Positions 1-64,000 of a stretch of 64,000 nucleotides of DNA are shown here, in pieces (within the stretch, counting starts at the first letter, position 1; every line of letters starts with the position of its first letter). Both the position numbers and the translations under genes were made by a program. Below the pieces are notes generated by a model. The model searched no databases. It was not told the DNA's origin and was given only the letters and a program-made list of their open reading frames with translations. The stretch spans positions 372,001 to 436,000 of the forward strand of contig NIVC01000513.1 of assembly GCA_002269645.1 (NCBI GenBank), given 5' to 3'. The DNA is from Macrostomum lignano. Lineage: Eukaryota.

Positions 1-175
1 GGCGCCTTCCCTTAAAACGGCGCCTTCCCTTAAAACGGCGCCTTCCCTAAAAACGGCGGTACCCCAAAACGGCGCCTTCACCAAAATGGCACCTTTTATA
101 AAACGACACCTCCGTAACGAGCGCCTTCTCAAAACGGCGCCTTCTTTAAAACGGCGCCTTCCCCAAAACAGCGAC
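1..175. repeat. Short tandem repeat, ~17-bp unit (aaaacggcgccttccct), degenerating
   Basis: The unit is directly visible about 8 times from base 1, with variants to ~175. Confidence 0.85.
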
Positions 176-829
176 CCAAGAAATAATTCAATATTTAGGG
201 ACCGAAGCAGCTTTCTAATGACGCTACAGTTATACTCAATAATTCAATCTAAGCACAATTGCGTACTTATTTAAGAGTAACTTCGCTAGATTGAAAAACA
301 TGCAAAAGAAATCGAAATCGTATAAAATATTAATTAGGCGGCTAATGCTTCTGAGCAGGCGAATAACCGATAAGCGAAAGCCCTGGAGAGAGTGGGCCTG
401 GCAGGTGTTCTGCTTCAAACAACATCCGCATGCCCTCACTGCTCCTCACCGTCGGCTTTCCCATCTGTTGAGCGCTTGCCCTCGTCGTACGCAGAGGCAG
501 CATCAGACGCAGCATCTTGAGTAGGGCTCAAATCTGCAAAGGTTGGCGGCGAAAGGAAGCCTGACGCTTTTTGCGTCCGCAAATTCATGAAGACTGCCGC
601 GATGCATTTTTCAGCTAGAGGTGGGGGGGCAGCTTCAACTTGTCTGCCAATTTTGTTGAACAAAAGCGGAAATGGGTGACTGGAGCTTTGAGAACTTCAG
701 CACCTGTTCCAACACTGGGAGTTTGGAATTTCTGACACTTCTTCCACGTGTCCTGGCTTTTATGAGAATGGATTTTTATTGTTTAATATAGTTTGAAGCT
801 CACAGGTGCCAGAGTAGACGATTTGTGGA

Positions 830-1640
<811 letters not shown>

Positions 1641-1719
1641 GTCACTCACCGTCTCCCTGGTCCCAGGGTGCCACAGCGAAGGCATCAGCCCAAGGACAGG
1701 CCGCAATTGCTGCTACTAG

Positions 1720-1870
1720 CAGCACAGAAGCAGTAAGGCGCCGCGCAGTCTTTCTACTCGAGTCCATTTCCCGGCTGTCTGGCTGAAATCTCGGGCACAA
1801 AAATGTTCTGCAAAAGCCGCAAACAGCACTAGCTCGAGTTGGCGGTTTTATGCCAGACAGAACCGGTCAG
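1720..1870 (-). pseudogene. Possible degraded THAP-domain coding remnant
   Basis: The minus strand reads ...PPTRASAVC then, after a frameshift, AEHFCARDFSQTAGKWTRVERLRGAL, resembling the THAP C-x2-HF...RL..AVP core. A GTGAGT donor lies at ~1648, just before the GACA tract. Confidence 0.3.
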
Positions 1871-2334
1871 GATTCGCTGATGATCCGGAACTGGATTTCA
1901 GCCAATCGGATGTTGAGGATGTTGAGGTAGTAGGAGGAGGTTAGGAAGAATCCACTGGGTGCCTAAAAATGCAGATTTTCTTTCTTGCCAAATCGCATTA
2001 TTAAAGAAAAGATGAAGATTCTAGTAAAAATTGGATTATAGTGTATCTAACATTCTGTTGCAACGGTAACTTCCTTTAACCCAATTGTTACACAGTAGAG
2101 CCAAACCAGAATTTATACGTACTTCGAATTTCTGATTCCTTTTCTGGGTAAGGAACTGCTGAATCTGCGTGAATGAAATCACTTTTGTCACGCAGGTTAG
2201 AAAAGTGGAGCTCAAGAAGTTGCACTACCAAAGTTTACCTGAACTAATTTATATAACAAGTTTACTGTTCTTAACTGCTACTGTTTCTATTGTGTTGTGT
2301 CTAACTGAGTAAGTGACTGTAATCAGGATGACGT

Positions 2335-4385
2335 CTAACAGTATCACTATTGTGTCTAACAGTATCATCATTGTGTCTAACAGGATCATCATTGTGTCTA
2401 ACAGTATCACTATTGTGTCTAACAGTATCATCATTGTGTCTAACAGGATCATCATTGTGTCTAACAGTATCATCATTGTGTCTAACAGTATCACTATTGT
2501 GTCTAACAGGATCATCATTGTGTCTAACAGTATCACTATTGTGTCTAACAGTATCATCATTGTGTCTAACAGGATCATCATTGTGTCTAACAGTATCACT
2601 ATTGTGTCTAACAGTATCATCATTGTGTCTAACAGGATCATCATTGTGTCTAACAGTATCATCATTGTGTCTAACAGTATCACTATTGTGTCTAACAGGA
2701 TCATCATTGTGTCTAACAGTATCACTATTGTGTCTAACAGTATCATCATTGTGTCTAACAGTATCATCATTGTGTCTAACAGGATCATCATTGTGTCTAA
2801 CAGTATCATCATTGTGTCTAACAGGATCATCAGTGTGTCTAACAGTATCATCATTGTGTCTAACAGGATCATCATTGTGTCTAACAGTATCATCATTGTG
2901 TCTAACAGTATCACTATTGTGTCTAACAGTATCATCATTGTGTCTAACAGGATCATCATTGTGTCTAACAGTATCATCATTGTGTCTAACAGTATCATCA
3001 TTGTGTCTAACAGTATCATCATTGTGTCTAACAGTATCATCATTGTGTCTAACAGGATCATCAGTGTGTCTAACAGTATCATCATTGTGTCTAACAGTAT
3101 CATCATTGTGTCTAACAGGATCATCATTGTGTCTAACAGGATCATCATTGTGTCTAACAGGATCATCGTTGTGTCTAACAGGATCATCGTTGTGTCTAAC
3201 AGGATCATCAGTGTGTCTAACAGGATCATCAGTGTGCCTAACAGGATCATCAGTGTGTCTAGCAGTATCATCAGTGTGTCTAACAGGATCATCAGTGTGT
3301 CTAGCAGTATCATCATTGTGTCTAACAGGATCATCAGTGTGTCTAACAGGATCATCGTTGTGTCTAACAGGATCATCATTGTGTCTAACAAGATCATTTC
3401 TGTGTCTAACAGGATCATCAGTGTGCCTAACAGGATCATCAGTGTGTCTAACAGGATCGTCATTGTGTCTAACAAGATCATTTCTGTGTCTAACAGGATC
3501 ATCAGTGTGCCTAACAGGATCATCAGTGTGTCTAACAGGATCATCGTTGTGTCTAACAGGATTATCAGTGTGTCTAACAGGATCATCAGTGTGTCTAACA
3601 GGATCATCAGTGTGTCTAAAAGGATCATCAGTGTGTCTAGCAGTATCATCAGTGTGTCTAACAGGATCATCAGTGTGTCTAGCAGTATCATCAGTGTGTC
3701 TAACAGGATCATCAGTGTGTCTAGCAGTATCATCAGTGTGTCTAACAGGATCATCAGTGTGTCTAACAGGATCATCGTTGTGTCTAGCAGTATCATCATT
3801 GTGTCTAACAAGATCATTTCTGTGTCTAACAGGATCATTTCTGTGTCTAACAGGATCATCAGTGTGCCTAACAGGATCATCATTGTGTCTAACAGGATCA
3901 TCGTTGTGTCTAACAGGATCATCATTGTGTCTAGCAGTATCATCATTGTGTCTAACATGATCATCATTGTGTCTAACAGGATCATCATTGTGTCTAGCAG
4001 TATCATCATTGTGTCTAACAGGATCATCAGTGTATCTAACAGGATCATCATTGTGTCTAACAGGATCATCATTGTGTCTAACAGGATAATTATTGTGTCT
4101 AACAGGATCATCATTGTGTCTAGCAATATCATCATTGTGTCTAACATGATCATCATTGTGTCTAACAGGATCATCATTGTGTCTAGCAGTATCATCATTG
4201 TGTCTAACAGGATCATCAGTGTATCTAACAGGATCATCATTCTGTCTAACAGGAGCATTCTTGTGTCTAACAGGACCATGATTGTGTCTGACAGGATCAT
4301 GATTGTGTCTAACAGGATCATCATTGTGTCTAACAGGATCATTGTTGTGTCTAACAGGATCATCATTGTGTCTAACAGGATCGCC
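2335..4385. repeat. 21-bp minisatellite (tgtgtctaacaggatcatcat), ~97 copies
   Basis: Visible 21-bp period; it produces the 722-aa heptad pseudo-ORFs on both strands. Confidence 0.98.
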
Positions 4386-4779
4386 ATAGTAACTATCATG
4401 GTACTGGCTGTGCTCAATCTACAATATATTCTCAGTCCAGATGAACTTTACATTCGTACTGTTAGTACATGCTGCTATTAATCCAGCTCACTGATTTGTT
4501 TTATTAAGCCGCAGCTTAATCCCTGGGAAAGTGCGGTTGATAATGTTCTGTAATTTTCTTTCTACACGAGTATCGCTGGGTTTTGTATGACTCTGATCCG
4601 GTCGAAAATTTAATTTTTGTATAATATGTGGCACAGCTAGTTCTGATTAATTTCAAGCATACGGCTGTTAGAACTGATCAGCTGAGGTGTCTTGAACAAA
4701 GCTTTCCGTCTGCAAGGGAAGTTTGACGAAAACGCGAACTCGATTTTTTTCGAGCTTAGAATTTAACATCGCAATTGCC

Positions 4780-5270
4780 ATAGTCTTTGTTGTAGCGCCA
4801 TAGTCTTTGTTCTAGTACATAGTCTTTGTTCTAGCGCCACAGTCTTTGTTCTAGTACACAGTCTTTGTTGTAGCGCCATAGTCTTTGCGCTAGCTTCAAT
4901 CTTTGCCCCAGCATCAGTCTTTGCCCTAGGGCCATAGTCTTTGTGTCTAGTGCCATAGTCTTTGTTCTAGCGCCACAGTTTTTGTTCTAGCGCCATAGTT
5001 TCTGTGTCTAGCGCCATAGTCTTTGTTCTAGCGCCATAGTCTCTGTGTCTAGCGCCATAGTATTTGTTCTAGCGCCATAGTGTCCGTTCTAGCGCCATAG
5101 TCTTTGTTCTAGCGCCATAGTCTTGGTGTCTAGCGCCATAGTCTTTGTTCTAGCGCCACAGTCTTTGTTCTAGCGCCATAGTCTCTGTGTCTAGCGCCAT
5201 AATCTTTGTTCTAGCGCCATAGTATTTTTATAGCGCCATAGTCTTTGTTCTAGTGCAACAGTGTTCATTC
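4780..5270. repeat. 20-22-bp minisatellite (tagcgccatagtctttgttc)
   Basis: Visible tandem array. Confidence 0.95.
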
Positions 5271-5476
5271 TAGCGTCACAACCCTGGTGTCAAAGCCGCA
5301 ATCGGTACAAGTTGTTAAATATTTCAATTAACGCTTATTGGCATGAGTTTTTACCATAGAAAGCTTAAGTAAGGTAAAAAGAAATATTTATAATCGAAAT
5401 TATACCGCAGCAGTAATGTTAAGTTTGAAGAAAAAATATCACAGACGCCAGCCGTAGATTAGCTACTCACTAAAAG

Positions 5477-7680
5477 ATGTCTAAACTCCAAGAGAAACCT
5501 CAGAAGCTCAATAATTTCGATCAGCAATCTCAGGTTAGAAATCGAGCTGAAAGCAGAGATCTAGGCGTGGGCGGCAAAGGGTTTAGCATCAGAATTAGCG
5601 ACAGAAAAAGCAGTACAGAGCAGAGCGAGTCCAGCACCTGCTGCAGCAGCAGTACGGATGGCTATGACTCAGTTTGCGACGACTGCTCAGTGACCGATGG
5701 CGAGATGACGCACGGCGCGGCGGTCGTGTCGGAGAACTGCAACAACAGCGGCATCGGGTTCAGGCAGAACCGGGAGCTGGTGAGGGCCAGGCTGCGGAAA
5801 CGGCGGCTGTTAAGGAAGCTGAAGAGAATGAAGAGCCAGCGGAGCTTGATTGGCAGGTAAGGATTAGTTTGATTGACAGGTGAATGAGGAATAGCTTGAT
5901 TGACAGGTGAGGATTAGTTTGATTGACAAGTGAATGAGGAATAGCTTGATTGACAGGTGAGGATTAGTTTGATTGACAAGTGAATGAGGAATAGCTTGAT
6001 TGACAGGTGAGGATTAGTTTGATTGACAGGTGAATGAGAAATAGCTTGATTGGCAGGCAAGGATTAGTTTGATTGACAGGTGAATGAGAAATAGCTTGAT
6101 TGACAGGTAAGGATTAGTTTGATTGACAGGTGAATGAGAAATAGCTTGATTGGCAGGCAAGGATTAGTTTGATTGACAGGTGAATGAGAAATAGCTTGAT
6201 TGACAGGTAAGGATTAGTTTGATTGACAGGTGAATGAGAAATAGCTTGATTGACAGGTAAGGATTAGTTTGATTGACAAGTGAATGAGGAATAGCTTGAT
6301 TGACAGGTGAGGATTAGTTTGATTGACAGGTGAATGAGGAATAGCTTGATTGACAGGTGAGGATTAGTTTGATGGACAGGTGAATCAGAAATAGCTTGAT
6401 TGGCTGGTGAGATAAGTCTTTTCGGGCCAGTTGAAAATCCCCAACGCATTTGCCTCTGCAGAGATCTGTCTGGCGCGTCTGCAACTGCCAACAACAACAG
6501 CGAAGGTGATCAGCAGCCTCGGAACCAGCAGCAGCTTCAACTCAGCACTTCAACAGCCACGGACACCTTGGCTGCTGTGGACAACCTACGCGGCCGAATG
6601 GACAACAAAATCCGTTCAGCCATCGACAACTTGAACGGCACGTTCGACTCGCTGATGCAGTTGAACGCCTCCGAGAACTGCTGCCGCGGTAGGCAGTCGG
6701 TGGCCGAGTTGGACGAATCAGAAATCAGCACCGACTGGGTCGCTGCCGAAGTGTCGCCGGCTCCAGAAATCGTTGAGGACTTCGAGGGTCCTCACCGGCA
6801 GACAACCAGCGAGCTGTCCTCCTGCGGCTCGTCAAGCTGGTGTCCGCTCAACGTGCTGTACGACCGGCAGCACTATTACCCGGGGAAGAAGCAGCGCGAG
6901 CTGCAGCACAAGGAGGCGCTGGCGGCCGTAGCGCTCAGGAGGCAGAACCGGAGGCAGCTGCGGCACTGGCAGAAGCAGCAGCCGAAGCACCAGCTGGTGC
7001 CGCAGCTGTTGCGCCGGCAACGGCACCTGCCAAAGAAGCCGAAGCGGGTCCGGCAGCGCCGAAGCTCGAAGGAGTCGGCCAGAGAAGAGTCGGATCTGGT
7101 CCTGCAGGAGCAGATTGTTGCCGAGGAGGTCGTCCAGTTTCCACTCACGGCCGGCTACCTGGCAAAACGACTTGACGGTCTCGAAGCGCTGCTGCTGACG
7201 ATGCAAGAGAACTCCAGCGGCCAAAACAGACACCTGCTGCTGCGGTTGAAGCGCAAGGTGGCCACTTATAACGACGCACTTCTGCTGCTGAACGCCAAGG
7301 AGCTGCACGGCCGCGTCCAGCAGCAGCACCGGCTTCTGCAGCGTCGCTGGAACTTCCGCCGCAACTGGGGCCCGATCGCCGCCGCCTCCAGGAAGATGTG
7401 CAGCGCCGCCAAAGACGGCTACGTGCCGGAAGGCGGCGCCACGCAATTGGATCGGCGCGACCGATGGCTGCTGAGGTTCCTGCCGGATCAGCATCGCGGA
7501 ATCCTGCCCCGCCTGCTGGAGGGTGTCGAGTTCAACGACGACTACGAAGAGGCTGCGGCGGATGTCGGCATCAAGCTGAAGCTGCCCCGGGCCCGCGGGC
7601 GGGGCTCCACGGCCTGCCACAACATGCGGGACGCGCACGAGGATGCCATCAGGCGGTACAAGTACGCAGTGCTCTCCTAG
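5477..7680 (+). CDS. Uncharacterised two-exon protein, ~532 aa: join(5477..5856,6462..7680)
   Basis: ATG at 5477. Donor AG|GTAAGG at 5857 (phase 2) joins acceptor TGCCTCTGCAG|A at 6461 in the frame of the 426-aa ORF; the spliced length of 1599 nt is a multiple of 3. GC-rich coding-like composition, and AATAAA at ~7908. No domain recognised. Confidence 0.75.
5861..6410. repeat. 50-bp intronic tandem repeat, 11 copies, containing the splice-donor sequence
   Basis: ggattagttt recurs at 5861, 5911 ... 6361. The unit ends in agcttgattg(g/a)caggt(a/g)a, matching the exon-intron junction at 5843-5860. Confidence 0.95.
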
Positions 7681-8159
7681 AGATTGATAAAACCCATTAG
7701 ATGCTACTTATAAATTGGCGTTTAGTAGTGTGAAAAACATTTTAATTAATAATTTTTTGTCGGATAAATATGTATTTGTTTTTAGTCCGTTCAGAACTTG
7801 CAATTACACAATAACAATTTTCATTGCAATTACTGTCTGCATAATGCTGTTTTGTGTTATTTTCACTAGTGCACAGGTACATGTATTTTCAATGCAGATA
7901 AAATACAAATAAACAATGCCAATGTTTCAAAAACTTTTCTGGACTACGCTCGGTGTAAAAAATTTCACCATGGCAGTATTAAAAAGGAATGAATGATATC
8001 ATAATTAAACTCCAGCGCAATGTATATTTGTACACATTTTATTACTATATCCTTCTCTCAATTAAATAAGTTTAAGACTAACCGTAGGGAAGTTTCTGTG
8101 TCTTCAAACCCTTTAATGTTTTCTGTCGTGACGTAAGAGGGAATGTAGGTGTTGTAACT

Positions 8160-9650
8160 CGGGTGTCAGGGAGTCAAATTATGGGTGTCAGGGACGTTAA
8201 TTATGGGGTGTCAGGGACTTCAAATTATGGGTGTCAGGGATGTCAAATTATGGGTGTCAGGGATGTCAAATTATGGGGTGTCAGGAACGTCAATTATGGG
8301 GTGTCAGGAACGTCAATTATGGGGTGTCAGGAACGTCAATTATGGGGTGTCAGGGACGTCAAATTATGGGTGTCAGGGACGTCAAATTATGGGTGTCAGG
8401 GACGTCAAATTATGGGTGTCAGGGATGTCAAATTATGGGTGTCAGGGACGTCAATTATGGGTGTCAGGGATGTCAAATTATGGGTGTCAGGGATGTCAAA
8501 TTATGGGTGTCAGGGATGTCAAATTATGGGTGTCAGGGATGTCAAATTATGGGTGTCAGGGACGTTAATTATGGGTGTCAGGGACGTTAATTATGGGTGT
8601 CAGGGACGTCAATTATGGGTGTCAGGAACGTCAATTATGGGTGTCAGGAACGTCAATTATGGGTGTCAGGGACGTCAATTATGGGTGTCAGGGATGTCAA
8701 ATTATGGGTTTCAGGGACTTCAAATTATGGGTGTCAGGGACTTCAAATTATGGGTGTCAGGGACTTCAAATTATGGGTGTCAGGGACGTCAATTATGGGT
8801 GTCAGGGACGTCAATTATGGGTGTCAGGGACGTCAAATTATGGGTGTCAGGGACGTCAATTATGGGTGTCAGGGACGTCAAATTATGGGGTGTCAGGAAC
8901 GTCAATTATGGGTGTCAGGGACGTCAATTATGGGTGTCAGGGACTTCAAATTATGGGTGTCAGGGACGTCAAATTATGGGTGTCAGGGACGTCAAATTAT
9001 GGGGTGTCAGGGACGTCAAATTATGGGTGTCAGGGACTTCAAATTATGGGTGTCAGGGACGTCAAATTATGGGTGTCAGGGACGTCAATTATGGGTGTCA
9101 GGGACGTCAAATTATGGGTGTCAGGGACGTCAATTATGGGTGTCAGGGACGTCAATTATGGGTGTCAGGGACGTCAATTATGGGTGTCAGGGACGTCAAT
9201 TATGGGTGTCAGGGACGTCAAATTATGGGTGTCAGGGACGTCAATTATGGGTGTCAGGGACGTCAAATTATGGGGTGTCAGGAACGTCAATTATGGGTGT
9301 CAGGGACGTCAATTATGGGTGTCAGGGACTTCAAATTATGGGTGTCAGGGACGTCAAATTATGGGTGTCAGGGACGTCAAATTATGGGGTGTCAGGGACG
9401 TCAAATTATGGGTGTCAGGGACTTCAAATTATGGGTGTCAGGGACGTCAAATTATGGGTGTCAGGGACGTCAATTATGGGTGTCAGGGACGTCAAATTAT
9501 GGGTGTCAGGGACGTCAAATTATGGGTGTCAGGGACGTCAATTATGGGTGTCAGGGACGTCAATTATGGGTGTCAGGGACGTCAATTATGGGTGTCAGGG
9601 ACGTCAAATTATGGGATGTCAAGGACGCCAAATTATCGGTGTCAGGGACT
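8160..9650. repeat. 21-23-bp minisatellite (gggtgtcagggacgtcaaattat)
   Basis: Visible tandem array; it accounts for the GCQGRQ/WVSGTS pseudo-ORFs. Confidence 0.98.
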
Positions 9651-9863
9651 CCAGTTATGGATGTTGGGAGTGTGGCTGTCAAGGGGCGGAACAGGGAAAA
9701 TACGAGCGCCGTAAAACCCGCCAAATATTGACACTTCGGGAAAATTTGCAACAAAATTGCATGAACCTAAGGAATTAGCAAATCAAGCTACTGAAAGTAG
9801 AGAGCAATCACCAAACATTTGCCGGCTATGATTATAAAAGTTTTACGCAATTTTATGACAAAA

Positions 9864-12287
<2,424 letters not shown>

Positions 12288-14369
12288 GCTGGCGTGGGGT
12301 CGCTTAGAAGTCTCAGAGCTGCTGGCTGGAAACAGAGAAGTGTTAGTACTTTAGTAAAGTGCATTTTTACTAAAACAGTCTTCGGACTTTAAAAGCCAAA
12401 GACCTTTGAAACTAATCTAAAAGTGAAATGCTGGAATAATTGAAATAGTTAGTTCATTCAAACTTTTTTAAACAAAAAAATTCTCTAAAATATAATCTGA
12501 ATAAACAGTTTTTGGTATTGTACATAAAAACCAATACATGGCTAGCTATAAGAAGGATGGCAATAGAGATATGGAAATTTATAACCTATTTAAAATATGA
12601 GAAGGAAACCATGACTTCCAGAAATATTAGCAAGTTCAGACAGACAGAGGAAAGACAGGCACACACACACACATACAGAGAGAAAGACAGACAGACTTCT
12701 AATATAAAAAGTGAGTTTCAAGACTGCCTTTTCTGAAAAAGACAGAGTAATCTTCTATGTTCTAATAAATATAGAGTACCAAATTACAAATACTCCACAA
12801 GGGCTAAAGCGTGCACCTTTGTCTTTTAAGGTAGACTCTCTGAAATAGAACTAGAAGTAATTATAAATAAAAATATTAGTATGTTGATTGAAGCAGTCGA
12901 TGATTCGATGTATTTTTTTTGTATGATGTATATAACATATATTGTATAAGGCGGTTATCCGTCAGAATCTTTTAAAAGTAAAATGGTTTTTTTAGTTTCA
13001 AAGAAAACAAATATACCTTAAGACATCGGTTTTCGCTCGTACTTACGAAAAACCACTGTTAAAAATAAAATTGAACTGCACATGTTAAATTAGATGCTGC
13101 TAAGGCAACAACGCACTGAATAAAAAGTCAATTATTGTAATATTTAGAAAATAAGTTTTTTAACATGTCTCTAAAGAGAGTGTACAGTTCAAGGAGCAGT
13201 CAACAGTAATACTATAAATAAATTGTTTTACCTATCATCCATAAAAAATCATTACGTCCCATAAATTTGAATAATGCCTATATGTATTACACTAACATGT
13301 GCAGTGCATTATTAAGTGTGTTATATTGCACCACTCTCGGACCTCAGCTGCCATGTTACTTCTTTACTTATTTAATTTTCTGCTTTTGTGGCAAAATGGT
13401 ATTAATTGCAAGCATTGTATTTAATTTCAGTAGGCTTTGGTAGCACTTCAATGACATAATAGACAATAGTAACTTGTAAGAAAGCATAACCTGCAGGCTG
13501 CAATCTGCATAAGGCGTAGGCCTAGTATATGTATACTATGGCATGATATAGAAATCATAAACATTATTTTCAATTTTAGTACTTAGCCACTCATTCTATT
13601 ATTAGTATAGCAGACTCAAATATGTCATATGATGAGGATTGGCTAAAATTCAACTTAGGTCAACAGTCTACTTTAGAAATGAAGGTCTAGTCTTTAAAAT
13701 TAAAATGTTTCTCCTAGTCCTAATATCAGTTGACTTAATTAAGTTGTATCGCTTTCACTATGTTTCAATGTTGGCAAAATTGCACTTTATTAGATTAAAA
13801 CCAAACAAGCCATCAAAAATTTGATTTGTTAAAAGATAATTTGTCAAGACTCAAATATAGCAATTGGACAGATTGTTTATTCTATATATATTTATATAAA
13901 AACTATATAACATATAACAAATATATAGCTACATGATATATCTATAACATTTTATAATAGTTGCAATTTGTTTACCATTGTTGTTGTTATTGTTCTTTTT
14001 TGTTATATTTAAGATTTGAATAAAATTTTATTAATTTTAGTCAAAATTAACATTTTTATTTCATTTTTTATTTTTAATCTATTAATGTGATTGCAACAAA
14101 AAAAAGTATTTATAATAGTAGACTAACTACTCATCTGCTAGTTGTAAAGATTTTGACATCTAACTTTTGATAAAACCAAGTAAGTGTTCATCTGTAAATA
14201 TACTAAAAGCAACGCAATGTTTTTGTGTATGTTGCAAATTTTATACCTTTAAAAAATGAAAGCTCTGTGTCTGTTTATGTGTGTACAATTTTGTGCACTA
14301 TGGACTCCCAAACTGACCAACCAAATGAGGCCACACTTTTTACCCAAACCCACCCTAACCTCACCCTTT

Positions 14370-15010
14370 CCTCAGAGTAGAGGAAAGAGAAAAGAAGAGG
14401 AAAGATAGGGATGAAAATAGGGGAGAGGAGAGGGCAAAGAAAGAGAATAGGAGAGTGAAGAGAGAAGTGAAAGGAGAGAGGAGAGAAAAAGGGAAAGAAG
14501 ATGGAGAGAAGCGAGATGAGAGTAGAGAAGGGAGAGAGGAGCAATGAGCGAGAGGAGAGAGAAGAGGGGATTAATGAGAAAGAGTAGGGAGAGGAGAGAA
14601 GCTAAAGGAGAGGGTAGAGGGGAAAGGGAGAGCGGGGAGAGAGAGGAAAGAAAGTAGAGGGGATAGAGAAGAGAAGGGAGAGGAGAGATGAGGTAGTGGA
14701 GACAGAGAGGAGACAAAATAGAAAAGAAGATAGATGAGAGAGTAGAGAGGAGAAAAGAGATGAGAGTAATGTGATTAAGATGATAGATGAGATAACAAAG
14801 AAGAGGATAGAGGAAAGAAAAGAGAGGAGAAGTGACAGAAGAGAAGAGTGAGGAGGGAGGATAGAGAAAAGAAGAAAAAAGTTTCAAAGGACCTGAAGGA
14901 TGGCGAAATAGAGAGGCCAGAGTTGGCCAAAACATGGTTAGACAGGCATTGCCCTGCCATTTTGTGAGGCACCCCAGCTAATGAGATGAGATCAATGCTT
15001 GCCTCAAGTC
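14370..15010. repeat. Purine-rich low-complexity tract plus a motif shared with the 18-kb foldback element
   Basis: An AG-rich run is followed by aagtttcaaaggacc(t/c)gaa, also seen at ~18181. Confidence 0.6.
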
Positions 15011-15549
15011 TTAATTTAGCAAAAATTTACTCCATTTTCCGTTTACCACTGTCCTATATATTCTAGAAAGTTTTTTAATATTACTTGTATCCTGTATCTT
15101 ACAATAATATTATAAAGCAAAATATCATACAAAAATTTTTGACCTACTATGGACCATCTATGGAAATTTCATGCCTTACTATTGACAAACAGTTATGATA
15201 GTCGGGGCCTCGAAGGAAATACGAGTATATATTTTAGCTCATATTAATCTTATAGAATTTGACTACATGCCTCTTGATTCTTAGTATCAAGACCTAGAAG
15301 ATAAAATCGACGACTATTGTTGATTCATCCCTCAACACAACCTTCAACGACAGACAGCCTTCAGCACTCCATCACTTCTCACAGCATGACCAAATAAGTG
15401 GATTTTCTTCCTCTTGATCAGATACAGATTCACAAAGCCGTCCACCTCCTTTCTGCAGATTTTTTCACTTTATTTTTAATCTAGTTGTTAGTCTAGATCT
15501 ATCGATGAATAAAAAAACATAAATGCAGTTTTTCTTGTCTTTCCAGAAA

Positions 15550-16095
15550 ATGTCCGAGTCTGCAGAGGATAATAGTAATATTCAGCAGTTGATCAGCTCA
15601 TTCAGCTGCGCTATTTGCGGCCTAAGATTTAGCCTGTCTTCACAGTCAAAGTGCAGATACTTTCGGCACGTTCAGAGGCATGGGCTGCAGATGGACTCTA
15701 CTTTTGTGGCTAGGAGTGAGACCTCCGAGCCGCAGCAACCCGACATTCGGAGCTCTAAGCAGCGTTTTCATTGCACCCATTGCGATCAAAGCTTTACGAA
15801 TAAGCATCTTCTCTATACTCACAGCTTTACTCACTCCGAGGTTCGGCTTTTTAAATGCGACCACTGCCGCGCCGATTTTAAGGTGCTGTCAGCTCTGTGT
15901 AGGCACAGGAAAATTCACTCGGCTGATAAACCGTTTCAGTGCGGCTACTGCAACAAGCGATTTCATCGTCGCGATCATTATCGCCTGCACGAAATGGTGC
16001 ACACACGAACTAGGCCGTTCGGCTGTCAGCTGTGCGAGCATCGATTCAAGTCTAGGGCTGACCAGAGGAGGCACCAGCTGAAAGCTCACGCTTGA
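15550..16095 (+). CDS. C2H2 zinc-finger protein (4 canonical fingers plus 1 atypical), ~181 aa
   Basis: Fingers are FHCTHC..H..TH, FKCDHC..HRKIH-SADKP, FQCGYC..HEMVH-TRTRP and FGCQLC..HQLKAH, with TGEKP-like linkers. Acceptor TTTCCAG at 15546 lies just before ATG 15550. Confidence 0.9.
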   Translation: MSESAEDNSNIQQLISSFSCAICGLRFSLSSQSKCRYFRHVQRHGLQMDSTFVARSETSEPQQPDIRSSKQRFHCTHCDQSFTNKHLLYTHSFTHSEVRLFKCDHCRADFKVLSALCRHRKIHSADKPFQCGYCNKRFHRRDHYRLHEMVHTRTRPFGCQLCEHRFKSRADQRRHQLKAHA

Positions 16096-16169
16096 CTCTG
16101 GCCGCTACTGACTTAATGTTGGGTTAATAACTCTATATCTAAACCTAGCTTAAAATCGTCGGTTGTCAA

Positions 16170-17025
16170 ATAGCTGGCAGTCAAATGTCACTGACAGTCA
16201 ACTATCACTCACAGTCAAATGTCACTAACAGTCAACTATCACTCACAGTCAACTATCACTGGCAGTCAAATGTCACTGACAGTCAACTATCACTGGCAGT
16301 CAAATGTCACTGACAGTCAACTATCACTCACAGTCAACTATCACTGACAGTGAAATGTCACTGACAGTCAACTATCACTGGCAGTCAAATGTCACTGACA
16401 GTCAACTATCACTCACAGTCAACTATCACTGGCAGTCAAATGTCACTGACAGTCAACTATCACTCACAGTCAACTATCACTCACAGTCAACAATCACTCA
16501 CAGTCAACTATCACTGACAGTCAACTATCACTCACAGTCACAGTCAACTATCACTCACAGTCAACAATCACTGGCAGTCAACTATCACTGGCAGTCAACT
16601 ATCACTCACAGTCAACAATCACTGACAGTCAAATGTCACTGACAGTCAAATGTCACTCACAGTCAACTATCACTCACAGTCAACTATCACTCACAGTCAA
16701 CTATCACTGACAGTCAACTATCACTCACAGTCAACAATCACTGGCAGTCAACTATCACTCACAGTCAACAATCACTGACAGTGAAATGTCACTGACAGAC
16801 AACTATCACTCACAGTCAACTATCACTCACAGTCAACAATCACTCACAGTCAACAATCACTCACAGTGAAATGTCACTGACAGTCAAATGTCACTGACAG
16901 TCAAATATCACTGGCAGTCAACTATCACTGACAGTCAACTATCACTGACAGTCAAATGTCACTGACAGTCAAATGTCACTGACAGTCAAATGTCACTGAC
17001 AGTCAAAGTGTCACTGGCAGTCAGT
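16170..17025. repeat. 17-bp minisatellite (cagtcaactatcactca / cagtcaaatgtcactga)
   Basis: Visible tandem array. Confidence 0.95.
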
Positions 17026-17587
17026 GTCTATCGATATGCCAGTACTGTATAGTAAAGATGCCAGTGTTTTATAATTTTTATCTTTCGCGCTTCGAAATCA
17101 AATTATTTGTCTTTACGCGGCAACAGCTAGCCCCCCCCTCCACGCGGCAAAAAGTTAGGCAATGTCTAATGCTTATTTCAGTAACATGGTAGACCCTCAT
17201 AACCCACCTTTCTATCCCCCAGATGTTTAGCTGTTGCTGGGTTACATAAGCATTGTATTACTACTTTATTTATCGTCATTAATTTGCTCCAAATTTCTTT
17301 AATAAATAGAACAATTACTAAGTCGTAGTAGTATATGTGCAAGTGCTCTAGCCAAATACTAAAAATGAGTTACAACAAACTTGCAAGAATCCCTCGTACG
17401 TCATTTCTTTTTCTTGGGCGGGGGGTGCGTAGCCATAAGTATATGTACATGTACATCATTTACTATTTGATCATTGGGACATCGTTAAATCAGAGAACAC
17501 TTGTTTGATTGGGCGCCAGCAACTTGGCCAAGAAGGCCAAGAAGCACTATTGCAACTGGTGTTAGATCAAGAAGTTCTGGCGCAGCG

Positions 17588-17802
17588 TGGCGCCAGATCA
17601 AGGAGCGCTAGCGACTGCATGGCGCCAGATCAAGGAGTGCTAGTGACTGCATGGCGCCAGATCAAGGAGTGCTAGTGACTGCATGGCGCCAGATCAAGGA
17701 GTGCTAGTGACCGCATGGCGCCAGATCAAGGAGTGCTAGTGACCGCATGGCGCCAGATCAAGGAGTGCTAGTGACTGCATGGCGCCAGATCAAGGAGTGC
17801 TC
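17588..17802. repeat. 32-bp tandem repeat (ggcgccagatcaaggagtgctagtgactgcat), ~6-7 copies
   Basis: Visible tandem array. Confidence 0.95.
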
Positions 17803-18013
17803 GCAATTGGTGTGTCGTTTTAATCGATTTTAAAAAGTTGTGTTGCAGAAAACTTTATATTCCAAGAAATGTGAAAGAAGATTCGTGTCATTGGAAACAG
17901 CCAATTTAAGAAAATGAAAGCTGTAGTAAAAAGTTTTCTGCATCACAACTTGCTTATGTTTGGAATTGACTGACTATGGACGGATAACAGGGGTTGGTAA
18001 AGATATTTTACCT

Positions 18014-18775
18014 CAAGGGCCCAGATGGAGAATCTAGCGCATGCCTGCAGGCCAGAGGAAGGATATGATCTTTAAAGCTAGAGGGAATAAAGAGAGAGAG
18101 AGTAGAAGGGAGAGGAGATTAAATAGAAAAGACGAGCTGATAAGAGACAAGCCTTGAGCGGGCCGGATTGCCATTGCATGAAGTTTCAAAGGACCCGAAA
18201 GGCCGCATAGAGAGAGGTTTGGCAGCTTGCGCCAACTCAGTCTTCACCCTGAGTCCTGACCTATCAGATATAATTAGACTTTATACGAGCGTAGAGTTCG
18301 AAGATGCGTACTTCCTTCCTTCACGATTCCCACTCTCTTCCAACTTCCTTACCACTCGGGTGTTTTCGTACGTTTCTCTTTTTTGCAAGCGCTCAAACCA
18401 GAAACCTATTATAGAATTTACGGTCTCCAAAATCCAATGCGAAATGACCGACCCCCCCCCCCCCCTACAGTCAAGAGGAATCCAGAAGCTAGACCAGAGG
18501 TCGGCAAACTCCGTCCCGCGAAGAAGCCTCTCTTATCCGACCCTCGGGTCCTACAATAGCACAAGGTTTGCGTCTCTTTTCAGCTCGATCTTCTCTCTAA
18601 TAATCTTTTCTTGTCCCTCTTCTCTCCTCCTCTCCTCTGGTCTTCTCTCCTCTCTTATATTTTCTCCTGTGTTTTGACTCTTTTGCCTCCCATCTCTTCT
18701 CTATTTCCTTTGACCCTATCCTATCTCCTCTCCTCTGGCCCGCAGTCTGCCACTAGATTGTCCATCTGGGCCTTG
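18014..18775. mobile_element. Foldback/MITE-like element with ~46-bp imperfect terminal inverted repeats
   Basis: caagggcccagatggagaatctag...caggccagagga (18014-18059) is inverse to tcctctggccc...ctagattgtccatctgggccttg (~18730-18775). Subterminal AG-rich and CT-rich tracts mirror each other. No TSD seen. Confidence 0.6.
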
Positions 18776-19247
18776 ATATAAAAAGTTTGCCTACCCCTGA
18801 GCTAGACCGGCTAGACCCTATACCATTCTGCCGCACAGAATGACAAATTCTATTCCATGAGTCATAACTGGGGAAAAAATCCCGAGTTTTGCCAATCCCG
18901 GGATTTTCGGGATTGGGATATCCCCGACTTAAAAATCCCGGGATTCTCGACAAATTGTACCGCCCGGAATTTCTTAAATTTTCAAATTGTGTGTGAAAAA
19001 AAGCTCGTTTACAATTCCATGTAATTCTGATGTGGTCTGATTTTCCCAAACCAATTTGTGATGTGCTGTTTCAACTAATTCTTAAAGATGTTGAAATTTC
19101 AAGTTTAAGTCATGGACTACTAAATGTCGTTTATGTCGTTAGTGTCGTTCTACTCAAGCAGTCGCTTGTTAAGTTTTGAGTTTCAACTTTTACAGCGGTC
19201 CTTTTCAATTTTAAGTCTTAATGATCTCTCTTCATTAGAATCATGGC

Positions 19248-20251
19248 TAGGGATGTCGATTCCCCGGGGAATTTTCTTATCGGGGAACCGGGGAATTTAC
19301 TGTCATTCCCCGGGGACCCCGGGGAAAAGAAAAAATAAGTAAAAAACGGCGGATAACTTAGATCTTAAGTCACTAAGTGGCATTTTTTAAACTTTGATTA
19401 AAGCTTTGGATGGACTACATGTTCAAGGCGCAAGGGTAAAAACTTTAAGCAATGTTTGTTAAAAACTGTATTTGACAACGTGGGGGTACATGGCATCACC
19501 AAATCGTGCGCGCACCTTTATCAGAAAGAGTCCAGACTCCGGAGGCGGAAAATGCATACTCAGCAGCTGCACTCGTGGGAGGATAATTAATGAATGAGAC
19601 TGTTTTTATGATCGGAATTTTAATTTCTTGCAGATACATGTAAATCACCATTTTGTCCTGTCTAATAGGGAGTATTTTGTTATTGTATGATACCCCCCTA
19701 TGCGTCAGTGACTGACGCAGGACACAGCGCTGTGCCTGCGTCAAATGCGTCAAGCCGTCAACGCAGACCAACACAATAGTCAGTAAGGCTTTTTCCTGAC
19801 GGGTTTCTACGCTCGTACGTTCAATTTGCTTGATTGAAAGACTCATAGTGAAAAAAAAACATTCAAACGGGTCGCTTTCATAAGACCGAAATTTCACAAC
19901 GCCGAAAATTCTGCATGCTCCTTATTGTATTAAGTTTTCTACGATGTGAAATTTCGGTCTTATGAAGTTTCGGTCTTGTGAAGTATGGTGTTTCGGCGTT
20001 GTGAAATTTCGGTCTTATGAACCCCCCCCCCCATTCAAACGTGTGTTGTGTTTGAAATAATACATTGAAATAAGCAGTTTTGCGGTAAAAAAACCATAGA
20101 CAGAGTTTCAATCAGCTTTCTGTGAATGATTTTCTTATTTAAATGGCAAAAATTAAGTTAAAAATGCTTTTTTTTCTCCCCGAGTTCCCGGTCCAATTCC
20201 CCGGGGAGTATTCCCCGACAAGCTCCCCGGGGACCGGGGTCGACATCCCTA
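19248..20251 (-). mobile_element. Non-autonomous hAT DNA transposon
   Basis: TIRs tagggatgtcga / tcgacatcccta; exact 8-bp TSD atcatggc (19240-19247, 20252-20259); internal remnant PPTSAAAEYAFSASG of the hAT dimerisation motif (~19530-19580). Confidence 0.9.
19869..20032. mobile_element. 164-bp MITE nested in the hAT element
   Basis: Inverted repeats ttcataagaccgaaatttcacaacgccgaaa / tttcggcgttgtgaaatttcggtcttatgaa; exact 8-bp TSD attcaaac (19861-19868, 20033-20040). Confidence 0.88.
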
Positions 20252-22250
20252 ATCATGGCCCTTTGCCCATGGCGCGAACTGGGATGATTCACCTCTCCCG
20301 GCGCTGTGTTCGAACATGAACTCCTAGATTTTATTGCTATTGATTATTAAATAGTCGTCCATGATGCTATGCGAAGCAGGCCTTGTATAATCAAAGGCTT
20401 CAAGGCCCGCGAAGCGCGAATCCTGTCTATCCGGTTTGGCCTTCGGGGCCTCGGGTCCTTAAACTTCCCAATCCTAATAGCAATTCGGTCCGCTCTGCGT
20501 CTCTCAGGGTCTCAGCTCTTTCCTGTTCTTTTCTTCTCTCCCTCCCCTCCCGGCAGCCATAAGCCATGACGACTCCCATGAATTGGATTCTTTGTCTGGC
20601 CCTTAACCCAGAATTGGGAACCGTATTCAAGCTGGCCCCACATGGCCCACAAAAACAGAACCGATCGATATCTCTCGACCGACCGACCGATCGGATGCAC
20701 GTGCACGCAGCTAGCCTACTCTCCTCACTCACCCTAAAACTGGGTTTGTCAACTCCCTCGATTTCCAACCGCTTGTCCAATGGCTGGGCCGTACATTAAC
20801 TGCCTGCCTCCCTTTCTCTCCCTTACCCCCCGCGGCCTGCACGAAAGGGGAGGGGCGGGGGTCGAACATGAGTATATACCGCTGATTCAGTCAGACAGAC
20901 AGCCAACTTGCCAGACTCGAATGGCCCTCAGGCCTTTCGTCTCAGTTTGTATATTGGAGCGCCCGTCCCCATACCCCATACTTTTTGATCAGTCTGGTCT
21001 GGGCTCTGCGAACTTTTATTGAAACCGGTAACTCCTAGCAAGTAGACGTAAGTTGTTACAATGTTTTATTTAATATTCTATGCTAAATATTATAAGCTGC
21101 AGGGCAATATAATCAGAATATAGTACACTTGTATTATTATATGTAATAAAATATTTCTGCAGTACAAATTAAATATTTTTACATTGAAGATTTAGTATAC
21201 GTAGAAGATTTAAGAACTAGTAAACTTGGTTTTTATAAAAAGCTGTATCTCTTCGGGAGATGTGGCTCATGTCTAGGGATGCTAAAATTCTGGACTTTCC
21301 CTAAACCGGGATCCTGGTGTTCAATACCGGAGTTTTACCAATACCAGTTTTGAATAACCTAACCAGTATTCAAATTTCAATAGCTTTTTTCATATTTTGG
21401 CTCCCAACCAAAATTTCAAAAGTCAAATTTTATTGCATTTTTCTTATTATTTTCTTATTGCCTAATGCCTATCTTAAATGTATTATATTATATATTTATA
21501 TATCATTTGCTAAATTGTCTTGATGATAAAATCAAATTAATTTGTGAAGTAGTATAGTAGTAATTTTGGCATTCCTTTGGTTTACGATCCCTGAAATTGG
21601 TGACGATCCCTATAAGAAAGATACGCAAGAGTAAGAAATTCGTGTTTTTTAATCATATTTTAAACCAGCACTGAAAATCACTCCAAGCCTTTTTATTTTT
21701 CTGTCGTCAAACGATTGAATGCCAACCAGAATGAAACAATCCAAAGAGATCTGTTCATTCGCATACATTCATCAAATTAAGAGTTGCTTGTTACAGAACT
21801 CGTTTCAGTGATGTGTTCCTTATTACCTGACTTTCGATAATCAAGGAACAATCACTTCTAGCTCGGCAGCTAGGCAACCCAGTAAATCAACAGAAGGTAT
21901 TCAAAATGTTTCCGTTATTTTTTTGTTTGTTTTGCGTCGATGATTCTTTTATTTTCGGTTTGTTTTCAGTGTACCGATGAATTTAATTTCGGTTTTATTT
22001 TAACTCACACTTGCTCGAGCTCGTTAAAACAAAATTTAACACGCGTGCTCAAACTGTACTCAAATTTGACAGGTGCTCAAACCTGTACACCAAAATTTTT
22101 TACTCAAGTTTCAAAATGTACGGACTTGAAAAGTGTTAACTCTAACACGTGCGCGCAAAATTAATGAAGTCGCTCTGTCGTCACTTTACAATAGCTTGGC
22201 CAGGCTATTGCTCAAGGTTTGAGTAGTGCCGAGAGGGCGAGATCACCAAT

Positions 22251-22981
22251 TGATGTGTTCCTTATTACCTGACTTTCGATAATCAAGGAACAATCACTTC
22301 TAGCTCGGCAGCTAGGCAACCCAGTAAATCAACAGAAGGTATTCAATTACCTTGAGTCCTTTGGAGATCTCTCGGAGTAGTTCTCGATTTGCTTTAGTTG
22401 CAGGTGTAGTCACTTCTGACTTTCGTTTGTAGATCGGGTCCGATTCTTCTTTCTTCTTCAAATAGTTCCGGCCGGATTCTGTCGCTCGGACCAATGGGAA
22501 GCTTCCGAATTAACAGTGGGATCCCTGCGCCAAACTGCGGTCTAAATTAAGCCTCCTTCTTCTAGCAGTGCCTCTATGCACTCTAGGTATAGCTCCGGAA
22601 ACCACTGATAGTCCTCTAAGATCTATCAGGGGCAGTCCTTCTGGAGACTGCAACCAATGGAGTCTAAACAGACTCAAGAGTCTCAACAGACTCAAATAGA
22701 CTCAAGTCTCAATAGACTTGAGCGAGACGTCTCTAACACAACGGCGCAAATAAGGAAGGCTTACCGCAACAACTCGACCGAGTCTCGATTGACTTGGTAT
22801 ATCAGGAAGTCCTCCTAAGGCTTCCTCTTCGGAGCGCTCCTCTTCCGTGGGGAGAATAGCTCCGGTACCGCTTCAGATCGCTTGTATTTATAGGCAACTT
22901 TTTGTTCCAAAATAGCATCATTACAAATCTCGTGTTGCGCTAAAAGGGGAAAATGGCTCATGGCGTATTATTCTGGTAACA
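22251..22981 (-). mobile_element. Solo-LTR-like repeat (copy 1), plus a ~94-bp terminal fragment at 21809-21902
   Basis: Begins TGATGTG and ends GGTAACA (TG...CA). Minus-strand TATAAATACAAG at ~22885. Homologous to 39144-40227. Confidence 0.55.
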
Positions 22982-23370
22982 TCTTTTTCTGGTAGCGTGA
23001 TTCATTCAAAGCTTAGGCGCACATGCGTGTACTTACTTACTTGTAGTAGCATTATACGATTATCTTCTTTTTTTTTGCGGGAGGCAGAACACTCTACATC
23101 AGAACTATTCCATGCAGAGGATCCTATATATCCACTTCGGTTTACGATCATTTAAATGGCAGAAATACATGTAAATGATCGTGAACCGAAGGTAGGGGGT
23201 TTTAGTATACCATTTCACGTCTCAGAACTGTTCCATGAAGACGATCCTATATATCCACTTCGGTTTATGATCATTTAAATGGCAGAAATACATGTAAATG
23301 ATCGTGAACCGAAGGTAGGGGGGGGGAGTAAGTGGCAAAGTTAGTTCAGAGCGCACGTGAATTTGTTATT

Positions 23371-24547
23371 TCAAGCCAGTTTAATTGCCGATAGGTCCAA
23401 GTCAAATAGACGACTGTCAGAAACTGCTGCCGGCGTCGCGCACAAATAGACTACCTTCAGGTCATTCCAGAACTGCTTCACAAGTTCGCGTGGCTCTTTG
23501 CTATGGTGAGTTCGATACATCTGCTCGACAAGATGCAAAGCAAAATGGACAGCTGACGTTCCTCGCATTGACTTGAATTTCGCTTTGCTATTGCCCTAGA
23601 AACCTTCAATACGGTTAGTGTGCACCTCACGCCTCTCAGAATTATGAATTATCGTCACCTTAAAAGTGTCCTTGTGTGACATGGTCCAATGGGTGTAACC
23701 CATCTCTTCCACTTTCAAGTAAGCTGCCCATCCGTCACTGTAAATTGCCGTTTCGGGCTACACAAACTTTTAAATGAGCAGTAGAAGTGTTTCGGCCGAT
23801 CTGTCAGCTACAGGCCAAATAATGCAGCGTCCGTCATCGCGGTCAACCATTCTAAAGACCTATATCTGACAGCCTTTTCAGGCACCTTTGTTGTACTTCA
23901 TTTTGCATCCGAAGAGACTTTCGTTGATTTCAACTGTGTGACCAACGTGACCAATCATGATGCTTTCTCGTTGACTTTTAAACCATTTGTACATAATGTC
24001 ACGACAGTAGTTCCACCACTATACGGCAGCTTCCAACTCGACTCTGTACATCGTCTGCAGAGATCTGTGGATGAAAACAAATGAATTAGTAATACTATTA
24101 CATCTCCACTACCCCCCCCCCCTCAGCTTTGGTTTACGATCATATGAATATAGAATCTGTATGTAAATGATCGTAAACCAAAGGTAGTGTGTATCCCGAT
24201 AATGATCAATTTCGGTTTACTGCTCTACTACTTACACCAAAACCTCCTACCTTCGGTTCACGATCATTTACATGTATTTCTGCCATTTAAATGATCGTAA
24301 ACCAAAGTGGATATATAGGTTTTACTCACTTTTGCGACACACCGAGCAGATAATGTGTGATAAAGCCTACGATGTCCATCGGATTCAATTTTGATCCTTT
24401 GAAGAAGGAGAATTTCTGGATGGATACCCGTTTTTCATGGGCACCAAATGGAGACGTATTGTTGATTTTGCACCAAAAAACGAGGCCGTCTGCAGTGTTG
24501 TGCGCAGGCATCATTTTCATTGCGCTACCGCATGTTGGACACGACAT
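23371..24547 (-). pseudogene. Merlin/IS1595-family DDE transposase pseudogene
   Basis: N-terminal CPTCG...WC...VSIQKFSFFKGSKL; core GHTVEINESLFG, VADRSAETLL, YSDGWAAY and VHTNRIEGF*GNSK, all typical of IS1595/Merlin. Several stops and frameshifts. Confidence 0.85.
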
Positions 24548-25659
24548 TGATTCAGCTAGAAGACCTTCGGCTTGAAGTAGTGTAATCTAATTTACTTTGT
24601 CAATGAATCGCCATGCCATGGGAGAAACTAGGTCGGCTATTCCGCTCAGTTTTTCCAGTGAAACGAATAATCCTGGTTTCTCAATTTTTGCTTCTTTCGA
24701 GCAGGCCATGATCACTAAAATAGAAAAATACATGTGGATCGTAAACCGAAATACGGGTGAAAAAATGATCGTAAACCGAAGGAATGCCGTAATTTCTTGT
24801 ATTGTAGTTATCATTTTAATAGCATTCTTTATCCTATTGTCCTGTTTATCCTGTTTTTTCTTATTAAGTGGTTCAATATATTGCCTTGCTTTGCTAAGTT
24901 GCTTTATTATGCTTACTGTTACTATGTACTATTGCTTAAATTTTGTTAATAATTTTGCGCCATATTTAGTAAAATTACTACATATATGAGCTAATATACA
25001 GCGACAAAGAACAACTTGTGCTTGACTGCCCTGTTCTGGCAATTGCTATTAGGCCTTAGCGCCAATCATAGTCTAAAAATAGCAATAGCAACTGAGTCCA
25101 CCTTGTTCATTTAAAGATGTCAGACGTGCAATCTTTCCTCTCTTTTTTTCCTCTACAAAGAGCGTACAGCTCCTCCCTCCCAAAACTGCCCATCCCTATT
25201 CCCCAGTAAAACAGGCCTGCTTTCCTCTATCCCCAGACCCAAGATCTGACGTAGCCTTTGCCTACTAAGTGCTCCCTTTAACTAGGTGTATTGCCTCTTT
25301 ATTACGAAAAATTAGTAACACATTGCAATTTGTAAATGGCAGAAATTTCTACTAAAACATTTGTTATAGACAAGTTATAATCTTACTGTTGAACCATTAA
25401 TTAGAGCAATGCATAATTTATTGATTATTCATATCATCATCATGCAATTTAATGCATGTATATATAGCAATCGGCATAGCATAAAATTATGAAGAGAAAC
25501 ACACTGTAAAATAGTTAAATGGGGATTTACATGCTGACAAGTGACAAAAACAAGTTTTTAAAAATGTGGCATCAGATTTGCTGCAGCTGTCTTTCTTTGT
25601 CAGTAGTGCAGTGCCAAGGGGGCGGCGCAAAGCAATATACTATTTTATTTTATTGAAGT

Positions 25660-27776
25660 AATGACAAAGTAAAATCATTTTCGGCAATGTCTTATTAGAT
25701 AGCCCTGATCGGTGATCGCACCTTTGATAGAAATGTATTGCTCGCCGAAAATGCACGCTCTGCATCTACACTTGTGGGTGGAATTGTCATTAGAGCCTGG
25801 AATAGGTTCTCAAGAAGTCTTCCACATTGGCCAGTGGCTTATAGAAATTCCAGCTCATGACCAATTGTTGACTCTAGAGAAAACTTGTGCTTTGTCCTTT
25901 TGGCAGGTTGCATTCCTAGAGTGCTTTTCTGAGCCGTGACTCCATGCTTGAGGTTGATGCAGTTACTTTGCTAGCACCATTGCCATCCTCGCCATCAGTA
26001 GATGGCAGGAGACAGTCAGGTTCTTCATCAGTCATGCCATCTCATTTTGCTGACCAGGATCTGATTCTGATCCTGGATACAAAGCCAGCTTTTTTGCTAT
26101 TGAGACCAGGGTTTACTTGACTGTGTTTAGCTCACATGGTGTGTTAGCCTTGCCAAAACGGTTTAGAAAGCTAACAGCATCAACAATAGCACCAGAACGT
26201 TGTTTAATTCACTTGGTCAAAGCAGCTGCCAAATCTTCAGCCAACTTGGTGCCTTGATCATTCAGTTCGGAGATGGCGAACTCAACTGATGTCTGGGCCT
26301 TCAAAATTGTACAGTCACGCTGTGATAATACGCTCACTACTAACTCAATAAGCTTCAAGGCATTAGTAATCTCTTAAATGTACTTGATATCAGCTTGATT
26401 GAATAGCGGCTCCAGGTCTAAATGCAGAAGTGTACGCTGAATGGGCTTCAGCAGCAATAGGAATCGCTCAGTCATGTGCACCAGAGAATTCCATCTTGTC
26501 AGTACATCCAGAAGTAAAAAAAGCTCATGACCAAGTGCTTCCTTGACAATTGATTGGAAAGTGTCATTGCGGGTAGGGCTTTTCTTGAAAAACTTTGGTT
26601 TCCCGCACTTTCTTGATTGCATCAAACACTGAAGCAGTCAACTGGATGCCATTTGAAGGACCATCATCATAGCCAAGGTTCCACAGACCAGCAGTAGCAG
26701 CAGAAGCACTAGAGTACTCTTCATCTTCAACTTCCTCATCAGAATCATCAGGATCTTGTAAATTACCTTCTGGAAGTTTTGGCTGTTCAGCTTGAAAAGT
26801 CTCTTCAGAAGCAGCAGACTCGATCTGATCTTCTCTTCATTGCTCTTCTTGGTATACAGCACATCCGACACAGCCAAATGTATACTGTGCGAATAGCACA
26901 ACTGATGTTCTGTTTTGAGAAGTTTCCCAAACTTAACCATGACTAAAGCAGAACCTGTTGTGCATGAAATGATGTCACAGTTAACGTCAAGTCCGAATTT
27001 CGCAATGTGATCAGTCACAAGTTCTACACAACGCTCTGCATTCATAGACCCTCTGATGCGAACTAAGCCAAGATTGAATAGGTGGACATTAATATTCATG
27101 TAGCGACGATTATTAACACCAGTCTATTCATCAATCGTTAAAGCAAACCGTTTATTTTTTCACGACGGATGTCTAGGTCACGTTTCATTTTTCCTTCAAC
27201 TTCTGCAGCGAAGTCTAACACACGAGCCTTGATGGTATCTTTAGACTTTGTCAGTTGAAGCCCTCGGGCATGTAATGCGGCACGAAGATCTGTTGACGTA
27301 ATGAATAGAGAAAATGCAATGCCATCTTTAGCTACCATTCTAGCCAGTACCAAATTTATATTTTCCACTTTAACTTCAAAAAATTCACCAATTCGCCTTT
27401 GCTTTGATTCCATTAGACTTGGACTTGCATTAGAAGAACCTAGAGCTAGACTTGGAGGATTGGAGCTAGAGAAGAAGTTTCAGCACTTCTTCCAGTGTCA
27501 ACAGTAGTAGCAGATATATCAGAAACAGCACTGCGCTTGCTTGCTTGGCTAGGCCCTTGAGTAGTACATGTAGTACTAGTAGAGATTGTAGCTGTAGGCC
27601 TTAGCTGGACCAGTAGAATCAGAAAGATCATTATGCTTAGACCGCAAATAAGTGCGCATTCCTGATGTTAAACTTCCTTTTGTTGAAATCTTGGTATTGC
27701 ATAAAATGCACATTGCTTCAGTTGCCGATAGACGAGAGAAATAAGCCCGTGTTGATGATTTGTTACAGCTTGCCAT
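25660..27776 (-). pseudogene. hAT transposase pseudogene with BED finger
   Basis: BED-like AMCILCNTKIS...MRTYLRSKH; LARMVAKDG; FALTIDE*T; LDVLTRWNSL; IPPTSVDAERAFSAS. Multiple frameshifts. Confidence 0.9.
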
Positions 27777-27889
27777 TGCTTATCACTGGACATTGGTTGA
27801 CTTGACATTAACAATCTGATAACCAAGTGCTACCCTCCCTGCCGCGGGCGCCCCTATATGTACACCGCAGGCACCCTCCCTGCCACAGG

Positions 27890-28030
27890 CACCCCAAACC
27901 GAAGGTATACTCGCCCAATACAGGTGTACACTCGCCCAATACACGTGTACACTCGCCCAATACATGTGTACACTCTCCTGATATGTAGGTACACTCGTCC
28001 AATACAGGTGTACACTCTCCCAATATACGT
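27890..28030. repeat. ~22-bp tandem repeat (tgtacactcgcccaatacagg)
   Basis: Visible, about 6 copies. Confidence 0.85.
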
Positions 28031-29129
28031 GTAGTTAGCGATAAAAACACAAAATTATGCACTATAGTGGATTTAATTATGTATATTTACATAAAAATAC
28101 ACGGTAGGTATAATGCAGGTGCATATTAAAAATGTACATATTGGTGCATAATGCATATAGGTGTACAAACTTAGGTATAGCAAAATACACACAATGATAT
28201 TATCGTTATATTGGCAGACGGTAAAACTGGCAAAATAGCAGGTACATATCGCTTTGTTAGTGTAGTAGGCAGATTCAAGTATACTGCACGAAAACTAAAC
28301 ATAGGTTGAAATACACACACACACAGTAGATGCAAGTATAATGCAACCGTATATAGGCAAAAAACACTGTAGATTCAAATTAATGGAGGTGCATGGGCTA
28401 AAATATACACACGGAAGGTACAAATTGTGATATATGCAACATATGTACGCAAAATTAAGCATATATTGACATAATGTAGGTGCAAACAATGGTAAAATAT
28501 CCGGCCCACCTAGTAAGGGATATTCGAGACACGCATGAAGGCATTCCTCTCCAGGGGCGAGTACAGTGAGGGCGGAGAAACAGAGAGCCAGTCCCTCCCC
28601 AGCTGAGTGCAAAGCGACCGACACTGCATCTAGCGCCAGACAGCGGAGACCAAGGCGGGCTGAGTAATGTTTCGAGGGGATCCCAATGTACAGTGAGCTA
28701 TTTTCATCCAGACAAGGGGACCCTCACCTAGGAGAGCTATTTTTCCTCCCCAAATGGGGGCTTCCAAATAGGATTTTAGCGGCTCCCAAGTGCCGCGCAG
28801 ACAGGCGAATCTCAGTCAGGGGAGACTGTGTAAGGGAGACAATTTTCTCCCTAGGGGTGAGCCATCTGAATTAGTCTTTTAACCGCAGTCAACCCCATTC
28901 CTATCTACTCAGTGTATACTGCGGGGTTCCCCTAAACCACTTACAGGGAGAAAAAACCACAAACCCTCAATCAACCTCCATCCGCTCCCTCAGTGCTGTC
29001 TCATATGCCGCCTCCTCCTCAACGGTCTCGAATCAGTAGTCGGCCGACTGCAATGTGAAAATTAAAACATTCAATGTAGATAGAATATATGCATTGTATA
29101 TGATTAGATGAATTGTGTATGCAGTGTAA

Positions 29130-30168
29130 TATCTTACCAAAGGTGCGTCCCACGCAGTAGGGCGCGCTCCTGGACCGGCCAGGTATGCCTCAGAGTCGGA
29201 CGCATGCGAATTTCGCCCCATTAGCCAATCCTGGTGTAGCGTCTCCGCCTCCAACACCTGTAGATCAGCCCCCCTCGACACCAAAGTATCGAGAACCCGA
29301 TTAAAGGCCTCGACAAAGCTGTCTTGGGGAGGCAAGCCGTCGGGGTGACGAGACCTCAGCCACTCAATATCACTGCGGAAAAATGAGGCCACAATGCGTG
29401 GAAAGCGCTCGCGGACCATGGCGATCTCCTCGGACATATCCAAGTCCTCATCGCCAAAGAGAAGGATCGTAGCGGCTGATGGTATCGAGGCCCGGCTGGA
29501 GGTGGAGGAGGCAGAGTTGGCAGCGGCAGAGGCACCAGAGTTGGCAGAGGAGGCAGCACCAGGGGCGACAGCGGCGGCAGCACCAGGGGCGGTAGCGGCG
29601 GCAGCAGAGGCAGCAGAGGCACCAGAGTCGGCATAGGAGGCAGCACCAGGGGCGGTAGCGGCGGTCGCAGCAGAGGCACCAGAGTCGACAGCACCAGGGG
29701 CGGCAGCGGCAGCAGAGGCACCAGAGTCGGCAGAGGTGGCAGCACCAGGGGAGGTAGCGGCGGTCGCAGCAGAGGCACCAGAGTCGGCAGCACCAGGGGC
29801 GGCAGCGGCAGAGGCAGAGGCGGCAGCGACAGAGGCGGCAGAGGCAGAGGCGGCAGCGACAGAGGCGGCGTTCACACCCCTCCGATAGTCAGCGGCGGGA
29901 GGTCGAAAATCTCAGACTCTGGGTCGCTATCATAGGTATTACCCCACGGGATGTCGAAAATCTCATACTCCGGGTCGCTATCATAGGTAATAGCCCACAA
30001 AGCCCAAGATAAGGCTATATCAGCACCCCAATTTTCAGGATATTCAGGCTCGCCGTTTTCTATGCCTATAGGGATTTTGTGTTCGGGTATATCACCGTCG
30101 AGGGCGGCTAATTCTTCAGATGGGCGGTTGTTATCCCAGAGGGTGGATAGAGCTCGGCGGCGGGACAT
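29130..30168 (-). pseudogene. Unknown-domain gene, copy 1 (Ala-rich linker plus conserved ~110-aa C-terminal domain), 1-bp frameshift at ~29874
   Basis: Closely paralogous to the C-terminal two thirds of ORF 36805..37983 (RERFPRI.ASFF..DI.WLRSRHP...LEAETLHQDWLMGRNS.ASDSEAYLAGPGARPTAW). GGGGTGTGAAC versus GGGGTTGTGAAT shows the missing base. TATA-like element at ~30241. Confidence 0.7.
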
Positions 30169-30281
30169 GTTGGAATCAACAGAGACTATAGTATCAGAGC
30201 TAAAATTAGGTTTGGCTCTCTGGAGAAAGGATAGATTAGTTATATAAGGAGCCCCGCGGGGTAGTGTGAGCCAATAGGAAA

Positions 30282-30901
30282 CTACCAGCGCTGACTCTCG
30301 TCAAACAGATTTTCCCAGGGCGGGGATTGGTAGGGTTTGAGACTCACAACCTGGAGAACGTCCTCGAGATTTTCCTCCTCCTCAGTCCTGGCTACCGGAG
30401 GGGTCTCTGTCTTGGTTCGCTTGGCCGGCAGCGGATCCTCGGGTGCCGACTTGAAGAGCTTGCCCAAACGGGCGGCAAACATCCGGTGCCACAGTTCAGG
30501 CGTGAATTCGATCGTGTAGCGCCAATTAAACTTTGGATCCCGATTGAGCCAATTGCGCCGCAAACGAATCCTCCCCTGTGAAGCCTCGACCGCCTTGAAA
30601 TTGCCCAGCACGACCCGCTTGTCCACGTGAAGACGTGCTGCCACCTCCAGCAGTGGTCGTGGCGGTGGCGCGAATTCGCGCCTGCGCGAAAATGGCGCGA
30701 ATACGCGAATTCTGTGACCAGGTCAGGGCGCGCAGCTTCGAGCTTCTTCCACTCGGCCTCGCTTAAATAGATTGCTGGGAAGCCGTCCTTCCACACTCCG
30801 GCTTCGTTGGTGTAGAGACGACGGATTTCAATTAAGTCATGCTCCGTTTCAAATGTGGGCTTTCGCACCACAAAGTTTTAGTATAGAGCGATAGAAGACA
30901 T
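30282..30901 (-). pseudogene. Tandem PC4-like (ssDNA-binding fold) gene, disrupted
   Basis: LIEIRRLYTNEAGVWKDGFPAIYLSEAEWKKL resembles the PC4 motif LIDIREYW..GE.KPG.KGISL...QW..L. The second half KRVVLGNF...IRLRRNW...IEFTPELW is similar. A 35-bp insertion causes the frameshift. Confidence 0.55.
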
Positions 30902-30929
30902 GATTAGCAGCAGCAGCAGAGAGCTCTCT

Positions 30930-31075
30930 GACAGCCGTGCAGCGCTTTATATACCCCAGATGGAGGGTGGGGAGGGTGTGATTTTAGGGGTGATTTTGGG
31001 TGATTCTGGTTGGTTTTTTGGTGATTTGACCAATAATAGACGAGCTTAGCAGGTTTCTAGTATATATTTAGACCC
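30930..31075. promoter_or_regulatory. Putative bidirectional promoter between the PC4-like gene (-) and PolB exon 1 (+)
   Basis: TATATAAAG on the minus strand at ~30945-30953, TATATATT on the plus strand at ~31060 and CCAAT at ~31030. Position between divergent ATGs is the only functional support. Confidence 0.4.
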
Positions 31076-31100
31076 CCAGAACAGGGGTAGAGAGATAATC

Positions 31101-31158
<58 letters not shown>

Positions 31159-31162
31159 CAAA

Positions 31163-32452
31163 ATGACTAAACGCAGCGCAGCATCGACAGCTTTCCTGGC
31201 TGACAAGAGGCAACGTCTTTATGGTAAGTTTTAATTAATTTCCGACGGTTGTTTATCAGTCTAGACGGGTTTTGAGTTGCTGCAGCAGCGAGCTTCTATG
31301 AATTGGCAAGGGGCAGGAGCATGCAGGAATTCAGAGTGCTGCGACAGGGGGCTTACGAGTTTGAGTAGGGAGGGCGCGCAAACAAAGAGCCAGGCAGGAT
31401 AACAGCTGCGGGCTGGGGTTAAAAAAATTGCAGAGCGTTTCAGCGGGAGAGCTTGCGCGCGAGTGGTTATGCGTGAGCGCAAACAATGAGCCAGACCGAT
31501 AAAAAATGGTGGGCGCTCTGACAGCTTCAGGCGCATGCGGGAATTCAGAGTGCTGCGACAGGGGGCTTACGAGTTTGAGTAGGGAGGGTGCGCAAACAAA
31601 GAGCAGGTCGGATAACGGCTGCGGGCTGGGGTTAAAAAAAATTGCAGACGCGTGTCGGCAGGAGGGCTTGCGTGCAAGGGTTATGTGGGAGCGCAAACAA
31701 AGAGCAGGCTGGATAACAGCTGCGGGCTGGGGTTAAAAAAATTGCAGACGCGTGTCGGCAGGAGGGCCTGAGCGCAAGGGGTTATGCAGGAGCACAAACA
31801 ATGAGCCGGTTGGAGTCTGATCCTGGGGTGCCGCGAATTGACAGATTCTTCTGATTTTTTATTTTCTTGTTTTTTCAGACGCGTTTGTTCCGCCTGCCCA
31901 ACCTGAATCAGTTACCGGACCGGGTAAGTTATCTAGCCCCCATTCCCCAGACAGACCCGGGCTGACTCACACTCCCATTCATTCCCTGCAGGCTTTACGG
32001 CCCGGCTAGATAATCAACGTGACCTGCCCAAGTTTAGGGCAAAGGGCGTCGAGTATGTGGTGCGCATTACTAACACCGAAGATTTGCGGGAGGTGTTTGC
32101 CGACATGCTCGATGTCTTTAAGCAGGATTTGGCGGGGGAAGACTTTATGGCCGCGAAATTCGAGAGCGACAACATGCTCAAAGCGGCCCATACTCCCCCG
32201 GTGCGTGCAGCCCGCATGACAGCAGAGTTGTTGTTTAAGCACATTGACAAGATTGTGCAGTCGGATGCCACTGTATTGACGGGCAACTTTTCTATCCGTC
32301 TGCTAAAGGCCTGGGTGCCTCAGGTTGGCTGTGCCCTCGAGAACAAGCATCTGGAGGAGCGCCATGCCTTCTCCAAGCACTATGTCCACATCACCAACAC
32401 GGATAAGAGGTGCCTGCTGCGAGCTCTAGTTGTGGCCTGCGCCTACCTGCAA
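31163..32452 (+). pseudogene. Maverick/Polinton pPolB N-terminal part, spliced: join(31163..31223,31879..31923,31992..~32452)
   Basis: Two GTAAGT...CAG introns (both phase 1) give an open frame MTKRSAASTAFLADKRQRLY-DAFVPPAQPESVTGP-GFTARLD...HITNTDKRCLLRALVVACAYL. The I.N.D..CL.RA.VVA motif is typical of the N-terminal region of Polinton PolB. Confidence 0.7.
31300..31810. repeat. ~120-bp imperfect tandem repeats in PolB intron 1
   Basis: Recurring gataacagctgcgggctggggttaaaaaaattgcaga and gaattcagagtgctgcgacagggggcttacgag blocks. Confidence 0.8.
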
Positions 32453-32454
32453 TT

Positions 32455-35205
32455 TGTGGCCTCATCAGTCCACTGCCCCAAACTCGAACCGCCGGGAGGC
32501 TCGTACTGGCCGGGAGAGCACCGATACACGACCCTGTGGAGCAGGAGGATATAGTGTTAAGGGGGGAAACAGACAGAGACAGGGGGAAAAATTACTTACG
32601 AATCAGTATCAGCGTAAATGACTCGGGTCCCTAGGCCCTCCAAAGCCTCGTATGGTCGCAGCCGGGCGTGGGAGGTGGTGAAAACGCTAATTAGTACATT
32701 GGCGTACTTAAAGGCCCGCTCGCCAGCACCACCAATTCGGGGCTTGAATTCGAGCATCATGAAGCTCTCCCCGACAGGCTCGCACGACTTGACCTTGATG
32801 GACGGGTCCGTCAGACGCTGCAGCCACGCCTCGTAGCTGTCCACAATCTCCGTGGAGGTCAAGTCGTCGCGCTGGCAGAATTTGCCCCAGAGCCTGCAGT
32901 TTTAGGGAATATGTAGGTATATCTGGCTACTGTAAGTAGAAAAACACGTCCCCCACGGCAAGTAAAAACCCCAACTTACGAGTTTAGAAAAATCTTGGCA
33001 ACAAAGCGCAGGCCAGGATTTTCTTCCACCTTTTCCAGCCGGACACCTTCGCGCTCGAAAAAGCTGGCCATGTAGGCGGCCTTGGCGTCCTCAGTCATCC
33101 CCGGCGAACCGCTAGACTCGGCCTTGAGCTTCAAAAAGGTGTTTACATAGTCTGCAAACAGCCTGCTCCGAGTCTCGGCCCAATAGGCCAGGGCATGAAC
33201 TGACTGCGGCATGTAACCCAACTGCAGGGCCTTGTGGAGCTCTGGGGTCGACCATGTACCGCGGAGCATTCTCTCAGCGTCAGTGTGTGTACACTCGCTG
33301 CTGCACTGGGTCTCCATGCAGACACGGCAGAGGCCGAAAACCAGCTTCTTGCTAATCTTGGCGGGCAGTAGCGGGATGTGGAGATTGGTAGGCGGCAGAA
33401 TCGAGACCTCGGCGATGCCAAAGTACCGGGCCAGCCTCATCCAGTAGATGAGGCTCGGGGTGGTGAACCGAGTGCCCGACAGGGTACTTGTCAAACTTGT
33501 TGACAGTCGGGTAGAGCGACACCTAAAGGGAAAGTGGTGGTAGTTGTAGTAGAATATAGATTTAGTATAGTAAACTGTGCAAGAGAAACTTACCACATCC
33601 CGATAGCACAGCTCCACAGTCTCGGTGGCCTCGGCGTGCGGGACAAAAGCCTCGGTGCGGCCGCTAAATAGGGCCTCCTCCAGGCGAATAGGCGGCTGGA
33701 CTGGCGCTCCCTCGTCCTGGTAGTCGTGCTCCCACAGGACACGTACATTGTAGGCCGTGGAGAGCAGTCGAGTGAAGCGCTCAGTCTCTTCATAAATTGC
33801 CCGCATTGGCTGGTTTTTGAGCGGGTGCAGCACGTCGCCGTTAGGGAAGCACTTGGGACAGCCATTATAGAAGCAGCCGTGGAATTGGAGCACTGTCCTA
33901 GTCTCTGGGTCGAAGTCGTCCACCTTTCGACCCATGGCGAAAGCCTCGCCGCCAGAGTCGGCTGTCCGCAACCGGCCACCAAACTCGGTTGCATTCAAAG
34001 GTGCAAGCCAGCACCGCGCCTTGTACGACTGCACATCTGACCGGCGGGAAATCACCCCAAGAGTGTTGGGCTCCATAAACTTGGTAGTGAAAACAGCCAT
34101 GGCCAAGCCTGCAATGGTGTTAGATTGGACAAATGCGTCCAGTCCGCAAATGTCCTTAATCAGGCGTGCGTATTTTAGACACCCTTCCCGCAAAATTAGA
34201 GTGTCTTGCAGGCAGTAGTCCAAGTATTCCTTGTTGAAATTAAACACTTGACCCTCCTGCTTGGCCAGCCAGTCTGCGATGGAGTCATGCTGCTTGTTTT
34301 TCTTCCCGCCGTACATTTCAATCGAACAGTAAGGCCCTACGTAGTCCTAAATTTGCGGTTGATTAAACACATGCGGGAAATCTCCCTTGGTCAGCTGGGT
34401 GCCCAAACCAAGCGCCTTTGGGAATTGCGCCAGACCAATAGGAATGAAGTTGAGGCTGTCCTTGAATGTTGTGATCTTGTCGCTCTTCATGTACATTAAA
34501 CGGCTATTCTGGAAGATCACTTGGGGCTTCTTCTTGGCCAGTCCGTTGAGTAGGGCTCCGAGCAGGAGGAATGCGTCATACGCGGAGCCATTGTGCGCAA
34601 TAGCAATAGCCCCCTGCTTGAACACACTAGTCAACCAGCAGTAAAAGGCATCGATAGAGTGCGGCCCAACCGAAACAAACTCTCGCATCCCGCAAGCGCA
34701 GTCATTGTGGGAGACACAGCCAGTAAAATCGCGCGCCAAATCGCGTCCCGCAATGCAATTGGCTGAGCTGTGCAACCCCCCGCACGCGCTACAGCAGGGC
34801 CTGGGGAAGAGTTTGGGACACGACTCGCACGAGGTAGCTGCCGTAACCAAGTGTACCCGGTGCTGCTTGTCAGAGTCTACGTACGTCTCAAAATCGTAGT
34901 AAACGTACGGGGCGCTAGATTCTTTGGCTTTGGGCGGGGTGACAAAGCACTCGTGGGTGGCAGTTTCTGCGTACTGCTTACAGACTGGACACTTGGCGTG
35001 ACCGCACTGATGCTCGGGGGCCTAGCCTACTCTTTGCTCTTCCAGATAGCCGCACGTCCCGCAAACGTGAACCGAATCACAGCGCGATCTACCAGCCTTA
35101 TTCTTGCGCTTGTGATTTTCAAGGCACTGAGCATTGTAGCAATTTAGCCCACAATCATTGCCTTCTGAGGCAAAACTGTAGAACGCAAATCGGCAGTCGA
35201 TATAG
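32455..35205 (-). pseudogene. Maverick/Polinton protein-primed DNA polymerase B, exonuclease and polymerase domains, with three introns (32534-32599, 32894-32979, 33523-33593)
   Basis: YYDFETY (ExoI), IAHNGSAYDAF (ExoII), FKDSLNF, FPHVFN, YCLQDTLIL (ExoIII), QFHGCFYNGC insertion; spliced motifs YRDV|VSLYP, KIFLNS|LWGKF and YADTDS|VVY. In-frame stop at 34347 and frameshifts near 33450 and 35020. Confidence 0.93.
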
Positions 35206-36200
35206 GACGCACGAGTGCCTAGCAAGGCCCAGCAGTCGGATTGCTTTCTTCACGTTTGGTCCATCATCAGTGATAACGGAAACAATTGCATCCATTAGAT
35301 GCCAGTCAGATAACACCTATAAAAGTTTAGAGTTTTTGGAGTTTTTTACAATAAACTCCAAATGTACACGTAATCCAAATATACTAAATTCTTTAACTAA
35401 AGGGCCAGCTTTAGAAAAAAGCATTGATGCTTTTACACTATTCTACTCTCCTTATGCTACTCTCATCTTTTAACAACATATTTCTGTGGCTAGCTCAAAA
35501 TTATTCATCGTTGATATTTATCAATATCAGTTTTTTTTTACTTTTTACTTTTTGTTTTCCAAATTTACTCACATTTCTCACAACCTCTGCAATACATTCG
35601 CCTGTTGGTGAACCAGGAACTTGGGAGCAGCAGAGCGTTACCTGCTCCAGCTTTCCAATTGGAGCAATAAAGTGCATAACAAGCCCTATGAACCACAAGC
35701 TGATGTCCAGCCATCTGTGCTAAGGGCGAAAGATGTACTATCTTTTAGCACACTCTCGACTGATTGGCGAACAGAATCGTATAGCTGTGGCACAGCAACC
35801 TTCGCCATGTAGTCGGCGGATAGAATGGAGTAGCGTGGGAAACGCTTTGCCAAGAACCTCGAGAATCCAAGTCGCTCAACCTGACTAAATGGCTCCCTAT
35901 CGAACGCAATAAGCTCTGCCATAAGAAGAGGGTGGGTGGGAAAAGGGGGTATTTTACAAGCCTATTTGAAGTGTACTTTTAGACTGTCTTTAGAAAAAAG
36001 AATTACTGGTCAGACTAGTAGTAGACTTACCAAGATCCCTTGTTAACTCTTTAGCCTTTGGGTCATCTGCTGGGCATTTTGATTGGGGCATAAATGATGC
36101 AGATATAGGCTGTTGCTGCTGCTGTGGTGTAACTGGTGTTCCTTGGGGGGTGGAACTTGAGTTGGCCTTGCCCTTTGGTGTTATTGAGCTAGCAGACAAA
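35205..36200 (-). pseudogene. Spliced hAT/ZBED-type transposase fragment
   Basis: AELIAFDREPFSQVERLGF...FALSTDGWTS, WFIGLVMHFI and, after an intron (acceptor 35317), VLSDWHLMDAIVSVITDDGPNVKKAIRLL. It abuts the PolB fragment. Confidence 0.8.
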
Positions 36201-36480
36201 GCTGGTTATTATTACATTATTAAATTATTACATTAATACATTATTACATTAATACAGTATTACATTATTACATTACATTATTACATTATTACTAATTTAT
36301 TAATTTATTATTAATTTATTATTCAAATTATTTAAATTATTAAATTATTTAAATTAAATTATTAAATTAAATAATTAATTACAATAAAAAAATTTAATTT
36401 TTACAATAAAAAATTAAATTAAATTAAATTTTTTAAATTAAATTATTAAATTATTATTTAAATTATTTCAATTATTAATT
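36200..36480. repeat. AT-rich low-complexity tract
   Basis: attac/attaa iterations. Confidence 0.9.
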
Positions 36481-36640
36481 CCGACCCGAGGGTTCATATC
36501 TGATTGTAGGGAAAGTTTGTCTGTCTGTCTGTCTGTCTGCCTGTCTAAATAATTAATTTCAATTGTCTTAAACAGTAAAATTTTTATTCATCTATATCTA
36601 TCTATATATACAAACTTTCCCTACAATCAGATTTGTAGCC
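36481..36640. mobile_element. Small element with perfect 23-bp inverted repeats flanking a (CTGT)n tract
   Basis: atctgattgtagggaaagtttgt (36498-36520) and its exact reverse complement (36610-36632). Confidence 0.55.
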
Positions 36641-36738
36641 CAGCCCAAACAGTACAGTACACAATACACAGTACAAAGTTGAGTTGAGCTCAAAGTAGCC
36701 GCAGCCGGCCGCTCCGCAGCCGCCTCAGCCGGCGAGGC

Positions 36739-36770
<32 letters not shown>

Positions 36771-36804
36771 CGGCGGCGGGGGCGGATGCGGCCCCCCTCC
36801 TTCA

Positions 36805-37983
36805 TTAATAACAATGTCCATCTGGAAAAGAAATCAGACGTGTGAGTGGAAAAGGACCATTTCTTCGGGCCATCTTTAAAATATAATGATGAATTGCGAC
36901 CCACGCAGTCGGGCGCGCTCCAGGACCGGCCAGGTACGCCTCTGAGTCAGAGGCATTCGAATTGCGCCCCATCAACCAGTCCTGGTGCAGAGTCTCAGCC
37001 TCCAGCACCTCCCGTAGGCCGGCCCGCCTCGAAACCAAAGTATAGAGAACCCTATCAAAGGCTCTGATAAAGGTGTCTTGGGAAAGCAGGCCGCCAGGAT
37101 GCCGAGACCTCAGCCAGTCGATATCCCCGCAGAAAAATGAGGCAAGGATGCGTGGAAAGCGCTCGCGAGCCATGGCAAACTCCCCAGGCACGTCCTCGTC
37201 CTCATCACCAAGGAGGAGGAGCGTAGCGGCAGATGATATAGAGCCCCGGTTGGAGGTAGTCGATGCAGAGGCGGCAGCAGACAGGACATCAGCCGATGCA
37301 GAGGCGTCAGCAGAGGCATTGCTCGAGACGGGGCCGGCTGTGGTCAGCTCCTCAACAGAGACCTCAAAGAGGGCGGCAGAGGCAGCAGTCAAATCGGAGG
37401 CAGCAGCAGGGGCACCATTCACAACCCCTCCAATAGCCAGCAGCGGGAGGTTAGACTTTAGCAGCGGGAAAACTTTAGACTCGGGGTCGCTATCATCGGC
37501 CATAGCCCAAGCTAAATATTGATCAACCTCCCAATTATCAGTTCCGTTGTTTTCAGTGCCTAGGGGAACTATGTGTTCGGGGACGCAGAGGCCATCGTCT
37601 GGACTGCCGCAGGTTGGCATTGCAGCAGTCATAGGGCGGAGACTTGGTGCAGAGTCGAACTGTGGCCTAGCTACAGTGGCGTACTGTTGTAGTCCAGGAT
37701 AAGTCTCGGGCAGATGTCGTCGGTAGCAGTCTTCTTCATACTGCTTGTTGTTGGCTTGCATTAAGTTGGATACTCGTTCAATTTCACGCGCGTTTGCTTG
37801 TTGGTGCGCCTTTTTTGCAACTGGGCACTTATGCGAGTAAGCCAGGTGTGCGCCATTGCAGTTTGCGCACTTTAGGGTATCAGTCTTGGGACATTCAGTA
37901 GATTGATGATCACCGGCGCATTTGTTGCATGTGATGGAATTGGTACTCAACACAACTTTTTTCACTGGATTCTCTACCAACAT
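36805..37983 (-). CDS. 392-aa chimeric ORF: gag/ORF1p-like CCHC zinc knuckles fused to the unknown domain (copy 2)
   Basis: CNKCAGDHQSTEC and KCANCNGAHLAYSHKCP match the zinc-knuckle pair of non-LTR retrotransposon ORF1 proteins. The remainder is paralogous to 29130-30168. Open frame; possible acceptor TGCTGCAG just upstream of the ATG. Confidence 0.65.
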   Translation of the reverse strand: MLVENPVKKVVLSTNSITCNKCAGDHQSTECPKTDTLKCANCNGAHLAYSHKCPVAKKAHQQANAREIERVSNLMQANNKQYEEDCYRRHLPETYPGLQQYATVARPQFDSAPSLRPMTAAMPTCGSPDDGLCVPEHIVPLGTENNGTDNWEVDQYLAWAMADDSDPESKVFPLLKSNLPLLAIGGVVNGAPAAASDLTAASAALFEVSVEELTTAGPVSSNASADASASADVLSAAASASTTSNRGSISSAATLLLLGDEDEDVPGEFAMARERFPRILASFFCGDIDWLRSRHPGGLLSQDTFIRAFDRVLYTLVSRRAGLREVLEAETLHQDWLMGRNSNASDSEAYLAGPGARPTAWVAIHHYILKMARRNGPFPLTRLISFPDGHCY

Positions 37984-38385
37984 ATGTCCTGCAGCAACAG
38001 AGTTGACTTTTAGTAAAGACGTTTTTTAGAAAATCAAAACAGATTAAGGAAGTAAAACAGAAAGACATTTATGAGTTAAGAAAGAATTTTTGAGAGCTCA
38101 TTCTACAAATTGCAAAAATTACAGTGAATTTGAAGAGAAGGAAGAGGATACTTTTCTTACAGCTTGCCTATTAATTTTATTATTCATTTTTAAAAACTAT
38201 ATATTTATTAATGGTTGCACAGCTGATAGGATATTTATTAACTATTACAAGATTATAAAAAATGATAGAAAAAAACAGACATCAGAAAACAGAAAAAAAT
38301 CTCAGAATTGTCTAACGCGTTCGAATTTTTTAACAACATACAGAGCCAGCCTAGCGTTCCTTTGAGCCAGCAGCTAGATTTTCTG

Positions 38386-38471
38386 ACGCTGTTAGAAATT
38401 TCTATGTGAAAATTTGGTGTGCCCAAGCTTATCTTGCGGGAAACTTTTCACATAGAAATTTCTAACAGCGT
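38386..38471. other. Perfect 27-bp inverted repeat with 32-nt loop
   Basis: acgctgttagaaatttctatgtgaaaa (38386-38412) and its exact reverse complement (38445-38471); related tctaacgcgtt motifs at ~38311 and ~38582. Confidence 0.85.
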
Positions 38472-38623
38472 TAAAATTCAAAACCCACCGATTGAGTTGC
38501 ACGCAGCACTGAGAAAATTGCTACCCTCCTCTACTTAACCAATCGGTTGCCTCCAGTTAGTAGTTGAATCTTGTTTAAAATTCTAACGCGTTAGAAAAAT
38601 TCTACATGAACTAAATTCTAAAA

Positions 38624-39065
38624 TTACACAGTTTTCCACGCAGGATCACGGGCTAAAATTTCTTCTAGAAACTTCATCTTAGAGTTTAATTCCCTAATTG
38701 GCATCGAAACCTGTCTCAAGCCTGGGTAGGTAACAGACAGTTTGTACAGACGAATGTAAAAATAGCCAGTTGATCGCTGGATGTTTACATTTTTGCACAA
38801 CTGGGCGAACCGTACTTTAACATCTTGTCCAAAGTTCTTTTTCTCTTCGGTGCGATAAGTTGTAAGCAGCCGCCCAACTTCGAGAATCCAATGTAGACCT
38901 CCAATTTGAGTCTTGTATTTTGCTATAGCCGCCTTCACCTTCGTGATGATGTTCTGCTCGCCAGATGGAAGCTGGTGATCAGCTGATCAGTTAGTGTTAC
39001 GCAAGATGCGTACAGCTTCTCCCTGAATATCTGCAGATCCGCCGTCTTCTTCTCTTCGCTACTCA
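38624..39065 (-). pseudogene. Unidentified coding remnant (104-aa ORF, extended upstream through a frameshift)
   Basis: Protein-like text FAQLCKNVNIQRSTGYFYIRLYKLSVTYPGL. An upstream frame reads SEEKKTADLQIFREKLYASCVTLTDQLITSFHLA. Confidence 0.45.
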
Positions 39066-39143
39066 CATTTGCGCTTCATTCGCTGCGGCGATATTATCTG
39101 GGGCCATGGCGAAAAACTCGATTGGTAGATCGCCAGTTTCTAG

Positions 39144-40227
39144 TGATGTGTTCCTTGTTACCTGACTTCGGTAATCAAAGAACAATCACTTCTAGCTCTT
39201 TAGCTAGGCAACCCAGTAATTCAAACATTCAAGCATTCAATTACCTTGACTTCTTATGAGATATCTCTCCTTCTTTGAGTCCTTCGTAGATCTCGTGTAG
39301 ATCTCGATCTGTAGCTCAGGCCTGAATTCGACTCGACTTGTGGTCCTGGTCCGAGTTTCTTTTTCTTCTTTTGCCGGTCGGTATCTGTCGTTCGGACCAA
39401 TAAGAAGCTTCCAACTTAACAATGGGTACCTTGCGCCAAACTGCGGTTTAATATAAGCCTACTCCTTCTAGCAGTGCCTCTATGCACTCTAGGTATAGCT
39501 CCGGAAACCACTGATAGTCTTCTAAGATCTATCAGGGGCAGTCCTTCTGGAGACTGCAACCAGTAGAGTCTAAACAGACTCAGGAGTCTCAACAGACTCA
39601 AACTAAACTCCAACGAGACGTCTCAAAACACAGGCGCAAATGAGTAAGGCAAGAACTCGACGAGTCTTCTGTAGGAAGTCCTGTAGTGGCTTCATCTTCG
39701 GAGCTCTTCTACTTCCGGAGGAATTGTTGGCTCTGAGTCCGTTCCGGACCACTTGTATTTATAGGCGTTCAGACCTCTCTCGAGGTCGTACATCACTGTC
39801 TTCGCAAATGTCAAAGGGTCACGATTCGGTGGCTGTCAAGCATGACGGTAGAAAGTTGCGCAACTAGTCTACTGTACAAGCGCATGATTGGTTACCGTAG
39901 CTGGTAGACTTTGATTGGTTCATCCGGGTGCAACCCGAGTGCAAACCAAATGATGACTTGAAGGTGGGGTTTGAATTGACAGTTGTTTGTCGCAGTGATT
40001 GGGTGATTTCTAAAATTAGCATGCTCGAGATTTCTCTCTTTCTATTGGTTAATTCGAATATATGTATGGTTCAGCGCATATCCTTATACATGCTCCTCAA
40101 ATTACTATTTAAGTAGTACGTTAACAATTTTAAATAACTTTTCTGGGAGATATAATACTCTACACTAGACCGAAAAAGGTGGTTAGTTCCTTTCTTGCTT
40201 GTAGATGTGACGGCATATCCTGTAACA
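39144..40227 (-). mobile_element. Solo-LTR-like repeat (copy 2)
   Basis: TGATGTG...TGTAACA ends. The first ~620 bp align by eye to 22251-22890, including TATAAATACAAG on the minus strand. ttcta flanks both sides, with a 1-nt offset on the left. Confidence 0.55.
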
Positions 40228-40309
40228 TTCTAATATCTAATATCTAATACAAATGCATTGGGAGTCTATCATATCGCTGTCCAAATCTCCGGTGTTAACG
40301 ATGTCCTTC

Positions 40310-40480
40310 GCGTGTCAGCGGTGTCATCGTCCTGCGACGGCTGCGAGTCAGCGGTGTTATTGTCCTGCATGTCGGCGGTGTCATTGTCCTGCGTGTCGGC
40401 GGTGTCATTGTCCTGAATGTCGGCGGTGTCATTGTCCTGCGTGTCGGCGGTTTCATCGTCCTGTGTGTTGGCGGTGTCGT
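40310..40480. repeat. 24-bp tandem repeat (gtcggcggtgtcattgtcctgcgt)
   Basis: Visible, about 7 copies; reads TADTQDND on the minus strand. Confidence 0.85.
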
Positions 40481-42077
40481 TAAAATCTGGAGTACCGCTG
40501 CTCTGGGTGTCAGTGAATCTACTGCCGAGCCGCAAATGAACCAGCAGGCGCATCAGAGCGACAATTTTTTTGTGTTTTATGACAGTTGAAATAATATAAG
40601 CAGGATAGGAAATTGAGGAATGTCTGATAATCTAAGGTGTCTAAGTTGCATCGTCTAGTGGAAACCTATGAGGGCTATAAAATGACTACATTGTTACATG
40701 TTAAACTTTACTATGTCATTATGTTAGCTTAGTGACTGTGATTCACACAGTTAATACGCTATTGCCAGGGTGCTTTTCATTAACCACACTACCATACAGC
40801 TATCAAAGATAATCGAAATTATATTGTGAAAGAACAAATGCTGCAACAGCGACTGCAAAACAAAGACAAATTTAATGAACATGTAAAAAATAATGTGATA
40901 CTATTTAAACACCAGTAACACACAGAACGAGGAAAATTTTAACTACGATTGAACTAGAACATCATCGGAAATAGACAAAAGTAAAAAAAATTATTATTAA
41001 ATGACAGATAGCAGAGGCACACCTGAACTGTGTTAACTTACTGTGACAAAATAAAATTTGATTTCAAAGGCAGTCTATCATTGCGATCAAAATATCAAAC
41101 CTACTCCATAGCCTGTTTGCTACCTTTGCTATCGAAATTTTCAAAGCAAACATCGTGTATGCAGCAATTGTTATTGTGTTATACTTGTGTTATATATATA
41201 TTCTCAATAGACAAAAATATTAAGAAAAGCATTAAATAACAGCGGACCATTCGCCGACTTTAGTTAAGTTACATTAGAACAATTCGCACTTTAAGTATTC
41301 AAGCAGAAACAACCGCATCCGAAACTTTCTTTTGACGCCTTTTGTCTTCCCTTGCTAGCTGATTGAGGTTTTTTTCATGTCCGCCCAAAGCGGAAAAAAG
41401 CGATCCGCTGGTAACTGCACTTACGCTTAATTTCACAAATATCCGCCTCTGGAGCCACCCCAGTGGCACCGATATTATCGGAAGAAGATGTACCAATTGG
41501 GACCGATAATATCGGCTTGCGAGCATGTCGTATGTCAAGACGACACGCTTTCTACCCGATAATATCATACTGAGCTATGCATTTAAATAGCATAGGGGCC
41601 TAGTATATTATACCGGAGTAGAATGCATGATGGGGCTTCTGGGACAAAATTTTTCACGTCCTCCACAATCCTTTTAAATCCATCTATATTATCCCTGACA
41701 GAATCAGAAAAAAGGGGGGTCGCACTCGCTCACAAAACGTCCTCCATAATCCCATTAAATCCATCCATATTATCCCCGACAGAATCAGAGCATAACAGGT
41801 GTCGCACTTGCTCCGAAAACTTCGAACATAATCCCATTAAATCCATCCATATTATTCCTGAATCAGAGGTTCACACTTGTTCCGAAAACTTCGAACATAA
41901 TCCTCCTAACCTATCCTCCTTCCTCCACGACAGAATCAGAGCATAACATAATCCTTTCCTTTGACATCCACCCATAGCATCTTCGAAACAATCAGAAAAG
42001 AATCTGCATTCTTCTCCCCACATTCAATTTGCAACGCGAAACCAGATCCCTAAGACTTTAAATCATCAGCGCAGGGT

Positions 42078-44675
42078 CCTTACCCTTTGAAAAAAATTAA
42101 ATTCGCTCGTAAAAATGTTTCCAATCGTCTCTCCAGGTTCTTATTACAAAGCGCACGAGCCTAATTACAGGAGTAAGTACCAATGCAAACTAGAATGCAG
42201 TGAGTACATGAGAAAATATTGGCCCGGCGTTGATATCAATGTCCCTAATATTAATCTAGCTCTCCAAAGACACTGGCTCTTAAGTATGGAGTAACCCACG
42301 TAAAAGATTACGACAGCTACTATAACTTTGCAGAAATCATTAGACAATTGCGTTAAAAATCTCAAGCCGAAACTCAGTATTTGTCATGAGGGAAGTTCTG
42401 GGACAAAAGAGAATAAACCCCCCACAGATAAACATCTAGTAAAATCTATCTATACATAATGCTCTTACGTTTAAAATTAGCTATCCTAGTGCAATACTTA
42501 CAACCACTCATCTAAGGGGGATAACATCAGTCTACCACCCCTCCCCTTCCTAGGACAGCAAAAAAATCAACATAATCTAAGGGCGAAAAGTAGCGGTATT
42601 CTCACTTAAGTTACAGGACTTATAATTAATAGTATGCAGCCAAAAAAACTGAAAGGCCAAAATCGTTTGCATTCTGGCCTTCGCTCAACACTGAATTCTT
42701 CCTCGTCTGGGCTCAGTTAAAGTGAAAATCTCCCCCACGCGCGCTGCACCCACACACATACACTCCTCTCTCCCCCACACACGAGACGCCCGCGCCCACA
42801 ACCTGTGAGAATGGGGTAAGAGATTTTGAGTACACATGCGCGCATTTTTTCATACCACTCTATACTCTATTCTCGGCAAGCATACTTAAAAGGGGAACGC
42901 ATTTTCTCACATTCTCTCAATGATCAACGTCAGTACAAACTATTCACCGTTGAAATCAACACCCACCCCCATCAGAGCATAACAGAGGTAGTTAAGTAGT
43001 GGTTTTTGGTAAGATCATGCTAGCTTTTTATGGTAATTATGTCACAAAGTAAAAAGAAGACTTATCAATAGTATATGTCTTGTCTCCAACAAACAAAAAG
43101 TTGCTCTTCATGTTGGAGGCCAGCAGAACATAGTTCAGAAGATGTTTTGCCATCTTTATTTTCCTATTAAAGCAGGAAAAAGAGAAGGGCTCATTTTTTA
43201 CAGCCTTGAATCGCTGTTTCAACAGAATAGTTCTTAATCAGTTCTTCTACTTGTCCAGTCGTCACAGTCCGACATATGGGACAGGGAATGCTATTTGCCT
43301 CCGCATTGTATATGCGATCAAGACAGTTGCGACAGAAAGTGTGGCCGCAGACTAGCAGTCGGGAGTCGGCGAGCCAGTCGAGGCAAACGCTACACTCGAG
43401 TCCTTCTGGGATATTCTCTGATCTCGTTCTGTCCAACTCTTTTTGTTTCACACGCCTTTTTTCTGAGAAATGAGAAAGAAGAGTTGTAAGAAATGAAACA
43501 ATGCTATAAATAAGAAAATAAAAAGTTTCAGACAAATGCACAGATAAAGGTACACCGATTTGAGTCTTACCTCTACTGACTTAAAGAAATCACTGTTTCT
43601 TTTCAGAGACGATCCGTTCCAATGTTGGAAAAACTCTAAAGGGATATTTTTCAAATCACTCTCTCGATAAAGTAATTAAACCTTTCTTTTTCCTTGCTTC
43701 AATTTGGATTCAAGTTCTTTTAATCGTTTCTCTTCTGTAGCTGGCGAGGGAATATATGTTAGTAAAGAGGTCTGGGCGGTTTATGCTTCTGGTTTAATAT
43801 AGCCAGCCGGGGTGAGGGTTTTGAGGGTTTGTTCGGTGGGGAGAGAGATTTAGCCGAAGCCAGCTTAATCAGCCAGAGCAACGAGTTTAGATAAAGTGGG
43901 GGTTGGGCTGTGGGCGTGGGGGGGGGATAGAGATTTAGCCGAAGCCAGCTTAGGATCCTAAATTCTTTAGGATTTTAGGATTTTGGCCTTACCCGAGGCC
44001 AGATCGAAGAGGATTTTGGCCTCGACTTTTCAAATGCAGCGGTCGCATTTGGTCAGGGCTGAGAATAATAAAAGTCTAATAAATTCAAAAGTCTTCTCAG
44101 TTCCTTGTTAGGAGCGCACAAAATAAACCCTGCTCCCGAGCCTCCGCCCTCTCTCCCCATGCACCAGATCTCTCTTCCCCAACACCCACCCTCGCCGCCA
44201 ACCCCCAACCCCAACTTTTCCTTACCAAAATAACAGCTTTAACTAGCTTCCGAGCGATCGATTCCCTCCACCCGCTTGAAGTCCCATATTGTCTAATCTC
44301 CTAAGCATTTCTTTGTCTCAGCGATTCTTCTCCTCTGGAAAATCCTTATACTTAACGTCGTGCCACATGCAGACAGAGTCTAGCTCGTTCACAGGCTCAT
44401 GCCCAGGGTTTGGATTATTGTTTTTATCTAACTAAATTTCAAGTGGATTCAAAGGCCCGCAATTCCGGCTACAAAGGATTCGTAGCCAGGAATTGTCCAG
44501 CCTTTGTTTGGATGAGGAAGCTTTTCAATTAATCCATGTGAATCTAAGTTACCACCATAGCGTTGCATTATTTATTTAAAATTTTCTTTTTAATAAATGG
44601 GAGAAGAAAAACAAATCTATCTACTATAGTGACAAATGATTCTTTGTAGGCAAAAATGCAGTCGCCAAACTCGCA
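42078..44675 (+). repeat. ~2.6-kb block duplicated at 61421-64000
   Basis: Near-identical sequence from ccttaccctt to gtcgccaaactcgca, with a few indels (e.g. ~41 bp at 43014-43055 absent in copy 2). Confidence 0.97.
43191..43462 (-). CDS. C3HC4 RING-finger coding exon (copy 1); gene probably disrupted
   Basis: CSVCLDWLADSRLLVCGHTFCRNCL...PCPICR. Acceptor TTCTCAG at 43463; the nearest upstream donor (~43550) is out of phase. Confidence 0.8.
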
Positions 44676-44900
44676 GAACTAAGTAATGAATCAAAACAAA
44701 CAGTTGAAAGATGGCTCTCTAAGCAAGCAGTCTACAAAGTCTATTTCCCACCAGTAAAATTTGAAAGGCCCCATTTCAGTATTTATAAACCTAATGAGGC
44801 GCACCAAGCAGATCTTCTGTTTCTCCCCAATGACTCAGGCTACAAGTATGTTCCCACAGTTATAGACATCGCCTCCAGATATTAGGAAGCGAGACCACTT
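44597..44900 (+). pseudogene. Maverick-type rve integrase, N-terminal fragment
   Basis: ...VERWLSKQAVYKVYFPP..FERPHF...PNEAHQADLLFLPNDSGYKYVPTVIDIASRY*EARPL, the Polinton/adintovirus integrase pattern. Two stops; cut off at a TTAA. Confidence 0.85.
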
Positions 44901-44902
44901 AA

Positions 44903-46997
44903 CCCCGAGGATGCGGGTGGCCTGCTCTGCAGGCCATAGCTAATGGTCTATGGCTTGCGAATTATTTGAATGCTGTTTCGAAAATAAGTTTGCATAACCG
45001 TAGCTTGTGGCTCAGCAGGCCATGCCTATTTTTGTATACAGAAAACATTTGTGAATCACTGTCAACGAGTTTTTCTATCTGATAAAGTATTTTTAATAAG
45101 AAACAGTAAAAATCAAGAAGATAAATTGCTATAACGTATAAACAATGTTTAACAGCTAAACAACAACAATAACATAACCTGTTTATAACCAGATGGAATA
45201 TTGGGTATAGCTTCGGTTTCTCGCTCTAAATTATTTTCTTGATTTTCAGAAATTAATACTTTAATACTTTTAAACCTGCGTTACTGATTATTTTCCGGCC
45301 TTTCCAGATTTGGAATTCAGAAACCTGCTTCATTTTCCTGCTTTGGAGTTTGGACTATTACATTGTGTCACTATTGACTTTTTACTTGCTTCTTTTACAT
45401 TTGTCTTTTACAGCCTGTCGACACCACCCATAAATCTGTTGCACGACACAACTGTCTGTTGCTTCTGCTGGATGACCAGTTCGTTTCGCACGATTCGGTG
45501 AACAGGGTGAAGTTGGGCTACGCCTTGCGTGTCAAGGAAGTAAACTTTCTTTAGGCCCGAGCTCTTCCTGTCAATTATTTTCAACGCTAGCACGTTTCCT
45601 TTGCGCATAAACATGTAGCTTGGAGCTTGGTTTCCCTGGATACCACGAAGGCCATCTGGGACAACGCGATAGGCGCGAACTGTGCATGTCAGCATGGTGC
45701 TCCGCTGCAGCAGATACATCGCAAGATGATAAGATCCGAACCAGCTATCGCAAAAGACGTGATAACCTAAATTCAATACGTACCTAACTGCCTCCACCAG
45801 GACTTTCTCACTCAGAGACAGCCCCCCCCCCACCCGAGACCTGGACCGAATCGCTCATTCTCAGCTCTACTAAAGTGCACTAAGAAGTTGCTCACGTAAC
45901 CGGATCTAGCTTCGCAAAGACAATACAATTTGATGCAATATCGCGCTTTCTTGTATGGAATATATTGACGAAACATGACGCGACCCCTGAACAGAACAAG
46001 CTCTTCGTCGACACTAATTTTTTTTTCTGGCATGTACACATTGCGACATATCTCAGCTACACGCGTAATAAATGGTCTTGCCTTTGCTAGCGGGTCGTTT
46101 CCATCGAAGTGTTTGCAGTCATATAAGCGCAGCTGGCTACTGATCTGTTGGTACCTGTCCCTTGTCAGGCGAGCGAGTTGTTGGAAGAAAGGTGTTGCGT
46201 AAAAATCATCTTTGCTCCAATAGTTGGCGATCTCGAGCTTTTTACGAGCTCGTAACTAACTCGTAACTTTTTTTCTCGAGCTCGTAACTATTCCCATGTA
46301 AAGCGACATGGCGACAAATTTCTTCATCTCGTCCACGGTCACGTCTTTCCACGCAGAGAACCTTTGAGGCAAGTTTGGCATCGATGCTTGTAGCTCTTCG
46401 AATTTGCGCCACGCCTGCGCATCGGTCCAAGCGCAGAGCTGTTGCAGTAGGTCAGCAATCAGAAACAGCTTGAAAAACGCAGCTGGATCGTCATCGGCAG
46501 TCTCTGGCCTCGGTAAGTCAGGATCCATACCAGGCATTCCCAAGAATTCGGCTCTGCATCTGGCCATTGATCCTGCCCAGCTTCCCGTGCCACCCAAGCA
46601 TCATTTGGTAAGCCTCCGGCGTCTTCATTTGGCTGGAGATGCAGGTCCCCCTCTTCTTCATCTTCACCCTCATCCGCTGTTAGCCAGCCTTCCTCCTCTA
46701 GTTCGGAGTCGGTATCTGGATCAAAATGCACTTGAGCAGCCCTGACAAACACTCCGATACTTGGAAACTATTGCACTAAATGAAGCTGCTGATCGATGAT
46801 TCAATTAACTAATTGGCACTTGACTTCTATCATGTAGCTTCAAGCTTTCTTGATTTGATGAATCCCACAATTTTACTGTGTCATTTATACCCACCCACCC
46901 GTCCATCCACCCCACTCCACTTTGTTTTTTGCTTTCATGTTTATCCTTTATTGCTACGAGTATAAGCTAATCCACCTGCTATCGCAGGCTACGGGGG
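44903..46997 (-). mobile_element. piggyBac DNA transposon, decayed
   Basis: Starts TTAA|CCCC at 44899-44906 and has a degenerate GGGG end at ~46997; transposase remnants inside. Confidence 0.8.
45408..46752 (-). pseudogene. piggyBac transposase (DDE_Tnp_1_7 type) pseudogene
   Basis: WKDVTVDEMKKFVAMSLYMG, ISVDEELVLFRGRVMFRQYIP.K..Y.IK, YHVFCDSWF, NRFMGGVDRL; frameshifts. Confidence 0.92.
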
Positions 46998-47029
46998 TGT
47001 AAAAAATATGCTGAAATAGTCTATTTCAG

Positions 47030-47095
47030 CCCTCGCCCCCCGCCTCGCCCTCGCCCTCCGCCTCGCCCTCGCACTCCGCCTCGCCCTCGCCCTGG
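47030..47095. repeat. Short (cctcgc)n tract
   Basis: Visible. Confidence 0.8.
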
Positions 47096-48382
47096 GCCCC
47101 TAAGCCGAAGCCAGTATTTCTGTAAAGTTCAAAAGTCGCAATTTAAGTTTTTTTAATAGGCGCGCAATTTGTTCTATCAAGATATTTCGGGTGAAGCGGG
47201 GATGGGACGTGAATAAGGTCTCTGATAGCAAGAACATTAGAACTAGAATTTGGTAATTGACCATTGAACTTAAAGTACGTGTAAGCACGAAATATAGCAA
47301 ATAAAAGTTCGTCTAAACACAAACTTCATGAAAAGCAACACTGTTTAGATAGGAATTTTTAGTATTTACGCATTCCTTTTTTCTGATCAACATGCGGACG
47401 TGGAAAAGCTAGGGAGTGAAAAATTACCTCTTCATCAAAGTTTCGCAAGCCGATTTCAGCGTCCGGAATATGAGATACAGAACGGAGCTTTCTTAAAACC
47501 CGTCGCTCCATTTTTGCCCACTTCAACCTTTATTTCGGCCTTAATTGAGTTCTTCAGCTCCGCAGCGACAGCAACCGCAATCGAAGCTGGATTGTACGAT
47601 GACACGTCAGGTTCGACATTTGCCAGAAGGCTTAACACCGCAGGAAAACACAGTCGGACTTGCCGCTTATTGCCTCAACTTAGAATACTCGGACACAGAT
47701 CTGACAGAGCTGAAACCACATTTAAAAGTATTTCACTGGGCCGCTGTGATCAAGGAGTAGAACTAGCGAATGAAGCTAATCTGCAGCGACAAGGCTAAAC
47801 TACAGCGGCTGCCCACAATGCGAGTCGAGTGAAAAAAGATTAGAACTATTACTATTACAAAATAATCATGTTGGTGCAGGTCCGCACAGAGGGCTGAAAC
47901 TATATCAGCAAACGTGGACAAATATTTGTCTGCTATTATTAGCTCTTCAAATAGTGAATACTCAATACTTTGTGGGAATGGTGGCTTGTATAATTGTTGT
48001 CGTCATTTTCTGCGATTATCGGCTCTAATAATGAAAAGCCATTGGTTTTGTGAAACCATCTTTTGAGTTTCAGTTAAATGAATAAACTGGCAGACAAAAA
48101 CATCTCTGGAATTAAAAATGGTCTTAATTCATTTGTTCTTGAAATTGAAAAAAAGAACTGAGACTGAATTACTGTCACTCTGAATGAGTGAGCTGAAATT
48201 TTATTAAAACGAGAGTAGCTACCTGCTGCAGCTTGTTGTTGAGTCTGACTGACTGACTTACTCGCGGGCTGTGGACAGACCGGCCGGCAAGCTGGCTGGC
48301 TGGCTGACGGTGGCTGTGAGGGCTGCGGAGCCAATAGGAGGTCGCTCAAAACCACTATAAAAGAAGGTATATTATTATTAAC

Positions 48383-48712
48383 ATGAGAAACCCATATAGC
48401 ATTATACGCTACATGCATGGAGACGTGCGGTCCATTCAGCATGAAATCAGTGATAATCTTTACCCTGCACTGCCACAAAATGGAGATTTCAGTCAGAACA
48501 AGATTAGCAAATTTTACAGCGAGTTGGTCGACTTGGCTGTGAAAGAGAACAACGGAATTGCTATCACTTGTCTTCAATATGGAACTCTATATCCGATGTT
48601 TGGCGCTGATGTGTCTGCCACACAAATGCCTACTGATAACAGCCCTGTGAATATCGTGACTAACATTGAGACGTGGACCTGTACATTATCTATGCATTTG
48701 AGAGGAAGGTGA
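48383..48712 (+). pseudogene. Possible major capsid protein C-terminal fragment
   Basis: LYPMFGADVSATQMPTDNSPVNI loosely resembles the C-terminal YP.F.FD.S motif of Polinton/adintovirus major capsid proteins. Lies directly upstream of the penton-like ORF. Confidence 0.35.
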
Positions 48713-48758
48713 AGCTTAACATGATCAACAATTCATCCAGTAAAGTTTAAATATTTTT

Positions 48759-49120
48759 GTGGGTGAAAAAATGGAAGCCATAGCCGAAAGACTAAACAAC
48801 ATTGTTTCACACTCTAAGGAGAGCATTCCTATTACAAAAACTGGGCGAATTAATGACTCAAACGGGATATTTGTTCAAAAATTAGAGCAGTCGATTCACC
48901 TGGATCCAGGTGCTAATTACCATGTCTATCTTAACGACTTCACCAGTTGGTCAAACGTTCCCAATGTGACGGCAGCAAATAATAAGTTTTATTACAAATG
49001 GAAAGGTGCAGCAGCAGAACCTGTGGTATTCCCTGTGAGCACGCAAAGTGTGGATACCTACAATTACTTTCTAGAAAACGTCTTTACTAAAAGAGGCCAT
49101 TTTGAGACACTTGAAGCCAT
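48759..49120 (+). pseudogene. Minor capsid (penton)-like protein, N-terminal fragment
   Basis: SIHLDPGANYHVYLNDFTSWSNVPNVTAANNKFYY fits the PI.LD...Y..L......S.PNI...NN.F.Y penton pattern of Polintons/adintoviruses. Truncated by the right TIR. Confidence 0.6.
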
Positions 49121-49546
49121 TTTGAGCAAGTGCGACCCCCCTTTTTTCTGATTCTGTCAGGGATAATATGGATGGATTTAATGGGATTATGGAGGACGTG
49201 AAAAATTTTGTCCCAGAAGCCCCCTCATGCCTTCTACTTTGTACATATCTTGTTTTTATCAAGTGTTGTGTCTGCACTCAATTTAATTTCATGCACCTCG
49301 TAGTATATTCCAACTTGCTTATATTATTAAAATGTTGTGTATGCACACATACGTTATCTACATGCACCTCGCGCGTTAGTATTCAAATAAATTGTTTGTA
49401 AAATTTGGACAGTTAATTGAATATGGTGTTGAGTTTTTACCATTTTTTCGAGTAATTATATTTAGAATGATATTTAGAACATTCTGTGTGTAAACACTGT
49501 GACTGATTATAACAAAAAACTTACCAATTCCAGCTACATCATCATC

Positions 49547-49800
49547 ATGGCTGCTTTAAAGGTGTCGCTGCTGACTGAAGGCCCGCCAGACGATCATTTC
49601 TATTGGCTATGATCTCTTTGCCTCTGAAGATGCTGTTGTCCGGGCCCGGTCGGTTGAGCAAGTGCCTCTCAAAATTTCAATCCAACCGCCTGATGGGACC
49701 TAAGCTCGGATTGCCGGCCGGTCTGGGCTGGCGTTGCGCAAGTCTATACAAGTGGGCGCCGGCGTGATCGACCTTGACTATTCTGGAGAATTGCAAGAGC
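49547..49800 (+). pseudogene. dut: dUTPase pseudogene
   Basis: One frame not in the ORF track reads GYDLF (motif 1), GT*ARIAGRSGLAL (motif 2) and VGAGVIDLDYSGE (motif 3). One stop, one frameshift and a truncated C-terminus. Confidence 0.85.
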
Positions 49801-50637
49801 AACCACCGCCCTGACAACGGCCATAAGAACGTGGCCCGTGACACTGAATCTGCTGGGTTTTCAGAATTCTGACGCAAAAAACGCAAATTAGACTACTATC
49901 TTAAAATGAAGTAAGTAGTATATGACAACGCTATCCTAAGCGTGATATACTTCAATATGTACTCGTATCTGTACAATCATCCCACATATGTACATTAATC
50001 CCCATCTATCTCAAATTATATATGTACATTGTCTACTTCCATATGTCTATCCTCAATTCTATATGTACATTGTCTACTTGTACAGTACATACGTCTACAT
50101 GTGCATTAATCTATCACAATTTCTATATGTACAGTGTCTTACATTAATCCCCAGACAACCCCGCTCTCTGTGTATCTGAATCGTCAAGATTACATGTACA
50201 ACTCGAAACACTACGTGTGTACAATTGTGCGGGGGCCGGGCGCGCGCCAGCTGTACAATCTCATCTACTACTAAATGAGTCAACTAATTGTATAGTTCGC
50301 TTCGTATATGTATAAACTATTTAGAAAGAAGATATATTTACATTAAATCAGTAGCATATTACAGGAAATAATTTATGTACAACATTACCAGCAAATAGAG
50401 TATACAGAAAATTTTACATTGTTTTTCAATAATTTTCTTTTTATAAATGATTTTAAACAAGTTTGACACGCAAAATATGTACAATAGATTTTTACATTGG
50501 CAATTTCACCGCATACAATACAAAAATTCTTTATGTACATTTGACATGCAAATTATTGTACAACAAAAAGATTTTACTCAAATAAATTTAGCAATACAAA
50601 AATTTACATTTAATAGTCAGTCGCAAGGACGACATTA

Positions 50638-51027
50638 TTATTTATAACCATAAGGCCTGCTGCAGGCACCGTACACACGTTTCGTCAGGACGCGTTTAAA
50701 GGTCTTGTCCATACTGATCGTATGAATGGTACAAGCCGCTTTGTCGCGCCTGAATTGAAACTGTGGCAGCTGCAGAGAGCCGCCGTGTAGCAGGGTGTTG
50801 CGCAGGTCGTCGCTGCGTTCCCGATCTCCGGAGTCAGGCGGATGCCCTTGCATTTCAGGACCTGGCTCCGGACACCGGCCGCATCCTCGACGATGTAAGT
50901 GTAGAGCTTGGGCCCCCCACTTACAAAGTCGGTCATCCGGCTGCCTGCAGGCACTTCTTCGGTCCACATTCCGAGGCTCGTGCCATGGGGCGGCTCCCAT
51001 TGGCCCTCGGAATGCCGGTAAACGACC
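50638..51027 (-). pseudogene. Last exon of a second Maverick pPolB
   Basis: Acceptor CCCCACACAG at 51028, then VVYRHSEGQWEPPHGTSLGMWTEE...FVSGGPKLY...LKCKGI...RPYGYK*. One frameshift near 50820. Confidence 0.88.
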
Positions 51028-51779
51028 CTGTGTGGGGGCACCCGAGTGGCATCGATCTTATCGGGAGTAGATGTACCATTTTTTACCGATGTTATCGGGT
51101 TGAAAACATGGCGGGAATGTCGGCAACATGTCATCATCCCGATATAATCGGGGCATAATGCTTTTAAATTGAGCATGTTTTGCGTTTATTTGAATTTCAC
51201 GTTGCTAAATGTATAGAACTGGCCTAGCGTATTCATTTGCATAAAATATATATTATGCTTGTGCTTCATGTGTTTGAAACTTTACTCGAGGTCAAGGCTC
51301 CCCTCAGTGTGGAGAGTTTTTGTATACAGGCTACAGGTTTTTATAACTATGACAAATATTAATTAATGCTTTTACTTGGGTGCTTTTACAAATTCATCAT
51401 CATTTACTCTAACCAATAAAATATTAATATTATTAATGTTACCTAAGAGTGACAAACTGCAAAACTTCTTCAAGTTAGGCCTACCTAAAAATTGTTTGAA
51501 ACCTTTAGACCAAAATAGGAAGAATTGATTTTAATTTATTGTCTATATATTTGATTATTTCTGCAAAATTCTTAAATTCTTAAATTCTTCTAGACCTTAT
51601 AGAAGACTTCTTTCCTTAATTTATATTAGGAAAACTTTTGAAATATTAATATGGTCATGGATTAACTTAACTATAGCTAAAAACTTTGAAAAGGAAGACA
51701 GAATAGGAGTCTAGACTATAGTCCTAGAAGGGGACAGATAGGGTATATCTATATTATATTGTCCTTTTATTGTCTATAC

Positions 51780-53420
51780 TACCAATATATTCCTTATCCT
51801 TGTGCTAGGCTCCTACTCTCTATATCCCTATATCCTCCTTGCCTTCCTTGCCTTCCTACTAGCCCCCTAACCTCTCCTAACCTCCTAAGGATTCCCATAT
51901 CCTTATTGCTCTCCTACTAGGCTTTTATCCTCTATACCTTCTATATATTTTTCCTTACCCTATTGCTAGGTTCTAATCCACCAAACACTATGCCCTCATT
52001 ATCCTCTATATCCTCCTTTCCCATCTACTGGGTCTTACCTTCTATAATATATATCCTCTTGACCTCTTATCCTCTTGCTGGCTCCTATCCTCCATATCCT
52101 CAATATCCTTCTCTTTTTACTAGGCTCCTACCCTCTATAGTCTATACCATCCTTACCCTCCTTCCCCACCTGCTGGCTCCTACCTTCCATATCTTCTTAT
52201 TCTCTTGCTAGGCTCCTACCCTCCATGCCTTCCATACCCTCTATGTCTCCTCCTAGGCTCCTTTCCTCTATGCCTTCCATGTCCTCCATGTCTCTACTCT
52301 CCTAGGCTCCTACCCTCCATGTCCTTCTTACCCTCCATACCCTCCATGCCCTCCATACCCTCCATGCCTCATAGGTTCTTACCCTCCATGCCCTCCATAC
52401 CCTCTATGCCTCCTAGGCTCCTACCCTCCATGCCCTCTATACCCTCCATGCCTCCTAGTCTCCTACCATCCATGCCCTCCATACCCTCCATGCCCTCTAT
52501 ACCCTCCATACCCTCCTTGTCCTCCTACCCTCTATACCCTCTTATCCTCCTGCTAGGCTCTTACCCTCCATGCCCTCCATACCCTCCATGCCTCATAGGT
52601 TCTTACCCTCCATGCCCTCCATACCCTCTATGCCTCCTAGGCTCCTACCCTCCATGCCCTCTATACCCTCCATGCCTCCTAGTCTCCTACCATCCATGCC
52701 CTCCATACCCTCCATGCCCTCTATACCCTCCATACCCTCCTTGTCCTCCTACCCTCTATACCCTCTTATCCTCCTGCTAGGCTCTTACCCTCCATGCCCT
52801 CCATACCCTCCATGCCTCCTCCTAGGCTCCTACCCTCCATGCCGTTCTTACCCTCCATACCCTCCATGCCCTCTATACCCTCCATGCCCTCCCTACCCTC
52901 CATGCCCTCTATACCCTCCATGCCTCCTAGTCTCCTACCATCCATGCCCTCCATACCCTCCATGCCCTCTATACCCTCCATACCCTCCTTGTCCTCCTAC
53001 CCTCTATACCCTCTTATCCTCCTGCTAGGCTCTTACCCTCCATGCCCTCCATACCCTCCATGCCTCCTCCTAGGCTCCTACCCTCCATGCCGTTCTTACC
53101 CTCCATACCCTCCATGCCCTCTATACCCTCCATGCCCTCCATACCCTCCATGCCTCCTCCTAGGCTCCTACCCTCCATGCCGTTCTTACCCTCCATACCC
53201 TCCATGCCCTCTATACCCTCCATGCCCTCCATACCCTCCATGCCCTCCATACCCTCCATGCCCTCCTACCCTCCATACCCTCTTATCTTCCTGCTAGGCT
53301 CTTACCCTCCTTGCCCTCCTTACTCTCCTGCTAGCCTCCTACCCTCTATGCCTCTATCCTCCTTGCACCTGCCTTTCCCCCTACCCTCCATACCCCCCTC
53401 CATCTCCCCCGGCCCCAACC
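51780..53420. repeat. CT-rich 9-bp-unit minisatellite (ccctccatg/ccctccata) with higher-order duplications
   Basis: Visible; it accounts for the MPSIPS/MEGMEG pseudo-ORFs. Confidence 0.92.
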
Positions 53421-53499
53421 CCCATATCCTTCATAGCCTCCTTGCGCAGCTCTTTTATCTTACATGCTTCTATCCTATTTGTTCCTGGGTCGTCCGAGC

Positions 53500-56400
53500 A
53501 AGCGACTTAAAGTGTGCATTAATGGGCGCACTGTATATCTGCAGAGCATCAGAAAGCAATCTATAATTAGCGCCCTACCTCTTGCGCAGTCGCAAATCTC
53601 TGTTCCTAATGCTACACGTGATGGTCCTTCCAGTCAGTGTGAATTTAGTCAGGATCCGACTTCTGAAATCCGTGAAGACTGCGACTGGGAGGCTCTGAAT
53701 CCGAATTCAGAGCCAGACGTATTGGCGGCATTTATGCACTTCTTTAAGGATGGACGTGGACGGTGTGCTGAATGTTCGCAGGATGCCAACGTATACTGCC
53801 CACAGTGTGCGGATTATTTCTGCTCTGTTTGTGTTGACACTCGTCATCTTGGCCTTGTGCACACCATTCTTAAAGTAAGCCTTAATTTATGTTAAACGCT
53901 CTGACCACTTATAGGAACGAGGGATGCAGAATGCGGAAAAATATACTTCTTATTTAGTGGCACATATCAGTTTTATCGTCAAGCTAATTACAATTCATCT
54001 ACGGGCTATGCATAAAAGTAAGCAGGGTCTTATCCTTTAATGCCTATTTAAGGATGGAACTCCTCTAAATCAAGCTGTGACCCTAGCGTGCGGCTGCTCC
54101 GATGAAGCGGTGTTTGGAGACGTTCAGATTGTCGACGCCTATGGAGGTGAGATTGTAAAATCTATTTATACTTTTGTTATTACATTTTTGTTAGACCGAG
54201 CTCAAATCAATGAACCAGTCACCTCTTAATTAATACAATTTAGGGTACCATACAGCCTGCTTGAAGTCTTGCACACTGCAGCACTATCGATCATTCCTTG
54301 TCAGCCGTGGTTTCTTTCCTGCTGCACCTACTAGTGCTACATTCATATCTTGTGAACTGCTACTTAACTTGGATTCCATTATGATAAATGGGATCACATC
54401 TTTGGACAAAGCTTGTGCGACTATACAAAATCGCCGATTAGCTTTTGGGCAGCATCCGCAGGTATGCTTGTGCAGTACTTATTGGTAATTGAAAGTAGTG
54501 AGTTTTATTTATGTTCTCTGCAGTATAATCCGTTATTGTATATACTTAAGGTGTTAGGTTCCCATTATTTGAGATATCATCAGCGTCAATCCGAATTTTT
54601 CAGCGAGATCTCTATTACGATTTGAAACGCTATAACACTATTGGCTACTTTCGACAGTTCATGTCGTCCATTGTAAAGTTTCCAACAAGCTGCGCAATGT
54701 GTACGACGGGCGATTTGGTGAGAGCTTATTCAGATTTTGCAATGTGTGCTATGCTACTTAAACTATTTTTAGTATCCTTGAGGTTAATTTTTAATATTCC
54801 AACTGTCTCAAACTATGTGCATAATTGTTTTTCCTTTTCAGGGCCCAATCCTGCACGGAGATGCCCTGATGGGCTGGAAAAATCGAACCTCAGTTGCACC
54901 TGGCTTGGCCTCTGTGCCTATTGGTGATCTTCCTTTTCCGTTTGCGCATGTCGATGTCGCATCTGAAAATATTGCGCCTGCGAGCGGTGCGTGTCCAAAC
55001 TGGACAGCAGGCGAAACGTCTCGCGTTACTACGAGTTCTAGGAAGCTGGACGTAACAGGCTTTTTCATCGTAGCCTGTCGCCACGGTTTCATTTGGGCCT
55101 GCTCTGATGTGCGCACTCCCGGAGAGCAGTAAGACTTTTTATTCGACTCATGCATTTAGTTTTCATTTTTGCTCCGTTGTCCTTATTTAAAAATGAAACT
55201 TGGCAACACATCTTTAGGCTTGTCTACCCTGTCAAGCTCCTTAAAGCCGCTGTGCAGCGCATCGGTGTACCAGAAGAAGCTGTGACATTTGTCTATGATG
55301 TCGCATGCAAACTCGGCAACAAAGTCACTTCGAAGTTGGCCGTACCAGTTTTTCATGCATACGGTCACGAGTCTAAGTGTCGCGTGAGTCTTTACCATTT
55401 TACTCATAGCATTTTGTGGGCATTATTTTGTGTTCATAGCTTTAATCAGCCCCAAATAATTTAAAAGAGCTTTTCATGTTAGTCGGTGTTGTCATTTTGC
55501 GGGCTTCTCAGTTTAGTTCTGAATAAATTTTTAATAAATTTTTTCCTCTCAGCTCAACAACTCCATCCGCGTCGTGTCTGGCACTGGTCTGGCACGAGCG
55601 CATATTCTCCTTTCTGCGTCCTTTCGGGCGAATCTTGAAAGAAATGCGCATTGACCGTCGTACACGGCTTGTCTCACACATTATTAACATGTATCATCTG
55701 CGTCTTAACCCGGGTGCGCATCAAGCTTTCAGTCAAAATAAGAATAGCTGATTTTTCATAAGGTTTTAAGTTTCTAGCTAACATTCACATTTTATTACTG
55801 TAGATGCATGGATAAAGTCACGACAGAAGCTTCTGGAGAAGAAGGATCAGCTCGTCATTCAACATGTTAATGAAATAAATCGACTTCAGCCCCGGCACGG
55901 TAAGTGATTTTTCTTTCAATATCCTCCCATCAGCATACTCGAAAATTCAGTTTTTTCTACCTACGTTTTTTGCATTACAGAGCTTAGTCTTCAACAATTA
56001 ATTTCACTGGGAGAAAAATGGCTTTGCGAAGATGCAATCGCTTCCGCTCTGCGGTCAGGAGATTGCTCCAAAGCATGCGTCGAATGGTGGTCGAAGAACG
56101 GAAAGTTCTCAAAGAGCTTCATCGAACAATTGGTGTGTAAGCTCCTATTGGAACATAAACATCTTCCTTTGAAAGGAAAGAAATTAAATTTGAATACAAA
56201 GAGATAGTATAATAGTCCTTTATTGAAGATAAAGGATAGTATTCTTGCTATCCTATTTGAAATCCCCTCAATGACCCACATGACCCCCCTCCCAGCTGGC
56301 GTGACCCTCCAGACCAAAATCTTGCTACGCCACTGACAGGTATGAGATATGAAGTAGCAAAGTAAGAAAACAGTTAATAAAATCACTTGCTCGATTGCCC

Positions 56401-56807
56401 GATAACGTATCAGCTATCTTCACAAGTAGGCCACATTATTTCCATTGCATTTACCAGGCATCCATCAGTATCGACTGCTGTTGCGCAAGGCCAAGAAGCT
56501 GGCACTGGAGATGAATCAACTTCGGTCTCTCAACGGAAACCAGTATTCAATAGCAACGCTTCGAGACACGACTTCGGAAGCATACTCACGATTGGACCGC
56601 CACGTCAGCCGCCGGTTTCCAATTCCAGTCCAGCTTTTGGTCATTGAGGTTTACATCCTTTCCATTCGTTCTACTGAGGAGCGCCGTCGAGTAAATGCTG
56701 AGCAGAGCAGCCTGATGACCAAAACCGAAAGCGTTTGTGACTTCCCAGAATACTTCAGTGAAAGCTCCTCTAGCTTCTCTGGTGTATCCGATTCCGAAGG
56801 CGAGTAG
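53500..56807 (+). pseudogene. Multi-exon KDZ (Kyakuja-Dileera-Zisupton) transposase pseudogene with CxC-like N-terminus
   Basis: Spliced segments: CAECSQ..YCPQCADYFC..C...H; LVSRGFFPAAP; CAMC; LHGDALMG; LDVTGFFIVACRHG..PGE; FVYDVAC..VPVFHAYGHESKC; ERIFSFLR..LKEMR..RR. GT-AG junctions near 53875, 54146/54244, 54462/54557, 54716/54842 and 55384; frameshifts present. Confidence 0.85.
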
Positions 56808-59800
56808 GATTTTTCCGATTGTAGCCATGAACTGTGGCAAATGAGAAACTCAATGCAATGACTTTATGAAGTCTAAATTGTTCTAAATTATTTGTATGCT
56901 CTTGAAGTAAAGTACATGTAATACTAGCGTATGCTTTCTTGTAAATGCAAAGCAAATGCCGTTTTCTGTACCTTCATGCGTGTGTGATTGTACTGCCACT
57001 CATGCATATTTAGTTAAAGTTAGCCTTAGTCCTAGTACTTGTATTTCCTGTAACTTCTGTATTTGAAGTTACATTACTTATATTAGCTTCTGCTTCGCAA
57101 GCAAGTCATACAAATGTATACAAATTTGCGAGTGTGTATAATGTATTTGCTTAAAATTTGATATAAAAGTGTGTTTTGTCAAATACAAATTGTACATGTG
57201 CGTCACTCTAAATTGATTGGTTTAAGGTTGTACATTAAGCGAGAAAGTTAAATCCTGCTTATTTTTTGCTTGCTTCTTTACTTCGCAATGCTGTTTCAGG
57301 TGAGTAGCTAAATTTTGGGGCTTGAATCGAAACAATCACTCACAGAATTATGGAATCAATCCTGGAATCGATGGAATGTACACCAGCTGCCAGAGACAGC
57401 AAGAAGCGATGCAATAGATAAGAGTTGAGCCGATTCAATTGCCTGGGTGGCTCGTCCCGTAACTACAAATGAGTTAAGTTGCCTGCAGTCCGGTGCAAGG
57501 AAAGTGGAAAGAATTGAAGAAATGATTGGCGGAGAGGTGGCTGGGGTTGTGCAGATTGGGCCGGGTCTTTTGGAGGATTAGTGTGGATTTCCGTGAGGGG
57601 TATAAGGGCAAGTTTGCAAAGCTGCCGCTTCGGCGCTATGCGCGCCATTCTGCCGCCGCTTGCGTCAGCTGATAGGGCAATAGTTGAAGTGTCATTTGGC
57701 GCTTGCGGCGCGCTGATAGCTGCATCCGTTATGTTGGACCAGCGTGCCAAGTCAAACGTAATAATCGCCTCACTCGATTCAAAGCGATCTATTTTGTGTT
57801 TTAGACTCGGACTTTAATGGGCATGGCTTCCACATTATCCCAGAGTGCGGGACGTCAAATCCCGCCAAGATCTGTCCGGATTAAGGGGCATTCAGAAATC
57901 ACTTTTGCACCTGGTGGTGCTCCAAATATGCAAGTCTATATAGACAGGCTTAGTTTAGTCCAACTTTGTCAGGCTGCCATTGAAGAACCGCTTGGCCTAG
58001 ACAGGTGCGACTTGCACACTCACTGGTGCACTATATAATCCAGATTGTCCCGGTTTTAATCTTCAGGTACAGCTTAGTCTTGCATCCTGTAATTTCCAGC
58101 TGTCAATCTACATGTATATGTACATCTACACCTCTTACCCGCCGAAGACGCGTCCACGAAGTCTACCCACAGGGGGTCCCGTGCACACCGGCAACCAGCC
58201 CACCCTACACCCCCGATCGGTCTTGCGAAATGAGTGGTACCGTTGTGGACGTCAGTGCCTTCGCTAAGGTAACTGAGCGCGGTCTGCATGGCTAGCAATA
58301 GCAGCGGTACATCCTGGCCAAGGACTTCATCACCGACTCCTCTGGTCGTGCAAGCAATAGGCTCCGGTTGAGCCTTGTCTGCCTCCGACTGCAACGACTC
58401 CGACTGCGACTCACCTCCGGTCTCGCGCCCGCAACCGGCGCTTCCGGCCTCGCCCGCCAGTTTTCTGCGCACTTGGCATCGCCCTCCAAACGGCCTCTTG
58501 CGCTTGCCTGCAACCTCGCGCACCATGTATTTCTGACTGTGCTGTCGCACCCGCCAATGCCTGGCCAATCTACACACCTGCCAGTGATACCCCGGGCATC
58601 GAGGCTGCGGTTGGCCAACGCGCTTTAAAATCTAGATTTAAGATTGAGGTTTGCAGATGATGTTTGATTTCTAGATCTAGAAATCCTAATTTACTGTATC
58701 CACATTCTTCCTACTGGGGATCACAAAATCGTAGAGAGATGGGATTTTTGATGACTCTACACTCGTTGCCCGTGAAGTGACTGAAAATGACAATGATTTT
58801 CAATCAATGCGATATCCAACAATGCGTCCCGTATTATGCATCTCAAGCAACATTTTATCCTCTGGCATTATTGGAAGGTTGACTGGAATGCATGATTTAA
58901 CTTTTCAATAGGATAGGCTTGCATTATTCGTTGGGACGCTGGGTCTAATGGGATGCGTTCTTTATGTTTTAAAAGGAGTTTTCGGACTGGAAGTGACCTG
59001 CCCCCTCCTTTTCCTTCGCTTTTGCCCTCTTGTACCACTTTTGCCTTCTGCCTATTACACTTAGGAAAGTTTGAATTACCCTTTGAACATTCTTTCCCTG
59101 AGATCAAGGACAACCCAAGTCTGAGACATCTACCCAGTCTACCGTGAGTATCTAAGTCCATCGTAACTGTTTGTCAGTTACTCCTTAGCACTACAAGGTT
59201 CACATACCAGTCCTAAAATATCTTGGGACTACAAGGGTTTTAGTTAACATCTTACACCGCATTATCTTACACCGCTTGTTAGACCATCACGTGTTTGCAT
59301 TATTAAATAAATTGTAAGCTTGACACCATCAAGAGATTGACACCATCAGGAACGAAGGTCGTACCCTTTTCTAGATTCATTTGTGCCCATAGGATTAGGG
59401 GCACTGGTCAATAGGTGCCCAGTCGAGATACGGCACAGACCATAAAACGTATATTTCAGTGATTTCACCCGTCCAAATCACGCTTAAGCTCACATCCTTC
59501 ACATTCTTACTCTTACAACCCGGTTGGTGAACTGGATGACTGGAGTCTCTTTGTGACGGAGCAATATCCGCAGAATTGAACTCCTTCCTTACAATAATAG
59601 AATCAGTATAAAAAGCCAACCCCACCCATCAATAGCAACTTCATGCCCTGTAACAATAACTTTGCATTTCAACAAAATTATGTTACGTGTATTATAGCAA
59701 CTTCTGAGGAAATATCGTTTGATCAAGCCTTATATCGAACTACTCGTACTTTAAATTTTCAAATAGAGCTGCACCGGTTAATTTTTCAGAATCTTTTTCA

Positions 59801-60099
59801 ACGGCATAATTAATTTTCTTGCAGCTTAAATTAAATACATGTATCAGGGGCACAAATTGAACCGGAAATTTACATGATTTTACTTTGCACTTTGCCTGTC
59901 CCTAGCCCGATGCGCAATTGTGAGTTAAATCAGGCTCAATATCATTCTTGCTGAAACATCAGCAGACAGGCTCACAGTATTGGACCGAACTGAAAAAGCA
60001 CTATCCGGCCTTTTTCGCCGTACAAACAAGAATTTTTATGCTCTAAAGTACGAGTAGATTACTATTACCAGTCCCATCGGGCAAATGACACGCGCAGTT

Positions 60100-60345
60100 C
60101 CTTCAGTGCCCAACTGTGAGGACAGGCGCAAACTCGGCTCTTCGTTGACTGACTGCAGGCGGCGCGGCCTTCACCCGTGACCATGCAGGTCTCAAGGCAT
60201 GTCCCGAGATGCTGCACCAAGGACCTTGACAACTTGCTTTTCTATTCTGTTAAGACTGCAGTTCATTTGGAGAAGTGGACACTTAACACCCAGTGCATCT
60301 GTGCACACGTGGACATGCAGACTATGCATGTTTGATATGGTATGG
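60100..60345 (+). pseudogene. Possible piggyBac-type C-terminal cysteine-rich domain remnant
   Basis: PCRSQG..AAPRT...FC*DC...VHLCTRGHADYAC..WY resembles the C-x2-C...C-x2-C...LC...C...YH tail; heavily broken. Confidence 0.3.
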
Positions 60346-61159
60346 TGCATGTATAGCTCAACAAACGTTGATTTTTAACTTGTCTTATAAAGTGTCTTCT
60401 AAAAGAGAATTTAACCTCTTTTTCGTTTCTCCCAATTTTTTTATTTCCATATACGAATATCCAAGCTGCCGGATCGAGTTCAAAGAAGTGGAAAACAAAA
60501 ATATCTGAAATAAAGTGAACACATTCTCAAAAGATGGAACAACCGGCCATAAGGAGTAAAATTGCATATCTTGACCTAGAAATGAACTAACAGATTTTAT
60601 TTAATAACAATTTGGTGCAGGAAATTGGGGCGCAAGTATAAAGTGCAACACGCACTATAACTACATACGTCTTGAAAAAATAGCTTCCAAAATGATTGCA
60701 AAATTCCAGGCACAAAAATAACTGCAGGGATAATTTGCTGTCTTTTGCTGTTTTGCACAAGCGTCTTCAAATATCGACAATCTGAAATTAACAACTGACA
60801 ACCAACGTTCTATCGGGTGTGGGGTGTCCAAGAAGGGCCACACTTTGTGCGCAAACTCTGGTCTTAAAAATGATTACTTTCTGCAATTTTTTCAGAATTC
60901 ATTAAACTGTCTTCTCCAATACGGGATAACATTTGAAACCTGCTCAATGTGATGTTCCGATCCTGACACCTGGCTTTTAAGATTTATTTAACTGGAACTA
61001 AATAAATCAAACAAAATAAGCATCAGAAAACCACTTCGACGTCGTCGGTGCTGAACCCAGCCTTTGTACTGGACGTCGAAACAGTGATGGTCGGAATGCC
61101 GACAGATGGCGTCACAGTGGCCGGTTTCGCTCGCAAAGCGGCTCGATTTGCCCGCACAG

Positions 61160-61360
61160 CAGTCGGCGGATTCGGCACGATCGGCGGATTCGGCACGGTA
61201 CGCGGATTCAGCACGGTCGGCGGATTCGGCACGGTCGGCGGATTCGGCACGGTACGCGGATTCAGCACGGTCGGCGGATTCGGCACGGTCGGCGGATTCG
61301 GCACGGTCGGCGGATTCGGCACGGTCGGCGGATTCAGCACGGTCGGCGGATTCGGCACAG
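61160..61360. repeat. 18-bp tandem repeat (cggcggattcggcacggt), ~11 copies
   Basis: Visible; reads PTVPNP on the minus strand. Confidence 0.9.
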
Positions 61361-61420
61361 AAAAATCGAGTGTCATGGATTCACTCTCGTCCTGAGCGTG
61401 TTCTGCTGTGCCGCCAGAAG

Positions 61421-64000
61421 CCTTACCCTTTAAAAAATTAAATTCTCAATAAAAATGTTTCCAATCGTCTCTCCAGGTTCTTATTACAAAGCGCACGAGC
61501 CTAATTACAAGAGTAAGTACCAATGCAAACTAGAATGCAGTGAGTACATGAGAAAATATTGGCCCGGCGTTGATATCAATGTCCCTAATATTAATCTAGC
61601 TCTTCAAAGACACTGGCTCTTAAGTATGGAGTAACCTACGTAAAAGATTACGACAGCTACTATAACTTTGCAGAAATCATTAGACAATTGCGTTAAAAAT
61701 CTCAAGCCGAAACTCAGTAGTTGTCATGAGGGAAGTTCTGGGACAAAAGAGAATAAACCCCCCACAGATCAACATCTAGTAAAATCTATCTATACATAAT
61801 GCTCTTACGTTTAAAATTAGCTATCCTAGTGCAATACCTACAACCACTCATCTAAGGGGGATAACATCAGTCTACCACCCCTCCCCTCCCTAGGACAGCA
61901 AAAAAATCAACATAATCTAAGGGCGAAAAGTAGCGGTATTCTCACTTAAGTTACAGGACTTAGAATTAATAGTATGCAGCCAAAAAAACTGAAAGGCCAA
62001 AATCGTTTGCATTCTGGCCTTCGCTCAACACTGAATTCTTCCTCGTCTGGGCTCAGTTAAAGTGAAAATCTCTCTCCCCCACGCGCGCTGCACCCACACA
62101 CATACACTCCTCTCTCCCCCACACACGAGACGCCCGCGCCCACAACCTGTGAGAATGGGGTAAGAGATTTTGAGTACACATGCGCGCATTTTTTCATACC
62201 ACTCTATACTCTATTCTCGGCAAGCATACTTAAAGGGGAACGCATTTTCTCACATTCTCTCAATGATCAACGTCAGTACAAACTATTCACCGTTGAAATC
62301 AACACCCACCCCATCAGAGCATAACAGAGGTAGTTAAGTAGTGGTTTTTGGTAAGAAGACTTATCAATAGTATATGTCTTGTCTCCAACAAACAAAAAGT
62401 TGCTCTTTATGTTGGAGGCCAGCAGAACATAGTTCAAAAGATGTTTTGCCATCTTTATTTTCCTATTAAAGCAGGAAAAAGAGAAGGGCTCATTTTTTAC
62501 AGCCTTGAATCGCTGTTTCAACAGAATAGTTCTTAATCAGTTCTTCTACTTGTCCAGTCGTCACAGTCCGACATATGGGACAGGGAATGCTATTTGCCTC
62601 CGCATTGTATATTCGATCAAGACAGTTGCGACAGAAAGTGTGGCCGCAGACTAGAGGTCGGGAGTCGGCGAGCCAATCGAGGCAAACGCTACACTCGAGT
62701 CCTTCTGGGATATTCTCTGATCTCGTTCTGTCCAACTCTTTTTGTTTCACACGCCTTTTTTCTGAGAAATGAGAAAGAAGAGTTGTAAGAAATGAAACAA
62801 TGCTATAAATAAAAAAAATAAAAAGTTCCAGACAAATGCACAGATAAAGGTACACCGATTTGAGTCTTACCTCTACTGACTTAAAGAAATCACTGTTTCT
62901 TTTCAGAGACGATCCGTTCCAATGTTGGAAAAACTCTAAAGGGATATTTTTCAAATCACTCTCTCGATAAAGTAATTAAACCTTTCTTTTTCCTTGCTTC
63001 AATTTGGATTCAAGTTCTTTTAATCGTTTCTCTTCTTTAGCTGGCGAGGGAATATATGTTAGTAAAGAGGTCTGGGCGGTTTATGCTTCTGGTTTAATAT
63101 AGCCAGCCAGGGTGAGGGTTTTGAGGGTTTGTTCGGTGGGGAGAGAGATTTAGCCGAAGCTAGCTTAATCAGCCAGAGCAACGAGTTTAGATAATGTGAG
63201 GGTTGGGCTGTGGGCGTGGGGGGGATAGAGATTTAGCCGAAGCCAGCTTCGGCTAAAGGATTTTAGGATTTTGGCCTTACCCGAGGCCAGATCGAAGAGG
63301 ATTTTGGCCTCGACTTTTCAAATGCAGCGGTCGCATTTGGTCAGGGCTGAGAATAATAATAGTTAAACCCTTCCCGACTCAAGCGCCTCTCTCTACCCCC
63401 ATATCTTTCAAAAGTCTTCTCAGTTCCTTGTTAGGAGCGCACAAAATAAACCCTGCTCCCGAGCCTCCGCCCTCTCTCCCCATGCACCAGCCCTCTCTTC
63501 CCCAACACCCACCCTCGCCGCCAACCCCCAACCCCAACTTTTCCTTACTAAAATAACAGCTTTAACTAGCTTCCGAGCGATCGATTCCCTCCACCCGCTT
63601 GAAGTCCCATATTGTCTAATCTCCTAAGCATTTCTTTGTCTCAGCGATTTTTCTCCTCTGGAAAATCCTTATACTTAACGTCGTGCCACATGCAGACAGA
63701 CTCTAGCTCGTTCACAGGCTCATGCCCAGGGTTTGGATTATTGTTTTTATCTAACTAAATTTCAAGTGGATTCAAAGGCCCGCAATTCCGGCTACAAAGG
63801 ATTTGTAGCCGGGAATTGTCCAGCCTTTGTTTGGATGAGGAAGCTTTTCAATTAATCCATGTGTGAATCTAAGTTACCACCATAGCGTTGCATTATTTAT
63901 TTAAAATTTTATTTTTGATAAATGGGAGAAGAAAAACAAATCTATCTACTATAGTGACAAATGATTCTTTGTAGGCAAAAATGCAGTCGCCAAACTCGCA
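61421..64000 (+). repeat. Second copy of the Maverick left-arm block (RING exon, integrase start), running off the window
   Basis: Matches 42078-44675; integrase start at ~63922. Confidence 0.97.
62490..62761 (-). CDS. C3HC4 RING-finger coding exon (copy 2)
   Basis: CSVCLDWLADSRPLVCGHTFCRNCL...PCPICR; nearly identical to copy 1. Confidence 0.8.

What the first reader, a model, noticed from the sequence alone, without database searches (positions are those of the whole stretch)
31163..35205. Maverick/Polinton DNA polymerase with at least five spliceosomal introns, three splitting catalytic motifs A, B and C
Seen: GTAAGT...AG introns at 33523-33593 (71 bp), 32894-32979 (86 bp) and 32534-32599 (66 bp). 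Their removal restores YRDV|VSLYP, KIFLNS|LWGKF and YADTDS|VVY. Two further introns (31224-31878, 31924-31991) give an open N-terminus. Known: these are the three core B-family polymerase motifs, and Polinton genes are generally described as compact single ORFs. Inference: an intron-rich lineage of virus-like transposons whose replicase is only functional after host splicing, giving the host or element a splicing-level switch such as germline restriction. Whether this has been reported was not checked.
Basis: partly seen in the sequence, partly recalled or inferred. Interest (0 to 1): 0.88.

Follow-up and report, generated by a model that had tools for sequence, protein, structure and literature searches.

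The report
Spliced mini-Polinton with palindromic satellites
A flatworm genome carries many 9-kb virus-like jumping elements whose DNA polymerase gene is cut by six introns that are spliced out; they have no detectable gene for inserting themselves or for a shell, so they likely borrow these from full-size relatives, and they share their ends with equally long DNA palindromes without recognisable genes that likely ride on them.

Summary
The five intervals are real spliceosomal introns. Whole copies elsewhere in G000 have six. Across 30 copies the three motif introns keep GT/GC..AG ends while their lengths vary, and contigs of RNA-type runs skip all six. The window copy is dead: it has an inversion (so the two N-terminal introns lie on the opposite strand), a stop, a frameshift and a lost 3' end.

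The larger result is the element. Whole copies are 8.8-9.8 kb with long terminal inverted repeats, ACTAC..GTAGT ends and 6-bp target duplications. They encode a spliced protein-primed polymerase (about 1,276 aa, under purifying selection), in family A also a PC4-like gene, and no detectable integrase, ATPase, protease or capsid. A second family (60-70% protein identity) shares the intron positions. Each family has its own whole-element palindromes of 8.7-9.4 kb with the same ends.

Best reading: a reduced, host-spliced Polinton derivative that copies itself and likely borrows integrase from co-resident full Polintons. The helper was not identified. Nothing here supports a splicing switch. I found no description in ten literature searches. 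Verdict: new variant of a known kind.

The parts
28390..28824 (.). Decayed remnants of the left terminal inverted repeat
   Evidence: short 81-86% matches to both repeats of a whole copy
29033..30168 (-). Accessory orphan gene 'ORF X' (about 330 aa in a whole copy; present in 2 of 6 whole family-A copies), frameshifted here
   Evidence: only Macrostomum-named homologues; no atlas hit (106); no Pfam hit over cut-off (139)
30282..30901 (-). PC4-like gene, likely a single-stranded-DNA-binding protein, head-to-head with the polymerase; broken here
   Evidence: 29% identity over 99 aa, E 2e-9, to a co-resident Polinton ORF that passes the PF02229 cut-off; atlas 0.88, lead only; early stop in the window copy
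31163..31223 (+). pPolB exon 1 (61 nt, ATG)
31224..31878 (+). Intron 1 (655 nt; 690-1051 nt in six whole copies)
   Evidence: homologous 730-nt intron skipped in runs X1 and X6
31879..31923 (+). pPolB exon 2 (45 nt)
31924..31991 (+). Intron 2 (68 nt)
   Evidence: homologous 69-nt intron skipped in X1, X6, X14
31992..32461 (+). pPolB exon 3, 5' part (likely terminal-protein and start of OTU-like region), cut at the inversion breakpoint
   Evidence: domain labels inferred from PMC11071308 passages
33594..35158 (-). pPolB exon 4, 3' part (Cys-rich region, exonuclease, VSR-like insert, up to YRDV of motif A), inverted; in-frame stop near 34347
   Evidence: VSR label rests on a named homologue (P0059) and a recalled motif
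33523..33593 (-). Intron 4, in motif A (71 nt, phase 0)
   Evidence: homologous 83-nt intron skipped in X1, X6, X14
32980..33522 (-). pPolB exon 5 (543 nt here, 548 in most copies; 5 nt missing near 33435)
32894..32979 (-). Intron 5, in motif B (86 nt, phase 2)
   Evidence: homologous 81-nt intron skipped in X1, X6, X14
32600..32893 (-). pPolB exon 6 (294 nt)
32534..32599 (-). Intron 6, at the end of motif C (66 nt, phase 2)
   Evidence: homologous 72-nt intron bridged by contig 23 of run X6 only (table 8)
32460..32533 (-). pPolB exon 7, 5' part only; the rest of the exon and the right repeat are absent
36900..37583 (-). Detached second fragment of ORF X
   Evidence: 84% to a whole copy

Best explanation

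Steps. (1) Shown: the gene is spliced at six GT..AG introns (contigs of runs guessed to be RNA). (2) Shown: exons are under purifying selection among copies, and the database record of the spliced 967-aa part folds like phi29 polymerase (predicted structure). (3) Inferred: the roughly 1,276-aa product primes at the ACT-ACT (family A) or ACTACG (family B) ends through its N-terminal terminal-protein region, helped by the PC4-like protein; displaced strands fold back through the repeats, which would explain why a copy's two repeats are far more alike than repeats of different copies. (4) Shown: copies were inserted precisely with 6-bp duplications although no integrase is detectable inside. Inferred: a retroviral-type Polinton integrase acts in trans. 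(5) Shown: each family has whole-element palindromes with the same ends and similar size. Inferred: these are non-coding satellites copied by the mini element's polymerase and inserted by the same integrase.
For: Architecture. Six whole family-A copies are 8.76-9.76 kb, with repeats of about 0.9-1.4 kb and 6-bp duplications in 5 of 6. Four family-B copies are 9.49-9.70 kb with duplications in 4 of 4, one inside a TAC microsatellite. A terminal 31-mer has 212 matches; among the first 100 listed, 33 of 36 facing pairs span 8-10.6 kb.

Missing genes. 0 of 18 minis and palindromes hit any of 13 integrase, ATPase, capsid or protease queries at E 0.01, against 4 of 4 control Polintons. Short copies leave about 1 kb between the left repeat and the ATG, which holds the PC4-like gene, and about 0.2 kb after the stop.

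Splicing; the database protein ALD16274.1 (P0199) is contiguous across motifs A, B and C. Selection: dN/dS 0.13-0.20 in the bins with dS above 0.02 (423 of 435 pairs; exons 4-6 only); exons 1-6 are open and of constant length in 5 of 6 whole copies. Fold: pLDDT 87.6, best match phi29 polymerase E 5e-22.

Repeats: 97.7-99.9% within five copies against about 82-90% for the long matches between copies. Helpers available: 150 listed matches for each of two Polinton integrase queries, most without stops; 5 of 6 full Polintons checked make 6-bp duplications. The two closest viral relatives are single-frame and have an integrase next door.
Against: Every integrase-bearing family whose end was seen starts AGTAG, whereas minis start ACTAC (one family's end was not in the fetched stretch). 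So the helper would have to accept a different end, and none was identified. Only 100 of 212 terminal matches were listed, and 5 of 17 polymerase-less pairs (plus two family-B pairs) were not examined, so a partner with matching ends is not excluded. No co-resident whole Polinton with a polymerase of this clade was found (one decayed copy). The RNA status of the runs is a guess, they are contigs, and motif-C splicing rests on one contig of one run. Replication, priming and trans-integration were not tested. Family B has no detectable PC4-like gene.
Confidence: 0.62

Rival explanations
1. Bipartite Polinton: the mini is the replication segment, and an unseen partner with the same ACTAC ends carries integrase and virion genes, as in segmented bidnaviruses with matching termini.
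For: The distinct ends would suit a dedicated integrase. Sizes are uniform. Matching segment termini are described for bidnaviruses (PMC8502044 passage). Polymerase-truncated Polintons with full virion modules exist in G000.
Against: Of 17 polymerase-less pairs among 36, 7 fetched are palindromes without recognisable genes, 1 is a palindrome holding a nested AGTAG-ended Polinton with its own duplication, and 4 more carry the palindrome core at their midpoint. The polymerase-truncated Polintons have AGTAG ends.
Confidence: 0.15
2. The introns are a regulated switch (for example germline-restricted splicing) that controls element activity: the first reader's idea.
For: Three of six introns sit in motifs A, B and C, unlikely under random placement (P about 2e-5 to 2e-4 for 7-15-codon windows chosen after the fact). 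Retention of any of them would break a catalytic motif.
Against: Donors and acceptors are consensus and almost invariant. Spliced joints appear in all three RNA-type runs. In family B the motif-A intron is 81 nt and in frame without a stop in most copies. No tissue data were available.
Confidence: 0.1
3. No helper is needed: the polymerase's own nuclease-like insert, or host repair of staggered breaks, inserts the linear DNA and gives the 6-bp duplications.
For: No integrase inside and no same-end helper found. A VSR endonuclease domain is reported in related pPolBs (PMC10748475 passages).
Against: Ends are precise and the duplication length is constant at 6 bp, the same as for integrase-bearing Polintons here and in vertebrates (PMC8097293). 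Integrase-bearing relatives also carry this region, so it did not replace the integrase.
Confidence: 0.07
4. The polymerase is a domesticated, host-like gene carried passively as cargo by a non-autonomous transposon that does not use it.
For: Host-type introns and steady expression; palindromes with the same ends move without any recognisable gene.
Against: dN/dS stays low between dispersed copies and is higher (0.42-0.48, few changes) between duplicates of the dead rearranged copy. All copies whose flanks were examined lie inside the element or its remains; no fixed single-copy locus was seen.
Confidence: 0.06

Closest known systems
Polintons / Mavericks (animal adintoviruses); PMC8097293, PMC10748475, PMC8502044 (passages read)
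   Same: PF03175-type protein-primed polymerase; long terminal inverted repeats; short repeated end motif; 6-bp target duplications; PC4-like gene shared with co-resident Polintons.
   Different: No detectable integrase, ATPase, protease or capsid genes. 8.8-9.8 kb against 12.7-24.6 kb for intact vertebrate elements. Six spliceosomal introns where intact vertebrate elements have none. Ends ACTAC..GTAGT instead of AGTAGT..ACTACT (an AC-dinucleotide end is reported in one fish).
Introner-containing Maverick-Polinton-like elements of dinoflagellates; bioRxiv 10.1101/2025.03.18.643946 (first third of text read)
   Same: Spliceosomal-type insertions inside Polinton-like elements.
   Different: There the inserts are young repeated transposons, mostly gained after integration. 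Here the six introns are unlike each other, are fixed across copies, are shared between two diverged families and are spliced.
Integrase-less integrated Polinton-like virus Ca_PLV1; PMC11296320 (passages read)
   Same: Integrated without a detectable integrase; integration in trans was proposed.
   Different: Those elements are described as viruses with divergent capsid proteins, associated with entomopoxviruses. No spliced polymerase or palindromic satellites appear in the passages seen.
pPolB-encoding linear plasmids and bidnaviruses (PMC11071308, PMC8502044 passages); snap-back defective genomes and foldback elements (recalled)
   Same: Small linear replicon with inverted repeats and its own pPolB; palindromes resemble snap-back defective genomes.
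   Different: Nuclear, spliced and integrated with 6-bp duplications; no RNA polymerase, parvoviral helicase or capsid detected by Pfam or by ORF inspection.

Membership tests
Polinton/Maverick | [quoted passage not shown] | tested here: met
   PF03175 E 1e-43 for P0199; phi29 fold; motifs match homologues
Polinton/Maverick | Terminal inverted repeats with a short repeated end motif | tested here: met
   the motif is ACTACT or ACTACG, not AGTAGT
Polinton/Maverick | 6-bp target-site duplication | tested here: met
   5 of 6 family A, 4 of 4 family B, 7 of 7 palindromes where read (not read for L267)
Polinton/Maverick | Retroviral-type integrase gene | tested here: not met
   0 of 10 whole minis hit 4 integrase queries; 4 of 4 controls do
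Polinton/Maverick | Packaging ATPase, protease, major and minor capsid genes | tested here: not met
   0 of 10 whole minis hit 9 queries; little room left
Polinton/Maverick | Intronless core genes and 13-25 kb size (intact vertebrate elements) | tested here: not met
   six introns, 8.8-9.8 kb against PMC8097293 passages
Polinton/Maverick | Terminal-protein-primed replication of a free linear form | not testable with these tools
   inferred from domain order and ends only
Spliceosomal (U2-type) introns | GT..AG ends conserved while the interior varies, and removed from RNA | tested here: met
   RNA status of the runs is a guess
Introners | Introns are repeated copies of one transposon | tested here: not met
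   no similarity among the six introns of one copy; a genome-wide search for each intron was not run
Group I/II introns or inteins | Structured ribozyme or in-frame protein insert | tested here: not met
   motif introns are 53-89 nt, mostly frame-breaking; no Rfam match over a whole copy
Bipartite (segmented) element | Partner segment with the same termini and complementary genes | tested here: inconclusive
   none among 12 of 17 polymerase-less pairs accounted for; 5 not examined; 112 terminal matches not listed

The most novel reading that the evidence does not exclude
A three-tier Polinton satellite system in an animal. Full Polintons supply integrase and capsids; old, host-spliced 9-kb minis supply a second replication system with their own ends; gene-less palindromes parasitise the minis. 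Two mini families and two unrelated palindrome families have all settled at about 9 kb, which would point to packaging of a size-limited DNA in helper capsids. The placing of introns in motifs A, B and C, near sites that inteins use in other PolB genes (recalled), would reflect shielding of the gene's most conserved DNA from rival nucleases.
Probability: 0.25. Interest if true: 0.92.

Novelty: new variant of a known kind. Interest (0 to 1): 0.76.

Why it matters
Polinton surveys generally look for long ORFs linked to an integrase (PMC10748475 restricts itself to integrase-linked pPolBs; PMC8097293 treats predicted introns as decay). A spliced, integrase-less class would fall outside both filters, so the group's diversity may be undercounted. 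The family is abundant, looks recently active and is expressed in a laboratory flatworm with RNAi. That makes open questions testable in an animal: whether Polintons replicate as free protein-capped DNA, whether their integrases work in trans on different ends, and whether they make particles. The palindromes give a natural read-out of the fold-back replication model and of a size limit.

Tried and rejected
Partner element at C106: it looked like a 21-kb element with mini ends plus integrase and capsid genes. It is a 12.1-kb AGTAG-ended Polinton with its own 6-bp duplication, nested in a palindrome. Rejected.

A 'third' polymerase family at about 54% identity is frameshifted family B.

Palindromes as long-read artefacts: rejected. 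The symmetry stops at the element ends, flanks differ, and each copy has its own duplication.

Coding potential of palindromes and of family B's left region: 43 stop-free stretches from one palindrome arm and 29 from one family-B copy gave no Pfam match over cut-off; no Rfam match. Short-exon genes are not excluded.

Shared intron positions in other lineages: none among 80 metagenome loci and 12 of 62 viral loci inspected. Motifs were contiguous by strict pattern in 74 of 80 (A), 51 of 77 (B) and 60 of 67 (C); of the loci with misses or breaks, five were inspected at or near the motifs and showed variants or frameshifts. The scan favours intronless genes.

Single-sequence fold failed (pLDDT 31.8); the alignment-based fold was used instead.

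The look-up of sequencing runs listed no holder on record as RNA; the runs used are guessed RNA.

The source paper of ALD16274.1 was not found (two look-ups not held), so whether it is a cDNA or a prediction is unknown.

In one search the last exon was not counted because an anchor failed. Protein 2 had wrong coordinates and is ignored. No tree was built.
Full report
1. Observation. The flanking pieces match PF03175. A DNA search of G000 gave 47 matches from 40 scored candidates at 86-100% identity; 30 were fetched. In their alignment the three introns keep GT (89 of 90; one GC) and AG (90 of 90) while lengths vary 53-89, 67-89 and 65-75 nt. Column variability is 0-0.028 at donors, 0 at acceptors, 0.077-0.14 inside and 0.036-0.052 at third codon positions. 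These copies are not all independent: L001 is the window, and L002 and L003 duplicate the same insertion. Exon pieces added separately to an alignment of 138 homologues abut with no residues between them at motifs A, B and C in 138, 129 and 110 informative rows.

2. Splicing. Contigs of four runs were laid on a whole copy (joints checked). Runs X1, X6 and X14 (three studies, guessed RNA) skip the motif-A intron (3 of 3), the motif-B intron (3 of 3), intron 2 (3 of 3), intron 3 (2 of 3) and intron 1 (2 of 3). The motif-C intron is bridged by one X6 contig that also bridges the motif-B intron. Run X15 (kind unknown) shows none of the six joints, though one joint row was filtered out there. No intronless copy was seen among the 30. 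A database protein, ALD16274.1 (P0199, 967 aa, named only 'hypothetical protein' / 'DNA-directed DNA polymerase'), is contiguous over all three motifs; its origin was not traced. Named database proteins at 92-99% identity are from Macrostomum lignano, so the host is most likely that flatworm.

3. The window copy is dead. Compared with whole copies, 31836-32461 runs forward and 32460-35158 is inverted. The stretch holding intron 3 is missing, as are most of the last exon and the right repeat. There is an in-frame stop near 34347 and 5 nt are missing near 33435. The neighbouring PC4-like gene and ORF X are also broken.

4. The element. Six whole family-A copies are 8.76-9.76 kb, with repeats of about 0.9-1.4 kb beginning ACTACT and 6-bp duplications in 5 of 6. 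Exons 1-6 are 61, 45, 569, 1920, 548 and 294 nt and stop-free in 5 of 6 copies, while introns vary. With the 130-codon last exon this is about 1,276 aa. dN/dS between copies is 0.13-0.20 where dS exceeds 0.02 (423 of 435 pairs) and 0.37 in the 12 closest pairs; between duplicates of the dead copy it is 0.42-0.48 on few changes (last exon not counted). The alignment-based model of P0199 has pLDDT 87.6 and matches phi29 polymerase best. Head-to-head lies a 152-aa ORF related (E 2e-9) to a co-resident Polinton's PF02229 PC4 protein. Two of six copies and the window copy add an orphan ORF X. No integrase, ATPase, capsid or protease query hits any of 10 whole minis or 8 palindromes, while all 4 controls are hit.

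5. Family B. A second family (about 70% identity in exon 5, 58-61% in exon 4) has the same plan: 9.49-9.70 kb, ends ACTACG, 6-bp duplications in 4 of 4. Intron 3 and the three motif introns lie at homologous sites in 5 of 5 copies; intron 2 matched a strict pattern in 1 of 5, and intron 1 was judged by eye. The introns therefore predate the split of the two families. The six introns of one copy are unlike each other. Outside the host the best relatives are 29-42% identical (named ones are from a sea anemone and a sea cucumber). The two closest viral contigs have single-frame polymerases beside an integrase. So the minis are most simply a reduced, intron-gaining offshoot of ordinary Polintons (inference; no tree was built).

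6. Palindromic satellites. A family-A terminal 31-mer has 98 forward and 114 reverse matches. Among the first 100 listed are 36 facing pairs, median 9.3 kb, 33 of 36 within 8-10.6 kb. By my cross-reading contain a polymerase hit and 17 do not. Seven of the 17 were fetched: all are whole-element palindromes of 8.7-9.4 kb with arms 99.1-99.8% alike in the main self-matches; six show their own 6-bp duplication and differing flanks. One is a palindrome holding a nested ordinary Polinton, four carry the palindrome core at their midpoint, and five were not examined. One of three 9-9.5-kb polymerase-less family-B pairs was fetched: a 9,377-bp palindrome with family-B ends and an interior unrelated to the family-A palindromes. 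Both kinds have a GC-rich imperfect hairpin at the centre.

7. How it likely works. Shown: splicing, selection, precise insertion and the absence of detectable integrase. Inferred from established Polinton biology (PMC8097293 on end motifs and jumping back; PMC11071308 on terminal-protein and OTU domains in pPolB): the polymerase primes at the repeated trinucleotide ends, the PC4-like protein coats displaced strands, and fold-back through the repeats regenerates the ends. That fits repeats that are 97.7-99.9% alike within a copy but about 82-90% between copies. A palindrome would fold into a complete duplex. Integration in trans is inferred from the 6-bp duplications, which match those of co-resident full Polintons (5 of 6), and from the abundance of open integrase genes. 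Against it, every integrase-bearing family whose end was seen begins AGTAG, and no helper was identified. The convergence of four families on about 9 kb suggests a size limit, perhaps packaging; this is untested. Three of six introns in motifs A, B and C is unlikely by uniform chance (2e-5 to 2e-4, windows chosen after the fact). Two of 80 metagenome relatives have intron-like intervals at other conserved sites. The reason is unknown; nothing indicates a regulated switch.

8. Literature. Ten searches found no description of these families, of spliced core genes in animal Polintons, or of palindromic Polinton satellites; 'Macrostomum lignano' with 'Polinton' gave one unrelated paper. Seen as passages: PMC8097293 (no introns in intact vertebrate elements; 12.7-24.6 kb; end motifs), PMC10748475 (integrase-linked survey; VSR-bearing pPolB2; 12, 78), 10.1101/2022.07.12.499685 (intronless core genes, intron-bearing cargo; 14), PMC8502044, PMC11296320 (integrase-less integrated PLV; 75), 10.1101/2024.03.25.586562 (76), PMC12220804 (group I introns in PLVs; 77), PMC11071308, PMC4104785 (inteins in PolB3, sites not given; 129), and PMC4604429, PMC5730564, PMC5173321, PMC4490696 (no mention of Polinton, Maverick or this record under the terms searched; 83-86, 94). 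Seen as the first third of the text: 10.1101/2025.03.18.643946 (introners in dinoflagellate elements; 13). Kapitonov and Jurka 2006 was not seen. No supplements were read, and Repbase and most subscription journals were out of reach. The parallel with intein sites and with snap-back genomes is recalled. Unchecked AI notes from other genomes, seen after the corresponding results here, report intron-split Polinton polymerases, integrase-less minis and one palindromic satellite. They are leads that the class may be widespread, not support.

9. Verdict. It works like a Polinton replicon but fails membership on integrase, virion genes, size and introns: a new variant of a known kind. Interest 0.76.

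Noticed in passing
window 41617-49238: Decayed full-type Polinton of a co-resident AGTAG-ended family: both terminal repeats plus an integrase remnant near 44691-44918, with DDE_Tnp_1_7 transposase pieces (45411-46600) and a RING-finger exon (43194-43580) inside.
   Followed up: partly
window 49846-51038: Fragment of a family-B mini element: last polymerase exon and terminal repeat pieces.
   Followed up: partly
window 35160-36000 (-): Fragments that resemble a hAT transposase by recalled motifs (TDGWTS, TDDGPN), abutting the inversion breakpoint; no Pfam match. The same flank is in two duplicates of this insertion (L002, L003).
   Followed up: partly
L118-L123, L267, L101 (family A ends); L124 (family B ends): 8.7-9.4-kb whole-element palindromes with a GC-rich imperfect hairpin of 91-109 nt at the centre; 43 exact matches of the family-A core in G000.
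   Followed up: yes
L101+L103+L102 (G000:C106) and C494 (L115-L117): Roughly 12-kb AGTAG-ended Polintons with integrase and virion genes but a truncated polymerase; about 30 matches of the C106 integrase at 95-100%.
   Followed up: partly
L250:2341-2404; L265 near 3779 and 3952: Metagenome pPolB relatives with GT..AG intron-like intervals at other conserved sites (FHG|C, YC-R|SDV, DPFG|YVT); L250 also has ATPase and capsid hits.
   Followed up: partly
G000:C271 276978-317519: A mini copy whose terminal matches flank a full-type polymerase and integrase hit: possibly a second nested Polinton (coordinates; not fetched).
   Followed up: no
window 2186-4480: Long 21-bp tandem satellite.
   Followed up: no
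window 15523-16092 and 62493-62975: C2H2 zinc-finger ORF and a second RING-finger exon.
   Followed up: no
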